A stretch of 64,000 nt of DNA from NCBI GenBank assembly GCA_000146465.1, contig CP001950.1. One strand, 5' to 3'. The position numbers and the translations under genes were made by a program. The notes under the pieces are model-generated. The model was not told the DNA's origin. It saw only the letters and a program-made list of their open reading frames with translations, and did no database searches. Shown one piece after another: positions 1 to 64,000 of this stretch. Every line of letters starts with the position of its first letter. Within the stretch, counting starts at the first letter, position 1.

Positions 1-716
1 AAAAGATCCACGTTATCCCCAATGGAATAGTCTCGGACATCTTCTATCCTAGGGAAAAAAAGCAGTCCGATGAAAGAATTGTTGTGGTAGCATCTAGACT
101 TATGTTTAGGAAGGGAATAGATCTGCTCATTGGAGCAATCCCACTAATCTGTAAGGGAGATCCAGAAGTGAGGATTATTATAGTGGGAGATGGGCCTATG
201 AAAGAAGGAATCGAACAGGTTTTAGACGAAAACGAGCTTTACGACAGAGTGGAGATAATTTGTGAGGTAGATCACGGAGAGGTTGGAGATATAATGAGAA
301 GGGGTGATGTCTTTCTCAATACATCCTTAACAGAGACCTTTTGCATAGCCATAGTTGAGGCAGCTTCGTGTGGCCTCCATGTTGTAAGTACCAACGTCGG
401 TGGGATCCATGAAGTCTTACCTCCAGACATGATAACATTCAGCAAAATTACATCTGAAGACCTTGCCGAGAAAGTACTGATGGCTTTGAAAAAAAACAAT
501 CATAATCCGCAGGATTATAACAAAAGACTTAGAAACATATATAGCTGGGAAAGAGTAGCAAAGATGACTGAAAAGGTGTATGTTGACATCAAAGAAACTT
601 CTCTCAGCTACTTGGACAGGAGAAAGGAGTTTAAGGGCGCCACAGGCTTTATTTCGAGATTCATGATAACCATGGAGTATATATTCCTCTTTTTCCTTGG
701 TGGAAAGAGCAGGTAA
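1..716 (+). CDS. GPI3: Phosphatidylinositol N-acetylglucosaminyltransferase catalytic subunit (PIG-A/Gpi3), C-terminal part. The gene starts upstream of the window; the frame is open from nt 3.
   Basis: The frame is open from the window edge (KIHVIPNGIVSDIFYPREK...). It carries the GT4 glycosyltransferase C-terminal motifs typical of PIG-A: ASRLMFRKGIDLL, EVRIIIVGDGP, FLNTSLTETFCIAIVEAASCGLHVVSTNVGGIHEVLP. The ORF-track M at 84 is internal. Confidence 0.7.
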   Translation, partial: KIHVIPNGIVSDIFYPREKKQSDERIVVVASRLMFRKGIDLLIGAIPLICKGDPEVRIIIVGDGPMKEGIEQVLDENELYDRVEIICEVDHGEVGDIMRRGDVFLNTSLTETFCIAIVEAASCGLHVVSTNVGGIHEVLPPDMITFSKITSEDLAEKVLMALKKNNHNPQDYNKRLRNIYSWERVAKMTEKVYVDIKETSLSYLDRRKEFKGATGFISRFMITMEYIFLFFLGGKSR

Positions 717-749
717 GACAGCGGTAGCATTATTTATCCATTGGACACT

Positions 750-2027
750 TTATTGAAAACTAAAATCTGCTGGAAGCTCCTTGATGGTGGTGTTATAGAA
801 TCTTTCGATTGCCTTTAGGTTTTTTAGCTCATGTTCATAAACTATGTTTATAGCTATTCCTTTTCTTCCATATCTTCCAGACCTTCCTATCCTGTGGATG
901 TAAGTGCTTTTCCTCTCGAACGACGGCACATCGAGACAGAACACTACAGAGAGATTCTGGATGTCAATTCCTCGCGAAAGCAACCCTGAAGAGATCAGAC
1001 ATCTTCCAGTTCCCCCACGGAATCTGTTCAAAGTTCTTTCCCTCTCAGCCTGTGTTAGTTCTGCAGATATGAGCTCACACTCCCACTCATGCTTGATCAG
1101 CCAGTCATACACTATTCTAGCATCCTCTTTACTGTTGATAAACACAATTGATTGACCCAAGCGTTGCTTGCGGAATATATCATATAGAGTTACAAGCTTT
1201 GGAAGTAGATAGTCTTCTCTTCCCTTTCGGAATGGTGGCTCCTTCTTCAAGTCGATGAAGTATTGCCTTATTCCTTTTAGTGTTTGATCGTTGTACCTTA
1301 GATCGATTATCACCGGATTAATAAGGATCTCCTCACTAACGCGAAGCTCCTCCTCATCGTATGTGGCCGAAAACATTGCTATTTGAACCTCATCCTTGTT
1401 TGTGATTCTTCTGAATATTGACTTCACCTGCTCCTGGAACCCTGCCTTCAGCATCTCGTCGGCCTCGTCAATCACAAATAATTTAATGTTGTCCATGTTC
1501 AGCTCGTTTATGTTGATCATGTGCTCAACTCTTCCAGGCGTTCCAACAACAATATGAGGCCTCTTCTCAAGTGCTATCTTATCTGCAGAAATAGGACTCC
1601 CTCCAGAAAGCAAGGCTACTCTTGCTCCCATAAAACATCCAAGATCCTCAAATCTTGCTGCATTCTGTGCTGCAATTTCCCTTGTTGATGCAAGTACGAG
1701 GATCTGCGTAACATCCTGGCTCATATCGCATATCTGAAGTGCTGCCACCGCAAATGCTCCTGTCTTTCCAGTTCCACTTTGTGCCTGTGCCCTTATATCT
1801 CTCCCGTCTATTATTGGCTGGATTGCTGCCTTCTGGATAAATGATGGCGTCTCAAACCCTATCCCATAAATCCCTTTCAAAAGGTCCTCCTTCAGCCCAT
1901 AATCTTCCCACGTATCAAACATCCGAATCTGGGACGAATCGCTTCTCAGATCCTCAAAATCCCTAACTTCCACATTGCTACTTTTCAAGTCTTCAAAATC
2001 TTCCTCTCGTTCCAGCGCCTGTTTCAT
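750..2027 (-). CDS. DEAD-box RNA helicase of the eIF4A family (eIF4A or eIF4AIII/Fal1)
   Basis: Q-motif and motif I resemble eIF4A (GFETPSFIQKAAIQPIIDGRDIRAQAQSGTGKTGAF). It also has DEAD (VIDEADEM), SAT, and HRIGRSGRYGRKGIAINIV, which is close to the eIF4A HRIGRxGRFGRKGVAINFV. The track start at 2069 is a TTG, and the first ATG gives a start at 2027 (MKQALE...). Confidence 0.7.
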   Translation of the reverse strand: MKQALEREEDFEDLKSSNVEVRDFEDLRSDSSQIRMFDTWEDYGLKEDLLKGIYGIGFETPSFIQKAAIQPIIDGRDIRAQAQSGTGKTGAFAVAALQICDMSQDVTQILVLASTREIAAQNAARFEDLGCFMGARVALLSGGSPISADKIALEKRPHIVVGTPGRVEHMININELNMDNIKLFVIDEADEMLKAGFQEQVKSIFRRITNKDEVQIAMFSATYDEEELRVSEEILINPVIIDLRYNDQTLKGIRQYFIDLKKEPPFRKGREDYLLPKLVTLYDIFRKQRLGQSIVFINSKEDARIVYDWLIKHEWECELISAELTQAERERTLNRFRGGTGRCLISSGLLSRGIDIQNLSVVFCLDVPSFERKSTYIHRIGRSGRYGRKGIAINIVYEHELKNLKAIERFYNTTIKELPADFSFQ

Positions 2028-2095
2028 AGGGGTAAATTTTTCTTCAAATAATTTCTTTTTCTTCAGCAATCTTCCTTGGGATTACTAAGATCTAT

Positions 2096-2305
2096 ATGCT
2101 TCCCCCACAAGAAAGCCCTTCCATGAGCTTGTCTCTCCATGAAAGAAAGGAAAGAATCCTCAAAAGACTGGAGTTTACCCTTGAAAACACACATTCCATC
2201 ATCTGTGACATAAATACCAGGCTAGAAAAAATAGTTGACAATTCAAAGGTCCTTGAGAGAGTTGTAGATGCCTATGAAATATGGTCCCGAAAAAACTCCT
2301 TCTGA
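2096..2305 (+). CDS. Possible small coiled-coil protein of 69 aa in the divergent promoter region, function unknown; faintly resembles DASH Dad1
   Basis: Complete ATG-to-stop ORF lying between two diverging genes. Its C-terminus, VLERVVDAYEIWSRKNSF, faintly resembles the Dad1-family LW..F tail. There is no strong domain evidence. Confidence 0.25.
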   Translation: MLPPQESPSMSLSLHERKERILKRLEFTLENTHSIICDINTRLEKIVDNSKVLERVVDAYEIWSRKNSF

Positions 2306-2401
2306 GATATGTCTAATTCATCCAAATAAAGCTTTTTTCCAAAATCTAAGCATCTAACCTGAAACATTCCTAGCTCAAAACCATGCCTGAGAGTCGTAAA
2401 C

Positions 2402-3565
2402 ATGGCCACAACACTGGCTTCTGGATATGTGACACTCCTCAAGACATCTATAGGTAGTGGCATTCTTTCCTTTCCTTACCTATTCAAGACTTACGGAATC
2501 CTCACAGGAATTGCCTTAACAATGGTCTCAGGCTTTTTCTCGGTACTGGGCCTCATCCTCTATGCAATTTGTAGCCAGGAACTAGGAAGAACTGCTACTC
2601 TCTCAAGGCTTGCCACAGAGAGTATGCCATATACAAGGATAATAGTCGACCTTTCTGTATTTCTCAAGTGCTTTGGAGTTGCACTTTCATATCTCATAAT
2701 CACAAGACAGCTTCTGCCAGTACTAATAGAAACAATCTTTGGGGCTTCAATTCTATCTGATCCAAACGTTTCTCTCCTAGCATTTATATCATGCATAGGG
2801 CCCTTTGCCTACTTCAATAGACTGGACAAGCTAAAGTACACATCTCTATGTGGGGTTATTGCAATAGTCGTAGTGGTGATTGCATCACTCTACAGGTACG
2901 AATACACCCCAGTCTCTGCAACGAATTCCATAGAGTATTTTGCCCCGCTTTCCTACGCCTGGGCCGGCGGGTTCGGAAAGTTTGTATTCTCTTTCACTTG
3001 CCACCAGAACATATTCGCAATCCATTCAGAAATGGAGGACAACTCCTTCCCCAGAATGAAGAGACTTATCTACATGGTTGCCTCCTCGGCTGCCATCATA
3101 TACATTTCCTTTGGAATCCTGAACTATCTTCTTTATGGAAAAGCTGTCAAAGATAATGTCCTAGAAAACTATCCAAACGACGTCTTGGCTTCTGTAGTTA
3201 GAGGTTTGTACATAGTGGTCATGGGTGTCTCCTACCCACTCCAGGTAAATCCTTGTAGAAGCCATCTCATAAACATCATTGCCTTTTCACAGAGATCAGA
3301 AAAGCTCCTGAGATTCGCCGTCACAACAGGCATCATCATATCAACATGTCTTCTTGCAGTTTCGGGGATGAGTCTTGGTATCATATACTCAGTAATCGGC
3401 GCAACCGCCTCCACATTTATGTGTCTAATATTCCCTGCTCTCTTCTACTTCAACATGAACATCACTAAACCAAAGGGACTTATTTTCCTATCCTATACGG
3501 CATTTCTGTTTGGAATCTTCGTTTTCAGCGCATCTCTCTTCAGCATCATACTTCGCAACATCTAG
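2402..3565 (+). CDS. Amino acid transporter with the transmembrane Aa_trans/AVT fold
   Basis: The N-terminus, TLLKTSIGSGILSFPYLFKTYGILTGI, is typical of Aa_trans family transporters. About 10-11 hydrophobic helices are predicted. Start codon is ATG. Confidence 0.6.
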   Translation: MATTLASGYVTLLKTSIGSGILSFPYLFKTYGILTGIALTMVSGFFSVLGLILYAICSQELGRTATLSRLATESMPYTRIIVDLSVFLKCFGVALSYLIITRQLLPVLIETIFGASILSDPNVSLLAFISCIGPFAYFNRLDKLKYTSLCGVIAIVVVVIASLYRYEYTPVSATNSIEYFAPLSYAWAGGFGKFVFSFTCHQNIFAIHSEMEDNSFPRMKRLIYMVASSAAIIYISFGILNYLLYGKAVKDNVLENYPNDVLASVVRGLYIVVMGVSYPLQVNPCRSHLINIIAFSQRSEKLLRFAVTTGIIISTCLLAVSGMSLGIIYSVIGATASTFMCLIFPALFYFNMNITKPKGLIFLSYTAFLFGIFVFSASLFSIILRNI

Positions 3566-3612
3566 CCCACTACTCCTACAAAAATTTATGTTCTTTTGTT
3601 TTGTCCAGAAAC

Positions 3613-4314
3613 ATGAACTCGAAGGAAATAGAAAGATACTTCAGAAAGAAAAGACAGTATCTGAGTAAGGAGGAGTACAGGACAATAGTTGAGGTATTAA
3701 GGAGGCTGGAAAATGCCGAAAAAACCTCAAACAAGCACCTTGCAGAGGAGATGAAAAACAAAGGAAATGAAGAATACAATGCCGGAGATTTCCAATCGGC
3801 TATAGACTCATATACCCAAGCTATCATCTACGACCCGACTAACGCAGTCTATCTATCAAATAGAGCTGCTGCCTACTCAAAGCTCGGAATGGTAGAAAGT
3901 GCAATCGAAGACTGTGAAAGAGGACTGAAAATCGATTGCAAATTTGTAAAGCTATATATAAGGCTTGGAATGCTGCATCTCGACAGAGATAAGGAAAAGG
4001 CATGCCAGATCTTCAAAAGGGGGCTGGAGATCGATCCAGAAAACAAGACACTAAAAAGACAGCTTGCCCTCCTTCAGGAAAAAACTCCCGATCAGTCTTT
4101 GAAATCTTCCAAATCCCCCTCTCTGGACGACATGGTCAAGAACATAAACATGGAAGCCCTTAAAGACAGCAAGATCGATTTCAACTCTTTTTTCAACAAC
4201 AAGAACATTAAAGATGTCTTGGATACAGTCATCAAAGACAAATCTCCTAAGGATCTGATGGAAATGGTCAAAGATGTGATTGAGGCAATGGGAGGTCAGG
4301 ACTGCAAAAAATAA
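3613..4314 (+). CDS. SGT2: Small glutamine-rich TPR co-chaperone (SGT/Sgt2-like)
   Basis: The three-TPR block [65 protein letters not shown] is nearly collinear with the SGTA TPR block (AERLKTEGNE...[32 protein letters not shown]). The track start at 3601 is a TTG, and the first ATG is at 3613. Confidence 0.7.
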   Translation: [233 protein letters not shown]

Positions 4315-4701
4315 ATCTTTCTAATGGCATGAGTTTTCGAAGAAAGAATAGAAACATTAGACAAAAATGTAGTTCCAAAACTATGAGAAGCACAGAAGGG
4401 CCTTCAACTCTCGAGGAACCCTCATGTCCCATGTGTGTAACGAATGGATGGAATAACCACTATTCTGACTAAACATGGGAGGCAAAAGCCAGGGGTGATC
4501 GGATCTACTAAATTAAACAAAATATTCTAATTTAATGAGACTCTGCACACTCTCCCGGACCTTTGTTCACTTGCCTAGCTCTTCTAACCAAGTAAAATTA
4601 GAAGAAACATCAGTCAAGTCAATCCAGTCATGAATCCCAGTCTTCCATTGGTTCTATCGATATAGCATGTTTTCTTTAAAATCATCCTAATCCCTTAGAA
4701 C

Positions 4702-5526
4702 ATGAAGTATTGCTTTTGCAGATGTTTCGAAGAGTCAAAGAACTTGGTGAAGATAGGCCTTGTTGACAGGATATTCAGAAGAGATGCCGACGAAAAAACA
4801 AAAAGCATGTGTCATCTTCTTTGCCTAAAACTTACAAACAACGGAAACATAAAAAGAAATGGAAGATGGGGATTCCAACCAGTCCTAGGAATGACTGAGT
4901 TCTTCTCAGCCCTTTTTTCGTTCATGAACCTCATAACAAACATCTTCTGCTTCCATAGAATGCTGAAGAAACACCTTCGGGTGACAAGATTGGGTAAGCT
5001 ATACTACATCCAATACTACATATGCAACCTGGCATTCATCTCCAGTACCCTCTTTCACATTCATGAGACCCCCTTTACAAGAAATTGCGACTATTTCCTA
5101 GCATTTCTAACAATTCTCTTCGGTTTCTATATGGCGCTTGTTAGAGTCATCCTCATGGCAAGCCCTTCCATGGAAAGAGCCATAAGAAAGCCACTCCAGC
5201 TTATCTTCACTCTGTTCTATGCATACCATATTCACAGAATGTCCAATATAGAATTTGACTACGTATACAATAAGATATCCTGCACCATCATCATCGCATT
5301 CACCCTTTTGTCACATCTGATAACATTCCTCAAGTACCGAAGAATGGAACACTCCAAAAACATCCTTCTGTTCACATTTTTCTTCTTTCTTGCAGGAGCA
5401 ATAGAGATCCAGGATGTGCCTCCATATGCCTATCTCATCGACTCCCATGCCATTTGGCATTTGATCTCTTGCATCTCAACGCCGTTCTACCTTCTCTTCT
5501 GGAGTGGAGACGTCTATATGCATTGA
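4702..5526 (+). CDS. PER1: PER1/PGAP3-family GPI-lipid remodelling membrane protein
   Basis: RWGFQPVLGMTEFFSALFSFMNL matches the PER1 'W.F.R.LG.QE..S..FS..N' block. It is multi-pass, contains conserved His residues, and the C-terminal HAIWHLIS matches the PGAP3/Per1 HAIWH motif. No N-terminal signal peptide appears in this ORF. Confidence 0.55.
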   Translation: MKYCFCRCFEESKNLVKIGLVDRIFRRDADEKTKSMCHLLCLKLTNNGNIKRNGRWGFQPVLGMTEFFSALFSFMNLITNIFCFHRMLKKHLRVTRLGKLYYIQYYICNLAFISSTLFHIHETPFTRNCDYFLAFLTILFGFYMALVRVILMASPSMERAIRKPLQLIFTLFYAYHIHRMSNIEFDYVYNKISCTIIIAFTLLSHLITFLKYRRMEHSKNILLFTFFFFLAGAIEIQDVPPYAYLIDSHAIWHLISCISTPFYLLFWSGDVYMH

Positions 5527-5711
5527 TCCTATACAATAAACCTCATTCTTATCCATAATAAATTGATTTCCCTTATTGTGTTTCCCCTTTCTCCTATTGA
5601 TCACAAAATAATATCCTATCAACTAATATATAATCTGTTTTGATTTCTGTTTAATTATCCTAATATGGAAAAGATGTTATATATAAAGTAAGACCCATTC
5701 TACCCTACCAA

Positions 5712-7379
5712 ATGGATTTCAATCAACTTAAAAGACTTACGGAGTATGCAAAGATAATTGAAGGTATCGGCGACAAAGAAGCCGTAAAACACCTAGAAAG
5801 TGCTATTGAGTCCTTTCTTAAAGAAGTTGAAAGCCTCTTGGATAAAGTTACTAATCTTGGAGGGAATTTGGAAAAAGCTGCAGAAGGAGCCGATAGTGAA
5901 GGGATTTGCCAAAATGCCTGCCAGAAATTGACTAATCTATCTGGTCTTCTTAAAAAAGCTAAGGAAAGTTGTTGTGGAAAGGGGCCTCACAAGTGTACTA
6001 CCTTATTCAAGAGTATTGATGATGTACTCAAGGAAGTCACCGAAGAAGGTCTTGATAACACACTTGGAGGACTCAAAGATTTCCTCGGAATCTTTAAGGG
6101 GGATGAAACATTAGGAGAGGATATTCGTGAAGAGGTAAAAGCAACTACAACAACTATTGAGAAGTTTTTGGAATCTAAATTTGATGATAAATTAACGGAA
6201 GAAACTCTTAGTTGCTTTAAGAAATGCTTTAGTGGAACAGTATGCGAAGAGCAATGCGCCTCCGATTTTTCAGAGGGTCTTCAGGGAAAAGTAGACCAGT
6301 TAAAAATATTGGTTGACGAATGCCCAAAAGAAGAAGTTAAGGGTCAACTCACTGAACTTTTTGAACAAGTTTGTGCTTTGTCTAATAACATTCAGGAGAT
6401 GGCCGCTGCACCTGAGAATGTTTTTAAACATTCTTGTGGACAACTTGCTAATTTTTCTCAAGTAAGTGAAGAATTCCGTTCGGAACTTAGAAAGGTGAAA
6501 GGAACCTTGAAGGATATAAGCGAAAAACTTATTGATTTAGAAAAGAAAAGTGAAGAAATTAGAAAACTTACAAGAAAGGGATTTTTTGAAAGACTTCAAG
6601 ATTTTTACCAAAGACTCAAGGAAAATATACTGTCGATAAACACTGGAAGTTTATATGGAAATCTATGCTTGGCATTCTTGGGAATTCTGGTCATACAGAT
6701 CATCATTTGGAGCTTTGGAAGGGAGGATGAAGAGACTGATTTCCAAAAAGCATGGAATACGACAGTATACTTCATAGCTGTAGTGGTAAGTATTATATAT
6801 CTCCAGTGGCTGGCGAATAAGGGATATAAAAGTAGCAGTGGCATTGGAGATACTCTAAAGAAAGAGTGGCCAACCATTTTGAGCACAATTCCGATGATGA
6901 TAGGAATTCTGAATTTTGGGCCAATAAAGAGCAGCATTTATGCTTTGACAATGGCTGCTACTGCTGTCGTGATGCTTTATGCACAGAATCTTGTGAGAAC
7001 AAACAATATGTCTAAAAAGGGGATGCTCTTAGTTGGGGTCGGGAACTTGATTATAATTTTGGCATACTTCACTGGGCCTGAGTCGTCTTTTATGCCTACT
7101 ATTAGTGGTCCTAACTACCGTGCGTATACTGCACTTATCATATTCGTCATTCTTCTCCTTATCATATCATACCTGGAACGAAACCTCCCAAAGGAGGAGG
7201 TATTGAAAGAAGGAACACCGGGAACGAAGGGACTTGCCTATTGGATTAGTTACGCATTGTTCGCATTAACGCTGATCACGGTTACTTGGGTGTCTTACAT
7301 GGCAGGAAGTGACTACCATCAACTTTATGGTTCCAACAATAGCACTAAGCCTTTAAACGACGATTTCTTTAATTCATGA
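5712..7379 (+). CDS. Hypothetical protein with a roughly 300-aa helical, Cys-containing N-terminal domain and a C-terminal polytopic membrane domain of about 6-7 TM
   Basis: Long ATG-initiated ORF with no recognisable family motif. Cysteines recur as CQNACQ, CCGKGPHKC, CFKKCFSGTVCEEQC. The C-terminal half is strongly hydrophobic. Confidence 0.5.
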   Translation: MDFNQLKRLTEYAKIIEGIGDKEAVKHLESAIESFLKEVESLLDKVTNLGGNLEKAAEGADSEGICQNACQKLTNLSGLLKKAKESCCGKGPHKCTTLFKSIDDVLKEVTEEGLDNTLGGLKDFLGIFKGDETLGEDIREEVKATTTTIEKFLESKFDDKLTEETLSCFKKCFSGTVCEEQCASDFSEGLQGKVDQLKILVDECPKEEVKGQLTELFEQVCALSNNIQEMAAAPENVFKHSCGQLANFSQVSEEFRSELRKVKGTLKDISEKLIDLEKKSEEIRKLTRKGFFERLQDFYQRLKENILSINTGSLYGNLCLAFLGILVIQIIIWSFGREDEETDFQKAWNTTVYFIAVVVSIIYLQWLANKGYKSSSGIGDTLKKEWPTILSTIPMMIGILNFGPIKSSIYALTMAATAVVMLYAQNLVRTNNMSKKGMLLVGVGNLIIILAYFTGPESSFMPTISGPNYRAYTALIIFVILLLIISYLERNLPKEEVLKEGTPGTKGLAYWISYALFALTLITVTWVSYMAGSDYHQLYGSNNSTKPLNDDFFNS

Positions 7380-7412
7380 TTAACAATAAACTTTATTCAT
7401 GATTAACAATAA
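7372..7412. repeat. Tandem direct repeat, 2 copies of about 18 nt with period 23 (ATTCATGATTAACAATAA), spanning the stop codon and 3' flank of the 5712..7379 gene
   Basis: Copy 1 lies at 7372-7389 and copy 2 at 7395-7412 and they are identical. The TGA stop at 7377-7379 sits inside copy 1. Confidence 0.6.
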
Positions 7413-7666
7413 TAAAAAATCTTTTTGTTTAGAATAAGACCTTACTTCTCCTTCTCAAGAAAGTGATCAAAGTAATTAAAATACAATTCTTTTATGAGTT
7501 GAAAGCGTATAGAATAGACAAAACTTCTTTCAAGTGGAATTCTCTTCCAGGCTCTATATTTAATAATATGAGCACATTGGATGGAATGTTTGGAGTCCTT
7601 TCATATCTTGTGCCTGTTCTCTATATAAGGTAATCCTTATATTAGAAATCAAAACAAACCCCAAGG

Positions 7667-9040
7667 ATGTTTGGAATTATGCTTGGCACTGTTTTTTTTT
7701 CAGGTTATGCTATGGCCGAGGCAGTCCACATGCAAGACAGCACTCTACTTGACAATCTCAAGATTGTTCCGAGTCCGTCTATGATTGGAATGGTAAGGGA
7801 CATGAAGAGCATTGTTTCGTATGTATCTGAAGATGAGAAGTTTGATGGGGAGGGAATTAAGATAAAGCATGATGGAAGAATGTTTGTTGTTTCAAAAGCT
7901 GAGGATGTTGAAGGAGCTGTAAACATTCTGAAGAAGTATCCTGCACCGACAGAGGAGGTTATTAAAACCATAAAATCCTCTGATGGAAAAGGAATTGAGG
8001 GAAACTTTATCATATACTTCCTGGACAATTCTGGATACAAGGAGAAGCTTGTAGGGAGTAGAGAAGGGTTGAATGTGTTTGTGTCTACTGATCCTGCCCT
8101 TGCATCTCTTTTGGATGCTTCTATTCCAGGAATATATGGATATAATGGAAGGGATAGGCTTTCGTACAAGTTCCCCTTTAGTGATAAGAATGCCACAAAA
8201 ATCTTTTCACTGACCAATCTTCCGATATTTGGATTTACTTCTGCAGAGAGCATTTCGTTGTATAGGTCATTGGATGGAACCATTTTCTATATTTTCTTTA
8301 ATCCATCCAGCAGTTTGGATGTCCTTAATGGGTACTCTGGAGTTTTGGATGACTTTAGGTACGATGTTCGAGTGATACTGATTCCAAGTGTCAAGGACGG
8401 CATCAATCTTGAGGACTACGGGCTAACGGAAAAAGATCTTCCAGGATGCATATCTATCAGCGAGGACGGAGGGAAGTATATCCTAAGGAATGTGACCAAG
8501 GAAAGCATTTCGGAATTTGTCAAGGATGTGTTGGGAGGAAAAGCTGAGGCGTTTTATAAATCCCAGGAGGAACCAAAAGATAACGGCAGTAAAAATGTTA
8601 AGGTGGTTACTAGAAACAACTCCAAGACATACCTTGGGGATGTTTCCAAGGACAGACTGGTTGTATTTGGAACCGAGAGATGCCCGCATTGCATCCGAAT
8701 TAAGCCGACACTTGAAAAGTTAGGGGAGATAGTAAAGAACAATGCAGATGACAAGGTGTTTATTGGATACTGTGATGTTGATATGAACGACATGAATGAC
8801 GTTGAGATTCGCTTTGTTCCGACCATTCTACTTTATAAGGCTGGAGAAAACAAGAGCATTCAGTACTCTGGTGGAGAAAGAAACCTCTTGAATTTAATTA
8901 CCTTTATCCGGGAGTCTGGAAGCCTAGGTGTTGATCTTTCGAAGTTTGCGGGTCAGGAAGATGAATCCGAGAAGAGGAAGTTTGAGGCTGGCAAGGAGGC
9001 CACTGGGTCTTGGGGAGAAGATGCAAGGGCAGAACTCTAA
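7667..9040 (+). CDS. Secreted thioredoxin-fold protein, protein disulfide isomerase-like
   Basis: The N-terminal signal peptide is MFGIMLGTVFFSGYAMA. A C-terminal thioredoxin domain carries the CxxC active site (VVFGTERCPHCIRIKPTLEKL...FVPTILLYKAG). The acidic C-terminus ends ...RAEL. Confidence 0.55.
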   Translation: MFGIMLGTVFFSGYAMAEAVHMQDSTLLDNLKIVPSPSMIGMVRDMKSIVSYVSEDEKFDGEGIKIKHDGRMFVVSKAEDVEGAVNILKKYPAPTEEVIKTIKSSDGKGIEGNFIIYFLDNSGYKEKLVGSREGLNVFVSTDPALASLLDASIPGIYGYNGRDRLSYKFPFSDKNATKIFSLTNLPIFGFTSAESISLYRSLDGTIFYIFFNPSSSLDVLNGYSGVLDDFRYDVRVILIPSVKDGINLEDYGLTEKDLPGCISISEDGGKYILRNVTKESISEFVKDVLGGKAEAFYKSQEEPKDNGSKNVKVVTRNNSKTYLGDVSKDRLVVFGTERCPHCIRIKPTLEKLGEIVKNNADDKVFIGYCDVDMNDMNDVEIRFVPTILLYKAGENKSIQYSGGERNLLNLITFIRESGSLGVDLSKFAGQEDESEKRKFEAGKEATGSWGEDARAEL

Positions 9041-9077
9041 TGAATTAAATGTAAGTCCTTGGAATCCTTTTTTGTAT

Positions 9078-9557
9078 ATGTCCCTTCTGAAGATGGATAT
9101 CCCAAGCATCATTCTTAGGCTTTTAACAGATGGAATTGTGGATGGAGAGTATCATGATTCTTTGAGTTCTCTAAATGAGCTCCTCAGGCCTATACAGTAT
9201 GAAGCCGTTGGATGGCCAGATGGATCATGTATTGTTCTAAAGGATAACCATAGTTCATATCCTCCTGATTCTAGAACAAAAGAAATAGAGGATGTGTTCA
9301 AAAAAGTTGTACGGGGGATTTCTGTTTCTGGAGAAGTGGTAGATATGCTTATTAGAGAGAGATGGATGGAAAGCACCTCAGAAGGATACCGATTGAGTAA
9401 AAGGTCATTAGTGCAGCACAAAGACTTTATTCTTGGATTGGGAGAAGGATACACAGTATGTGATGTTTGTGGATTTCTTAGATCTGAGAATGAAGTTCAT
9501 AAGTTCTGCAAGGAACTTTTAGAAAGCGAAAGAGGCTTTGGAAGAAAAAAGAATTGA
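9078..9557 (+). CDS. Hypothetical protein, about 160 aa
   Basis: ORF read from the first ATG that does not overlap the upstream gene. No family motif recognised. Confidence 0.35.
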   Translation: MSLLKMDIPSIILRLLTDGIVDGEYHDSLSSLNELLRPIQYEAVGWPDGSCIVLKDNHSSYPPDSRTKEIEDVFKKVVRGISVSGEVVDMLIRERWMESTSEGYRLSKRSLVQHKDFILGLGEGYTVCDVCGFLRSENEVHKFCKELLESERGFGRKKN

Positions 9558-9580
9558 TATCCCATTACCAGGAACCCCAG

Positions 9581-9973
9581 ATGACTGTGCTGGAAGTGGA
9601 ATTTCCCTTTAGAATTGGTAGGAGACATCCTAAGCTTAAGGTGGATGTTACAATGGAAAGAAAAGAAGATTTGGTGTCCTTTGACATGGAATACGATATG
9701 GACTTGGCGATAGATAATGCAGAACCAAAATCAAAAGAAAGGGCTGGAGGAAGATTTATACACGTATATAAGTTTGTTGATTTGGATAGTGCAATGGAGT
9801 TTATGGAAAGTAGGAAAGCGAAGGCCTTGCCCCCTAAAGGATTGCTGGATGTAGAGAGGGTGGAGAAGGAGATGGACTTATTTATGGAAAGATACGAGGC
9901 AGGGGAAAGAAAAGTCAAGAAGAAGAAAAAGACAATTGTTGTTAGCGAAGATGGATTCATGAAATATGCATGA
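9581..9973 (+). CDS. Hypothetical small basic/acidic protein, about 130 aa
   Basis: The track start at 9554 is a TTG, and the first ATG is at 9581. The tail is Lys-rich (KKVKKKKKT). No family motif recognised. Confidence 0.35.
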   Translation: MTVLEVEFPFRIGRRHPKLKVDVTMERKEDLVSFDMEYDMDLAIDNAEPKSKERAGGRFIHVYKFVDLDSAMEFMESRKAKALPPKGLLDVERVEKEMDLFMERYEAGERKVKKKKKTIVVSEDGFMKYA

Positions 9974-10021
9974 GCAGCCAAAGCCGATCCAAGAGGTCTC
10001 CAAAGAAAGAAACCTTTATTA

Positions 10022-10666
10022 TCAAGACAACAGAAACATAATAAACTCTTGGATGACAACTATTCCAAAGAGATAATATGCTCTTCTCATCCTTTCTGCT
10101 CCCTTGTCCATCACGCGTCTCTTCAAACTTCTGCTAAGAAATACAAAGAAACTTACATACAGATACATTCCTCCAATCACCCGCACATACTGGATTTTGT
10201 TCAGGCGGAGGAGCACGGCAATGACATACTTGTATCCACTGTATGCTATTACATCAAGGGTGCAGAGAGTTACATCAACAAAGTAACCAGAGACTCTCAT
10301 AAACAACACACACATGGCTTCGAGGAAAAACAGCCTAGTAAACACAATTCCTAGCTTCTCGGGGCTAAACACTCCTTCAAGCCCGAGGTGTAATGCTCTC
10401 ACCAAGACATAGGAGATAAAGCTCATAACTGGAATATAAAGCTCAGGCCTTGCCATTCCTTCATCGTCACTTGCCCATTCTTTGTTATTGAATGGAAACA
10501 GGATGAGCACAAGCTTCTTTAGGACAAATGTATTGTCTATATCGAAATATGTACGGAAGGGTTTTAAAGACACCCCGCTAAGGCCTTTGTTAGCATATTC
10601 AGTACTCCTCTTAATCGCTTCTTTTCCTATTTCTATTTCCATGGGTGTTTTGATCCAAAGCTTCAT
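10022..10666 (-). CDS. YIF1: Yif1/Hrf1-family Golgi transport membrane protein
   Basis: FRTYFDIDNTFVLKKLVLILFPF matches the YIF1 signature (YF.VD..YV.KKL.LLLFPF). The C-terminal hydrophobic helices fit. The track start is a TTG, and the first ATG gives a start at 10666. Confidence 0.5.
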   Translation of the reverse strand: MKLWIKTPMEIEIGKEAIKRSTEYANKGLSGVSLKPFRTYFDIDNTFVLKKLVLILFPFNNKEWASDDEGMARPELYIPVMSFISYVLVRALHLGLEGVFSPEKLGIVFTRLFFLEAMCVLFMRVSGYFVDVTLCTLDVIAYSGYKYVIAVLLRLNKIQYVRVIGGMYLYVSFFVFLSRSLKRRVMDKGAERMRRAYYLFGIVVIQEFIMFLLS

Positions 10667-10717
10667 CAAAGCAAAAATATCCTACCACGGTCCCAGAGAT
10701 ATAATTTATTAATCAAC

Positions 10718-12193
10718 TCATATTTTTCTTTTAAACTTCTTTGGCATCTTCTCCGTTTCTTTGATGTCATTTCTTGTTAAGTCAAAGCTTACTCGCTTAT
10801 CATTTCTTTTAGACCCTTCGTCACCTCCTTTTCTTCTTTCTCCAAATCGAAACACCTCCTCCTTATGCTCTTGCCTCTCCGACTTCTTCTTCTGCTTTTT
10901 GAGTTTTGAGTTTTTCTTGGAATCTTCGGGTTGCAAGTCATCCTTTGTCTTCTTGTCCTTTGATATTCCATTTATCCTATCAAACACTCTCTGGATTACG
11001 GTGCTTGTTCTCTCCACTTCCTCATTAGTGCGAAGAGACTGGATCTTCTTATCAATAAGTGATTTGAGTTCCAGTCCGTAATCCGGAGTCCTATCCTTCC
11101 CAAAATAATCGATCTTTGCGGCAATAGAGCATTTTGTTGCAATGTACCTACAGATCCTTCCTTTGTCTTTGTCTCGGACCCTCGATAAGTAACTGGTAGT
11201 ATAGATAAGCCCATACTTTGGTGTCTTCGTCTTTGTCTTCAGAGACTTGAACAGAGACTTCTCCGCTCCAAGAAGTTGAAATGTAGATGCCGGAGCCTTT
11301 GCAAGATTTAACAATCCTCCCCCTTGCGAAATGAGCCTTGCTGCAAGCACATCCCCAAGTATGGCTGCAAGATTAGGCGCAATAGATTCCATTTTGTCCT
11401 TAAGATATTTAGACAGGCCTTTTCTGATTTCAATCTTATTGTTCACTATTTCTATTAACTTCTTCAAGTTAATCATGTCCACAGGAGAAAGTTTCATACC
11501 CATGGAATTTCTTTTCAGTTCCTTGATCTTCTCAAGCTTTTCAACATCCACTTCTATATCTTTCCATTCTCCTTTGTTTCCCTCGGTCTCTTCGTCTACA
11601 AAATGCTTTACAGCCTTAATGTATTCATGGTTGTCCTTCAGTGCAACACTCAACTCGGGAAATACCCATCCATAGATTTCTCTTATCCTCATGGAATACG
11701 AATTGATGTCCTTGCCCACTTGTTCTAATAGCATCACTGTGTGGATTACAATAAAGTCTTCTCTCTTTACGTTATATTCAACCTTCTCCCTCGAATATTC
11801 ATATGCTAGACCAAGCACCATCTGCTTGCTATCATATTCATCAAGCCTCATAAGCTTTCTATAGTCCTTTCGGACGCCTCTCATTATATTCTCGCTCTCC
11901 TTCTGTTTGATTCCAAGTACATCAAGGCCCTTTCTTAGAGTGCTGTCGCAATGCAAGACCTTAACATTGTTAAGCTCAAGAAACTTCTTTAAGTCCTCAT
12001 GGATCTCTCCTTGCGAAAGACATTTCAGATGGTCTGACGCCTCGTTAAGACTGGCAAATCTCATTCCAGATCTCAAGTTCAGAACTTGAGTTAGTTTGGT
12101 ATAGTCTTCGTACGTAGACTTCGACATGTCTTCATATTCCTTGAGTTCAAACAGTCCGTATCCCCCTGCATACTCAAAAAGCAAGTGTTCCAT
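10718..12193 (-). CDS. NOP56: Box C/D snoRNP protein Nop56
   Basis: The N-terminus, MEHLLFEYAGGYGLFELK, resembles the Nop56 IEYLLFEEPTGYAVFKV. The NOP domain is present (IAPNLAAILGDVLAARLISQGGGLLNLAKAPASTFQLLGAEKSLFKSLKTKTKTPKYGLIY; AKIDYFG). The tail is K/E-rich. Start is ATG. Confidence 0.75.
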   Translation of the reverse strand: MEHLLFEYAGGYGLFELKEYEDMSKSTYEDYTKLTQVLNLRSGMRFASLNEASDHLKCLSQGEIHEDLKKFLELNNVKVLHCDSTLRKGLDVLGIKQKESENIMRGVRKDYRKLMRLDEYDSKQMVLGLAYEYSREKVEYNVKREDFIVIHTVMLLEQVGKDINSYSMRIREIYGWVFPELSVALKDNHEYIKAVKHFVDEETEGNKGEWKDIEVDVEKLEKIKELKRNSMGMKLSPVDMINLKKLIEIVNNKIEIRKGLSKYLKDKMESIAPNLAAILGDVLAARLISQGGGLLNLAKAPASTFQLLGAEKSLFKSLKTKTKTPKYGLIYTTSYLSRVRDKDKGRICRYIATKCSIAAKIDYFGKDRTPDYGLELKSLIDKKIQSLRTNEEVERTSTVIQRVFDRINGISKDKKTKDDLQPEDSKKNSKLKKQKKKSERQEHKEEVFRFGERRKGGDEGSKRNDKRVSFDLTRNDIKETEKMPKKFKRKI

Positions 12194-12266
12194 GGGGTCT
12201 TATCCTTCCGTTTTTCTAAGCTCAGAACATGATAAACTTGAGGAATAATAATATCAGCTTTAATCT

Positions 12267-13265
12267 TTATAGTTCGATGACACGGTCTGCCGCCTTCTCT
12301 AACCTATCCATGATTGCATGGCCTTGTTCGTCGCAATCCATTCCAGCAACTAAGATTATATCGTTGACCTTGTCGAGCTTTCGAATTCCTCGGAAAAAGT
12401 TCTTGCATATATTTTTCTTATCATCTCCCATGTCGAAGATGTCAACCTTCACATCCGAAAAGATCTTAAGATCCATTCCTGAATGTAAAGCAACACCTAC
12501 TCTAGCAATATTGGAGCTCTCAGAAATATATTTGAGAATTCCATCTTTAATATCTTCTTGTCTTCCTTTGAATAAAACTAACGGTGATTTTGGCGAATAA
12601 TGCTTATGTCTTTTCTCCTTTCCTCCCCATTCATTCTTCTTTACTATCACTTCGCAATCAACAACATCTTTTATTCTTTCCACAGTTATTCCCCCTGGCC
12701 TAAGAACCTGGAGCCTTCCATCCACATACTGCACAATTGTAGACTCTACTCCAATCGAAGACGGACCTCCATCTATCATTAGCTTTACTTCGTCGCCAAA
12801 GTCCTCAATCACATGCTCAATCGTTGTAGGGCTTGGCCTTCCGCTTATGTTGGCTGAGGGGATTACAAGAGGTGCTCCAAGCCTCTCTATTATCTTTAAT
12901 AGAAGCTTACTTCCGGGCATTCTAACGGCAATAGTATTAAGTCCTCCTCTGACTATAGGGCTCACATTGTCTTTCGACTTGAAGAGAAGAGTTAGAGGCC
13001 CAGGCCAGAAGTTCTCTATTAACTTTTTATATTGCAAAGGAATCGGGCCCTCAACGATTTCTTCAAGCATTTGAACTGAAGAAATTCCTGCAATTAGTGG
13101 GTTATTTGCAGGCCTTCCCTTGAGTGCAAATATCCTTTCCACAGCACGGAGGTTCCAAATATTTGCAGCTAGCCCATAGACTGTCTCTGTGGGAACAACC
13201 ACCACATCTTCAAAAAAGTCTAGAACCGACTCGACATCGAGCCCTTCCGCAGAAACCACCCTCAT
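12267..13265 (-). CDS. SUA5: Threonylcarbamoyl-AMP synthase of the Sua5/YrdC family, needed for tRNA t6A
   Basis: YrdC domain motifs VVVPTETVYGLAANIWN and LKGRPANNPLIAGISS, plus a C-terminal SUA5 domain. The track start at 13310 is a TTG, and the first ATG gives a start at 13265. Confidence 0.7.
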   Translation of the reverse strand: MRVVSAEGLDVESVLDFFEDVVVVPTETVYGLAANIWNLRAVERIFALKGRPANNPLIAGISSVQMLEEIVEGPIPLQYKKLIENFWPGPLTLLFKSKDNVSPIVRGGLNTIAVRMPGSKLLLKIIERLGAPLVIPSANISGRPSPTTIEHVIEDFGDEVKLMIDGGPSSIGVESTIVQYVDGRLQVLRPGGITVERIKDVVDCEVIVKKNEWGGKEKRHKHYSPKSPLVLFKGRQEDIKDGILKYISESSNIARVGVALHSGMDLKIFSDVKVDIFDMGDDKKNICKNFFRGIRKLDKVNDIILVAGMDCDEQGHAIMDRLEKAADRVIEL

Positions 13266-13325
13266 TTGTACTGGGGCATATGCTATGGTAAAATTACTGT
13301 TAAACTCCAAACATTGGCCCTTGAG

Positions 13326-13523
13326 ATGGTAAAGGCAACAAAGGGATATTTCCTAAGGACAGAACCTAGTGTAAAGGAAGTGATATTGAAGCTTGGGGAG
13401 ACAGAGAACTTCATAATAGAAGATATAAATGATACATGTATTTTTATCACTCCGGAAGCAGCCTCAGATATCAAGGAACGGGTGGAGCTTATAATGAACA
13501 ATGCAAAAAACCCAGGAAAGTAA
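13326..13523 (+). CDS. TFB5: TFIIH subunit Tfb5/p8 (TTDA), 66 aa
   Basis: MVKATKGYFLRTEPSVKEVILKL...IIEDINDTCIFITPEAASDIKERVELIMNN is collinear with yeast Tfb5 (ARKGALVQCDPSIKALILQID...VLEELDDTHLLVNPSKVEFVKHELNRLLSKN). It lies inside track ORF 13266..13523, whose first codon is a TTG. Confidence 0.5.
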   Translation: MVKATKGYFLRTEPSVKEVILKLGETENFIIEDINDTCIFITPEAASDIKERVELIMNNAKNPGK

Positions 13524-13573
13524 AGAACATCTTCTCTAGAAGAAAGCATATTAGATGATTCTGAAGAGCCCCT

Positions 13574-15250
13574 ATGGGTGTTCGGTCGTTGTGGAAGATT
13601 CTCAAGCCCTCGATGGAGAAGACTACGCCGTCTGGGATAAAACTTGCTGTGGACACAAGCATCTGGATATGCCAGTATGGACACTTAGGAAGTGATGATA
13701 TAATTTACTTTTTTTCAAAAAGGATTATCAAACTTCTGTACCATGGGATCCAACCAGTTTTTGTTTTTGATGGAAAGCCTCCGGAGATCAAAAAGCATGC
13801 CATTTTGGAAAGAAGAAAAAGGAGCAATAGGAGCGGGATAGAAACTGTAGATAAAATGCTCAAATGGGATGAGAATTTAGATCTTCCAAGTAGCAAGGCT
13901 AAGGCTGTCGAGTTTGGAAAGGATAGATATAATTGGGGGGACATCTTCGATTCGGAATTGGATTCACATCTACTTGAATATTCAACAAGTTCGGATGAAG
14001 AAGTCTCTTCTAACGAGCGAGAAGAAAACAGCTTGGAACTAGATATAAGCTTTGATTTTGTTGAATCCAAAGATTTGTCTAGAACACAAAAGCTTAGAAG
14101 GCTGGTTGACCTAAGAGGGCGCAGAAAGGAAATAAGAACAAGATGTAACTTTGACGATCCAGACACTTTCTCAATGCTACAGATTAAGAACTTGAAGATT
14201 CGAAATCTGATCTCCCATAATATAAAAGCTCTGGAAAAAAAAGGTTATAGAAGAGTCCATGGGGATTGTAAGGCCATATATAAGCTTACAAAGAAGCCAG
14301 ATTATGTACGTAACGAGGGAGAAACAACCAACGAATTAAAAAAACCTACAAAGAGGGTTCTTCCTGCAACTGGGCCCGATTTGGAAAATGATATTTCTGA
14401 ATTGGTTGATGAAACGTGTGTAAAGAACAATTTGTCTGTTCAGGATTTGGCATCCTATCCTGTCCTTAAAAGTCTGGTAGATAAGTACAAGGATTCGGAT
14501 AGAAGTCTGAAAAAGGACACAGAGTGTATCCAAGGAGTAGAGAACTACAAAGAAGAGAAAGTGGCTTTGGTAAGTGGTGCGAAAGAAAGGATGATGGGAG
14601 GTTTTTTTGGCCTAGATGGTAGTTTGGACTCTTGGGACACAGTCCAAGAGGAATATGGTAGCTTTTATAAAGGCAGAGAAATCCCCGATGAAACTAATCA
14701 GGGAATCCGTGATATTTGCAGAGTGATGAGGCTTATAAAGGATATCCTGGAGGTGTTCAATATTTCATACGTAGAAGCACCTTCGGAAGCTGATGCCCAA
14801 TGCGGGTTTATGTGCCGCAATAATACTGTTGATGGTGTGATAACTGAAGACAACGATGTTCTACTCTATGGAGGAACAGTTTATAGAAACTTTTTTAGAA
14901 GGGACCGAGGAATAGAGAAATACAGTCTAGAGAGAATCAAAAAGGAGCTCAACCTTGATAGGAAGAATCTTATAGAACTTTCATATCTTCTGGGAAGTGA
15001 CTACACACTAGGAGTCAAGGGAATAGGGCCAGTGAAAGCTCTTGAGGCGGTTAGAAAGGGATCTGTAAGGGAGGAAGATATAGGTATGCTGGTGGGATTA
15101 TACTTGAATCCTGTTGCTATTGATATGAAGGATATTCTAATCCCTGTAGTAGACAAAGACAAAATAAGAATGTTCTATGAAAAAAAAGGACTGAGTAAGG
15201 AAAGAATAGATGGAGTTATGTTTTTCCTTGAAAGAATCAAATTTGGATGA
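13574..15250 (+). CDS. RAD2: XPG/Rad2-family nucleotide-excision-repair endonuclease
   Basis: The XPG-N domain is present (MGVRSLWKILKPS...IKLAVDTSIWICQ...PVFVFDGKPPEIKK). A long acidic spacer follows, then the XPG-I domain (YVEAPSEADAQCGFM...GVITEDNDVLLYGG) and a helix-hairpin-helix region. The spacer between the N and I domains indicates XPG rather than FEN1 or Exo1. Confidence 0.7.
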   Translation: MGVRSLWKILKPSMEKTTPSGIKLAVDTSIWICQYGHLGSDDIIYFFSKRIIKLLYHGIQPVFVFDGKPPEIKKHAILERRKRSNRSGIETVDKMLKWDENLDLPSSKAKAVEFGKDRYNWGDIFDSELDSHLLEYSTSSDEEVSSNEREENSLELDISFDFVESKDLSRTQKLRRLVDLRGRRKEIRTRCNFDDPDTFSMLQIKNLKIRNLISHNIKALEKKGYRRVHGDCKAIYKLTKKPDYVRNEGETTNELKKPTKRVLPATGPDLENDISELVDETCVKNNLSVQDLASYPVLKSLVDKYKDSDRSLKKDTECIQGVENYKEEKVALVSGAKERMMGGFFGLDGSLDSWDTVQEEYGSFYKGREIPDETNQGIRDICRVMRLIKDILEVFNISYVEAPSEADAQCGFMCRNNTVDGVITEDNDVLLYGGTVYRNFFRRDRGIEKYSLERIKKELNLDRKNLIELSYLLGSDYTLGVKGIGPVKALEAVRKGSVREEDIGMLVGLYLNPVAIDMKDILIPVVDKDKIRMFYEKKGLSKERIDGVMFFLERIKFG

Positions 15251-15323
15251 TTCTACTGTTCTTTGAGACTTCTGGAAAATATTATACTAATGTAGGGAAA
15301 AAAAAGGATAAAATTATATCCAT

Positions 15324-16286
15324 ATGAAGCTGAGACCAAGAAGAATAAAGAAGAGATGTTTAGTTTTACTGATTATTTTGTTTAATCTCCTACTGGTTCT
15401 TCTTGTGAAGCATAAAAACAAAATGAACATAGGAAACAAGGTGGATCTTGGTCGTTTGAAATGGTTTGGAACTGGTACAATAGTGGTGTCGGCGATGGAA
15501 ATGTTCCAAGACGTGGGGTTTTCCGATGCCATCTCGAAATCTGAGTTGATTTCCACAGACGTTCAAGGACAAGGAGACGTTGTGGATTCCATACTGAGCC
15601 GTGTAAACGTCGAGGTTAGGGAGATTCTACTCATAGATACAAGGAGACTTAGAGGCATGAACCGTACTGTTTTCCCAAGGTTTGAGAAAGAGAGGGCAAA
15701 CTACAGTCTTGGAATAGACTATATTGAAGAATTGGCCAAGGAATTTATCAGGAGAATAGACAATGGAAGAGTTAAGTACCCATTTGGTAGTAACACAGCA
15801 AGAGAATATGTAATGAGGATAAAGTCGTTTACCAAGAGGCATACCAAGGGAGAAGACGATAGCGAGATTATAAAGCTAGTAAACAAGGTGTTTCCAACCA
15901 TTGAGATATCATTCTACACATACATAATGATGGTTCTACTCAACATTCGAGAGATGATTGTTGAAGATTTTGATTCAATTAAGGAAATATTGAAGACAAG
16001 AAAGATATATAGCATCAGTAACGACAAGATAAATCAGCTTGGAGGAATGATCATGAGAGCCCGGGCTTTCAACGACGGAATACCCGAGTGGAATTTATGC
16101 AATGCATGCGATCAAGTCTTTTTTGAAGAAGATCGCGCCGATTTACAAAAGCTTACGTGTGATGATGTTATATGTAGGAGATGTTTAAAGCAATCCTTCC
16201 TGTATTCTGATGATGAGTTCTGCATAAAGTGCGGGACTGAATACGACATTTTACCTGGAAATCGCTTTAAAGATTTACTTGATTAG
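15324..16286 (+). CDS. Hypothetical membrane-anchored protein with a C-terminal RING-like zinc finger
   Basis: The N-terminal hydrophobic anchor is CLVLLIILFNLLLVLLV. The C-terminus carries Cys pairs CNACDQ...CDDVICRRC...CIKCG. It ends with TAG immediately before the next ATG, in the same frame. Confidence 0.45.
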   Translation: MKLRPRRIKKRCLVLLIILFNLLLVLLVKHKNKMNIGNKVDLGRLKWFGTGTIVVSAMEMFQDVGFSDAISKSELISTDVQGQGDVVDSILSRVNVEVREILLIDTRRLRGMNRTVFPRFEKERANYSLGIDYIEELAKEFIRRIDNGRVKYPFGSNTAREYVMRIKSFTKRHTKGEDDSEIIKLVNKVFPTIEISFYTYIMMVLLNIREMIVEDFDSIKEILKTRKIYSISNDKINQLGGMIMRARAFNDGIPEWNLCNACDQVFFEEDRADLQKLTCDDVICRRCLKQSFLYSDDEFCIKCGTEYDILPGNRFKDLLD

Positions 16287-17819
16287 ATGGTTAGATCATG
16301 TGGATCTGGAAATCAATATGACCCGCCCAAGGCTACAAAATTTAGTCGAGGCTCAAACAAATATGTGATGGAAATGCCCATGAAAAGCATGACGGAGGAT
16401 ATAAAGAAAGAAGGAAAGAAAGGTGGAAGAAATAGAGAAAAAGAATCTTGGAAGAAAGGAGAATTCTTAGGGAAGAAGTATGTGGAAAGAAGCTCTGCCG
16501 GATTGAGTAATATTCGAAGATCCGAGGAGGAATTCCAAGGAAATGGCAAAGATGAAGAAAGAAACAATTTGGAAGGAAAGACAAATAGGAAAGAAACGAG
16601 AGACACAAAGACTAATTCTTTGGAGCTTTCCCTATTGAATAGAACAGCAGAAAGTGATGGAGGTGTGTTCTTGTCTAAAGACGTAAGAGAAACAGAGAAC
16701 GTGAAATGGGAGATATTTGGACTTAAACCCAAACTATTGAAAAGAATACAGGATATTGGGTATAACTTTCCTTCCCCTGTTCAAGTAGCGTCCATCCCAC
16801 ATGCTTTGAAAGGAAGGGACATGCTTGTTAGATCGAAAAACGGGACTGGAAAAACAGCATCCTACACAATTCCTATTCTTAATGCAATAAATCCTGAGGA
16901 GCTGAATATTCAAGGGATTATATTGGTTCCCATAAGAGAGCTTGCATTGCAGATATCGAGAAATGTCAAAAGGTTATCCGAAGGGATGGGAGTGATATCA
17001 GCACCTATTGTTGGAGGAACAAACATGCAGGATGACATCATAAGGGTGTCCAATGGTGTCCATGTGATGGTAGGAACACCTGGGAGAATAGTGGATCTTA
17101 TAGAAAAGAAAATTGGAGTACTTTCAAAGAAGATCATCTTAGTGTTTGATGAGGCTGATAAACTACTTGATGTGACATTTGGAGAGACGGTCACAAGGCT
17201 CCTGGATATCCTGCCAAGAGAAAGACATATATTATTGTACTCGGCGACATTTCCATATTTTGTTACAGGGTTCATCAAGCGGTACATGAGAGATCCACTG
17301 TGTCTCAATCTGATGAAGGAGCTTGTCCCTGTAGGAGTTAAACAGTTTTATACAATTGTAAAGCCTTCAGAAAAGCTTCTTTGTTTAAGATCGCTTCTTC
17401 TGAAACTAAAAATCAATCAGTGTGTGATATTTTGCAACAATATCAAGACTGTGGAGCTTCTGGCTATGAAGGTTACTGAGATTGGGATTCCTTCCTACTT
17501 TATCCATTCGAAAATGACACAAGAAGATAGGAACATAGTATTCCATAACTTTCTGAAGGGAAAGTGCAAGATTCTAGTTGCAACAGACCTCATAACACGT
17601 GGTGTTGATGTTCCCAACACAAACTATGTGATTAACTTTGATATTCCTAAGTCTCCTGAATCCTACCTTCATAGAATTGGAAGGGCAGGTAGGTTTGGAA
17701 CGCCAGGTGTTGCCATAAGTCTGGTTACGACAGAAGAAAAAGAAATGCTAGCAGACATAGAAGTAAAGCTGGGGAAAGAAGTATCTCCTCTCTCAGACGG
17801 AGGTCTAGATCGCTTATGA
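16287..17819 (+). CDS. DHH1: DEAD-box helicase Dhh1/DDX6 (mRNA decapping activator); the N-terminal 140 aa are low-complexity and K/E/R-rich
   Basis: The core matches Dhh1: FGLKPKLLKRIQDIGYNFPSPVQVASIP...GRDMLVRSKNGTGKTASYTIPIL, PIRELALQ, DEAD (VFDEADKL), SAT, HRIGRAGRFGTPGVAISLV. The true start may lie at a downstream Met. Confidence 0.65.
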   Translation: MVRSCGSGNQYDPPKATKFSRGSNKYVMEMPMKSMTEDIKKEGKKGGRNREKESWKKGEFLGKKYVERSSAGLSNIRRSEEEFQGNGKDEERNNLEGKTNRKETRDTKTNSLELSLLNRTAESDGGVFLSKDVRETENVKWEIFGLKPKLLKRIQDIGYNFPSPVQVASIPHALKGRDMLVRSKNGTGKTASYTIPILNAINPEELNIQGIILVPIRELALQISRNVKRLSEGMGVISAPIVGGTNMQDDIIRVSNGVHVMVGTPGRIVDLIEKKIGVLSKKIILVFDEADKLLDVTFGETVTRLLDILPRERHILLYSATFPYFVTGFIKRYMRDPLCLNLMKELVPVGVKQFYTIVKPSEKLLCLRSLLLKLKINQCVIFCNNIKTVELLAMKVTEIGIPSYFIHSKMTQEDRNIVFHNFLKGKCKILVATDLITRGVDVPNTNYVINFDIPKSPESYLHRIGRAGRFGTPGVAISLVTTEEKEMLADIEVKLGKEVSPLSDGGLDRL

Positions 17820-17926
17820 AAGTAACATAGATAAGAATCAAGAATAAGAATAAATATTTTTGAGTTTCATCAATATCTTAAGCATCCATTAGCTTTAATA
17901 CGATCGATTGTGATGTCTAAATCCTT

Positions 17927-19189
17927 CTATTTTTCTTCATCTCCATCTTCTTCTTTTGGAGGCACAAAGTATGGAATCTTCCCTCGGACCCAGTCATGAA
18001 GGATCATTTTAGAAACGGTATTGGTATTGGGTTCTCCCCCCTTCTGTAGTTTACCAAACTTAATTGCGAGTCTTTCAAGTAGGTCTGTAGAATCAAGAAA
18101 TTGAATTCTATATGTCTTTGATATAGAATCCCTAGCCTTTTCAACTATCATATCAATATAGTCTTCTGGATCCTCGATGTTTTCAATTCTTACAGCACCT
18201 CTAAGGACCGCCTGATCATAGTCAGGAATAGGGACAATTCCCGGGCAGTCTATAAGGTAAATCCCTCTTGTAAGTGCTATATACTGCCATACCTTGGTTT
18301 CCCCCGGAATAGGAGCAACTTTGCACACTTCCTTGTTTCTTAAGGTGTTTATTATACTGCTTTTTCCTGTGTTTGGATATCCAACAAATCCAACGCTTAG
18401 ATGTCTCTTCTTGTATAGTTTGCTAAGCTGCTTCAACAGATTTATAAGACTGGCCTTTCCATAGTTGTTTGTTACTGAATTTGAGTGATATGCTATAGTA
18501 GGATGAGACTTTGAGAGACGTTTTAGCCACTTGGCAGTTACCCCAGTAGGAACAAGATCCACTTTGTTCAGTACATACATAAGATGTTTATGAGGCGCTT
18601 CCTCCTTAATGTAACTGGCTATTTTATCACACATGGTTCCCAAAGGATCTCTTGCATCGAGAACATGAACAATCACATCGCTGCTGTCTAGAACCTTGTA
18701 CAACTCAAGCCATATTCGATGGCTCTGGCCCTTCACATGGTCTTTCTTGACTTCTTTCTTTTCCTCTTTGGCTTCCTTGGCTTTCTGAGACAATTCCTCA
18801 AGACTGCTGTACTGAAGATTTGGTTTCTTCCTTACAGATCTTTTTCCAAAAACCTCCTCAAAGTCTCCGCGCTTTTTCTTCTTTGTTCCATCTTCAAGAA
18901 GAGAGTATGGTACCTTTCCAGTGCTAAGCAATACATTATATGGGCTTTCTATCTTTGTCTCTAGTCTAAATGCATCTAGTTCGGTGGATGATATCGTTTT
19001 TGACCCGGTAAACCACTTCCTACTTGGCTCAATTCTTCCAACATCAGCCTTCGAGTTTTGGAAAGGTGCATCTTTGATTATGTCTCCTCTTGAATTCTTC
19101 TTTGCTTTCCCAGACCTCAGCATTTCAAGATATTTCAGTTTCTTCTTGTTGTAGTAGTTTTCACGCATTCTCGGGGATAATTTTTTCAT
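17927..19189 (-). CDS. NOG2: Nucleolar GTPase Nog2/Nug2 (GNL2), a circularly permuted GTPase
   Basis: [34 protein letters not shown] is nearly identical to yeast Nog2 [34 protein letters not shown]. The G4 motif NKVDL precedes G1 (GYPNTGKSS) and DCPG. The N-terminus is of the NGP1NT type. Confidence 0.8.
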   Translation of the reverse strand: [420 protein letters not shown]

Positions 19190-19265
19190 GCCTTAACATT
19201 CCAATCCAAAGCTGAAGATGTCTCTGCTTCCGAAAAAAGATTCCAAGGAAGACTCCAAGAAGTCT

Positions 19266-20225
19266 TCATATCCCTCCAAACATACGTCTAGCCTTTGAAT
19301 TAATATTTATCTCGAATATTTGATCCTCTGAGCTGGAGAATATCTTGTCATTCATCTCGGAAAAGACTGCTCCAGTTATCTGTTTATCAGGAAATATCTT
19401 GAGTCTTTGGCATCTTCTGAAGTCTCTCATATCACAAATAGTCAGAAACGAGAAATGCTCTGTGAAAAACAGCAGGTCAAGGGAATTCTTCAGAGAAAAC
19501 TTCACGTTCCGTACTGCTCCCTTATGACTATCCTTCTGCTTACTCTCAAACTTGTGAAGCATGCGGTCACTTCTTATGTCCCATATGCATACATATCCGT
19601 CCTGGGTTCCCACTGCAAATGAAGAGGACACACTGTTCCACGACACACTGAATCCCCCATCCTCGGTACTCTTCAGTTTTTTAACAAGCTTGTAGTTGTC
19701 GTTGTCTATAGAGTACAAAAATACGTCGTTAGAGTCTCCCACAATAACCAAAAACTTGTTGTCCGGGCTGATTCCGCAGCTGTTGACTTGTGCAATATGG
19801 TTTATACAACCGCTGCTCTGAAGATCCATTGTAAATACCTTTAAAGTTCTATCATTGTTGCATATGAAGATTCTGTTGTTGTTTATACATATATTATTGT
19901 TGATCGATGAACTTACAACCTGAGAAAGGACTTCGTTTGTGGAAAGATTCTTAACTTTGAGATGTCCCCTGGATCCTCCTACTGCCAGAATGTCATCTTT
20001 CAAGCAGATGGATGTAGGGAAGAAGTCCGTTCCTTCATACACCATTTTGGTTGCATTTTTATAGGGATCGAAAGACATTACATTGCATGCCTTGGGAAAG
20101 ACCAAGGATTCTCCTTTGATCTTAAGCATATCCTTGAGCTGCCAGTGCTGTGAAGTTACTCCAAAGTCACATATCTTATGCATATCATTCACCAGGTTGG
20201 AAACTTCCCGCGCTTCCTGTGACAT
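19266..20225 (-). CDS. Hypothetical WD40/beta-propeller protein
   Basis: WD-like repeats recur (AVGGSRGHLKVKNL, AVGTQDGYVCIWDIRS, FSSSEDQIFEININ). No specific family assignment. Confidence 0.4.
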   Translation of the reverse strand: MSQEAREVSNLVNDMHKICDFGVTSQHWQLKDMLKIKGESLVFPKACNVMSFDPYKNATKMVYEGTDFFPTSICLKDDILAVGGSRGHLKVKNLSTNEVLSQVVSSSINNNICINNNRIFICNNDRTLKVFTMDLQSSGCINHIAQVNSCGISPDNKFLVIVGDSNDVFLYSIDNDNYKLVKKLKSTEDGGFSVSWNSVSSSFAVGTQDGYVCIWDIRSDRMLHKFESKQKDSHKGAVRNVKFSLKNSLDLLFFTEHFSFLTICDMRDFRRCQRLKIFPDKQITGAVFSEMNDKIFSSSEDQIFEININSKARRMFGGI

Positions 20226-20554
20226 TTGTTTGTTTAGTTTATGGATAAGACTTTCAATGATACTCGTTTTAGCAAAATAACCTTTAGAAGGCTGAGCAAT
20301 TCCTTAAAGTCGATGCAGAGTTGTACTTTCTGATGCAAGACTTTTATACAAACGCCTTATACATGGTTTAAGAACTCCTCCAGTTGAAGGATTTGGATCC
20401 CTTCTAGACTGTCATTGCTCATCATAAATTCTCTTATTATTTCTTTAGCATCTTCCGGATTCATAGAAACTTCTCTAGCAATCTCCAACTTACTGTTATA
20501 ATCCATCAAGGGGATTGGATTCGCTTCTTATGAAGTGGGAAATGGAGATCCCCA

Positions 20555-23155
20555 ATGGATTCAAACTGGAACACAAAGGACCTTTACCTACTGGCTTTGG
20601 AAGTTTCTCATCTTCACAAAATTGGCTATGGAGAGATAATGTCCATGAGACTCAGAAATGGAATTCAAATATCCTGTACTCTAGATAACGGAGAAGAGAT
20701 CGGGTTTGGGCATTTGTGGAGGTACGAAGGAGAAGAGGCAGAGACCAGATTCAAACTATGTTTGGTAGAAACACAGCTGAAAAATTCGACTGAGGGCGCT
20801 GTGGATCATTTACTGATGATTCTTCCCAACACCTCGAAAGCGAACCAGCTTACAATATTCATGATCTTCTATAAGCTTACCACAAAATATAAAGTATATG
20901 ATAAAAGAATCCTTCGCGAGTGTAAAGCACATTTGCATGCCATTCACTTAAGGTATCCCATTCTAAAGACATTGGTAGCATATACTCTCTTTAAAGAAGA
21001 TCTTGTTTCTGAGGAATTTACTGATGAAGAAATCATAGAAATGAATCTGGTAGATCCTAGAAACTTGAATCCAGAAAATCCAGACGCAGTAAGACTTGTG
21101 AAAAGATTGTTTTCTACTATCACCAAGACCTCCTTTAGATACTCAAGAAGAATATTTAAGCATATGGACGAGAAGTTCTTTTTTCATTTTCCCTTAGAGC
21201 TTAATGGAGTAGGATACTCACATCTTCGGGAACTGATTGGAGAGCTCTCGCCTAGAAAGGCTTTGTCTATTGGAGAAATAATTTGCAGCAGATCAGCAGT
21301 TCGGCTGTTCTTTCCCTTGAAGATAGACGACGTGGAGAGATTTTTCATTCACAAAGATGTAGAGGTTAGAATAGAATCGGTTAGACATATAGATACCGTA
21401 GGATTGATGAAGAGATTTCTTGAAGTTAACCAATTTATCTATAATCGAAATATGGTGAAGTTGTTGTCTAGGTATTTTCGTATATGGCTTGGAAAGAGAG
21501 TTAACGAAGAGCATGAGTTTAAGGTGATGTATACTGAGATTGTATCACCGATGCTTCGAAGCAGAAACACATATAGAAGACTTCTGGGGGTTCACTTGAT
21601 GGACTCACTTATAGATATAGGAGTTGTAGAACCATCAGGGCATTCCTGGTTATTATTTGATCCGGACTATGAGATAAGAAGTATCGTATGCAAATACAGT
21701 GGGTGGATTCCCTTAAACATAGAAGAGGCCAGAATAAGAATAGAAAGTTATCAATCCTATGATGTGAATGGATGTGTAGAATACATCAAGAGTTGCAGGC
21801 CAGAATGGCTTATTAGCGATCTGAAGGATATTTTGGATACCTATGCAAAGGACTTTATGAGTGGAAAAAAAGGCATAGAAGAGGTTCCAATATATGGATT
21901 TCTCAGACTGTTTTCAGAGGTAAAGAGTTACAACATAAAGATCTATGTAGACAGGGTTTACGAATACTGTTTTGGAAAACTCTCCAATGTTATTCATGAA
22001 CAAGATGACGATGGCCTAGTGGTCTATTGGAAAAATATGAAAGAATGTTGTAACTATTACTGCTCATTAGCACTAGAAGGGGACAAGAGTTCGGCAGCCA
22101 AACTTGTAAGAACTCTTCTCTATATCAATCATCTAGGTGTTGTATTACAGGTGTCTCAATACCTAAATAAGGTGCTTAGAAGTGTGGTTTTTCCCCAGGA
22201 CGAACTACTAGAGATAGTAGATCTATCGTTCAAAAGAATTCAAAATTGCAAGATCTTTTTCAGAAAAAGCGGAGGAATACCTTTGTTACTTGTACAGATT
22301 CTTAGGAACTATCCATCCATCATTAATTATGTTTTAGAAAGATTACTCGAAATGATTGACAAAGATGAAAACAATATCAAAGTTCATTGTTTGAACATTC
22401 TTAGCAGGATTATCGGGGATGGAAGTCTCAGCCCAAAAATACCTCTTCAGACGATCGAATTGTTCAAAATTTCCTTCAGATGTAGTAGATCCAGCCTTTG
22501 GGCCGTAAGAAATATAGGAATAGAAATATTTTCTCATTTAGTTCGGAAGGTGTTTGAAAGAGGACCTGAATTTATTGTTTCCATAGCCCACAAAGAATTT
22601 CGAAATCTGTTATATGAGGAGCTTAGTTCCTGTAGCCACAATAAGGATGACATTCTAGTGTTTCTTATACTCCATTTATATGGAAGAGTAAAGAAGCTAG
22701 ACGAGAGAGAAATGGAGTTGGTTAGAAGATTTTCGAGTAGAAGTGACCTGATAGGATTAGAGTCTAAGAGTATTTGCGAAGGAAAGGAATGCAGGAGACC
22801 TCAGTATCGGGAGACGAGAATAAAATTTGATGACAAAATGAACGAAGGAGAAATACTTCTAAGATTGCTAATCCTCTTGGACTCGGAGCAACCTGAGGAA
22901 AGAAGAATGGCCGAGTCTTATATGAAAGATGTTTACAAATTATCTCTGTATTCCGAAGAGTATTTCAGACATTACATAGCAAAAAGGATATGCAGAATTG
23001 GATACAAAGATGTTGCAGTTAAGAAGCTTCAGGAATATGGGCTAGGTGTTGAAAAATCTCAGAGCTGTTTCTTTAAAGATTCTCCATCCAATGAACGCTT
23101 TGATCTGGAATATAACATATCTCTCATAGAGAAGTATAAAAGTCAAAAATGGTAA
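20555..23155 (+). CDS. Hypothetical large protein of 866 aa, probably alpha-helical repeat
   Basis: Long ATG ORF with a CCCC block upstream of the start. No family motif recognised. Confidence 0.45.
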   Translation: MDSNWNTKDLYLLALEVSHLHKIGYGEIMSMRLRNGIQISCTLDNGEEIGFGHLWRYEGEEAETRFKLCLVETQLKNSTEGAVDHLLMILPNTSKANQLTIFMIFYKLTTKYKVYDKRILRECKAHLHAIHLRYPILKTLVAYTLFKEDLVSEEFTDEEIIEMNLVDPRNLNPENPDAVRLVKRLFSTITKTSFRYSRRIFKHMDEKFFFHFPLELNGVGYSHLRELIGELSPRKALSIGEIICSRSAVRLFFPLKIDDVERFFIHKDVEVRIESVRHIDTVGLMKRFLEVNQFIYNRNMVKLLSRYFRIWLGKRVNEEHEFKVMYTEIVSPMLRSRNTYRRLLGVHLMDSLIDIGVVEPSGHSWLLFDPDYEIRSIVCKYSGWIPLNIEEARIRIESYQSYDVNGCVEYIKSCRPEWLISDLKDILDTYAKDFMSGKKGIEEVPIYGFLRLFSEVKSYNIKIYVDRVYEYCFGKLSNVIHEQDDDGLVVYWKNMKECCNYYCSLALEGDKSSAAKLVRTLLYINHLGVVLQVSQYLNKVLRSVVFPQDELLEIVDLSFKRIQNCKIFFRKSGGIPLLLVQILRNYPSIINYVLERLLEMIDKDENNIKVHCLNILSRIIGDGSLSPKIPLQTIELFKISFRCSRSSLWAVRNIGIEIFSHLVRKVFERGPEFIVSIAHKEFRNLLYEELSSCSHNKDDILVFLILHLYGRVKKLDEREMELVRRFSSRSDLIGLESKSICEGKECRRPQYRETRIKFDDKMNEGEILLRLLILLDSEQPEERRMAESYMKDVYKLSLYSEEYFRHYIAKRICRIGYKDVAVKKLQEYGLGVEKSQSCFFKDSPSNERFDLEYNISLIEKYKSQKW

Positions 23156-23210
23156 ATAATTTCCAAGAATTTTTTAATTGGATCAGATATTATAGAATAT
23201 TAACTTTAAA

Positions 23211-24554
23211 TTAGGGCTGGCACCTTGAAACTTTTCTTGGATAGAGTGTGGCTTCGTCAACATTCTCATACCTCATAAGACCCATCAAGAACCTTTCAAA
23301 CCCAAGACCGTAGCCTCCATGTTTACATGGGCCAAACCTTGCCATGTCAAGGTACCAATAGTATGGATCAATGTTAATGTCCTCTCTCTTAAATCCCTCG
23401 ATTAGATCTTCATAAATGTCTTGCCTCATAGAGCCCCCGAGAATTTCCCCAATTCCTGGGAACAAGAGATCAACACTTTCTGTCCAATCCTTGTTTCCTT
23501 TGTCCTTTCTCATATAGAAAGGCTTCTGTTCCACAAGGAAATTTGTTAGAAACACAGGACACCCATCTCCTATGGCCTCAACAATATACCTCTCTGCTGC
23601 ATCGGGAATATCATCTCCAATTTCAAAGTCCGTTCCATCTTCTTTTTTATAGCCTTTACTATTTAGAAAGTCTATAGCCTCAGAATACTTGATCTTCTTA
23701 AACGGAGTTTTTGGAATCTTGTGAAATTCGAATTTTGGATATAAACTCAAAATATCGTCTTTCATTCCTTCATAGAACTTCTCCATCGAATACGAAATAA
23801 GAGACTCGATGGATGACATAAGTTCACTGAAATCGATATCTGCAAGTTCTGCCTCGACATGAGTATACTCACTTAAATGCCTTCTTGTTCTGCTCTTCTC
23901 TGCTCGGTAAGACGGCATGATACAATATGCACGGTGTGAAACCGGCACTACAGTTTCAAGATAAAGTTGCGAAGATTGAGTCAGGTAAGCATCTTCACCA
24001 TAGTAGTCCAGCTTAAAAAGAGTGCTTCCTCCTTCTACTTGTGTTTGGACCATTGTGGGAGGTGTAATCTCCGTATACTCCTTGGCAAAATAGAAATCCC
24101 GTATGATCTTCAGAAGATATCCTCGAGCCTTAAGGAACAGTTGGCGCTTCTTTGTTCGGAGGGCCAGGTGGGCGTTTGTGAGTATAGCGTTTACCGAAGA
24201 TTCCTCATTCAGTGGGAAAGATGGTGCTATAGCATCGTTGTATATTTCAACCTTCTCAACCTGTATTTCAAACTCGTAAGCATCCTTTTTCCCAAAGTTC
24301 TCCGCCACAGTACCATAAATAGTCATGGAAGTGCACATGGTCAAATGCATCTTTTTCGGGTAAACACACTTTACTGTCTTATAGTGGGCATACAAATCAA
24401 TGAACGTTATTGAGGATTGTGATCTTACATTTGTAACCCATCCAAAGGTTCGGATCTTCTGCCCAATATTTTCCTTTGTCAGCTTGGATAGCTCAATTCT
24501 TTTGTATTCAGAAAAATCCAATTTGGAAATTTCTTCTTCGATTTTTCCAGACAT
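23211..24554 (-). CDS. Asparaginyl-tRNA synthetase, class IIb
   Basis: An N-terminal OB-fold anticodon-binding region is present. Motif 2 is YRAEKSRTRRHLSEYTHVEAE, resembling the AsnRS FRAENSNTxRHLxEF. Motif 3 is GGYGLGFERFLMGL...LYPR, resembling the AsnRS GGxGLGFERLV...PFPR. Confidence 0.65.
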   Translation of the reverse strand: MSGKIEEEISKLDFSEYKRIELSKLTKENIGQKIRTFGWVTNVRSQSSITFIDLYAHYKTVKCVYPKKMHLTMCTSMTIYGTVAENFGKKDAYEFEIQVEKVEIYNDAIAPSFPLNEESSVNAILTNAHLALRTKKRQLFLKARGYLLKIIRDFYFAKEYTEITPPTMVQTQVEGGSTLFKLDYYGEDAYLTQSSQLYLETVVPVSHRAYCIMPSYRAEKSRTRRHLSEYTHVEAELADIDFSELMSSIESLISYSMEKFYEGMKDDILSLYPKFEFHKIPKTPFKKIKYSEAIDFLNSKGYKKEDGTDFEIGDDIPDAAERYIVEAIGDGCPVFLTNFLVEQKPFYMRKDKGNKDWTESVDLLFPGIGEILGGSMRQDIYEDLIEGFKREDINIDPYYWYLDMARFGPCKHGGYGLGFERFLMGLMRYENVDEATLYPRKVSRCQP

Positions 24555-24697
24555 TAGTAGGGGCTCTTTAATTTTTTAAAAAGACTATGGGCAATGGAAA
24601 TAGATCAAATAATACCAAAGGACATTGATTAACTTCAAAATGGCAACATACAAGATAAAAAATTTAAGGTCTAAAGTTCTTGAAACCTTCCCCATAG

Positions 24698-26008
24698 ATG
24701 CAGAAGAGGAATGTTTATGCAGTTCCGGATCTCCCGGTAAAGGAAATAATGCAATACTTCAACGAGATGGAAATAAACATAAAGGCAAGCGACATTCTTA
24801 AGCCAACGCCTCAGTCAACTCAAAGGATCTATGAGATATTACTAGAGGTATATTGTGGAATCAAGACATCCGACCTAGTATCCAGAACAGAGAGCACAGA
24901 AGGGTTTGAAGAATCCTTGTCATACCTTCTTCTCCAGAAGCGAATGGAAGGCTTTCTCAGGAAAATAGGCATGGACAACTTTGGGCTTCGAGACCTTTCT
25001 CCAGATTCAAAAAGGCTTATTGGAATTCTGAGTGTTATTGTAAACTTCTCGATGTTTAGAGATAACAAAAGACATGTTTACGAGAGAGTATGCCAAGCTA
25101 ACGACGAGAAGCTACTTTTGAAGAACGAGATAGATGAAAGAGTTTATAATGCCCGAAAAGAGCTTGAGAAGTGCGAGAAAGATGCAAAAAAGAGTGTTGA
25201 GGACGCAAAGGAAGTTGAAAAAGAGATTTCTCTACTGGAATCTGAGCTTAAAGACTTCTACAAGCATCAAAGAGCCCTAGTACAGGAAACAGAAAGAATT
25301 AAAGCAGAGAGGAATGAGTATAGTGACAAGCTGAGTTCTTTAAGGCTAATGCTGCTTAACTTCAGTCAGGAAATAACCTGTTTGAAGACACAGGTTGTAA
25401 GTGATCCCACAAAGCTCATGGAGCTTCTTGAAGAGATGAGGAGCCTAATTTCCAAGGAGAACGAGATAATAAGGGGACTGGAGACAAAGAGAATAGGTCT
25501 CAAGGAGAAAACCGAATTTATGGAATTGATGAAGGAAGACACAATGAAGGCCATTACACTGGCGATTTCCAACAGAGAGGCTGGGAAGACTGTTGATAGA
25601 ATAAACAGGGAGATATCTGAGCTAGAGGTTCAGATAAAAAACCTTGACTCTGGCATTAATGCCTTAAAGATCCGCCTGAATCACGTGAATAGGCAGATTT
25701 CCCACATCGAATCAAAAATATTTAACCTTCAGGATAACGACAAAAGATGCTCTGAAGAAATATCTGCAAAGCTTGAAAAGCTTAAAAACAACTACGGAGT
25801 TGTTTCGGGGGAAAGAAACACCATAAGAAAGAAGATCGAGGAGAATGTAAGGCAGACTAAGAACATAGAATATGAATTAGTAAAGAAGAGAAACGAACAT
25901 ATTAACGACATAACCGCCATACAATCAGCATTATGCAGGCTCAAGGACGACATCTTCAACTACTTTGCCGAGGCCAAAGGAGTGATTGATAAGACCATGT
26001 CCAGCTGA
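24698..26008 (+). CDS. NUF2: Kinetochore protein Nuf2 of the Ndc80 complex
   Basis: The N-terminal calponin-homology region, IMQYFNEMEINIKASDILKPTPQSTQRIYEILLEVY, matches the Nuf2 block (...KPTPESVQRIYELFLE). A long coiled coil follows. Confidence 0.55.
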   Translation: MQKRNVYAVPDLPVKEIMQYFNEMEINIKASDILKPTPQSTQRIYEILLEVYCGIKTSDLVSRTESTEGFEESLSYLLLQKRMEGFLRKIGMDNFGLRDLSPDSKRLIGILSVIVNFSMFRDNKRHVYERVCQANDEKLLLKNEIDERVYNARKELEKCEKDAKKSVEDAKEVEKEISLLESELKDFYKHQRALVQETERIKAERNEYSDKLSSLRLMLLNFSQEITCLKTQVVSDPTKLMELLEEMRSLISKENEIIRGLETKRIGLKEKTEFMELMKEDTMKAITLAISNREAGKTVDRINREISELEVQIKNLDSGINALKIRLNHVNRQISHIESKIFNLQDNDKRCSEEISAKLEKLKNNYGVVSGERNTIRKKIEENVRQTKNIEYELVKKRNEHINDITAIQSALCRLKDDIFNYFAEAKGVIDKTMSS

Positions 26009-26051
26009 GAGTTTTAGAAGTTTTATCTGAGGAGAATTTTAATCCCTCAAG

Positions 26052-26306
26052 ATGGTTCCGGAATCTGTCAATAACCTTTACAAAGATCTTGAGTCTGTGA
26101 TTCTTCAGTTCAAATCTCCAGCATTTGGAAACTATTTCCTCAAGAAAGCTAAGGAAGAGTTTGATAACATCAGCATCCAAACCTCAAAGCAGAAAGATGA
26201 AGGGGCGATTGAGAGATATTTGAAAGATCAAGGAGAACTCCTGGATGTTCTTCGAAGACAAACAACCATTTACAACATGTTCTATGACGAGTCAAGTGGA
26301 ATATGA
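26052..26306 (+). CDS. LYR-motif protein, possibly the Isd11/LYRM4-like Fe-S cluster assembly factor
   Basis: NLYKDLESVILQF...GNYFLKKAKEEF...LLDVLRRQTTIYNMFY follows the LYR-family pattern LYK..L....NY........F....RQ..I...Y. Confidence 0.4.
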   Translation: MVPESVNNLYKDLESVILQFKSPAFGNYFLKKAKEEFDNISIQTSKQKDEGAIERYLKDQGELLDVLRRQTTIYNMFYDESSGI

Positions 26307-26512
26307 CAGTTTGGGCGACTTGATTGTTGTTGAATACATGCTATAGGTTTGAAATCCCGTCAAAGTCCTAGGAATATCCATTGATATACCCGAGGGGAAA
26401 ATGAAGAGAATTGAAGGAAGGCCATTTCCGAGACTCTGTAGCTTCTTAGCAATAAAGATCTTATCAAGCGATTTTTTGAGAAGGATATTTATAGAGGGAA
26501 TTTCTATAGCCC

Positions 26513-28240
26513 ATGGTTCTTGGTAGAATAAAGAAGATGTTCTCAAATACTAAGAAGAATTTATTTGGAGATTTGCATTGCGGAAGAACTATTCTTATGA
26601 ATGGATGCGAAGCATTAGCGTCCCAGGAAGATCTTTTATTCTCATCAAAAAAAAGCAAGATGTCATTCAAGCTGTGTGAGATTGTGTCAATTGAACACGA
26701 TAATAAGACCCTTAGCTTCATTCATAACCAGAAAAAGTATCTCTTTACGAGCGGGGAATCTCTAGATCTTTTCTGTAAGGCTATAGTACCCTTTATAAAG
26801 AAGACCAAGATCCTATACAAAAAAAGTGCGGTGTACTCAAGATACAATACAACTACGGGGAGATTTGAAGAAGCTTCGGGAAACGTAGATGTATTTATTG
26901 TTGAAGATGGGATGTTTTTGATCAGGATAGAAACAAGAGACGACATTATACATTTTGAAGAGATAAGAACGGAGACACAATACTATATGGATCAGAAAAA
27001 CATAACGTTTGTATGGTCTGTGATGGAAGGGGGAGTTTTCCACACGTTTTCGTTGAAGTTTTTGGACAATCTTGATTTTCTTGAGTTTCTCGGCAAGTAC
27101 ATTGGATGTCTCTATAAGAATGTTAATCACGAAAACAAGGAGGACAAGGAAGCGGAGCAGTATTTTGAAAAAATGGAGATGGAGAACTATCACCCTGATG
27201 AATCCTCGGAGTCGGAAGAGGAAGAGGAGTATGAAAGTTGTGATGATGATGAGCTTGAAAACCATTTTGGAGAAGCAGACGAAAAGAATAAGCATCTTGT
27301 CGTGGGAGATGAAATGGCTTTTATAACAAGAGGAAAGTCAATAGGGGTGTTTGAAAACACAGATGACGGACTTGAGTTTAGGGCAAATATCAAGAACGTT
27401 CTGAATGAAGATGTAAAAAAGATAATCACACATGATAATTGTGCTTCGCTCATATACTTAGACAAGAGTGAAAGAGACAAGCTCCATAAGCTGGATGTAG
27501 AAAGAGGAGAGGTTATTGAGACTTGGGATGTGCAAAGGGACGTTAATGATTACTTTGATGCGCAGAAGCTAATTGATACTGGTTCGCTTGTTGGGCTCTC
27601 GGATTATTCGGTGTTCAGGATTGATCCAAGAACAAAGAATAAGGTTGTTGAGTCGAAGGACTACAAGACAAGAAATAATTTCAACTGTGGGATGGCTACA
27701 AGCCTGGGGCATGTTGTTGCAGCAGGTAAGGGAGGAGACTTGAGACTTTACGATAAGATTGACAAACGGGCAAAGTCTCTTCTTCCAGGATTTGGGGATG
27801 AAATTAAGTATATAGACGTTACAAGCAATGGAAAACATATTATTTGCACATGCAAGAACTACTTGATGCTCACAACTGTTCCCGGAGACTATAAGCAACC
27901 TATTGGGAAGGATAAGCCTGTTCCAAAAAGACTTCAGCTAAAGCCAGAGCATTTGGCATACATTAATGAAGAGATAGACTTTACTCCTGCAAAGTTCAGC
28001 ACAGACACTTCGGAAAGCAGCATAATAACAAGTACAGGAAGTTATGTTGTTAAGTGGAACTTGGATGATGTGCTTAATGGAAAGCTGTACTCGTACCAGC
28101 TAGCCAAATGCAATGATTTGGTTGTTGCCGACAACTTCGAATTTGGGGAAAACAACAGTGTAATTGTGACAATGCCAGACGACATAAGAAAAGTCAACGT
28201 CCGAAACCTCAAGAGACCTGGGCGAAAGATATGGGGATGA
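26513..28240 (+). CDS. VID27: VID27-like protein (vacuolar import and degradation 27 family)
   Basis: A central acidic stretch (ESSESEEEEEYESCDDDELE) is present. The C-terminal block GGDLRLYDKIDKRAKSLLPGFGDEIKYIDVTSNGKHIICTCKNYLMLTTV resembles the VID27 C-domain (...IRLYDRLG..AKTALPALGDPI.GIDVSADGRWVLATCKTYLLL). Confidence 0.5.
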   Translation: MVLGRIKKMFSNTKKNLFGDLHCGRTILMNGCEALASQEDLLFSSKKSKMSFKLCEIVSIEHDNKTLSFIHNQKKYLFTSGESLDLFCKAIVPFIKKTKILYKKSAVYSRYNTTTGRFEEASGNVDVFIVEDGMFLIRIETRDDIIHFEEIRTETQYYMDQKNITFVWSVMEGGVFHTFSLKFLDNLDFLEFLGKYIGCLYKNVNHENKEDKEAEQYFEKMEMENYHPDESSESEEEEEYESCDDDELENHFGEADEKNKHLVVGDEMAFITRGKSIGVFENTDDGLEFRANIKNVLNEDVKKIITHDNCASLIYLDKSERDKLHKLDVERGEVIETWDVQRDVNDYFDAQKLIDTGSLVGLSDYSVFRIDPRTKNKVVESKDYKTRNNFNCGMATSLGHVVAAGKGGDLRLYDKIDKRAKSLLPGFGDEIKYIDVTSNGKHIICTCKNYLMLTTVPGDYKQPIGKDKPVPKRLQLKPEHLAYINEEIDFTPAKFSTDTSESSIITSTGSYVVKWNLDDVLNGKLYSYQLAKCNDLVVADNFEFGENNSVIVTMPDDIRKVNVRNLKRPGRKIWG

Positions 28241-28300
28241 TTGTGTATTTATGCTATTAAATAAATGTGTTTTTGAACATTTCTATTTCAAAAGAATGAT

Positions 28301-29479
28301 ATGCAGCCCCGAGCTATGGACTTTAATCCTGTTCGATTTGAATACAATAAGAATTACACAAAGAGTATAGCAAGCATATTTAGTAGGGTTGAAATAATTT
28401 CTACAGATACAGACAGCTCTAGCCGAAAGTTTGTTTTTCCTTCCATTGGAAGCATTAAGTATTGCAAAGCCAGAATAGTAGAGACAGAAAGACTCGAGAC
28501 CTCCTGGAGAGAGGTTTATCGTATAAAATTCGATAAGAAGTTTGATTTTAAGCCTGGAGATTCCATTGGAATATTGTGTCCAAACAATGATGCTTTGGTC
28601 GACGAAATAATGAAGATTCTCTGTCTCAAAGATTTTAGCTGCCAAATGAGTAGAACGGGCAAGAACTCCTTCAATTACACTGGAAGAATTAGAGACTTCT
28701 TTAAGTACTACTTCGACTTCGGGGGTCTTCCAAGAAAATCCTTATTAATCAATCTAGCTAGAAGTTGCACGGAAGAAAATCAAAAATATATTGAATATCT
28801 CTGTTCAAGAGAAGGTATTGCAGACTATCTTGGAATAGGGAAAAGATGGAATAACATTCTTGATATTATAAGGACCTTTAAATGCAAGCCCACCCTGGAG
28901 GAAATTATAGGAGAATGTGAGATTGTAAAGCCTAGGTACTTTTCTCTTATAAATGAAATTGGGAAGGAATCCGAAATTCTTATTGGAATAACAAACAAGA
29001 TCTTTAATGAGTTTGTAAGATATGGTCATGTCTCAGACTTTATAATTCAATCGGAGGCCGAAGAGATTGAAGCATGTTTAAGAACAAATCTTCTCTTCAG
29101 AATGGATTACAATAGAAGGCGGATCCTGGCAATATGCACAGGGACAGGAATAGCTCCTTTTCTATCTTTTGTGGCAAATCTTCAATCACACCAAAGTATT
29201 TGGATCATATATGGGTTTAGGAACGATGAAGATGATATTTCTAAATTGATGAAGTCTGGGGAAAAGATAAAAATATCCAGAGTTAAGTCTAGCGACGGAC
29301 ACTATGTCACCGATTACTTAGTGGAGAAGATTGATGAGATAAAGGAATATATTGATGAGGAATGTGCAGTCTATGCATGCGGGAAGATGGAAATGCAGAG
29401 GAAAGTGTTTGAAATATTCAAAAATGAGCATCCCGAGATTGTAGAGTCCAAGCGATTGATCTTCGACCAATGGGGCTAA
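28301..29479 (+). CDS. FAD/NAD(P)H-binding reductase of the CPR/NDOR1/Tah18 type, C-terminal half only; no FMN/flavodoxin domain
   Basis: The FAD-binding motif R-x-Y-S is present (KPRYFSLINE). The NADPH site is CTGTGIAPF. The C-terminus reads YACGKM...DQWG. The N-terminus aligns to the start of a FAD_binding_1 domain (FKPGDSIGILCPNN). Confidence 0.55.
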   Translation: MQPRAMDFNPVRFEYNKNYTKSIASIFSRVEIISTDTDSSSRKFVFPSIGSIKYCKARIVETERLETSWREVYRIKFDKKFDFKPGDSIGILCPNNDALVDEIMKILCLKDFSCQMSRTGKNSFNYTGRIRDFFKYYFDFGGLPRKSLLINLARSCTEENQKYIEYLCSREGIADYLGIGKRWNNILDIIRTFKCKPTLEEIIGECEIVKPRYFSLINEIGKESEILIGITNKIFNEFVRYGHVSDFIIQSEAEEIEACLRTNLLFRMDYNRRRILAICTGTGIAPFLSFVANLQSHQSIWIIYGFRNDEDDISKLMKSGEKIKISRVKSSDGHYVTDYLVEKIDEIKEYIDEECAVYACGKMEMQRKVFEIFKNEHPEIVESKRLIFDQWG

Positions 29480-29524
29480 GGCTTTGTGCTTATTATCTGG
29501 CGCTTGAAAGTTCGATTATGGAGT

Positions 29525-30760
29525 TTATTTACTTGTGAATGGGAATTCGACAGGTTTTAGAATCAGGCCTATGAGTATTGCAAAAATGAAGATAGCAATA
29601 GGAAGCGTCATATGAAGGATATTGTATCTTCCGGACATTCTATGTACTCCAACAAAACCATCAAAAGAGGAGAAATAAACCGATTCGTTCATAAACCCTA
29701 CTCCCGTTATTGGAACATTGTAAACTTTTTTTCTCCCACTTAGAACACATTTGTTGAATAGGTAGATGTAACCATCTGCGGTTCCAACAACCGTCCACTG
29801 GCCTTCACACGACATTGTTGTGATTTTTGGGATGCTGTAGATCTTTTCGTGCACCTCCTGAAAGTACAGCTTGGAATCCTTTCCCTTTAAGTAATAAACA
29901 AGCATTTCATTGTTGTGAGCTATTCTCCCAATCTCCTTTTCATAGGAATACTTTTTGGAATTGTATACAAAAGTGTATCCTCCATCTTCGTAAACAATCT
30001 TATGGACTAATCCTCTAGTTATGAAAAATCCTTCCCAGTTGTTAGCTATGTCAGACTTTCCTTCCTCTCTCTTGAAAATAATCCTTCTATCCTTCCTGAA
30101 AGGTCTGTATGTATACTCTTCATGAGACTCATCATTGAGCAAGGATCCATTTACTTTTTTTCTTTTCCTTTCAGGTTTCAGCACCTCATCTAATGAATCT
30201 GGAGAACTTACCACATCATGGAATCCATACAGCTTTTTATCACTAATGATATATAAATCCTTGGCAAATACTTGGGAAGATATCTTTTTCTTTACTCTTT
30301 TGATAAGCGTGAGATTGCTGCCATCAAATATTAACAAGTAGAAGAATTCTTCCCCTAGGGCAGTAATATAAAGTTTCGAACAATCATCTTCTGTTTTGTT
30401 TTTTGTGTCTTTGTTATCTGGAACCAAGTCTTTACAACCTGAATTATCTTCCGAAGAGTCCTTATTGCTGGCACCTTCTATATCCTCTGAACTCCGAGCA
30501 GAGGAAGAAAGGCTTGCCTCATCATATTCATCCCATGACATATCATCCTCTCCTACCTGAAGAAATTCATCTTTGGTGTTGCAGACCGCTATATCCACAA
30601 TAATTTCGTCTGTTGAATAATAGGCCAGCTCTTTGAAGCGAAAACTCTCCAGAACCTTAACTCCATTGGACTTTCCAAATTCCTTTTCTCCCCCTCCTCC
30701 TCCTACAATAACAAATTCTCCCTTTACTTGCAATGTGAATACAGGAAAAGAAACCTTCAT
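29525..30760 (-). CDS. SEC12: Sec12/PREB-family guanine-nucleotide exchange factor for Sar1, a type II ER membrane WD protein
   Basis: The N-terminus, VFTLQVKGEFVIVGGGGGEKEFGKSNGVKVLESF, parallels human PREB [34 protein letters not shown]. A single C-terminal TM helix is present (LPIAIFIFAILIGLIL). Confidence 0.5.
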   Translation of the reverse strand: MKVSFPVFTLQVKGEFVIVGGGGGEKEFGKSNGVKVLESFRFKELAYYSTDEIIVDIAVCNTKDEFLQVGEDDMSWDEYDEASLSSSARSSEDIEGASNKDSSEDNSGCKDLVPDNKDTKNKTEDDCSKLYITALGEEFFYLLIFDGSNLTLIKRVKKKISSQVFAKDLYIISDKKLYGFHDVVSSPDSLDEVLKPERKRKKVNGSLLNDESHEEYTYRPFRKDRRIIFKREEGKSDIANNWEGFFITRGLVHKIVYEDGGYTFVYNSKKYSYEKEIGRIAHNNEMLVYYLKGKDSKLYFQEVHEKIYSIPKITTMSCEGQWTVVGTADGYIYLFNKCVLSGRKKVYNVPITGVGFMNESVYFSSFDGFVGVHRMSGRYNILHMTLPIAIFIFAILIGLILKPVEFPFTSK

Positions 30761-30817
30761 TTAATGGGTTACGAAAAGGTAAATAAAAACCTTCGAAATA
30801 TCTTTAATTTCCTACCA

Positions 30818-31633
30818 TCAGATCCCTAGAATACAGCTTCTGATCCTCTCTTTTATTGAGCTAAGGATGGGCCCATCTACCTTCCCATTCTGAATAGGAA
30901 TTTCAATAGCATTCCAGTTCCTCATATAAATACTGCTTGTCATCCCTCTTTTTACAAAGCAAAACGTCGGTATAGAGTTAAATATCTCTCCCACATCCTT
31001 TATATTCCATCTGCTTACTTGCCACTTGGTTCCATCAAGAAATATACATACAACCTTTTTCCAATCCTCAGACGTAAATCTTCCTACATCGTCCACTGCA
31101 ACAACTCCAAATCCTTCAATCTTCAGTTCTACCTTCTCGGCTTCACTGATGCTAATCTCATCGGAACATATTCCCTTCTCAAAGAACTCCTTAACGTTGC
31201 TTAGATTTACGGGAGAAGAAACCGATTGCGGAACTATGGCATAGTAGGTCACTGGTCTCCCTTCTTCCTCTTTCTTGCAAATGTTATTTAAATAGCTATA
31301 ATCCCGGAATCCAATGTATCGGAAGTCCGGTCCATCAATCTTGGCTTCAATAGATGCTTCCTTAAAGTTTTCAATCTCCTCTACAATAATCTTTTGGTCC
31401 GTATAATATATCTTTCCTATTCCACTTTCCTTGCACAACGTCATATACGCCGTGTACTTCTTGTCTTTGTTCAGTAGATAGAACAAAACCTGCTCAAATG
31501 TATACTCCTTGGTTTCTGTTCCTTTAAATTTGATGGTCTGTTTAGGGGAAATCTTTCTTCCCCCGATAGTTATTTCTTCGGGATTCATTTGGCATATGCT
31601 GGGATCCCTGAGTGCCCTCTTCAGTAGATCCAT
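30818..31633 (-). CDS. CDC73: Paf1-complex subunit Cdc73/parafibromin, shortened
   Basis: The N-terminal block EYTFEQVLFYLLNKD resembles the Cdc73 EYYTLDSILFLLNN. The C-terminal block WKKVVCIFLDGTKWQVSRWNIK...IFNSIPTFCF resembles the Cdc73 C-domain [21 protein letters not shown]...IF..I..FHLK. Confidence 0.5.
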   Translation of the reverse strand: MDLLKRALRDPSICQMNPEEITIGGRKISPKQTIKFKGTETKEYTFEQVLFYLLNKDKKYTAYMTLCKESGIGKIYYTDQKIIVEEIENFKEASIEAKIDGPDFRYIGFRDYSYLNNICKKEEEGRPVTYYAIVPQSVSSPVNLSNVKEFFEKGICSDEISISEAEKVELKIEGFGVVAVDDVGRFTSEDWKKVVCIFLDGTKWQVSRWNIKDVGEIFNSIPTFCFVKRGMTSSIYMRNWNAIEIPIQNGKVDGPILSSIKERIRSCILGI

Positions 31634-31754
31634 TCAAAAGGGCACTTTCTCAAAGCTTTTTATTTAAGACCTATCCTTGAACATTCCAAGCTGAAGTATC
31701 TCCAAGTTAAAGTATTTTATTGCTAGGAGTCCGGAACAAAAGGCCTGGAAAGCA

Positions 31755-33410
31755 TCATGCCCTGTTTCTTAAACTTCTGTTTACAAAATAATCGTCCAGA
31801 ACTTCCCCATCAACAACCCCACGATCCTTTAGTTCTAAAACACGGCTGTGGAACATCTCTAGATTAAAGGGAGGATCTATAAACAGATTGCTGAGAAGCC
31901 TTACAAATGTAATGGCTTCCTTTTTATCCTGGGGAGTAAATGTAGGTAGAAAAGAGAGGTCAAAGCTGTATTTATGGACCATAAAGTATCTTATAAGGTC
32001 CAATGCCATAAACATTAGGCCGTTCTCAATCAGCTTTTCTATCTCTTCCTCAACCTTGCCATTGTCGGCTATCTTCGGCCTTTCAAGGTTATCAAGAATA
32101 TATGGATACAGATACCCATGATCGTCTTTGACTCTGTTCAACATATTCTTGATACCTTCTACATTAATTCTTGAATACGTTTTAAACTCTCTGGCCGAAG
32201 TAAAATTCTTCTTGATGAAATCGACGATATCATCTCGGAACTCATCCCGAAGCTTATTTTTACTTAGGAACTTCTCGGCAACTTCATAAACATTTTCATC
32301 ATTGTTGAATGAAAGGGTATAATACTTGTTTTCTAGCTCAACCTGGAATGTGTTGTCGTGAGGTTTGATTCCTTCTCCCTTACCGAGAAAAACCCATTCT
32401 CCATTAATCTCTTGATATACAGATCCATCAGTCACCCGGAACTTCTGTCCATCTGATATAAACTCTCCATCTTTTAATGGCGCTTCTTTGCTATTTCTAA
32501 TCTCTTCTAGAATCCTAGAGGCCTCGTCAGAGATATCTGAAGAGTACACATACAGCCTTCCATCACTTCCCCCAACATATACTCTACCTTTCCATCCAAG
32601 GACAGCCCAGCATGATGTTGTAGGCACTAGTATCTCCTGAACTAGCTTAAGATCTTCATTAAGTATTACAACTTTTCCATTCTCTCCTGCACATATAATC
32701 AGGTCACTATCTCCGTTTGTACAGGAAGATATAGTATACATAAAGTCTTTTGCAGAGTAATGCTTTAAAATCCTTCCGTCCAATGATATCTTGAGAATCA
32801 TCCCTTCATTGTCGACAGAAATAATGCTTTTATGTAAAAGAGCAACTCCTCGGACATATGAAAGGTTATAGTTAAACGTACAAGCCAGAGTCCCATTCTT
32901 AAAAACTCTTACCAACTTGTCGCTACAACCTGTTACAACTGTGTTTTCATTGACAAACTTAGCACTCCAGACAACTGCAGGATGTGGTATCTTCTGTACT
33001 ATAGTTACGTTCCCGTTAAGTATATGCTTTGTAGTCCAGATAATGGCTGAGCAATCCCATGAACTAGAAACAACAAGATCCCCTACTGTATCTAAACAGC
33101 ACACGTTGGAGGAATGCTCCTTTATCAATCTCATAGGCTCAACCTTCTGTTCTTCTTTCTGGGCCCCCAGTTCATCCATAGAATACATAACTATACACCC
33201 GTTCTGGCATCCGACAAATAAAAATCCGTTTCCAGTCGTGATACAATTGATATATCCCTGCCCAGGCTTAATTTCTGCCCAACAACCAAGTTCATAGCCA
33301 TAGATTCTTATCACTCCCTCCCGTCCTCCTGTTATAATCATCTCATCGTTTACAAAGAGCGCCTTAACATCGGAGTTGCTAATCTTTTCGATTTTCTCTA
33401 TTCCTATCAT
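31755..33410 (-). CDS. DOA1: Doa1/Ufd3/PLAA (WD40-PFU-PUL), a ubiquitin-binding Cdc48 cofactor
   Basis: An N-terminal WD40 propeller is followed by a PFU domain (KDGEFISDGQKFRVTDGSVYQEINGEWVFLGKG...YYTLSFNNDENVYEVAEKFL) and a C-terminal PUL/ARM-like region. The track start is a TTG, and the first ATG gives a start at 33410. Confidence 0.65.
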   Translation of the reverse strand: MIGIEKIEKISNSDVKALFVNDEMIITGGREGVIRIYGYELGCWAEIKPGQGYINCITTGNGFLFVGCQNGCIVMYSMDELGAQKEEQKVEPMRLIKEHSSNVCCLDTVGDLVVSSSWDCSAIIWTTKHILNGNVTIVQKIPHPAVVWSAKFVNENTVVTGCSDKLVRVFKNGTLACTFNYNLSYVRGVALLHKSIISVDNEGMILKISLDGRILKHYSAKDFMYTISSCTNGDSDLIICAGENGKVVILNEDLKLVQEILVPTTSCWAVLGWKGRVYVGGSDGRLYVYSSDISDEASRILEEIRNSKEAPLKDGEFISDGQKFRVTDGSVYQEINGEWVFLGKGEGIKPHDNTFQVELENKYYTLSFNNDENVYEVAEKFLSKNKLRDEFRDDIVDFIKKNFTSAREFKTYSRINVEGIKNMLNRVKDDHGYLYPYILDNLERPKIADNGKVEEEIEKLIENGLMFMALDLIRYFMVHKYSFDLSFLPTFTPQDKKEAITFVRLLSNLFIDPPFNLEMFHSRVLELKDRGVVDGEVLDDYFVNRSLRNRA

Positions 33411-33482
33411 CAACCAGGGTATAAAAAGGTATGTTTAACTAAAGATCATGCCTATTCCGTAAATGGAATCAGATTTTTAATC

Positions 33483-34874
33483 CTAGTCTTTTATCCCATG
33501 CTTCTTTTTATGCTTTTCACTATATTTGTAATCAAAAAATAACTCTTCATTCTTATCTATATCTCTACTGGCATAGAATCCGATTCGCCTGATCCCATTC
33601 ACAAGCAGAACAAGTGCATTTAGGTTAGAATTTTTCTTCGAATGATTTATAAATCTAGACTCGTTTCCTATGAACCTGGAGTCGATGACATAGAGAGGAA
33701 CTCCTTCCCTACTGTACAGATCAAACAAGTATGAACATCCTTTCAAATCATAGAAAGTCCCTCTTCTTTCTGCTTCCTCGTTACTTATTATCTCTCCCAC
33801 ATACTCAATGATAAACTTTCCCTTGGATATCTTTTCCTTGGCAAACAGGCCATATCCTTCTATTTTGCTAGACGACACATATATTGGCGACTTCTTACCC
33901 AACTGTATATCTCTGTTTCCGCACTGGTTGCATGAACACGTCTGAATACATTCTCTCATTGCTTGTCTACATCTACATTTATTGTCGCATGCCGAAGAGC
34001 ATCTACATCCTATGAAGAAGTTTTTGCATCCCGCACAAAGACAAGACATTTCACAGTTGGTCTTGTTAGAGATGCATACACATCCATTCTCTTTAGTACA
34101 GTTTCCAGAATGGTCGCAAGGTGTAAAAAAGACATTGAAATCAACATTGTTCTTGCTCTTGCTTTCTATCAAATACTTGTGACGTCCTGGCGGAATAGCA
34201 CAAGAATCTTTTATTTTTGTACAAGGAATGTATTTCTTATACCTAAAGTAGAAAAGCAGGGAAGCTATACATTCATACCCTTGAGACTCCATACAGGCCT
34301 CATAAAGGGCGTTATAAGCATTAAAGTCAAGCTCTTCCTTAGTGGATTCCTTGCATGTGATTTTCATTTTCTTGCATATATCTCCACAGATGTCTCTAGC
34401 CTCTACAAATGCATTTGTTGGATTCTTCTCAAAACCTACAGGCTTTATGCAAATTCCTTCTGTCTTGGAGTGCCATCTACATCCAAAAATAAAGCATACA
34501 TTACAAAAGATTCTTCTCATTATTCGAAGTCCATCATCTTTAACACATTCCTCACGGAAACTTGATCTGTCCCAAACATCCAACTTCTTAGGAAGTGTCC
34601 CTTTAACAACTTCCTTATCATATGAATAGCATTTCTCTATAAATCCCGTGTTCTTGAATTCTGTGAGATTTATAAATCCTGAGGCACCCGGGATATATGG
34701 AATGAATCTTAAAATAGGATCATCCTCTGTTTTTATGCTTGTATTAGTAAAGGTAAAGAAAGTACTTCGAGTTTTTGGTTCTATTCTAGGAATCACTATC
34801 TTCTTAACGGAGGGATGGAAGCCGTTGGGTCTTAGATGGTTTTCGGTTGTTGGATTAGTGTTATTGCTTATCAT
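33483..34874 (-). CDS. EZH: Enhancer-of-zeste-like histone-lysine methyltransferase (CXC + SET; PRC2 catalytic-subunit type)
   Basis: The SET domain is nearly collinear with EZH2: GYGLFAKEKISKGKFIIEYVGEIISNEEAERRG...SRFINHSKKNSNLNALVLLVNGIRRIGFYASRDIDKNEELFFDYKYS, against EZH2 ...[33 protein letters not shown]...[45 protein letters not shown]. The preceding CXC block, CRCRQAMRECIQTCSCNQCG, matches the EZH2 CPCYLAVRECDPDLCLTCG. The track start is a TTG, and the first ATG is at 34874. Confidence 0.65.
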   Translation of the reverse strand: MISNNTNPTTENHLRPNGFHPSVKKIVIPRIEPKTRSTFFTFTNTSIKTEDDPILRFIPYIPGASGFINLTEFKNTGFIEKCYSYDKEVVKGTLPKKLDVWDRSSFREECVKDDGLRIMRRIFCNVCFIFGCRWHSKTEGICIKPVGFEKNPTNAFVEARDICGDICKKMKITCKESTKEELDFNAYNALYEACMESQGYECIASLLFYFRYKKYIPCTKIKDSCAIPPGRHKYLIESKSKNNVDFNVFFTPCDHSGNCTKENGCVCISNKTNCEMSCLCAGCKNFFIGCRCSSACDNKCRCRQAMRECIQTCSCNQCGNRDIQLGKKSPIYVSSSKIEGYGLFAKEKISKGKFIIEYVGEIISNEEAERRGTFYDLKGCSYLFDLYSREGVPLYVIDSRFIGNESRFINHSKKNSNLNALVLLVNGIRRIGFYASRDIDKNEELFFDYKYSEKHKKKHGIKD

Positions 34875-35142
34875 CTTGGCCTCCAAAGCCCTTTTTTTCT
34901 TTTCAATCCTATATTTTTAAATCTTGGTACCTGGCTTGATGATGTCCTGCAAGGTAATTTGTTTGTGTTATCTCCAAGACCCATGGGAAACAAGAGACGG
35001 CCAAGCTTTGAACAGGAGTTTATTGACTCATTTGTAAGTGATGAAGTTATCAACTGGAAATTTGACCCAATTCTTCTCGATGGAGAGCTTAAGGCTCGTT
35101 TAAGCCAGGAATAGATATTAACTGCAAATTTTCCTCCCCAGA

Positions 35143-35538
35143 ATGCAAGTATCTACTTGGCCACTTCCTCCAAGATTCAAGAAGAAGGAACCGCCAAAAA
35201 TACCGTCCTCATACACAATCTTTGGTGTAGGATATAAGGTAGAAAACGGAGAGCCCACAAGCACTTCATTTTCTTCCGTAGAATTCGATAAAAGCAGACT
35301 CAAAGATCTTCTTAACCTTTCCTTTTCCACATTTGTTGAGCTGCTAACATTTCCTCTCGACCATCAAGAGCTTATAGAAACAATAGGTAGCATACATCTT
35401 GAAATTAACCAGATTCTCAACGGAGCTAAAAAGATGGAGGCTGTTTCTGAGATTAGAAGAATTAAGAATGATCATACAAGAAATAAAAACCGAATTGCCG
35501 AGGAGGTTAGAAGGGGAATATCCGACTTCAAGATATGA
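35143..35538 (+). CDS. Hypothetical small protein of 131 aa lying between the E(z)-like and EED-like genes; may include an upstream exon at 34939..35033 if the candidate intron is real
   Basis: ATG ORF in a 680-bp gap that is large by the standards of this locus. No family motif recognised. See the candidate-intron finding. Confidence 0.35.
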   Translation: MQVSTWPLPPRFKKKEPPKIPSSYTIFGVGYKVENGEPTSTSFSSVEFDKSRLKDLLNLSFSTFVELLTFPLDHQELIETIGSIHLEINQILNGAKKMEAVSEIRRIKNDHTRNKNRIAEEVRRGISDFKI

Positions 35539-35564
35539 GTTATGGAATCTCAATTCTTAGGATA

Positions 35565-36500
35565 TCAGGCAAGACTTAACACTCTAAAGAAAGAATCTTC
35601 AAAAAGAATAAACATTCTGTTTCTAATTACGCGGAAGTCCCGTATCTTTCCCTTCTTGGTTGATCTTAATATTGTTGATTGGGAAGTGAATCCAATATCA
35701 TTCATCTTGAACAGAATTATGTCCTGTGATTCTGTCACTGCCACTAGCATCCCATCGTCTATCTCGAATCCCCGCAATAGTTGGCCTTCAAACTTAACGC
35801 CTCCCACAAACTCGGTCCTTGATGTGGGTTCTACTTCCCCATATCTTGGAGAAATGATGTCGATTCTGCTTTCTCCAGAATAGAAAACCAGAAACTCTCT
35901 ATAGAACCGAACACATTGAATGGGAAATTTATGGATCCTTGGCGATAAATAAATGGGTGCTACACATTGAAACTTGTTCAAGGAGGAAGGAATCCTCCAA
36001 ACTCTTATTGAGCAGTCTGTTCCACCAGACGCCAGATACCTCAAGTCATCACTTACATCGATAGACAAGACATGGTCTCTATGGCCTGTGTAGCCTCCAA
36101 AGACACAGACACACTTTAGTTCCGAGACGTCCCACATCTTTATTGTTGTATCTTCACTACAGCTCAACAGATACTCATCCTTATATCTTTTTATCGAGAA
36201 AATTATCCCTCCATGGGCCTGAATATATCCAACAAATGTCCCTTTCGATAGATTCAGGACTTTTATGATTCCAAGACTTCCGCCGAGTGCTAATAAGACA
36301 TCATTCTGTCTTATAAGAAACTCACTGCATTGAAAGTTCTCGTCTGGATGCTCATCGAGAACTCTTTGGACCATCCTGAGATCGTCGGCATATGATATAA
36401 TCACAGAGGTTCTTTTTCCAACCAGCGATACTATCTCATATTCATCGCAGATACTCATAAATTCAAGATATGCATTGGGTATTTCTATTGACAAAGCCAT
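35565..36500 (-). CDS. EED: EED/ESC-like WD40 protein (PRC2 core-subunit type)
   Basis: AHGGIIFSIKRYKDEYLLSCSEDTTIKMWDVSELKCVCVFGGYTGHRDHVLSIDVSDDLRYLASGGTDCSIRVWRI parallels EED GHGNAINELKFHP...[61 protein letters not shown]. Start is ATG. Confidence 0.55.
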   Translation of the reverse strand: MALSIEIPNAYLEFMSICDEYEIVSLVGKRTSVIISYADDLRMVQRVLDEHPDENFQCSEFLIRQNDVLLALGGSLGIIKVLNLSKGTFVGYIQAHGGIIFSIKRYKDEYLLSCSEDTTIKMWDVSELKCVCVFGGYTGHRDHVLSIDVSDDLRYLASGGTDCSIRVWRIPSSLNKFQCVAPIYLSPRIHKFPIQCVRFYREFLVFYSGESRIDIISPRYGEVEPTSRTEFVGGVKFEGQLLRGFEIDDGMLVAVTESQDIILFKMNDIGFTSQSTILRSTKKGKIRDFRVIRNRMFILFEDSFFRVLSLA

Positions 36501-36524
36501 AGGGTATTTAGAAAAATGTAACCA

Positions 36525-37355
36525 TCAGCATTCTGTATCAAAAATATAAAATCCTTGGAGATCAATCGATACCGGTGTCCACCCGGGAATCTCCAGATCT
36601 TTGTTCACCACTGTTACAAGATGACCTCCGCATCCTGCTCCTGTTATCTTTACTTCAACTCCTATATCCCTCATCCTTCTCACCACCTCCCTCATCTCTC
36701 TAGGACAAACTCCCAGCTCATCTAAGAGGTCCTGGCTTTTCCTTATGAGCTTATACAATTCTTCCAAAGTAAATTCTCTTTGAAGTAGCCAATATGCTTC
36801 TTCAGAAATCTTCCCTATTTCATCATACAATTCCTTCTTAAGTTCCCCCACCTGGATGGCAGACTGGGTATTCTTAGGTATTCTGCTATTGAAGATAAGT
36901 ATCTTGAATCGGGAAAGATGGCGAGTCGAGAGCTTCTGCACATTACCCTGTTTAAAAGAGATCAAACCTCCTGTATAACAAGCCAAGACATCAACGCCAG
37001 ACGCCTTTCCATGAAACATATTTTCTATTGCAAGGGCCTCTCTTGTCATCTTCGAATCTTGGACTCTCCCATATGACAGTAGGAGAGACACTGCAGCACT
37101 TGTTCCTAGCCCACATCCCAGAGAAGCTTCCAAGAAGAGAATTGCATCTGATCCAGGAATGCTACATTTGTACTTTTCGATTAGGTCAATATAATTTCCC
37201 TCGCCATCAATAACAACAGCCTTATCCCTTGGAGAGGGTTTCATAGCCAGATATCCATATATCTTTATGGAAATAGCCAGGCATCTTGCTCCCGACAAAA
37301 CACCATGCTCACCAAATAGTATTACTTTCAAAGGAGATCTAGCCAAGTAAGCCAT
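36525..37355 (-). CDS. ERG12: Mevalonate kinase (GHMP kinase), shortened
   Basis: Three blocks match MVK: PLKVILFGEHGVL against GKVILHGEHAVV; the GHMP ATP motif GCGLGTSAAV; and HGKASGVDV with KITGAGCGG against HGNPSGVDN and KLTGAGGGG. Confidence 0.65.
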   Translation of the reverse strand: MAYLARSPLKVILFGEHGVLSGARCLAISIKIYGYLAMKPSPRDKAVVIDGEGNYIDLIEKYKCSIPGSDAILFLEASLGCGLGTSAAVSLLLSYGRVQDSKMTREALAIENMFHGKASGVDVLACYTGGLISFKQGNVQKLSTRHLSRFKILIFNSRIPKNTQSAIQVGELKKELYDEIGKISEEAYWLLQREFTLEELYKLIRKSQDLLDELGVCPREMREVVRRMRDIGVEVKITGAGCGGHLVTVVNKDLEIPGWTPVSIDLQGFYIFDTEC

Positions 37356-37420
37356 CCCAGGTAGGGGCCCTAGAGGTTTGAATAATTAGGGTTAGAGTCA
37401 TTCCTTGCTTGGAAAGGAGA

Positions 37421-37492
37421 TTCCTACTGGTCTAGCGGTTAGGATGTCTGCCTTTCAAGCAGGAGGTGGGGGTTCGATTCCCCCGTAGGGAA
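37421..37492 (+). tRNA. tRNA-Glu (anticodon UUC)
   Basis: Cloverleaf: acceptor TTCCTAC/GTAGGGA with a G-U pair at 2:71; A box TGGTCTAGCGGTTAGG; anticodon stem TCTGC/GCAGG with loop CTTTCAA; B box and T arm GGGGGTTCGATTCCCCC; discriminator A. A T6 run follows at 37496-37501. Confidence 0.85.
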
Positions 37493-37612
37493 TTCTTTTT
37501 TGTTTAAGAAAAAAAGATCAAGCATATCAAAAAACATATATAAATCCAATTTATTTCGATAGAGAGCTTTTTCATTCCTAGAAGTAAAAGAGTAACTGAT
37601 TCAAACACATAT

Positions 37613-39715
37613 TCACTCGTCATCTAAAGATATGTTGAATCCAAGTGGCTCAAACAAATACCCCTTTCCCCTGAAGAACTTCGAGTGGAATTCAACCCAA
37701 TTAAGCCTTAGGGCATGAAGACACGATCCAAGACCTTCCATTCCAATGAGAAGGACAATAGTCCCAAGAATGTAAACACCAGAAAGTGCAATAGGTGCAA
37801 TAAAGCCTTCTTTTCCTATTGTGAACTCATGAAGGACCCTAGTAAGTTGGGCATGGGCAAGAGAGACAGCCCATAGCCTAAGATAGGAAGAGGTATTTGA
37901 GATGAGTCCAAGACCGAACTCAACGACATGGATAAACTGATTAATCCACAAACTGGAAATCTCTTCTTTCTTCACCTTGTTTTTGGCTATCATGTATACA
38001 GGTTTACCTAGAAGCATCCAAGGAATACAGAGAAGCATGAGAAAGAGTAGACATAGTTGGACTCTATGCTGATATGGATATATTTCCTCTGCAACAACGA
38101 ATGGATTCGTAAACATGTTCACAAGAACCCCAATTATTGACGGATAGTTCGATGTAACTAGCCACTTGTATATTATTAAAAATACCATGTATCCAACAAA
38201 GGAACAGAAGACAATTGTTTGGGGGATAAGAACCCCATATATCTCCACCGGCTCGTTAAAGTACATAGCATTCAAAAAAGAAATAACTATTCCCAAGCTC
38301 ATGTGAAAGAATCCTATTATTATCGACATTTTCATCTTCATCGAATTGAGAAAGATCATTTCGTTTTTCGAATGGTGCCACATGTGGTCAACACCAAACG
38401 GATAGGGCCGTCCTGTGTCTTTGCTCGAGGAAAACAGAGGAATCGTAAGAGAGCCAAAGTCAGAATACAAAAATCCAAAGAACATGGCTGCAAGTGAAAA
38501 CACAAATATTATATACTTCCCATTGACAATCATCCTTAGAGTCTCCGAGCAGTTCTTGAATTTCTTTGAGTTCTTTATCATGTATACTGATAAGCAAAGA
38601 AGTAGCAATCCATGAAACACATCGCCAAACATGCATCCAAAAAGCATAGGAAATGTAAATAGAGAAAACACCGCAGGATTTATCTCTCCATACGACGGAA
38701 TTGCATAGGTGTTGGTAAGAATCTGAAAGGATTCTGTAAACTCATTCGTTCTGAAGTATGTAGGAGGCATCTCTTCGCTTTCTGTGATTTCAAATGCGAA
38801 AAGGCTTGTTCCATCCCCTTTTATCTCATTGATCCTCTTTAACTTTCCTATCTCTTCTCCAAGAATCCAGGCTTCGCCGACAAGGCAATCTCGATCGAAA
38901 TCAAAGCTTAACTTGTTAAGAGTCTGATATATTTTCGTTTCCTTGTTTAGATAGTACTTCCAGGTATTTGCAAAATGCCGGATCTTGTCTTGTTCCTTTT
39001 CTATTGCTTCGTCATTATGATCCTCGATTTGTTGCATCTGACTTATTGTTGCACTTAACTCAAGTAATCCTCGCTTACATTCTCTGAATTTTTTGTGATC
39101 TAGCATTCTTCCTCCTAAAGATGAAAATATATCTCTAACCTTCTCTAAAGCTTCACAACCGTGCGCAAGCACAATAAATACCGTTTTTGTTCCTTCTTCT
39201 ACATCCCTTGTCCTTATGACCAGGTTTCTTCTTAGTGCCTGATGAAGTACCTTTCTTATCAAAAGTTTTTTTCCCCTCTCAACTATCCCAGTCATGAAAT
39301 CAAACTGAACAAGATGTACTTCTTCTGCAACAGTTCCAAGAAAATTCTCTGTCTCCTCCTGCATATATAGGTCCTCCTTTAACCTTCCCTGGTTTGCATT
39401 GGTCTCTTTCTTTATCGACTTCAGCTGGGTCAATCTAGAGAAAAATTTGTTAACCTGCTCCTCCACCTGATCTATATCGCTATGCTTGATTCCCTCGTCA
39501 ATTTCTCCGACGTCCCCTGTCAAGTATTGCAATCTCGAAATGAGCTTTTCCATATGTGCTATCTCCCTGGTGTACAGTAGATTCTCCGCTTTAATGCTCT
39601 TATTAAGATCTTTGAAGTGAAGAAGTCCATTCTTCCCAATCTCGGTTATCGTCTGCTTTGCAGTATCCTTGCTAAAATACATCGATACCAAACACATCTT
39701 TTCACTCCTCAACAT
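37613..39715 (-). CDS. VPH1: V-type H+-ATPase subunit a (Vph1/Stv1 family)
   Basis: The N-terminus, MLRSEKMCLVSMYF, resembles the Vph1 FRSxEMxLVQxYI. The C-terminal membrane sector carries SYLRLWAVSLAHAQLTRVLHEF and ALRLNWVEFHSKFFRGKGYLFEPLGF, matching the conserved V0-a blocks. Start is ATG. Confidence 0.85.
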   Translation of the reverse strand: MLRSEKMCLVSMYFSKDTAKQTITEIGKNGLLHFKDLNKSIKAENLLYTREIAHMEKLISRLQYLTGDVGEIDEGIKHSDIDQVEEQVNKFFSRLTQLKSIKKETNANQGRLKEDLYMQEETENFLGTVAEEVHLVQFDFMTGIVERGKKLLIRKVLHQALRRNLVIRTRDVEEGTKTVFIVLAHGCEALEKVRDIFSSLGGRMLDHKKFRECKRGLLELSATISQMQQIEDHNDEAIEKEQDKIRHFANTWKYYLNKETKIYQTLNKLSFDFDRDCLVGEAWILGEEIGKLKRINEIKGDGTSLFAFEITESEEMPPTYFRTNEFTESFQILTNTYAIPSYGEINPAVFSLFTFPMLFGCMFGDVFHGLLLLCLSVYMIKNSKKFKNCSETLRMIVNGKYIIFVFSLAAMFFGFLYSDFGSLTIPLFSSSKDTGRPYPFGVDHMWHHSKNEMIFLNSMKMKMSIIIGFFHMSLGIVISFLNAMYFNEPVEIYGVLIPQTIVFCSFVGYMVFLIIYKWLVTSNYPSIIGVLVNMFTNPFVVAEEIYPYQHRVQLCLLFLMLLCIPWMLLGKPVYMIAKNKVKKEEISSLWINQFIHVVEFGLGLISNTSSYLRLWAVSLAHAQLTRVLHEFTIGKEGFIAPIALSGVYILGTIVLLIGMEGLGSCLHALRLNWVEFHSKFFRGKGYLFEPLGFNISLDDE

Positions 39716-39941
39716 GACTATTTTGTTTGCTTGTCCTGGTGAAATCAGGGAAGAACTTTTATTTACTTTGTTTCAAATTTGAAAATCTTTGCTTCTCGGA
39801 AAAATCGAACAAATGAGGATAGTCATATTTTCCTTTCCGTTTTTGGTAGAGGGGCAGAATAGGGAGGATTTCCGTCTTAGAGATGGTATGCAAGAATAAT
39901 CTTCTTATGCAAACCCATCCATACCTACTAAAGTATATAAG

Positions 39942-42722
39942 ATGGATAGAAAACCTTCAGTAAAGTGGGAGGAGCCAGAAAGTGATCGAAAGACTGTCCC
40001 AAAAAAGATAGAAAGGCCAAGCGTCTCAACATTGGACTTTTGGAACCGGGAGCTTGAAAATCCGCTGGATTCAGATAAGGATCAAGACGAATCTACCGAT
40101 ATGGATGCGTTTTTCACTTCTACAGGCTGTTTGGAGAATGAAAAGGAAAGGGAATTTCTGGTGTATTCGAAATTTACTGTACGGGAAATCAAAAGATCGA
40201 CTGATTCCGTGGTGTTAGTAGGTGACAAGGTTGAATGCCATCTTTCAGGAGAATGGTGCGAGACAGAGTATAGAGTAAACGACCGGATCACTGTTCTTCA
40301 CTGCATCTGTTGCAATGAGCAGGATGAAACATCTGATATTGATTACCTGGATGAGATCTTCGAGTCTGAATGTGGAGATCACTCTATGATTGAAGAAAAA
40401 GAAAATTCAGGCCAAAGTATCTTGAGAAATCGAATCTTTGTTACAAATACGGAAAACTACCTCCTCATTGAGGATGATCCCATCTCCATCACAACACTGT
40501 GTGAGTCCTTGTCATGCAAAAATAAGCGCTATATCAACACCAAGATTGCCTCTATAAGGTTTTCTTATACCGACCTAAGAGTTCTTATTGGAGTAGTGGT
40601 TCATTCTGTGATGGAAAAGGCTCTAGTTGAAAGGAACTTCTCTTTTGACTTCTTAACAAGGCAAACGAAGGCAAAGATTTCTAAAAATGTTGCTCTGATG
40701 CATAGATGTGGTATTGATGAAAGGACAGCTCTTAATGAATCACTGAAGTTAATAAAGAACATATACCTGTTCCGGGATCACAGGTTTGAGGTTGTTGAGA
40801 CGGAAAAAAAGCTCATGTCACTCTTGTTTAACATCAAAGGGAATGCAGATGCAATTGGGGAAGACTCGGTCCTCGAGATAAAGAGCACCAAGTCTCAAAG
40901 AGCAGAACATCGTGCACAAGTAATCTTGTATGCTCTCATGCTTAGGGAAAAAACAGGAAGAGACTTTTCTCCGTGTTTGTACTATATTCCTACAAGAGAG
41001 ATGGTTGAAGTTAAGCTAAAGCATCAAGAAATTCGAAGTCTGTTAAACCTTAGAAATAAGATTGCTGTTACAAGTGAACCGTGTGAATGTACATGCGACG
41101 ATTTTAGTTGCAATGCTCTGCTTAAGATAAAATCTCTCGACGAGACACATTTTCTAAGAAGTCAGCTAGACGCAATAGATTCAGAAGAAGGAAGGACAGC
41201 AGAGTCATTTATTCCAGTTATACTTCGTTATCAAAATAATACTTTAGTTAGGCTGGATATTCAAGGAGTTTTTTCTCCCAACAACATATATCTGAGTTTG
41301 TTCAGCTCTGACTTTGTAAGAATCTCAAAGGGGATTGTTGAGGAGATTAATGGAAATAGACTATTGGTAAGACTAAACGAAGAAATACTTTTCAAAGATA
41401 GAGAAAAGCTTTATGTGTCTTTTGGAGTCTCAGACATATTCTTCAGGTTTATGAGGTTTTCACTTGTTCATATTGCCTATCCAAGATACTGCACACCAGA
41501 GGTGATAGGAGGATTCACCCTCCCTATGGAAAAGATGGGCCTTGGTTTGGAAAACGGTTTTGATGAGCCAAACTCGGGAGACGGAGATTCTCTTTTGACT
41601 GAAGAATTGGAGGAGTGTCTTAAAAGTGATAAAGAGGTTTTGGAAAATGACAAGGAAAAAATCAAAGCGGATGGGAATGGTGGAGATAAAACCTCTTCTA
41701 ACATATCAGAAATACATACGAGTTATGAGTTGGACGATCACAAAATCACAATACCCGAAGTTTATCGGGAGGAGTTCTTAAAGCTCAACGATGATCAACG
41801 CTCTGCATTATTTTTGTCCCTGAACTGTAAGAACTACAGAATTATACATGGAATGCCGGGGACGGGAAAAAGTACCCTAATATGCCTCTTAATTAAGATT
41901 CTTGTTTATCTCAAAAAGAAAGTTCTTCTGATATGCTACACGAATCTTGCACTGGCAAATATTACAAAGAAGTTAAGCGGAATTAGAGTGTACACTGCCG
42001 GAAAGGAGGGCTTTTTCTTCAAAACAACCGAAGAGGCCAAGTTGTTCTTTGATAATATTGAACTGGTAGTAGGAACATGTTTTTCGTTTTCCGATCCTAT
42101 CTATTTAAATAGACGGTTTGACTTCTGTGTAGTTGATGAGGGTTCTCAAATGCACCTACTTCTAACCTTGATACCTATAAGCATTTCTTCGAAGTTTGTG
42201 ATAGTAGGGGATCATCTCCAACTAAAACCTCTTTCTAGATGTTCTAAGGACCTGAGTATTTCACTTTTTGAGTATTTACTTGGAAAAGATTACTCCAAAC
42301 TTAGGACACAATACAGGATGGGAAATGAGATTATGAGGCTGTCAAACACCCTTTTCTACAGTAACCAACTTCTTGGGGAGAAGAGGCCATCGAAGGTTGA
42401 GTTTATAGACACCGATATCATAGATTTCATGGCATTAGTACCTTCTTTTGAAAAATGCACTATCCTCTGCTATTTCAATGCACAGGTAGATACTATAAGA
42501 GAAATGACTAGATGTATTGTAGAAACGGTGGATAGGTTTCAAGGGAGTGAAAGTGACAAGGTTGTTGTTGTCTTTGATCCTATTTCCAAGTGTGAAGTGA
42601 TGGAGAGCAGCGAAAGGCTTAACGTGGCATTGACAAGGGCCAAGAAGCACCTTGTTCTTGCAGGGAGCAGGACAAAAATGATGGAAATAGACATATTGAA
42701 GAGACTTATAAGTATCTTGTAA
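39942..42722 (+). CDS. DNA2: Dna2 nuclease/helicase
   Basis: The central PD-(D/E)xK nuclease region is IKGNADAIGEDSVLEIKSTKSQRAEHRAQVILYALML, with flanking Cys residues consistent with the Dna2 Fe-S cluster (CECTCDDFSCNAL). The C-terminal SF1B helicase motifs are GMPGTGKST, VVDEGSQM, VGDHLQLKPL, RFQGSESDKVVVVF, LNVALTRAKKHLVLAGS. Confidence 0.6.
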   Translation: MDRKPSVKWEEPESDRKTVPKKIERPSVSTLDFWNRELENPLDSDKDQDESTDMDAFFTSTGCLENEKEREFLVYSKFTVREIKRSTDSVVLVGDKVECHLSGEWCETEYRVNDRITVLHCICCNEQDETSDIDYLDEIFESECGDHSMIEEKENSGQSILRNRIFVTNTENYLLIEDDPISITTLCESLSCKNKRYINTKIASIRFSYTDLRVLIGVVVHSVMEKALVERNFSFDFLTRQTKAKISKNVALMHRCGIDERTALNESLKLIKNIYLFRDHRFEVVETEKKLMSLLFNIKGNADAIGEDSVLEIKSTKSQRAEHRAQVILYALMLREKTGRDFSPCLYYIPTREMVEVKLKHQEIRSLLNLRNKIAVTSEPCECTCDDFSCNALLKIKSLDETHFLRSQLDAIDSEEGRTAESFIPVILRYQNNTLVRLDIQGVFSPNNIYLSLFSSDFVRISKGIVEEINGNRLLVRLNEEILFKDREKLYVSFGVSDIFFRFMRFSLVHIAYPRYCTPEVIGGFTLPMEKMGLGLENGFDEPNSGDGDSLLTEELEECLKSDKEVLENDKEKIKADGNGGDKTSSNISEIHTSYELDDHKITIPEVYREEFLKLNDDQRSALFLSLNCKNYRIIHGMPGTGKSTLICLLIKILVYLKKKVLLICYTNLALANITKKLSGIRVYTAGKEGFFFKTTEEAKLFFDNIELVVGTCFSFSDPIYLNRRFDFCVVDEGSQMHLLLTLIPISISSKFVIVGDHLQLKPLSRCSKDLSISLFEYLLGKDYSKLRTQYRMGNEIMRLSNTLFYSNQLLGEKRPSKVEFIDTDIIDFMALVPSFEKCTILCYFNAQVDTIREMTRCIVETVDRFQGSESDKVVVVFDPISKCEVMESSERLNVALTRAKKHLVLAGSRTKMMEIDILKRLISIL

Positions 42723-42776
42723 GAATATCCAAGATAGTTGGTCAATCTTCATTTCATTTTTGAGTCTGAGTAGTTT

Positions 42777-43076
42777 ATGCCCCAACACCAGATGTTGTTC
42801 TATGAGTTTTTCAAATCCAACATAGGAAAACGGATTTTTGTGATGTTGAAAGCTGGAGTGTATGTGTCTGGAGTGCTAAACAGCATAGATCCATACCTCA
42901 ACTTGAATCTCGAGGAAGTGGAGATCCTTAGCGACCACCCTGGATTGAGTGGGACTTCTCTGTGCTCAATACGAGGGTCGTCTATAAAATATATCCTTGC
43001 AGATAGAGATGCAGGATTACTTCAAGGAGTGAATGCTGGAAGCAGGCTTAGAATGATACTTGACAAATGTTATTGA
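42777..43076 (+). CDS. LSM2: LSm2 (U6 snRNA-associated Sm-like protein)
   Basis: MLFYEFFKSNIGKRIFVMLKAGVYVSGVLNSIDPYLNLNLEEVEI...SIRGSSIKYILA parallels Lsm2 MLFFSFFKTLVDQEVVVELKNDIEICGTLQSVDQFLNLKLDNISC...FIRGSTVRYVYL. The true start may be the second Met at 42792. Confidence 0.6.
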   Translation: MPQHQMLFYEFFKSNIGKRIFVMLKAGVYVSGVLNSIDPYLNLNLEEVEILSDHPGLSGTSLCSIRGSSIKYILADRDAGLLQGVNAGSRLRMILDKCY

Positions 43077-43169
43077 CGTCTGTTAATTGAATAGGAAATA
43101 AACTACTGGCTTAAGGATTATTACTATTACTATTTGTTACTCTCTTTCAACCCCATTTATTTGAGCTTA

Positions 43170-45314
43170 ATGAAAGGTTATAAGCGACAATCGAGGGAAT
43201 CGACTATTGTGAAGAAATTTCTGAAAGAACATCTGAACGAAGGAACTACAAAGTCTACATGCGAAAAGATATATCAGCTTTCACAGCGTGTGGCTAAAGC
43301 TAGAATGAGCAAAAGACTCCTTTCGGAGATCATAAAGGTATCTAAAGTTTTTGTAGATGATTATGCAGAAAAAACCCGGGGAATGAGCTCAAAAGATACA
43401 GGAAGATGTCTTTACTCGTTTGATTGTCTTTGGAGTAGAAGCATGAATCTCTTTGGGAAAGTGTTCTGTCCAATTATACGAACTAGAAGGAAGTTTATAG
43501 ACCGTTTATCTTCAAAGTTATTTATGCAATTTGTGAAGAACATCGAGGATAAGATAGTAAAATTTATAATAGACAATATAAGAGAGGAAATACAGAAAGT
43601 AGAAACTAATAGGAGAACAAGTAAACCTGAATCCAGTAGTTTGGAATCCTCTTCTAACAAAAAGCAGAAGCTAAGCCAAGACGAGCCTGGAAAATTGGGG
43701 GAGCTTAAGGAAAGGGACTTTGGTGTATTTGAATCGCTTTCCAGAAAGGAGAAAATTTCAACTTTAATCGGCATACTTCAAGGTAGGGGATGCTTCGATC
43801 TGTTTCTAGAAAGAGTTGTTGGGAGCTTAACTTCGGTCCTTGATGAAAAGATAGATAGGGAAGGTCTTGGGATTTTAGCAATAAAGAGACTTATTGACGA
43901 GCAGAGAAAAGCCGGGTATATGAAGGACTACTTCTATGCAGTTGAATCGAATCTGATGAGAAAAATAGTTATAAAATATACTAATGAGGAGATTTTCAAA
44001 ATGCTGGACAAAGAGGATGAAATGAGATTATGTATGGGATTTTTTTGTGCCTCCAACGAGGAGAAAAGGCTTATGGAGGCTTTGGATGTGTATTTCAGGA
44101 AAATAATGGGAAATCCTTCTATTGATGACTTTATTGGAAAATACTACTGGATCTACCTCAAGTTTAGAGAACTAGAAAATAGCAAGGATGGAGGATACGA
44201 AAGGATTATAGAAGGAATTAGAAACTGTAAGAAAGACATTCTAAAGTTAGATGCAGAGTGTGTTGTTGAGTGCGTATGCAGATGGACGGATTCGTTTCTA
44301 AGAGGAAAAATAATCATCCAGGAGAACACCATTGAAGGGATGGAAAGTCCAATTTTTATTCCAGGGAGCGAAAGGAAGGAAGTGATAAATGTAGAAAGAG
44401 TTTTAAAGAAAATAGGGATAGACTCTCTTCTTGAAGGTAATGGATGGAGAGAGTATCTTGTATTGAATATTTTCGATATGATTGGAGAAATGTTTCGTTT
44501 CTGCGATTACAAGGAGATGTTTGAAACGACATTACAAGGCAGATTGGGAAGTAGACTTGTCTCTGGATCGTCTATATCAATGGACTGGGAGATTCGACTA
44601 ATTGATAAGATTGATTCCGGTAGAAGCACCATAGACAAGATGAGATGCATGATAAAAGACTTTATGGAAACAGAACAATTCATGGGCCATGATATTCTGC
44701 TTCTTCGGGGATGTAAGTGGCCTAGATATGAAGAGACTATCCTTAGGATCCCAGATGTTGAGGAAGTCAAGAAAAGGTACAATCACGTGGTAAAAAACAA
44801 AAGAAAGATAATCAGATGGAACGATCTGTTATCATCCTGTGAAATTGAGTTTTTGGGACGTATGGTGAGAGTTACATTGCCTCAATACCTAATGATGAAG
44901 CTTTTGGTTGAAAAGGATAGGACGGCTGAGGATTTGAAGATTTGCAAATCCTGGGACAAGAATCTTGAAGTATTGGTTAAGAAAGGGTTGGTGAAGGTGG
45001 AAGGAAAAAGACATTTTTTGAACATGGATTATTGGAAAGGGGACTTTCCCATGGACTCGATGATTCCTGATATGTTCCCGTTGCTAGGACCGCAGAAAAT
45101 CATAAAGATGTTTGATGAATCTGAGTCTTATAAGGATCTTTTAGATTGTAAAATAATAAAGGAAATGAAAGCTAATAAGACACTGAGCAAAAGTGGTCTC
45201 AAAGAACTGCTAAATAAGACGTATCCACAGGAAATTCTCGATGAAAGAATAGACAGCTTGGCAAACCGAGAGTTTTTGAGTGTTGAGGGAGAGAATATAA
45301 AGTATGTTCCATGA
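43170..45314 (+). CDS. Cullin-family ubiquitin-ligase scaffold
   Basis: The C-terminal winged-helix and neddylation region, DCKIIKEMKANKTLSKSGLKELLNKTYPQEILDERIDSLANREFLSVEGENIKYVP, parallels the cullin AAIVRIMKMRKTL...[28 protein letters not shown]. The cullin-homology arrangement is IPDVEEVKKRYNHVVKNKRKIIRWNDLLSSCEIEF...TLPQYLMMKLL. The track start at 43134 is a TTG. The first ATG (M13) lies at 43170 by ORF arithmetic, but the printed sequence seems to put it at 43171, so the start is uncertain by 1 nt. Confidence 0.6.
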   Translation: MKGYKRQSRESTIVKKFLKEHLNEGTTKSTCEKIYQLSQRVAKARMSKRLLSEIIKVSKVFVDDYAEKTRGMSSKDTGRCLYSFDCLWSRSMNLFGKVFCPIIRTRRKFIDRLSSKLFMQFVKNIEDKIVKFIIDNIREEIQKVETNRRTSKPESSSLESSSNKKQKLSQDEPGKLGELKERDFGVFESLSRKEKISTLIGILQGRGCFDLFLERVVGSLTSVLDEKIDREGLGILAIKRLIDEQRKAGYMKDYFYAVESNLMRKIVIKYTNEEIFKMLDKEDEMRLCMGFFCASNEEKRLMEALDVYFRKIMGNPSIDDFIGKYYWIYLKFRELENSKDGGYERIIEGIRNCKKDILKLDAECVVECVCRWTDSFLRGKIIIQENTIEGMESPIFIPGSERKEVINVERVLKKIGIDSLLEGNGWREYLVLNIFDMIGEMFRFCDYKEMFETTLQGRLGSRLVSGSSISMDWEIRLIDKIDSGRSTIDKMRCMIKDFMETEQFMGHDILLLRGCKWPRYEETILRIPDVEEVKKRYNHVVKNKRKIIRWNDLLSSCEIEFLGRMVRVTLPQYLMMKLLVEKDRTAEDLKICKSWDKNLEVLVKKGLVKVEGKRHFLNMDYWKGDFPMDSMIPDMFPLLGPQKIIKMFDESESYKDLLDCKIIKEMKANKTLSKSGLKELLNKTYPQEILDERIDSLANREFLSVEGENIKYVP

Positions 45315-45431
45315 TTCCCAAGTGTTCTCCATTTCCATTCTGCAAAGCGTTTATTGGATCCCTATTTTTTTGTAAAATCCAATTAAGGTCTTTGAAATTC
45401 CGAAAATCCCCCTGGAAACTATTTCATAAAA

Positions 45432-46151
45432 ATGTTTCTCCCTTGGAGTGCAATGAATTCAGAAGCTCGGATTAAAAAGATAATGGAGGAGACAGGATGT
45501 TCACTAGAGGTTGCAAAAAAAGCGGAGCAAGAATCCCAAGGTAACTTGAATGCGGCTATAGAAATGGCTAAGAAAAAAGGAAATGTTTTGTATTCAGGGG
45601 GAAACAGTGGGCTATATGTTGAGGAAAACCCATCGCGAAAGTCAATAACTCAATACAAAAATGGAATCCTGGTGGAGGATAAGTTCTATGATTTTTCCGT
45701 AGATAATAATATCAGACTCAAGGACATGCTGGAAAAAGGAACTTTTGATGCATCACTTCTTGTTTTGGAGGGAGATACAGCCGAAGTCATCTACAGTGAA
45801 AGGTTGGATGAGGAATACAAAGAAAAAAAGCCCCAGGAACCTTCTAAGGTAACAGCCTCGTTTGTAGGGGAAGGAAGGCAGATTGGGAACTCCAGCAGAG
45901 ATATTCCTTGTAATAATATTGAAGACACGTTAGAAATAGTCCATGATGGTGATACAGTATTCAAAGTTATGATAGGGAGCAAAAGAGTCACGGTGAAAAT
46001 GCACAAGTTTCAAACAGTTGGCGATTTCTTCGATTATATGGAGAGATATTATGACTTCGGGCTTGTTTTGTCTACCAATGGAAAAGAGATTCCCCCTAGC
46101 CATAGTGTTGAAGAAATATCAAACAAACTTGTTCTCCTTAGCAGAAGATAG
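45432..46151 (+). CDS. SHP1: Shp1/p47-like Cdc48 cofactor (UBA-SEP-UBX)
   Basis: An N-terminal UBA-like helix bundle (IKKIMEETGCSLEVAKKAEQESQGNLNAAIEMA) is followed by a SEP domain (KNGILVEDKFYDFSVDNNIRLKDMLEKGTFDASLL) and a C-terminal UBX-like beta-grasp (VFKVMIGSKRVTVKMHKFQTVGDFFDYM). Confidence 0.5.
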   Translation: MFLPWSAMNSEARIKKIMEETGCSLEVAKKAEQESQGNLNAAIEMAKKKGNVLYSGGNSGLYVEENPSRKSITQYKNGILVEDKFYDFSVDNNIRLKDMLEKGTFDASLLVLEGDTAEVIYSERLDEEYKEKKPQEPSKVTASFVGEGRQIGNSSRDIPCNNIEDTLEIVHDGDTVFKVMIGSKRVTVKMHKFQTVGDFFDYMERYYDFGLVLSTNGKEIPPSHSVEEISNKLVLLSRR

Positions 46152-46246
46152 GTTTAATAAAAATGATTAAATTTATTAAGTGGTGGCCAATTTTATTTTT
46201 TCTGGTGTTTATCACTTCTATATGTTCACAATGCTATGCAGGTTTA

Positions 46247-46912
46247 TTATTTTGTTTCGGGAGGCCGAAAACTCTCACAGGCATTTCTAAGTCTGATAAC
46301 ATTGTCTTTACTGAAAGAAAAGCTGAGAAAACCAAACATTTCGCAGGGAAAATACAAACTTGCATACACTAACTCTATTTCTTTATACGGTTCTCTACCT
46401 AGAATAAGTATCTTGTCCATCCTCTCCACAGAAAGTTTCCATAGCTTATTAATACATGGGACAATACAGTCTTCCCCACTGTAAACGAAAATCTCTTCTC
46501 CCTTATCTCCTTCAGTAGCTTCTGGAGTATCTCTCGCAACTTTAATGAGTCCTTTTTCTTGGAGTAGAGCAAGTACCCCGTACATCCTAAGGTACAGACT
46601 TGGGAAATGGAAGTTGTAGTCTAGAACTTCAAACAACTCTGACTCATAATTAAAAATGTTTTTCTTATTGGATCCCGGGAGCCTTTTTATAAGAGTATCT
46701 ATATTGCCATGGAGATCCTCACACTTAGAAGCAACTATTACTATCGCATATATGACATCCCTCATTTCTTTTTTGCCTCTAAGCATTTTACCAATGGCCC
46801 TATCGAATATTTGTATAGATGTACTCCTTACCGTAACAGGTAAGTCTAATTTTATGCATGCCTCTATAATCTCCCATCTGTATCCTATGATCCTCTCTAC
46901 AGAGTTTTCCAT
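46247..46912 (-). CDS. Cyclin-box protein, probably a transcriptional cyclin of the C/H or Pho80 type
   Basis: The cyclin-N signature is TSIQIFDRAIGKMLR...VIYAIVIVASKCEDL, followed by ESELFEVLDYNFHFPSLYLRMYGVL. Start is ATG. Confidence 0.5.
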   Translation of the reverse strand: MENSVERIIGYRWEIIEACIKLDLPVTVRSTSIQIFDRAIGKMLRGKKEMRDVIYAIVIVASKCEDLHGNIDTLIKRLPGSNKKNIFNYESELFEVLDYNFHFPSLYLRMYGVLALLQEKGLIKVARDTPEATEGDKGEEIFVYSGEDCIVPCINKLWKLSVERMDKILILGREPYKEIELVYASLYFPCEMFGFLSFSFSKDNVIRLRNACESFRPPETK

Positions 46913-47101
46913 TCAAGGGTGCGGACAAGTCTTTATATTAGTGTGTTCCTGCATGAAATTCGTTTGTATCATACATCTCCAATCTTAAATTACAGAGAAG
47001 AATTTACAAATCGATTCTGGAAACGTTGCAAGCTTGGACTGTGTAAACAAATAAGATTGCCTATGAAAAGTAGATTCTATTCTGATGAATAAGGCCCTTT
47101 A

Positions 47102-48280
47102 TTATTTCAGAAGCTTTCGGAGATCGGAATTCAGATCTCCAGCTTTCTTCAGTACCTTATGGACTGCCATTTCAAAGTCCTCTTGTGTTACATGGACTCT
47201 TCTTTCTCTCAGAGCATACATTCCAGCTTCTGTGCATACAGCCTTAACCTCTGCTCCAGAGCATCCGACCATCTTGCTTGCTATTGTCTCAAGATCGATA
47301 CCTTTGGTAAGATTCATCTTTCTTGAGTGAATCTTCAGGATCTCAAGCCTTGCGGATTCTTTCGGCTGGGGAAACTCAATCTTCCTATCAATCCTTCCAG
47401 TCCTCAGTAGAGCAGGATCAAGAATATCAATTCTGTTAGTTGCCATTATAACTTTGATGTTATTATGGGACTCGAATCCATCGAGCTGGTTGAGCAATTC
47501 AAGCATGGTCCTCTGAACTTCACTATCACTTCCCTTGTTTGAATCTCCTCTTGTAGATCCAATAGAGTCGATCTCATCCATAAATATTATGGACGGGGCA
47601 TGCTCTCTAGCCATAACAAAAAGTTCCCTCACCAATCTAGATCCTTCTCCAATGTATTTCTGAACAAGCTCCGACCCAGAAACTCTTATGAACTTGCATT
47701 GGGTGTGATGAGCTACAGCTCTTGCCAACAGGGTTTTGCCTGTTCCGGGAGGACCGTACAGAAGAACTCCTTTTGGCTGGGCAATCCCAAGATTCTCAAA
47801 TAGCTCAGGATGTTTTATTGGAAGCTCAATGACTTCCCGAATTTCCTTAATTTGTTCATCAAGGCCTCCTATCATTTGATATGTAGAATCAGGAACTTTT
47901 TCAACCATCATAAGAGATACAAGCGGATCTACTTTTGTAGGAAGTATTCTATGAACATCATATGAGTCACTGCGGAGAGCAACTCTTACCCCGGGCTTGA
48001 GATCATCATAATTTACTCCAGGCTCTACTTTTGCTAAGTACTTTCCATCTGGATTTGTTTTAACTAAGACTTGCATTTTTCCCATTTTTTCTACAATCAC
48101 TCCAACATTAGAGCTGGGTTCCTGCACAATAGATATTTCCTCCCTAAGAAATCTGACCCTTCTGTTCAACTCTGCCCTCTTCTGTTCCAAAACCCGAAGG
48201 ACTTTACTCTTCTTGGCTATAAGCACCTCAAGATGGTCCAGTTTGTTGCTATAGAAGTTTTTGCAAAATCCCTCCACCAT
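47102..48280 (-). CDS. RPT6: 26S proteasome regulatory ATPase Rpt6 (Sug1/PSMC5)
   Basis: [126 protein letters not shown] is almost identical to human PSMC5 over about 120 aa. The track start at 48319 is a TTG, and the first ATG (M14) gives a start at 48280. Confidence 0.85.
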
Positions 48281-48463
48281 CTCAAGGGATTGTATTAGGA
48301 TTAGATTTTCATTCAACAAACAAACAACTTTTCGGGCACAGGAAGACTTAGTAAATTCAAGGCATATTCATTATGGAAGAGATCAAGAAGTCCTCTTTGG
48401 CATAGATGTCTCGTCCAGTAAAGTTGGAAGTGTGGCTGAAGTTTACATCCTGGACATATATCG

Positions 48464-48534
48464 GCTGGATTAGCTTAGTGGTAGAGCATGGCGTTGTGGC
48501 CGCCAAGATGCGGGTTCGATTCCCGCATTCAGCA
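48464..48534 (+). tRNA. tRNA-His (anticodon GUG)
   Basis: Cloverleaf: acceptor GCTGGAT/ATTCAGC; D arm GCTTAGTGGTAGAGC; anticodon stem TGGCG/CGCCA with loop TTGTGGC; T arm GCGGGTTCGATTCCCGC; discriminator A. The genome encodes a G at -1 (48463). T-runs follow downstream. Confidence 0.85.
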
Positions 48535-48559
48535 CTTTTGCTTGGGACACTTTTTCTTT

Positions 48560-49750
48560 CTAGTTTTCCTCCTTCCTTCCAATTTTAATTTCAGGAAGAA
48601 CAAGTAAAGGACCTCCAACTCCTCTTCTTTTCAATTCCCAATATTCCAATACTTTCAAAAGATCTGGGAAGTTTCCTTCCTTTTGGGTATATGCTTTAAT
48701 CTTTGAAAGAATGGATGGTGTGGCAACCGGCTGTAGATTGCAGAGCTTTCTGAATAGCGTAACCTGAGGGCATGCCATTGGAGCCTTTTTTCGGATTATT
48801 GGAGGATTTCGTAACTTTTCATATCCAAAATACCTTATTTTGGTCACTTTTCTGTAGCCTAATTCATATGGACTTCTTTTCAAAGGACTATGGTCGATAC
48901 AATAAGATATTCTATTTTCCAAATCAAAGTAACATTTGTCTAGAGCACATGACACATGGTATTTCCTAGAACACATAAAATACGAGCAGCATATCACAGT
49001 TCCAACAGTTTTTTCACAGAAAGAACATCCGGATTCTTTGGTATAGGAGCTAACATCAATGGGGTCTTTTGATAATGGATGGCCAAACGAGAGAGATCTG
49101 TTGAACATAGCACACAAAACATGGCCCCATCTGTTGTCGGATGTCTGCTTGAAGATGCCGTCTGAAGAAGGGCAGAAAGAACACTCTTTTAGGTCCTTTC
49201 CATATATACATCCCTTGCACAACCAAAAATCACTCAGATCTTGTATTCCATAGCAGTTTTCATGCACACATATTCCACATCCTTGGCATACAAAAAGAGT
49301 TCCGGTGCGTTCCGATGCATGCCTTGTACAGATATCACAGAAGGAAGTGGGTTCTATAGGTTTTACGTGCCTGGATACTAAATCCTGCACGAATAGGAAC
49401 CATTCCTTTTCTAATCTGTCGATAACTAACTCAAAAACATCTTTGGAGATATCAATTCCCGATCTCTCCAAATAAAGTTGATCATAGCTGTCTAGTTTAT
49501 ACACGATAGACTCAAAGAAGTTTCCTTTTTGATTCCTTCTAGTTGTTTTCTTGCTATCCGATTCACTTTCTGATGCATAGGTGCTTTTTGAAATAATCTG
49601 ATGCATTTTCTCGATCTCCAGATTATGATATATCGATCTGTAATCACGTTCCTCCCTCGGAACGCCTCCAAGGCATTTGGAAGTAGACATTTTTGGGTAG
49701 TAAGATTCCCCATAAGGAATGGAAAATTTTTTTTCTCGGCACATAACCAT
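48560..49750 (-). CDS. PHD-zinc knuckle-PHD (PZP) protein of the BRPF/JADE/Nto1 family, a HAT-complex scaffold type
   Basis: PHD1 is CDICTRHASERTGTLFVCQGCGICVHENCYGIQ...WLCKGC. The extended PHD is CSFCPSSDGIFKQTSDNRWGHVLCAMF...CSFCEKTVGTVICCSYFMCSRKYHVSCA. The track start at 49771 is a GTG, and the first ATG is at 49750, or possibly 49744 or 49690. The 5' end overlaps the divergent Elp1 start. Confidence 0.5.
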   Translation of the reverse strand: MVMCREKKFSIPYGESYYPKMSTSKCLGGVPREERDYRSIYHNLEIEKMHQIISKSTYASESESDSKKTTRRNQKGNFFESIVYKLDSYDQLYLERSGIDISKDVFELVIDRLEKEWFLFVQDLVSRHVKPIEPTSFCDICTRHASERTGTLFVCQGCGICVHENCYGIQDLSDFWLCKGCIYGKDLKECSFCPSSDGIFKQTSDNRWGHVLCAMFNRSLSFGHPLSKDPIDVSSYTKESGCSFCEKTVGTVICCSYFMCSRKYHVSCALDKCYFDLENRISYCIDHSPLKRSPYELGYRKVTKIRYFGYEKLRNPPIIRKKAPMACPQVTLFRKLCNLQPVATPSILSKIKAYTQKEGNFPDLLKVLEYWELKRRGVGGPLLVLPEIKIGRKEEN

Positions 49751-52700
49751 AGCCGAGACAGGAGGAGACACTTGGATTTACAGTAAAGGATACACGGCTA
49801 GAAAAAATATCATCTACAATGAGTCTGGCGAAAGTATATATGAGATTCCATTTGTCCCAAAACACTTCCATGTTTTAGCATTTGAATACTTCTTAGTCGA
49901 TGAACTAAACGCTATATATCTGGTTAACAAAAATACATTGGAAATATTGGAGATTGGAAGAGTGAAAGATGAAGTGGTTGCTCTCAGTGTATCAAGAGAT
50001 GAAAAATGGTGTGTTATTGCCTCTACTACGGAGATTCTTCTCTTTGATTCATATATTGACTTCAAGAAGTCGATCAAATTCGAATTTAATGAAGTAATTC
50101 AGATTGAATGGACGGACTACGAGGTTTTTGGTGTACTAACTAGTAACATGATATTCTTTTATGATATCGAACTTAATTTGGTAGGAAAAAGCAAAGAAAG
50201 GGAATATTCAAGTATTTCTTGGAGAAGCAAATATAACGTATTTGGATGCTCAACGGGCAAGGAAATCTGCTTCGTTGAACCAAATGGACTTGAACATGGA
50301 GATCCATTAGAGGTACGATGTAACAAATTGACTTTTCTTGAAAATGAAGATTTGCTGGCTACTATTGAAAATAATGACGAAGGTTCTCTGCTCAAAGTGT
50401 TTTACACAAAGAATTTTCATTGGTATTTGAAACTTTTGAAGCAAGTACCTGGAGGATTCCTATGTAGTGAAAAAAATGCCGTGCTGTTCAAAGATAAAGA
50501 GAGGATAGCAAAGGTTTTTTTGTTTGAGGAGAAGACGCATAGCGGCCCAGAATATTACGTGATTGATGGAAATTGCATACTTTACACAGACTTTTCGAAG
50601 AAAATCGTTCCACCACCTTTCTTCTCTGTAAAAATTGAGTTTGATAGTAATGTTATAGATATCTTTCCATCAGCAAAGAAGGGAGCAGTTCTCCTGAGAG
50701 ACAAAGTGATTATTTTCAAATGGAACGGAGATAATTTTATTAGCGAAGAAGCTTTTTTTTTGGGAAGGGAATTTGACTCTGTCGTTCAGTTTAAAAGTTT
50801 TCTCCTTCTAAAGAGTAAAGATGAATTTCTTATAAAGAAAATGAATGGCGGTGAGGAAATACGTATCAACAGAAGTGTAAGAATTCAAGAAGCAACAAGA
50901 AGAAACATTATGAATGAAGAAAACATTAATGTCGTTACTAGCCAGCTCTGTGAAATATTGAACAGTTCGGTTGATGTTGTTAGATGTTACAACTTTGAAG
51001 AAAAGCTCTACTTACTGTTAGAAGATGGTTCTGTTATTCATAATGGTAGAATAGTGCATTCAGGAATTGACCTAGAGAAAAGATTTGAAATAGTCATAGG
51101 AGAAGATATCTTTGTTCATAATGGAACGAAGCTTTTTAAAAATGGTAACGTTACAGAGAATATAACTTCATTTCTGATTGGAGAGCATGGAATAATTACT
51201 GTATCTGAAGGAACAGGTAGATTTTTCTTAGGCCTTAAAGAAAGCACTTGCCAGGTTGATCATAGGTTGGAGCTTCTGTGTGCTCTGGACTTTAGGGTTG
51301 TTGGATTGACTAGGCATGGAACACTCGAGACATACACGCCTAAGATTTACACGCTAACTTTTATAAGGAAGCTTTTACTTGATGGGAAGTATAAAGATGC
51401 CATAGAAGGATGCCAAAGATATATAATTCCTTTTGGAGTATTTTTGGATTATAACATTGAACTTTGCAAGTTCATAGAAGCATGCAAAGATACTCATCTT
51501 ATATCCTTCTTCAACGAAGCCCTACAGACGTTTGGAGATTTCGATTTTATTCTTGAAAGTGAAAAGGTAAAAAGATTCAGAAGGGTTTTTAATTTTCCTA
51601 TGGTCTTGGAGCCTGGAAAGGGAAAAGAATATTTTGAAGTGTTAATAGCTAACGACGAATCAATAAGTGATGGCTCTCTTGAACATCTAATGGAATATAG
51701 AAATGGAAAGAGCCAAGAAGACTCAAAATTGGGTAACTCCAGATACTCAAGAGACCTTCCTAGAGACGGGAAGAAACTATGTGGGAGAAACACAAAAGAT
51801 TTCTTTAACGAGCTTTTCCAGTCATTGGATCTGGAAAGAAATTTCAAGTTTGCCATTTTCGCACTAGTGAAAGTAAAAAGAATGGATCTCGCGCTCCAAG
51901 TAGCTAAGCATGATATGAAGGGGGGAATTGGATATATGCTTTCTATAACTAATATGAGTAACATTATCAATTCTGCATTGGAAACTTGTGAAGAAGATTT
52001 GGTGCATGAGGTGATGAAAATTTGCCAGAAGGACTCATCTGACTTTCTTTTTCTGATACGTAACTGTGAGAAAGACCTACGAGGGTTTAAGATTAATGAC
52101 TTCCTTAAGAACAGAATAGATGCACTTTATCACATAAGCAGAACCGGAATGGTGGATTTGGAAAGAGAATATATCCAGAAGCACGATCTTGTTGAAGAGG
52201 CATTGATGTATGAGGCTTGTGGTTTGAGTATTAGAAAGGAAGGATATTATTTCAACCTATGTGCAGAGCTTCTTCCGCCAGAAAAGGCATTGATTCTTTT
52301 CAAGAGAGCCCAAAACATAGAAAAGGCATTAGAAACAGCTATAGAAAATCTCTATTGGAGAGAAGCATTAGGCATGTGTGTCAAAGAAAGACAAGAAGAA
52401 CTCGGTAAGTCACTGGCTAGTAGGCTTATTGATTCAGGGAAGAATTATGAAGCAGGACAGTTATTTGAGGAGTTCTTGGGAGATACAGAAAAGGCCTTCA
52501 TTGAATATGTAAAGGCAAAAAGTATGGGAAATGCTCTTAGACTGTGTTCTGATGGAGAACTTCTCATGAAGGAAGCACGTGAAATTCTCAAGGAAAAGCT
52601 TCTGGTACTTGATGATATAAAGAAATCGTTTATAAAATACAGAGACAGACTGAAAACTCTTGAGGAAAGAGAAGATGATTGTATGAGTGAGACATCGTTT

Positions 52701-53024
52701 AGTTACACCGAAAACAGAAGAGGTAGTAAGAGTACAAAAGTAAAGAATAGGCCAGGAGGAGGATATGAAAAAGAGTTTGTACTCGGAAAGATTAGAGATA
52801 TTGGCTTGAATTTGATGAGGTGGAGGGATGAAACCGAGGATCTTTTGAAGGTATTTGAGAAATTTGAGATGAAAGAGTGCATCGATGCACATAATACCTC
52901 ATTTAGCGCAGTAGGTGAAGTTTTAAAGATGGAAATAGACAATGTATTCGGAACAGAAAAAAGACATCTTTATGAATCAAATAGGCCGATTGTTGAGAAG
53001 CCAGATCTCAGCAAATGGCTTTAA
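49719..53024 (+). CDS. ELP1: Elongator complex subunit Elp1/Iki3
   Basis: Two blocks conserved with human ELP1: LLKVFYTKNFHWYLKLLKQ against CVQLWTVGNYHWYLKQSL, and YVIDGNCILYTDFSKKIVPPPFFSVKIEF against [30 protein letters not shown]. The architecture is N-terminal WD propellers followed by C-terminal TPR-like helices. Start is ATG. Confidence 0.6.
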   Translation: MENFFSRHITIAETGGDTWIYSKGYTARKNIIYNESGESIYEIPFVPKHFHVLAFEYFLVDELNAIYLVNKNTLEILEIGRVKDEVVALSVSRDEKWCVIASTTEILLFDSYIDFKKSIKFEFNEVIQIEWTDYEVFGVLTSNMIFFYDIELNLVGKSKEREYSSISWRSKYNVFGCSTGKEICFVEPNGLEHGDPLEVRCNKLTFLENEDLLATIENNDEGSLLKVFYTKNFHWYLKLLKQVPGGFLCSEKNAVLFKDKERIAKVFLFEEKTHSGPEYYVIDGNCILYTDFSKKIVPPPFFSVKIEFDSNVIDIFPSAKKGAVLLRDKVIIFKWNGDNFISEEAFFLGREFDSVVQFKSFLLLKSKDEFLIKKMNGGEEIRINRSVRIQEATRRNIMNEENINVVTSQLCEILNSSVDVVRCYNFEEKLYLLLEDGSVIHNGRIVHSGIDLEKRFEIVIGEDIFVHNGTKLFKNGNVTENITSFLIGEHGIITVSEGTGRFFLGLKESTCQVDHRLELLCALDFRVVGLTRHGTLETYTPKIYTLTFIRKLLLDGKYKDAIEGCQRYIIPFGVFLDYNIELCKFIEACKDTHLISFFNEALQTFGDFDFILESEKVKRFRRVFNFPMVLEPGKGKEYFEVLIANDESISDGSLEHLMEYRNGKSQEDSKLGNSRYSRDLPRDGKKLCGRNTKDFFNELFQSLDLERNFKFAIFALVKVKRMDLALQVAKHDMKGGIGYMLSITNMSNIINSALETCEEDLVHEVMKICQKDSSDFLFLIRNCEKDLRGFKINDFLKNRIDALYHISRTGMVDLEREYIQKHDLVEEALMYEACGLSIRKEGYYFNLCAELLPPEKALILFKRAQNIEKALETAIENLYWREALGMCVKERQEELGKSLASRLIDSGKNYEAGQLFEEFLGDTEKAFIEYVKAKSMGNALRLCSDGELLMKEAREILKEKLLVLDDIKKSFIKYRDRLKTLEEREDDCMSETSFSYTENRRGSKSTKVKNRPGGGYEKEFVLGKIRDIGLNLMRWRDETEDLLKVFEKFEMKECIDAHNTSFSAVGEVLKMEIDNVFGTEKRHLYESNRPIVEKPDLSKWL

Positions 53025-53060
53025 GTTCGTATGTTGAATAGTCTTGAGACTGGAAGAGAA

Positions 53061-53879
53061 TTAATTCAATAAATATTTATTCTCTAGCTGGTGCTTCAGG
53101 AGTATCAGAAAGAGGTGTACAATGGTTAATTCGGGCCACAGTACTTTTGCAAAAAATACAGATGTTCCCGTTGCAACTTGGCGTACCATGAAATTACTCA
53201 GTCTCTTTGCGTCTCCTGTTCTTATAAGTATATCGACTTTACTGTCGAATTTTATTCCTCTATTGATTTCATCTTCCGAGGAATACGCAAAGAAAATATT
53301 CACAACTATATCTGTATTGTTCTCAGTTTCCTTTTCTACTTCTATAAGCTTGTTTCTGACATCCGAATCAAGGAGATCCAATCTTCCATAAACTAAAAAC
53401 TTTGGCTTGATACTTGTCTTTTTAGGATTTTTTATCTTCTTTCGGATAATATTCATTATCCCGTTCACTTCTTCAGGAGTTCTTCTAAGGTTGCTTAAGG
53501 CGAAACAGAAAAAAGAAACTTCCTTAAGACCATAAAAGTACCCGAAATTAATGAATTCGTATATTTTCTGGAGGCCTGGATCTCTTGTAAACTTGTCTTT
53601 CTGCCCAATCTTCTTCATATATCTTCTATTTCCATCGCAGATGAATGCAACCCTCATGCCTTGGAATATCTTAATCCTGCTTCTTCGAAAGGCGCCATCC
53701 GAATGATTGGAGTATGGTATTCCATTCCACACATCCAAGCCCATCGATGTCAAGGAAGAGGCCTTTCGAAAAATCCCTACTATGAAAAGAATCAACTCCA
53801 TAATATACTTATTATTAACTCCATTTTCAACCGCTTCCACCACACATACCAGAACCTTCCTTGCTAGATTTTCCAGCAT
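53061..53879 (-). CDS. RER2: cis-Prenyltransferase / dehydrodolichyl diphosphate synthase (Rer2/Srt1/UPPS family)
   Basis: VAFICDGNRRYMKKIG matches the cis-IPTase HVAxIMDGNRRWA motif. The C-terminal block ILIRTGDAKRLSNFMVRQVA matches the LxIRTSGExRLSNFLLWQ motif. Start is ATG. Confidence 0.6.
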   Translation of the reverse strand: MLENLARKVLVCVVEAVENGVNNKYIMELILFIVGIFRKASSLTSMGLDVWNGIPYSNHSDGAFRRSRIKIFQGMRVAFICDGNRRYMKKIGQKDKFTRDPGLQKIYEFINFGYFYGLKEVSFFCFALSNLRRTPEEVNGIMNIIRKKIKNPKKTSIKPKFLVYGRLDLLDSDVRNKLIEVEKETENNTDIVVNIFFAYSSEDEINRGIKFDSKVDILIRTGDAKRLSNFMVRQVATGTSVFFAKVLWPELTIVHLFLILLKHQLENKYLLN

Positions 53880-53984
53880 TCAACAATCAATGGATTCCAT
53901 AAAAACTTTTTAATAGCTTAAGCTTAGAATCCTAATAATTAATTATTAAAACACAGAAATGCTGTAAATCGTTTTCATTCACCT

Positions 53985-55223
53985 CTAAATAAAGTCTATG
54001 GTGTTTCTGTCAAGTCTCTCTGTCTCCAACTCTAATCTATTTCGGAGAGCGCTCTCCTTATTCCTTTCATTCAATAATTCATTGTTCCTGATTTTCAGAA
54101 TATTATACATCCTCTCTAACTCTTCTATATTCTTTTTGATTTCTTGAGTCCTCGTCTCGTCTAGCTGGAGTTCTCTGTTGCCTATATCATACTCCTCATC
54201 ATATTTCTTGATTCTGTCCGAGAATATTTTCTCTTCATCCTCTAGAAGCGCCAGCTTAGACCTCTGGTCATCCATCATCTTCGAAAGTTTTAAAAGCTCA
54301 TTTCTAGATAGTCTTATAAGGGCCAATGTCCTTCCTCTTTGGATCTCAACTTCCTTTATGTTAGTTTGTAAGTTTCTTAGATGGTTCTTCTTTGTATGAA
54401 TCCTCGACATCATATTATCCTTCATTTTCTGCGTATCCTGTATCTTCTCAGTAAGCTGGTCTATGTCCTGAAGAAGCTTGTCAATGCTATTTTGCAGCAT
54501 GTTTTCTTTTTGCTTGCTCTGTGCCATCTTTAGAACAATAAATGACTTCTTTGCTCCCAGTTCGTCTGATTGATTAGTGTTTTCGCCCATTCCAAACCCC
54601 ATCCCATCTCCCAAGGGAGATCTAGTATATCTAGGGACCTCCATGAAGGAATCCCCACTCTCTCTAAACGACAATGGTATGTATTTGCTCTGCTCAGGCC
54701 TATATCCCGACAAAATATCTTTTGGGAGATAACCCTGTGTTCCAGACCCACTTCCATTAAACATCTGTTGATTACCTCGGTTAAATAGGCTTCTAATGTG
54801 CAATGGGTTGAGTAATGAACTTTCTTGGTAACTCATTCCCAACTCTGGGGTCGTATCTTCATCCATCGAGCTTGGTGTTGACCTTCCCATGTACTCAGGC
54901 TTGGAGGAGTTCAATTGTAGGCGATTTTCCTCGTCGTCTTTCTTACTTAAGCTATCCTTTCCCTTTCCAAATAGTTTATCTTCGCCTCGGTTTCCTTCAT
55001 CATATTTAGAAGGTATGTTCTCATTGTCTCCAACAACTCTTTTTATCCCCTTGGTGTTAGAAAGCAGCACACCATCTCTGCTGTTTTTTATAGTTCCTCC
55101 AAGAGCATTTATCACTTTTCTGGCCATGTCTGGGTCTTTGTTCGGTCTGTCAGTGACTCCAAGATCGTCTACAACAACTATTTTGGATAGACATACCTGA
55201 ATCAAAACTATTATTGCTATCAT
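53985..55223 (-). CDS. Hypothetical secreted or membrane-anchored protein with a low-complexity Gly/Met/Ser region and a C-terminal coiled coil
   Basis: The N-terminal hydrophobic signal is MIAIIVLIQVCLSKIVVV. The middle region is GDGMGFGMGENT. The C-terminal 180 aa are heptad-rich. No family motif recognised. Confidence 0.45.
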   Translation of the reverse strand: MIAIIVLIQVCLSKIVVVDDLGVTDRPNKDPDMARKVINALGGTIKNSRDGVLLSNTKGIKRVVGDNENIPSKYDEGNRGEDKLFGKGKDSLSKKDDEENRLQLNSSKPEYMGRSTPSSMDEDTTPELGMSYQESSLLNPLHIRSLFNRGNQQMFNGSGSGTQGYLPKDILSGYRPEQSKYIPLSFRESGDSFMEVPRYTRSPLGDGMGFGMGENTNQSDELGAKKSFIVLKMAQSKQKENMLQNSIDKLLQDIDQLTEKIQDTQKMKDNMMSRIHTKKNHLRNLQTNIKEVEIQRGRTLALIRLSRNELLKLSKMMDDQRSKLALLEDEEKIFSDRIKKYDEEYDIGNRELQLDETRTQEIKKNIEELERMYNILKIRNNELLNERNKESALRNRLELETERLDRNTIDFI

Positions 55224-55363
55224 CTTTGTTTATTCCCTGTAGCGTCTTGTTGTTTTTAATTGCTGTGTTTCACACCAAGATCCAAGTTTCCAGGACTCGG
55301 ATGGGTAAAAGAGTCTAGACTTATGTGCGTGAGTAAATGGAGATGTACTGAAAAGCCCTCAAA

Positions 55364-58003
55364 ATGAGAAAGACAGACCTAGAAGATATTCGAAGAGTTT
55401 ATGAAAAGTATGGGGAGGTTCTTGACGTAGATAAAATAAAGAACGGAGCAAAACATATTTTCAAATATGTTATGGATATTCCTGGATCTTTGCTTGACTA
55501 TCCAAAAGTAAGGCATCTTCGTTTCTTGGCAAAAGAAAAGATCAGCCAGATTGTAAGCGAGATAAGAAGTCAGCATAATGAAGGAGACATAGATTCAAAA
55601 AGAACATTGGAGTGGATTTCAGCCATTAAAAATATTAGAAAGGTCCACTCTGCAATTGTAGGATATGAGTCTGCTCGTATAGCATACTGGAGAAAGATCA
55701 GCGTGATATGTGCTAGAGAATTGAAAAGAGGGCTTTCCAAGACATCCAGAACCAATCCTATACTTAAGTCAAAGAAAATATACAAAGAACTATTTGGACA
55801 CATAAAGAAAACCGAAAGAAGCATGAAGGACAAGTCGAAGAGAGCAGAGAAGGAGGAAATGGAAAGGAAGAAGAAGGAGATGGAAGAAAAAGAGGAACTT
55901 CGGCAGAAAAGAAAGTTTGAGTATCTCCTGAGCCAGACAGAACTTTTTTCTCATTTCATATTGAAGAAGAGTAAATGCGATGTTTCAAATACAGAAGGAG
56001 AAGGGACTGAAGAATATAATAGCATGAAGGGATACAAGGCAGCCATGCTTCAAAAGGAAAAGGTAAAAGAGTTTGAAATGGGCAAGCAAGGAAAGAAATT
56101 CAAGAGCGGAGAAGAAGTTGGAGAAGTAGCATCTCGATATGTATCTCAGCCAAGTATCTTAAAGTGTGTTCTGAAGGAGTATCAATTGAAAGGATTAAAC
56201 TGGCTTGTTAGTCTGTACGATAAAGGAATCAATGGAATCCTTGCAGATGATATGGGCCTTGGAAAAACAGTCCAATCGATTTCGCTGTTAGCTTATCTTT
56301 ATGAGACAGAGGAGATCCCGGGGCCATTCCTTGTTGTAACCATTTCTTCAACACTCGACAACTGGGCTCAGGAATTTTCAAGATTCCTTCCTAGCTTTAA
56401 GGTATGCCGTTTTTCAGGATCTCCAAGTGAAAGAAAGGAGCTGAAGAAGCAATTCAAGAATTCGGACGTTGTTATTACTACATACCAAACAGCAGTTAGC
56501 GATGAGAAGATGTTGAAAAAGATCAAATGGCAGTATATGATTCTTGACGAAGCACAAGCCATCAAAAGTAGTATGTCGAGGAGGTGGAAAACTCTTCTGA
56601 GTTTCAAGGCAAGGAATAGGCTTCTTTTGACAGGAACACCGATACAAAACTCTATGCAAGAGTTATGGGCTCTTCTCCATTTTATAATGCCTACTTTGTT
56701 TGACTCTCTTAGTGAGTTCAGTGACTGGTTTAGCAAGGAGATAGAAACTTCGGCAACTATGAAAAAGACTGTTGATGAAAAGTCTTTACAAAGACTTCAT
56801 ACTATTCTAAAGCCATTTATGCTCCGAAGACACAAATCCGATGTTATTCATGAACTAGGGCAAAAGACGCAAATTGATCTATATTGCAACCTGAGCTATA
56901 GGCAAAGAGTACTATATAAGGAAATAACTAAATCTTGCTCAAGTATGGAGATGGAGAATCTGCTTATGCAATTGAAGAAGGTTTGCAACCATCCAGATCT
57001 GTTCAAGAAATTGGAGCCGACTTGTGGATTGAGCCTTGAAATTAGTGATGGAGTAGGCGATACTATTTCGTTTGGTAGAAGTAAGCTAGACATAAAAATT
57101 CCCAGTCTTATCGCAAAGGATGCACTTGAGGTGTTCCATAGAAGGGAACAGGAATTAATTGAAAGAATCAATGCACTGGAGAAGATTGCTTATGGAAGGG
57201 GATTCTGGGGATGGTATTTAGAGAACAGCTTAGACTTCAAATATAAGGGCCGTATTTTTAGAAGTGTTAAAGAGGTTGGTAAATCTATATTGAGGAATTT
57301 CGAGAATTTAGATTCCAACAAGTTATTAGAGAGCCTGAAAAGATTAATGAATGAGGAAATGTACTGCTTAAAAAGATATGCTTGCTGCATAAGTCCGGTT
57401 GTTGCTACAGTACCTAGGTTGATTTCTAATGAAGTGGAGCTCCCGGGTATATATTTGGAAGATGTGCACATTCCACTTAACACAACCATCCACGTCCCTC
57501 CACTCAATACTTTCATTAGCGACAGCGGAAAAATGATAATTTTGGATGAATTATTACCGAGACTTAAAGCTGAGGGCCATAGATTATTGATATACTTCCA
57601 AATGACACGGATGATAGACCTTATAGAAGATTATCTTGTGAAGAAGGGATACACATACCTGAGACTGGATGGGAGTCTGAAAGCTTCGGCCCGGGCGGAC
57701 GTGATCCGAGATTGGCAAACAAATGACAAATTTATTTTTCTATTAAGTACCCGTGCTGGAGGACTAGGTATTAATTTAACTGCTGCAGATACAGTTATTT
57801 TCTACGACAGCGATTGGAATCCCACTGCTGATCAACAAGCAATGGATAGAGCACATAGACTGGGGCAAACAAGAGATGTAACGGTGTATAGGCTTATTAC
57901 AAGGGGAACGGTTGAGGAAAAGGTTCTAGAAAGTGCCAACAGAAAAGACGAGATACAGAAAATGGTTATTCATGGAAACATATTTGAAGGAGAGAACTTT
58001 TGA
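55364..58003 (+). CDS. INO80: INO80 chromatin-remodelling ATPase (Snf2 family with split ATPase insertion)
   Basis: [67 protein letters not shown]...[12 protein letters not shown] is nearly collinear with human INO80 [67 protein letters not shown]...[12 protein letters not shown]. A long insertion of about 200 aa lies between the RecA lobes. The N-terminal K/E-rich stretch is DBINO/HSA-like. Confidence 0.75.
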   Translation: [879 protein letters not shown]

Positions 58004-58179
58004 AATAAATAGTATATTGTGAATGCAGTATCGATTCTATTCATTTGTTCTTTTTGAGCCAATTGCATTTATGACTCTATTTGAATAGGTGGCATCCAAT
58101 GGAAGTAACTCTTTTGTAAGCAGGCTCCTTTTTATAGAAACAAAATAATATATCAGTGAATATGAAAAAGACAACCTGA

Positions 58180-59385
58180 ATGGAATTCTTGGACAGGTTA
58201 ATTCTTGGATCCAGAACTCCAAGATATGCAGACGAAGCTCTTTTTCCTTCAAGGACTTACAAAAAACCTATGTGTAATAGAAAACATTGCAATACCTCAT
58301 GTACTTCTAGAGTGCTCGAAGAATTTGAATTCTGGGCTTATTTTCTTTCTGAAAAGGAGCCTAACAGAAGAGAGGTAAGAAAGAAAATTCATACGATGAG
58401 CAAAGACTTGAGATTTTCAATTTGGATCAAATGTGTTGGATCTCGGGAAAAGTTTATAAGGATGAAGGAGATAGGACTTTCTAATACGAAGGAAGCCCGA
58501 GATGTTGAAAGCAAAGAAGATGGGAATAGGAAGTTGGACGATAAGGGTTTGGTAAAGTTCATATTGGACATGTGTAGAGATGCGGAAGGAAATAACCAAG
58601 AAGCTATATTCAATATTCTAAAGAATTTAGAAAGAGACTTTTCTTCAATATCTAATAAAAAGCTCCTTGCATTGACCATAATGCACATTCTGGAGCTTCC
58701 ATATGCCTCCCCACAAACTACATATCGCTTTATTCATTCCTTAATGGAATCTCACAACTTCTGTAGTGTATTCTCAGGATTCAATGAGTCTGAACTAGAT
58801 AATGGAATGGATCAAGATGATGAGAATAGCGTCCATTCGGCATTTTGGAAGTTCATCATTTCTGAGAATGCTTTGGTGTTTGACAGAATAATAGATCTCT
58901 TAGTTTGTTATGAGGGTGCGAATATAGCGTCTGTTCCCACATTTCTTAAGAAGCAGACCGGAGATAATGATGTTCAGAAGTGGGTTGAATTCATTTCTGT
59001 GAGATCCAATCTCGACAAGCTAGGAAGTGTTTTCGACAGTGAGAGGTTAGAAGGTCCTACTGAGGTGGAAGACAGAGAAGAGACATACTTTGACTTTTTA
59101 GTCATCCAGAACGAGACGATAAAGGCCCAAGAAATGATGAAAATAGAAACCAATGAAAAGTTGAATTCTCTTAAAGAAGAGAGAGATGAGCTTTATGCAC
59201 AAAAGGTCAATCTTATGGAAGCATGTTCTTCCTTGGAGTCGGATCTCAAGGAATATCAAAAAGAATACGTTAAGAAAGTAGAAGAGATGCTCCATAGTGT
59301 TGAAGATAAGTGCGAGAAGTATGAAAAAGAAAATATGGAGCTTAAGGCAAAAGTGGATGAAAAAGAACAAGTGAAAGATTTGTAA
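58180..59385 (+). CDS. Hypothetical protein of 401 aa with a C-terminal coiled coil
   Basis: ATG ORF. The C-terminal 100 aa are heptad and K/E-rich. No family motif recognised. Confidence 0.4.
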   Translation: MEFLDRLILGSRTPRYADEALFPSRTYKKPMCNRKHCNTSCTSRVLEEFEFWAYFLSEKEPNRREVRKKIHTMSKDLRFSIWIKCVGSREKFIRMKEIGLSNTKEARDVESKEDGNRKLDDKGLVKFILDMCRDAEGNNQEAIFNILKNLERDFSSISNKKLLALTIMHILELPYASPQTTYRFIHSLMESHNFCSVFSGFNESELDNGMDQDDENSVHSAFWKFIISENALVFDRIIDLLVCYEGANIASVPTFLKKQTGDNDVQKWVEFISVRSNLDKLGSVFDSERLEGPTEVEDREETYFDFLVIQNETIKAQEMMKIETNEKLNSLKEERDELYAQKVNLMEACSSLESDLKEYQKEYVKKVEEMLHSVEDKCEKYEKENMELKAKVDEKEQVKDL

Positions 59386-59435
59386 CAATTAAATAGATAT
59401 TTTATTTTGGTCCGTAACTGTTTAGACTGTTAGAA

Positions 59436-62400
59436 ATGATCCCCTTGAGTCTTATGCATATCAAGCAAATAAGGTTGAAAAACTTCAAAAGCTTCAAGGA
59501 TGAGACTCTGGTAGAATTTACAGAGAATGTCAATATAATTGTGGGGCGGAATGGAAGTGGAAAGAGTAGCATTGTCTCAGCTATCCGTTTTGTTCTGTGT
59601 GGAGAGAAATACAACTGTGAATCTAGGATGGAGCTTATTCACGAAGGAAGTAGGGCTAGCGAAGAAGAGGCAAGCGTTGAGATTGTATTTGATAGTGGAT
59701 CTCCGGAGTCCCTGGGGAAGGGATTTAGTATTAAGAGGGTTGTAGATGCCAAGAAAGATGAATATATGCTGGATAACAAGACTATATCTCGAGATGAGTT
59801 GGGAGGTCTGCTTCAAGGTCATGGGTTTGCCACAAGTAGTCCATATTTTATTGTTTTACAGGAAGAAATATCGGAGCTTGCAGTTCTTAGCGACAGAAGA
59901 AGGTATGAATTGATAAAAGATGTTGCGGGAGTGTCTGAATACGAAAAGGATAGGGAAAATAGCATGCAGACGCTTGAAGAAACTAAACAGAGTGAAAACA
60001 AAATTGAGCTGTTATTAGAAAGGATCGAAGAAAAGTTAAGAGGATTTGAAAACGATAAAAAAGAGGCAGAGTTGTGCTTGGAGCTAGAAAAAGAGAAAAG
60101 AAGGCTTGAATATGGATATATTGAGAGAGAAGTTGGAGAGATCAATGAAGAGATATGTAAAATTGAAAATCTTGGATCTAATAATCTTGAAGAGAGCTCC
60201 GAAGAAAATGAAGATTATGGATGCGAGATCAGAGAAGTAGAGAGCAAACTAGAAAGGCTTGGTAGACGAAGGAAAGAGCTCCATGTAGACGAAAAGTACA
60301 AAGATAAGGAATCTGAGATTGAAAATGAGATCAAAAATATTGAGAAGAAAAGGAATGATCTTTTAGGATCCCTTGAGATTGAAAAAAAGACTCTAAAGAG
60401 TCTTAAAAGGAATGAAATGGAAACCTTTGTAAGGTCGGGTTATATAAAATATCTAATAGTGTTTTTAGAAACTCTGGGAAATAGAGAAGTGAGTTCTGAA
60501 GAAATAGAGATATCCAAGAGAGCTTTGAAGGAAAAGATCGAGAAGTTAAAGGATTTTAATAATCTGGATCATTCGGGGAAGTTTGAAGAAAAAAGAAATA
60601 TTGAGGAGTTAATTGAAAGGAGAAAGCATCTATGGAGAGAAGAAAGAAGGTTGAAGCTTTCCGAAGAATCAATAGGGGGAATTGTTAAGTCCCAGGAAGG
60701 AAGATTAATTGCGATGGGAAACATCGGTTTGGATGTATACAAGCAGATTAAGAATGAAAAGGGGGTATTGGGATATGTGTACGATTTGATAAGCATACCT
60801 AATGAGTTAGCCAATGCGTTTGAAGCCGTTGTGGGAAATGCTCTCTTCAATATAGTTGTGGAGAGTGAAGATGTGGCATCTAATGTGTTGAAAAAGATGA
60901 AGGACTTAAGGTTTAGAGTAACATTTATGCCGCTTAATAGAATTGAATATAAGGAGGAAAATGAGATAGAAGATTCGAATGTTATTTCGTTGACATCACA
61001 ATTGAAATGCAACCAGCAATATAAGCCTCTCCTCAGATATATCACTAAAAATTTCTATCTTTGTCCAGACTTGAAACAAGCACTTCATCTGTCCAAGAAG
61101 TATGGAATCAATGTTGTTACTCTCTCAGGGGAAGTGGTGGCCAGGGAAGGAACTATTACAGGAGGATATGAGAGAAGAAACATGGTTTTCCAGGAATATA
61201 AGAGGATATGCAAAGAATCAAGAAAGATAAAAGGTGAAATGATTAAAGTGCAGCATGAACTTGGGAAAATTAATAAGGAGATTGAAGAGGTAAAAATGCA
61301 CAAGGAGTGTGGAAGCGATGAATCCAGATACTACGAAAGTTTGAAATCCTCCGTTCTATTTCTTCAAGAGAAAATAAAGATACTAGAAGAAGTTGTTAAA
61401 GAGAAGCTTGATGGAAACGGTATCAACGGAAAGCTTCGAAAATTAAGAGAAGAGGAAAAAGACCTAAAGCTTAAAGGGATTTGGATTGGAGGAGAAATTA
61501 AAAAAGTTGGAATGAGAATAGAAGAAGCTGAGATAGGAGTTAGGAATTTAAATGAAGGTGTAGGACGTCTTCGAGAAGAATTAAGTAAATCTAGCATGTA
61601 TAGAGAGGCAAAAGAGATTGAAAAAGAGATCTTGGAGTTGAAGGATAAGAAAAGAGCTGTAAAGGAGATGATGTTTAATGAGGAAAACATGGGACTGTTT
61701 GCAAAACCTAAAAAGATAAATGTTGAAGTGGAAAATCTAGTGAGGAGAAAGCACATGCTGATAAACAAAAGAAATGAACTCTGCGAAAGGATAGGGATTT
61801 CCGACTTCAGAAACCTAGAAAGGCTATTTCCCGACAAAAAGAAAGAGGATATAATGAATGAAATAGTTAGAATAAATGAGAGAATTCGGGGGCTTTCGGT
61901 GGTTAACCGGGTAGCAGTGTCCCAATGGGAAAGTTATATAGAGCAGAAGAATTCTATAAGAAAAAGACTTGAGGAATTGAAGGATGATAAACGGCACATA
62001 AGTGAATTTATAGCCGAGCTGGATTCTCGAAAAGAAGGCGCAATGGGAAAGGCCATGTCTGTAGTAGAAGAAGGATTTTCCGAATTCTATTCAAGACTCA
62101 CGGAAGGAGGTAAAGCTGAGCTTTACTCATATGAATCAAGTATAGGAATTAAAGTTGGAAAGGATGTTGGAACAAGCCTACTTAGTGGAGGGCAAAAGGC
62201 TGTAGTAGCACTGTCTCTTATATTTAGTATGCAAAGAGTAAATCCCTCCCCTTTGTATGTATTTGACGAGATTGATGCCAATCTGGATGCCCAGAGTAGA
62301 CAAAAGGTTTCAATGTTGATAAAAGAAATGAGCGAAAGAAATGGAAGCCAGTTTATAATAACGACTTTTAGAAAGGAGTTACTCAACTGCGGAGATAAGT

Positions 62401-62498
62401 ATCTTAATGTTGAGTTCCGGGAAAAAAGAAGCAATATTAAGGATATCGATGCAGGAGTAGCCCATAAGTTCCTCGATGAAGACCTAGGGGAAAGATAA
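59436..62498 (+). CDS. SMC3: Cohesin subunit SMC3
   Basis: The N-terminal Walker A block is IKQIRLKNFKSFKDETLVEFTENVNIIVGRNGSGKSS, resembling Smc3 IKQVIIQGFRSY...NVIVGRNGSGKSN. The C-terminal signature and Walker B region, LSGGQKAVVALSLIFSMQRVNPSPLYVFDEIDANLDAQ...FIITTFRKELL...YLNVEFREKRSNI, parallels Smc3 [38 protein letters not shown]...FITTTFRPELL...FYGVKFRNKVSHI. The true start may be the second Met at 59454. Confidence 0.7.
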   Translation: MIPLSLMHIKQIRLKNFKSFKDETLVEFTENVNIIVGRNGSGKSSIVSAIRFVLCGEKYNCESRMELIHEGSRASEEEASVEIVFDSGSPESLGKGFSIKRVVDAKKDEYMLDNKTISRDELGGLLQGHGFATSSPYFIVLQEEISELAVLSDRRRYELIKDVAGVSEYEKDRENSMQTLEETKQSENKIELLLERIEEKLRGFENDKKEAELCLELEKEKRRLEYGYIEREVGEINEEICKIENLGSNNLEESSEENEDYGCEIREVESKLERLGRRRKELHVDEKYKDKESEIENEIKNIEKKRNDLLGSLEIEKKTLKSLKRNEMETFVRSGYIKYLIVFLETLGNREVSSEEIEISKRALKEKIEKLKDFNNLDHSGKFEEKRNIEELIERRKHLWREERRLKLSEESIGGIVKSQEGRLIAMGNIGLDVYKQIKNEKGVLGYVYDLISIPNELANAFEAVVGNALFNIVVESEDVASNVLKKMKDLRFRVTFMPLNRIEYKEENEIEDSNVISLTSQLKCNQQYKPLLRYITKNFYLCPDLKQALHLSKKYGINVVTLSGEVVAREGTITGGYERRNMVFQEYKRICKESRKIKGEMIKVQHELGKINKEIEEVKMHKECGSDESRYYESLKSSVLFLQEKIKILEEVVKEKLDGNGINGKLRKLREEEKDLKLKGIWIGGEIKKVGMRIEEAEIGVRNLNEGVGRLREELSKSSMYREAKEIEKEILELKDKKRAVKEMMFNEENMGLFAKPKKINVEVENLVRRKHMLINKRNELCERIGISDFRNLERLFPDKKKEDIMNEIVRINERIRGLSVVNRVAVSQWESYIEQKNSIRKRLEELKDDKRHISEFIAELDSRKEGAMGKAMSVVEEGFSEFYSRLTEGGKAELYSYESSIGIKVGKDVGTSLLSGGQKAVVALSLIFSMQRVNPSPLYVFDEIDANLDAQSRQKVSMLIKEMSERNGSQFIITTFRKELLNCGDKYLNVEFREKRSNIKDIDAGVAHKFLDEDLGER

Positions 62499-62555
62499 AG
62501 GTCTTGCACCTACAGGGCTTGTACTTTTCTAAAGCGAGTCGATTCCCCTAATTAA

Positions 62556-62861
62556 ATGGGTGAAAATAAGGACTTTATTTCTCCGCTTGATTTAGCAAAA
62601 AGATTGAGATCTAACGTATATGATCCAGTTAAAACACTTTTATCGATTCAATGCTTAAGTCGTCCACTTTCCGTGGACAGAAGCCAAGTAAGAGCAATAA
62701 GAAGGCTTTCAAAGTTTCTTTTTAGTCTTTCCCTAGATAAAGAGGTGCTTGTTTCCTTGGCGTTCAATCCCGAAGCAGTTGATACATTTATGGATTTTGG
62801 TAAGATAGTTATGCATCGGGAGTATAACAAAATTTATTACTGCATTGATATTAAGCCATGA
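62556..62861 (+). CDS. Hypothetical small protein of 101 aa
   Basis: ATG ORF with a CCCC block 10 nt upstream. No family motif recognised. Confidence 0.3.
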   Translation: MGENKDFISPLDLAKRLRSNVYDPVKTLLSIQCLSRPLSVDRSQVRAIRRLSKFLFSLSLDKEVLVSLAFNPEAVDTFMDFGKIVMHREYNKIYYCIDIKP

Positions 62862-62932
62862 ACAATTGTAGTAAATATCTCCAAGTTTCTTTTTTTGTGT
62901 AAAGGTTTTTTCATAAAATCAACCAAACCCTA

Positions 62933-64000
62933 ATGCTGAAAGAGCTTATTGATGAAGATGACTTCTGCAGAAAGCTGAGGACATCTAAGGAGGAAGACTC
63001 AAAAACTGGTTTCTATAGGCTTTTTTATGTTTTATTGGACGATCCGTCTCTGCAAGTGTTGGAAAGCCTTCTTTCTAATTACACATTGCAGGATGTTGTA
63101 AACGGCCTCAAACACCTCATTAAGTTCAAATTCGATAGACTAACTAAGGAGGTCTATGCGAACATACTTCTTGTGGTCCGAATGATGCTGGACTATGAAG
63201 AAAACATAGACACGCTTATCATAAATCTTTTGCGGCACCATCTAGTGGAGGAAGTGTATTCGATGTACAAAGACAAGCCAAAGTATTTCAACAACCATCC
63301 AAACTGTCTATCATTCTTGGCGTTCTTTTGTGCTCAGAGTAGCACTAGAAGAGATGCTTTCGAAGCCAATCTTAGCACACGGGACTTCTTGTTTATGACC
63401 ATAAAGGAGATGATGTCAGGCTCCCACTTTGAAGATCAGAAAAAAAAAAAGATAAAGAAAGAATCCATCCATGGAAGTTCTGAGTATCCAATCTTTCCAT
63501 TTACGTCTTATTTTTCTTCAAAGAAACTCTTGCCGGCTCTGTTTATGCCAACATCTTTAAATATCCTATCTTCCCAGCTTTCTGTGGACTTGGAGATGAA
63601 TATTATGTTTATCTTGGAGCATGACCAAAACTTTGACTTTCATTTAGAGCTCCTCTTCAAGAATCATATAAGAAACTTGGATGACGCATGCAGGGTCCTA
63701 AGATTTGTAGTTAACATTCCATATCCGCAGAATATTGGAAGGCTAGTTAACTCACTTCTAGACAAGTATCCGTCATCGTATATTGCAGTAATATATGATA
63801 TGCTGTTCTGGAATCAAAAGGAAAGGTTAAATGGGAACCTGGTGGAGTATCTCAAAGGAAATAGTAACAAGATTGCAGAAAAAATAACTTCTCTTCAGGA
63901 AGAATGGAAACCATTGAAGCTAGCAATGGAAAGTATTAAAAAAAGGCAAGAATGCACAGTAGAAAGCATAACTAAGATGATTCATGGTCTCAACTTTCAA
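62933..64000 (+). CDS. Hypothetical protein, N-terminal part; the ORF runs off the right edge of the window
   Basis: The frame is open from the ATG at 62933 to the window end, over 355 codons, and contains an in-frame A11 run (K-rich). No family motif recognised. Confidence 0.45.
   Translation, partial: MLKELIDEDDFCRKLRTSKEEDSKTGFYRLFYVLLDDPSLQVLESLLSNYTLQDVVNGLKHLIKFKFDRLTKEVYANILLVVRMMLDYEENIDTLIINLLRHHLVEEVYSMYKDKPKYFNNHPNCLSFLAFFCAQSSTRRDAFEANLSTRDFLFMTIKEMMSGSHFEDQKKKKIKKESIHGSSEYPIFPFTSYFSSKKLLPALFMPTSLNILSSQLSVDLEMNIMFILEHDQNFDFHLELLFKNHIRNLDDACRVLRFVVNIPYPQNIGRLVNSLLDKYPSSYIAVIYDMLFWNQKERLNGNLVEYLKGNSNKIAEKITSLQEEWKPLKLAMESIKKRQECTVESITKMIHGLNFQ

Follow-up and report, generated by a model that had tools for sequence, protein, structure and literature searches.

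An E(z)-like and an EED-like gene are near neighbours in Encephalitozoon intestinalis and point to a stripped-down PRC2

Results

Organization of the locus

The 64-kb stretch of DNA that was analysed, hereafter the window, belongs to chromosome IX of Encephalitozoon intestinalis ATCC 50506, and its encoded proteins are 100% identical to those of this strain. E. intestinalis is an opportunistic pathogen of humans. The window carries about 44 genes and is 91.5% coding. A preliminary description of the sequence had proposed that an E(z)-like SET methyltransferase gene lies beside a gene for an EED-like WD40 protein, with a small unassigned ORF between them. The three ORFs were recovered at the expected positions (Table 1), the first having 463 aa when counted from its ATG. 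The two presumed partners are on the same strand and the E(z) start follows the EED stop codon after 690 bp, in agreement with the ca 0.7 kb given initially. Their near-adjacency is real; the intervening features are a Med7-like gene and a micro-ORF.

Table 1 Features of the E(z)-EED locus (positions in the window)
Feature	Position	Strand	Remarks
Predicted E(z)/EZH-type histone-lysine methyltransferase	33483..34874	-	463 aa; GPK93_09g17040 in the T2T annotation
SET domain, aa 340-450	33525..33857	-	Pfam coordinates
CXC cysteine-rich domain, aa ~249-325	33900..34130	-	Colinear with EZH2 520-610
E(z)-specific zinc motif 'FCNVCFIFGCRWH...C..C', aa 107-168	34371..34556	-	Counterpart EZH2 269-330, between two SANT-like domains
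N-terminal motif 'KKIVIPRIEP...TEDDPILRFIPYIPG', aa 24-62	34689..34805	-	Like EZH2 beta-addition motif and SET-activation loop
Putative out-of-frame remnant of ancestral E(z) N-terminus, 'MGLGDNTNKLPCRTSSSQVPRFKNIGLKRKKGLWRPR' then stop	34871..34984	-	Comparison with orthologues
A7 run, A_AAA_AAA in the upstream frame	34892..34898	-	Read from sequence
Micro-ORF, 43 codons (MGNKRRPSFEQEFIDSFVSDEVINWKFDPILLDGELKARLSQE)	34983..35114	+	Conserved, between E(z) and Med7
Med7-like ORF Eint_091780, 131 aa	35143..35538	+	Weak Pfam and PDB profile matches
Predicted EED/ESC-type seven-bladed WD40 protein, 311 aa	35565..36500	-	Annotated 'WD40 domain-binding protein'

The larger intervening ORF had been left as a possible third PRC2 subunit, and matches Med7 instead. 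The Pfam Med7 match is sub-threshold (9e-4, 19.9 bits for a cut-off of 25.8). The best PDB match of the Eint_091780 profile is Chaetomium thermophilum Med7 (1.5e-3), with mammalian Med7 also among the matches, and the UniRef name is Mediator subunit. The orthologue at locus L007 gave a weak Med7 match too. We regard Eint_091780 as a putative divergent Mediator Med7, outside PRC2. The micro-ORF has no Pfam match. At L007, its orthologue is a 38-codon gene in the same place, with ca 70% identity, as compared with 47% for E(z).

The E(z)-like methyltransferase

The 463-aa product is 100% identical to an E. intestinalis protein named 'SET domain-containing protein'. A Pfam scan (E<=0.1) returned SET (1.2e-24) and a weak PR domain; it gave no match to pre-SET, post-SET, chromodomain, SANT or CXC models. 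The anticipated SET domain was thus found with Pfam, the anticipated CXC domain was not. In PDB searches, EZH2, EZH1 and C. thermophilum Ezh2 rank above all other SET families. With the single sequence, EZH2 is matched at 1e-38 and SUV39H2 at 5e-25, a lead of 13 orders of magnitude. With the profile, the values are 2.5e-58 for EZH2, 1.9e-31 for SUV39H2 and 6e-24 for Clr4, and the lead of EZH2 exceeds 25 orders. The other SET subfamilies that might have accounted for the ORF, Set1, Set2 and SUV39, all score below E(z)/EZH1/EZH2.

Three stretches of the protein are colinear with EZH2. The first comprises the CXC region and the SET domain. A cysteine cluster had been reported ahead of SET and is borne out by the alignments: directly N-terminal to SET, 16 cysteines and H255 are invariant in 10 orthologues. 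In the SET domain, the pocket and catalytic residues Y358, F384, N410, H411, Y449 and Y451 are EZH2-aligned and invariant in the same number of orthologues; we take their EZH2 counterparts to be Y641, F667, N688, H689, Y726 and Y728, respectively. As initially noticed, NHS and ELFFDYKYS match the 'NHS...ELFFDYRYS' of EZH2 residue by residue. The protein terminates 12 residues beyond FDYKY. The second stretch is the zinc motif, FC..C...C.H, which HMMER aligns with EZH2 as a secondary stretch (conditional E value of 6e-4 for the single sequence and 1e-5 for the profile). Residues F123, C124, C127, C132, W134 and H135 of this motif are invariant among 10 orthologues. The third stretch is the N-terminal motif, highly conserved across orthologues, whose counterpart in EZH2 is 'VIPLKT...VEDETVLHNIPYMGD'. 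HMMER aligns profile positions 82-101 with EZH2 116-135, a match that is not significant alone and is colinear with the other two stretches. This motif may correspond to the SET-activation loop. The AlphaFold2 (AF2) model of the protein alone is poor (pLDDT 41.8). Sequence comparisons place the ORF among the E(z)/EZH orthologues, its catalytic residues being intact and its methyltransferase activity predicted.

In E. romaleae, E. hellem and E. cuniculi-like orthologues, an in-frame start 'MG..NK..' is found ca 37 aa earlier. In E. intestinalis, the segment of this type falls in a different frame from the main ORF. The break removes the in-frame link to the ancestral N-terminus, which is the position of the EED-binding helix in EZH2. 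A second assembly (GCA_051312815.1) has the identical A7 run, and the same 463-aa product is called on 5 contigs. The upstream MG start would be brought into the frame of the main ORF by a -1 shift at A7 or by a single additional A in the mRNA. The first 60 residues are poorly conserved even between orthologues with an intact frame.

The EED-like WD40 protein

In a PDB profile search with the 311-aa ORF, EED is the best natural match (7e-40), a single colinear stretch in which 25-268 pairs with 34-313. The only higher-ranking entries, designed repeat proteins and one bacterial WD40 protein, add up seven repeated matches of two blades each. Because of this value and those of the neighbouring ORF with Pfam SET and, as a single sequence, with EZH2, the matches are not attributable to chance. 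hhalign with human EED gave a probability of 99.8 and an E value of 8e-29, and aligned the block 'VFGGYTGHRDHVLSIDVS..LASGGTDCSIRVWRI' on which the first assignment had rested. The AF2 model has a pLDDT of 90.5. When it was submitted to Foldseek, the top 43 matches were all human EED (E ~1e-21, TM 0.86-0.88) and the next family, Lis1, was behind by 5 orders of magnitude. In sequence profile as in fold, EED is also preferred to RbAp48, Swd3 and WDR5, other WD40 proteins that could have explained the ORF. Both proposed identities are upheld, the SET ORF being nearest to E(z)/EZH1/EZH2 and the WD40 ORF to EED. Sequence and model together identify the latter as an EED orthologue and predicted E(z) partner.

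The aromatic-cage residues of human EED, F97, Y148, W364 and Y365, were traced using MAFFT, hhalign and strand register. With MAFFT and hhalign, W364 and Y365 correspond to Leu-Leu or to a gap, in columns that are variable among orthologues. Y148 corresponds to Gln57, or to Phe56 after a one-residue alignment shift, and F97 to L12 by strand register. The methyl-lysine cage is apparently not conserved, and PRC2-type read-write feedback may therefore be absent.

Linkage of the two genes in microsporidia

The two genes are at most one gene apart in Encephalitozoon-like genomes, in a metagenomic relative and in two Nosema/Vairimorpha genomes, and three orientations are observed. Gene order in L007 is the same as in the window. 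At locus L008, E(z) and EED converge, with Arv1 between them in the orientation of E(z). In Vairimorpha bombi and at locus L013, EED and E(z) are divergent and all flanking genes differ from those of the window; in V. bombi, the two are 98 bp apart. Five more distant loci (Vavraia, Trachipleistophora, Gurleya, Binucleata and L009) show no linkage within 8 kb. At locus L012, EED was not seen in the 10 kb covered, a length too short to judge. Linkage is conserved in the Encephalitozoon/Ordospora and Nosema/Vairimorpha group. From ca 2,075 proteins (PMC10158259), we estimate a ca 0.3% chance of finding two given genes within three gene slots.

Other subunits, histone H3 and existing annotations

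No VEFS-box (SUZ12) match was found in the ca 44 main ORFs of the window. The PRC2s of Cryptococcus, C. elegans and Paramecium are also devoid of an obvious VEFS protein. Mammalian EZH2 is inactive without SUZ12. The window contains no RbAp46/48 (RBBP4/NURF55); Table 1 of PMC10158259 has RBBP4 for each of the three Encephalitozoon species, and the available portion of the supplementary files of that paper does not contain the term 'SUZ12'. Histone H3 of E. cuniculi carries K9 in an ARK(9)T and K27 in an ARK(27)G context. A search of the accessible literature returned no H3K27me3 data for any microsporidian.

Recognition of microsporidian E(z) and EED is not new, as it already appears in some database annotations. 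Databases give the name EZH1 or EZH2 to orthologues of the SET protein from E. hellem, Trachipleistophora, Gurleya, Binucleata and Pseudoloma. JGI and the Astathelohania contejeani annotation use 'polycomb protein EED' for relatives of the WD40 protein, and microsporidia further away, Anncaliia and Astathelohania among them, also have EED-like proteins. A large phylogenetic survey of PRC2 does not cover microsporidia in its main text or in the accessible supplementary files.

Discussion

It is quite probable that the two ORFs are the E(z) and EED/ESC orthologues of PRC2, shrunk to 463 and 311 residues. Size reduction is usual in microsporidian proteins. Judged from sequence, the pair points to a stripped-down PRC2 and not to an H3K9 Clr4 enzyme. 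We infer that the N-terminal segment of E(z) (IVIPRIEP...FIPYIPG) would wrap around the EED propeller, as in EZH2. Support for such binding is indirect and comes from the three arrangements in which the genes are linked and from the EED-like proteins of more distant microsporidia. An RbAp48/RBBP4 homologue encoded elsewhere would join the two proteins, and probably also a SUZ12-like partner that escapes recognition. The complex would methylate an H3-tail lysine in an 'ARK' context. The most likely target would be K27, which E. cuniculi, a sister species, has as SARKG, and the outcome would be facultative heterochromatin. Speaking against this reading are the lack of a VEFS-box match in the window, the apparently unconserved EED cage, the N-terminal frame break of E(z), its poor AF2 model, the literature search that returned no microsporidian H3K27me3 and the five unlinked loci.

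The SET protein might otherwise be the functional equivalent of Clr4 (SUV39-type), its WD40 neighbour being unrelated. Working with analogues of Cul4, Rik1, Dos1 and Pip1, it would then be the H3K9me writer for constitutive heterochromatin of the HP1/Swi6 type. In favour of a K9 writer, K9 as well as K27 is methylated by ciliate E(z) homologues, and H3K9 lies in an ARKT context; in the same direction, Sharaf et al. cite Frapporti 2019 for non-K27 substrates. Only one SET-domain gene is counted in E. cuniculi (PMC9692433 Table S1), so that any H3K9 methylation would need to come from the E(z)-like enzyme. The 2023 telomere-to-telomere (T2T) paper (PMC10158259), which never mentions EED or PRC2, takes the gene as an H3K9 Clr4: it is listed as 'Clr4/EZH2', H3K9me regulation is inferred, and a Swi6/HP1-like chromodomain protein and Cul4/Rik1/Pip1 analogues are listed as well. 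However, the profile matches to SUV39H2 and Clr4 are far below that to EZH2, the pre-SET, post-SET and chromodomain modules are absent from the Pfam results, and the protein has motifs that occur in E(z) only. The WD40 neighbour resembles EED specifically, and its linkage to the SET gene is conserved. In the supplement of the T2T paper itself, E(z) is the best match: the PANTHER value for E(Z) is 3.9e-67, and the top SwissProt match is Drosophila E(z). A Clr4 equivalent is therefore improbable. We find it somewhat less unlikely, though still doubtful, that a minimal PRC2 without SUZ12 or cage is the sole SET histone methyltransferase of Encephalitozoon; as such it would write all repressive H3 tail methylation, on K27 and possibly on K9, both being ARK sites. 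A single HP1/Pc-like chromodomain protein would read the marks, and subtelomeres and rDNA, heterochromatin-like according to the T2T study (PMC10158259), would be silenced. Selection would maintain linkage for stoichiometric co-expression. If true, Encephalitozoon would have the smallest natural PRC2 and would be an example of single-enzyme heterochromatin in a fungal relative.

Linkage itself can be read in two ways. On the preferred reading, near-adjacency is inherited microsynteny that outlived a number of local rearrangements within the Encephalitozoon/Ordospora and Nosema/Vairimorpha group, and it may aid co-expression wherever adjacent genes of a genome have transcripts or promoters in common. 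Alternatively, with orthology being right, the genes would be chance neighbours frozen by the slow change of gene order in compact microsporidian genomes, their adjacency having no functional meaning; we give this only slightly less than an even chance. The five unlinked loci and L012 agree with it. The PFU-WD40/Doa1 gene adjoining E(z) is also kept in L007, L008 and L012, hence synteny inertia is general, and the Encephalitozoon pair has no common promoter because the antisense Med7 gene and the micro-ORF intervene. On the other hand, in the Nosema/Vairimorpha-type loci all flanks have changed and EED and E(z) are still neighbours, the pair stays at most one gene apart through three orientations, and the prior chance is low. 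Decay of E(z) in E. intestinalis specifically, with a frame-broken N-terminus no longer binding EED properly, is the least likely of the alternatives. The break relative to the other orthologues stands in two assemblies and 5 contigs, and the sirtuin Hst4 is also lost in E. intestinalis alone (PMC10158259). Yet the other 463 codons form an intact ORF that keeps every catalytic residue and zinc ligand, the N-terminal residues diverge in intact orthologues too, the break precedes the conserved IVIPRIEP motif, and -1 slippage at A_AAA_AAA could give back the full protein.

The reference Encephalitozoon genome paper (PMC10158259) rests its heterochromatin model on an H3K9 Clr4 identity of this gene. 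The model moves to a Polycomb-type or dual-specificity system if the only SET enzyme is an E(z) whose neighbour is its EED partner. To our knowledge, the 463- and 311-aa proteins are among the smallest E(z) and EED. Their size recommends them for work on the minimal structure that a PRC2 needs, for instance on whether it can do without SUZ12 and the aromatic cage of EED. Inhibitors of EZH2 and of EED exist, so that the pair may also offer an opening for drug repurposing against this opportunistic pathogen of humans.

Comparison with known systems

In the ciliates Paramecium and Tetrahymena, Ezl1 PRC2-like complexes have a divergent E(z) and EED core with a VEFS partner that is unrecognisable or absent, and their E(z) may have dual K9/K27 specificity. 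The microsporidian pair resembles them in being a divergent E(z) and EED core without a recognised VEFS partner. It differs in that small-RNA guidance has no support in Encephalitozoon, where Dicer and Argonaute are absent (PMC10158259). S. pombe Clr4/SUV39 shares with the E(z)-like protein the SET-domain lysine methyltransferase class. In contrast to Clr4, the microsporidian protein has no chromodomain, pre-SET Zn3Cys9 or post-SET, and the similarity is far below that to E(z). It is possibly the only histone-tail SET enzyme for heterochromatin in the E. intestinalis genome.

With human and Drosophila PRC2, the common features are the CXC-SET module, identical catalytic residues, the FC..C..C.H zinc motif and a similar N-terminal motif ahead of 'IPY'. 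The fold of the EED propeller is shared too, and RBBP4 is present in the Encephalitozoon genome. However, E(z) has 463 aa as compared with 746, and SANT1 and the N-terminal helices are not recognisable. EED has 311 aa as compared with ca 365 for the human propeller, and its N-terminal tail is absent. The cage is apparently not conserved, VEFS/SUZ12 was not detected in the window, and the genes are linked.

Microsporidia are fungal relatives. The fungal PRC2 set includes SET-7, EED and SUZ12 of Neurospora, the Ezh2-Eed-Suz12 crystal structures of C. thermophilum, and Ezh2-Eed1 without SUZ12 in Cryptococcus, whose PRC2 is functional without a recognisable SUZ12. C. thermophilum Ezh2 is matched at 4e-42, and its EED at 2.3e-30 by sequence and 6e-16 with Foldseek. 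The microsporidian pair is nearer to animal EZH2 and EED than to the C. thermophilum proteins, and much smaller than either.

Gene layout around E(z) and EED

All three ORFs of the region lie in the window sequence exactly where the preliminary description had placed them, and they are 100% identical to Encephalitozoon intestinalis ATCC 50506 proteins. The window belongs to chromosome IX of this strain and is 91.5% coding, with ~44 genes per 64 kb and a G+C content of 35-43%. Several more chromatin or transcription genes are found within the same 64 kb as the E(z)/EED pair (INO80, a BRPF/JADE-like protein, Cdc73, a weak Cullin and an SMC protein; see table). A PHD zf-HC5HC2H gene is also near E(z) at an unrelated microsporidian locus, L009. 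The window also carries a member of the DUF1686, or 'InterC', multigene family, pictured as an alpha-helical transmembrane protein family in the telomere-to-telomere (T2T) Encephalitozoon genome paper (PMC10158259).

Features of the E(z)-EED region, of the rest of the window and of related loci
Feature	Sequence	Position	Strand	Remarks
DUF1686 protein ('InterC')	window	5712-7379	+	surrounded by housekeeping genes
ORF, no significant Pfam match	window	15324-16286	+	no VEFS box
ORF, no significant Pfam match	window	29525-30760	-	no VEFS box
Cdc73	window	30818-31633	-	
PFU/WD40 (Doa1/PLAA-like)	window	31755-33413	-	immediate neighbour of E(z)
E(z), SET protein	window	33483-34874	-	463 aa
Ancestral E(z) start	window	34871-34984	-	in another frame than the 463-aa ORF
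A7 run	window	34892-34898		
micro-ORF	window	34983-35114	+	43 codons; between Med7 and E(z)
Med7, Eint_091780	window	35143-35538	+	131 aa; convergent with EED, 26 bp from EED stop
EED, WD40 protein	window	35565-36500	-	311 aa
Weak Cullin	window	43170-45314	+	'Cul4' candidate (09g17130) of the T2T paper
BRPF/JADE-like PHD-finger protein	window	48560-49750	-	
ORF, no significant Pfam match	window	53985-55223	-	no VEFS box
INO80 (SNF2+DBINO)	window	55364-58003	+	
ORF, no significant Pfam match	window	58180-59385	+	no VEFS box
SMC protein	window	59436-62498	+	
PFU/WD40 (Doa1/PLAA-like)	L007	7676-9364		immediate neighbour of E(z)
PFU/WD40 (Doa1/PLAA-like)	L008	4227-5879		immediate neighbour of E(z)
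PFU/WD40 (Doa1/PLAA-like)	L012	2821-4581		immediate neighbour of E(z)
micro-ORF counterpart	L007	5824-5940	-	38 codons

The SET protein

Sequence comparisons support the 463-aa SET protein as an E(z) orthologue. A SET domain is the sole domain found (Pfam, E 1.2e-24); Pfam detected neither a Pre-SET domain nor a chromodomain. Searched as a single sequence against all PDB sequences, the protein matched EZH2 and EZH1 best (1e-38, across CXC plus SET), followed by SUV39H2 at 5e-25, with G9a, Clr4, ASH1L and MLL behind. The gap between EZH2 and SUV39H2 widened with a ten-orthologue profile (EZH2 2.5e-58, Chaetomium Ezh2 4e-42, SUV39H2 1.9e-31). In HMMER, this profile aligns with EZH2 over three colinear stretches: 'TEDDPVLRFIPY' versus 'VEDETVLHNIPY' (EZH2 116-135), which alone is not significant; the E(z)-only zinc motif 'FCxxCxxxxCxxH' (EZH2 264-328, conditional E 1e-5); and CXC-SET (8e-56). 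The E(z) type proposed for this ORF thus holds, with EZH2 ahead of SUV39H2 in both searches and the E(z)-only zinc motif present. Across the family, the residues aligned with EZH2 Y641, F667, N688, H689, Y726 and Y728 do not vary, nor do 16 cysteines and one histidine in the CXC region. The AlphaFold model from a 10-sequence alignment was not good enough for a fold search (pLDDT 41.8, pTM 0.32). Databases already use EZH1 or EZH2 names for orthologues from E. hellem, Trachipleistophora, Gurleya, Binucleata and Pseudoloma.

At the N-terminus, relatives begin ~37 codons further upstream, with 'MG..NK'. The corresponding ancestral start is present in the window ('MGLGDNTNK...'), and a single -1 shift at the A7 run would reconnect this segment to the E(z) ORF. 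Either a -1 slip on A_AAA_AAA or an extra A in the mRNA would give a ~500-aa protein, as in E. hellem and E. romaleae. Because a second assembly, GCA_051312815.1, has the identical A7 run, the frame break is probably not a sequencing error.

The WD40 protein

The 311-aa WD40 protein is likewise supported, by profile and by modeled fold, as an EED orthologue. In a single-sequence search, generic WD40 proteins outscore EED by adding up repeated matches, whereas EED is matched in one long stretch. With a 13-sequence profile, EED tops the functionally characterised proteins (7e-40, 140 bits), again as one colinear stretch (profile positions 25-268 versus EED 34-313); Chaetomium EED is matched as well, at 2.3e-30. 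The few higher entries, designed repeat proteins plus a single bacterial 'WD-40 repeat protein', owe their scores to the same two-blade segment matched six or seven times. Comparison by hhalign with human EED (identical to PDB 6C23 chain L) gave a probability of 99.8 and an E-value of 8e-29 over 243 columns. AlphaFold models the fold with confidence (pLDDT 90.5, pTM 0.90). In a Foldseek search of the PDB with this model, human EED takes all of the top 43 places (E about 1e-21, TM 0.86-0.88), before Chaetomium EED and Lis1 (about 1e-15). EED therefore ranks first by profile among proteins of known function and first by fold, in line with the type originally assigned.

Family members also occur in Anncaliia and Ordospora, and database annotations name relatives 'polycomb protein EED' (JGI; Astathelohania contejeani). 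When the EED alignment was run exhaustively in HMMER against 1.84 billion representatives, giant multi-WD40 proteins with 10-25 repeated matches dominated the output. The search returned only six full-length colinear matches, all microsporidian where named, and was useless for orthology beyond these. In the aromatic cage, as read from sequence alignment, W364/Y365 stand opposite Leu-Leu in columns variable across the family, Y148 opposite Gln57 (or Phe56 with a one-residue alignment shift) and, by strand register, F97 opposite Leu12.

The intervening ORFs

The small ORF between the two genes, unassigned in the preliminary description, appears to be something other than a third PRC2 subunit. 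From its sequence matches, Eint_091780 is probably a divergent, very short Mediator Med7, and would therefore not belong to PRC2. Its match to Pfam Med7 is under the cut-off (9e-4); in a profile search of the PDB, Chaetomium Med7 is best (1.5e-3) and mammalian Med7 is also matched. UniRef gives it a Mediator name, and its orthologue in L007, an Encephalitozoon-like locus, has an independent weak Med7 match.

A micro-ORF is located between Med7 and E(z). Shared by the window and L007 (MGNK..SFEQE.IDSFV.DEV.NW.FDPI), it exceeds E(z) in conservation. A CCATGG palindrome in E. intestinalis holds both its ATG and the ancestral E(z) ATG of the opposite strand. Antisense translation of the micro-ORF explains spurious N-terminal extensions of some E(z) gene models (P0003, P0005). 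It has no Pfam match, and Pfam gave no support for a miniature Sem1/DSS1. A candidate intron lying upstream of Med7 and joining the micro-ORF to it (GTAAGT...TTAAC...AG) was rejected because the frame is lost at both candidate acceptors checked and Med7 already starts at its conserved 'VS.WP.PP' N-terminus.

Linkage across microsporidia

The proposed physical linkage of E(z) and EED is real and recurs at four other loci. L007, whose E(z) is 47% identical, has the gene order of the window: V-ATPase a, GHMP kinase, EED, Med7, micro-ORF, E(z), PFU-WD40, CDC73. L008, from a metagenomic relative (43% identical), shows E(z)->Arv1-><-EED. Vairimorpha bombi (spacing 98 bp) and L013, a second Nosema-like genome, show <-EED E(z)->, with flanking genes that all differ from those of the window. 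In Vavraia, Trachipleistophora, Gurleya, Binucleata and L009, no EED was found in 8 kb of sequence to the left and right of E(z), and none in 10 kb at L012, where E(z) is about 0.8 kb from a contig end. The 6 kb Hamiltosporidium contig L011 has none either, but it stops about 30 bp beyond E(z) and is too short for a judgement on linkage. The 130-aa and 365-aa neighbours of E(z) in Vavraia and Trachipleistophora were rejected as Med7 and EED equivalents (hhalign probability 1.4%, BLASTP E 1.7). Linkage of the two genes thus extends through one major clade, in three arrangements, without reaching the phylum as a whole.

Given the ~2,075 proteins of E. intestinalis (PMC10158259), we roughly estimate the prior chance of such proximity at ~0.3%. 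A serious alternative is that the linkage reflects general synteny inertia of these genomes. The PFU/WD40 gene directly adjoins E(z) in the window and at three other loci, including L012, which has no EED nearby. This points to strong general microsynteny around E(z) and makes the EED linkage less significant.

Other subunits and earlier annotations

A search for Su(z)12 among the window's ~44 main ORFs found no VEFS box. Four of these, of 320-412 aa each, lack a significant Pfam match, and by sequence a highly divergent SUZ12-like protein could be among them. The T2T paper (PMC10158259) lists a homologue of RBBP4 and a single chromodomain protein that is HP1/Pc-like. E. cuniculi H3 reads ARTKQSARKTTGGKAPRKQLSAKSARKGVSPA, so that K9 and K27 are both in an ARK context.

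The T2T paper (PMC10158259) enters this E(z) gene, GPK93_09g17040, as 'Clr4/EZH2' and proposes H3K9me heterochromatin via a Clr4-Cul4-Rik1-Dos1-like complex; its text does not mention EED, PRC2, Polycomb or H3K27. In its own supplement, nonetheless, the gene matches PANTHER E(Z) (3.9e-67) and, in SwissProt, Drosophila E(z) best. A fungal SET-domain survey (PMC9692433) finds genes of E(z) type in some Microsporidia and counts one SET gene, left without a class, in E. cuniculi. In their phylogenetic survey of PRC2, Sharaf et al. do not include Microsporidia, either in the main text or in the supplementary files examined. Our literature search found no paper that deals with PRC2 or H3K27me3 in this parasite. 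Thus, E(z) and EED are recognised in some annotations, and the literature searched overlooks the pair or misfiles E(z) as Clr4.

Comparison with PRC2

The evidence supports a PRC2-type reading for orthology and conserved linkage, and from it we infer a PRC2 function of the pair. Compared with textbook PRC2, the aromatic cage of EED seems not to be retained, SUZ12 is not detected within the window and the N-terminus of E(z) is broken in E. intestinalis. The E(z)-EED pair would represent a very reduced example of the known PRC2-type complex.
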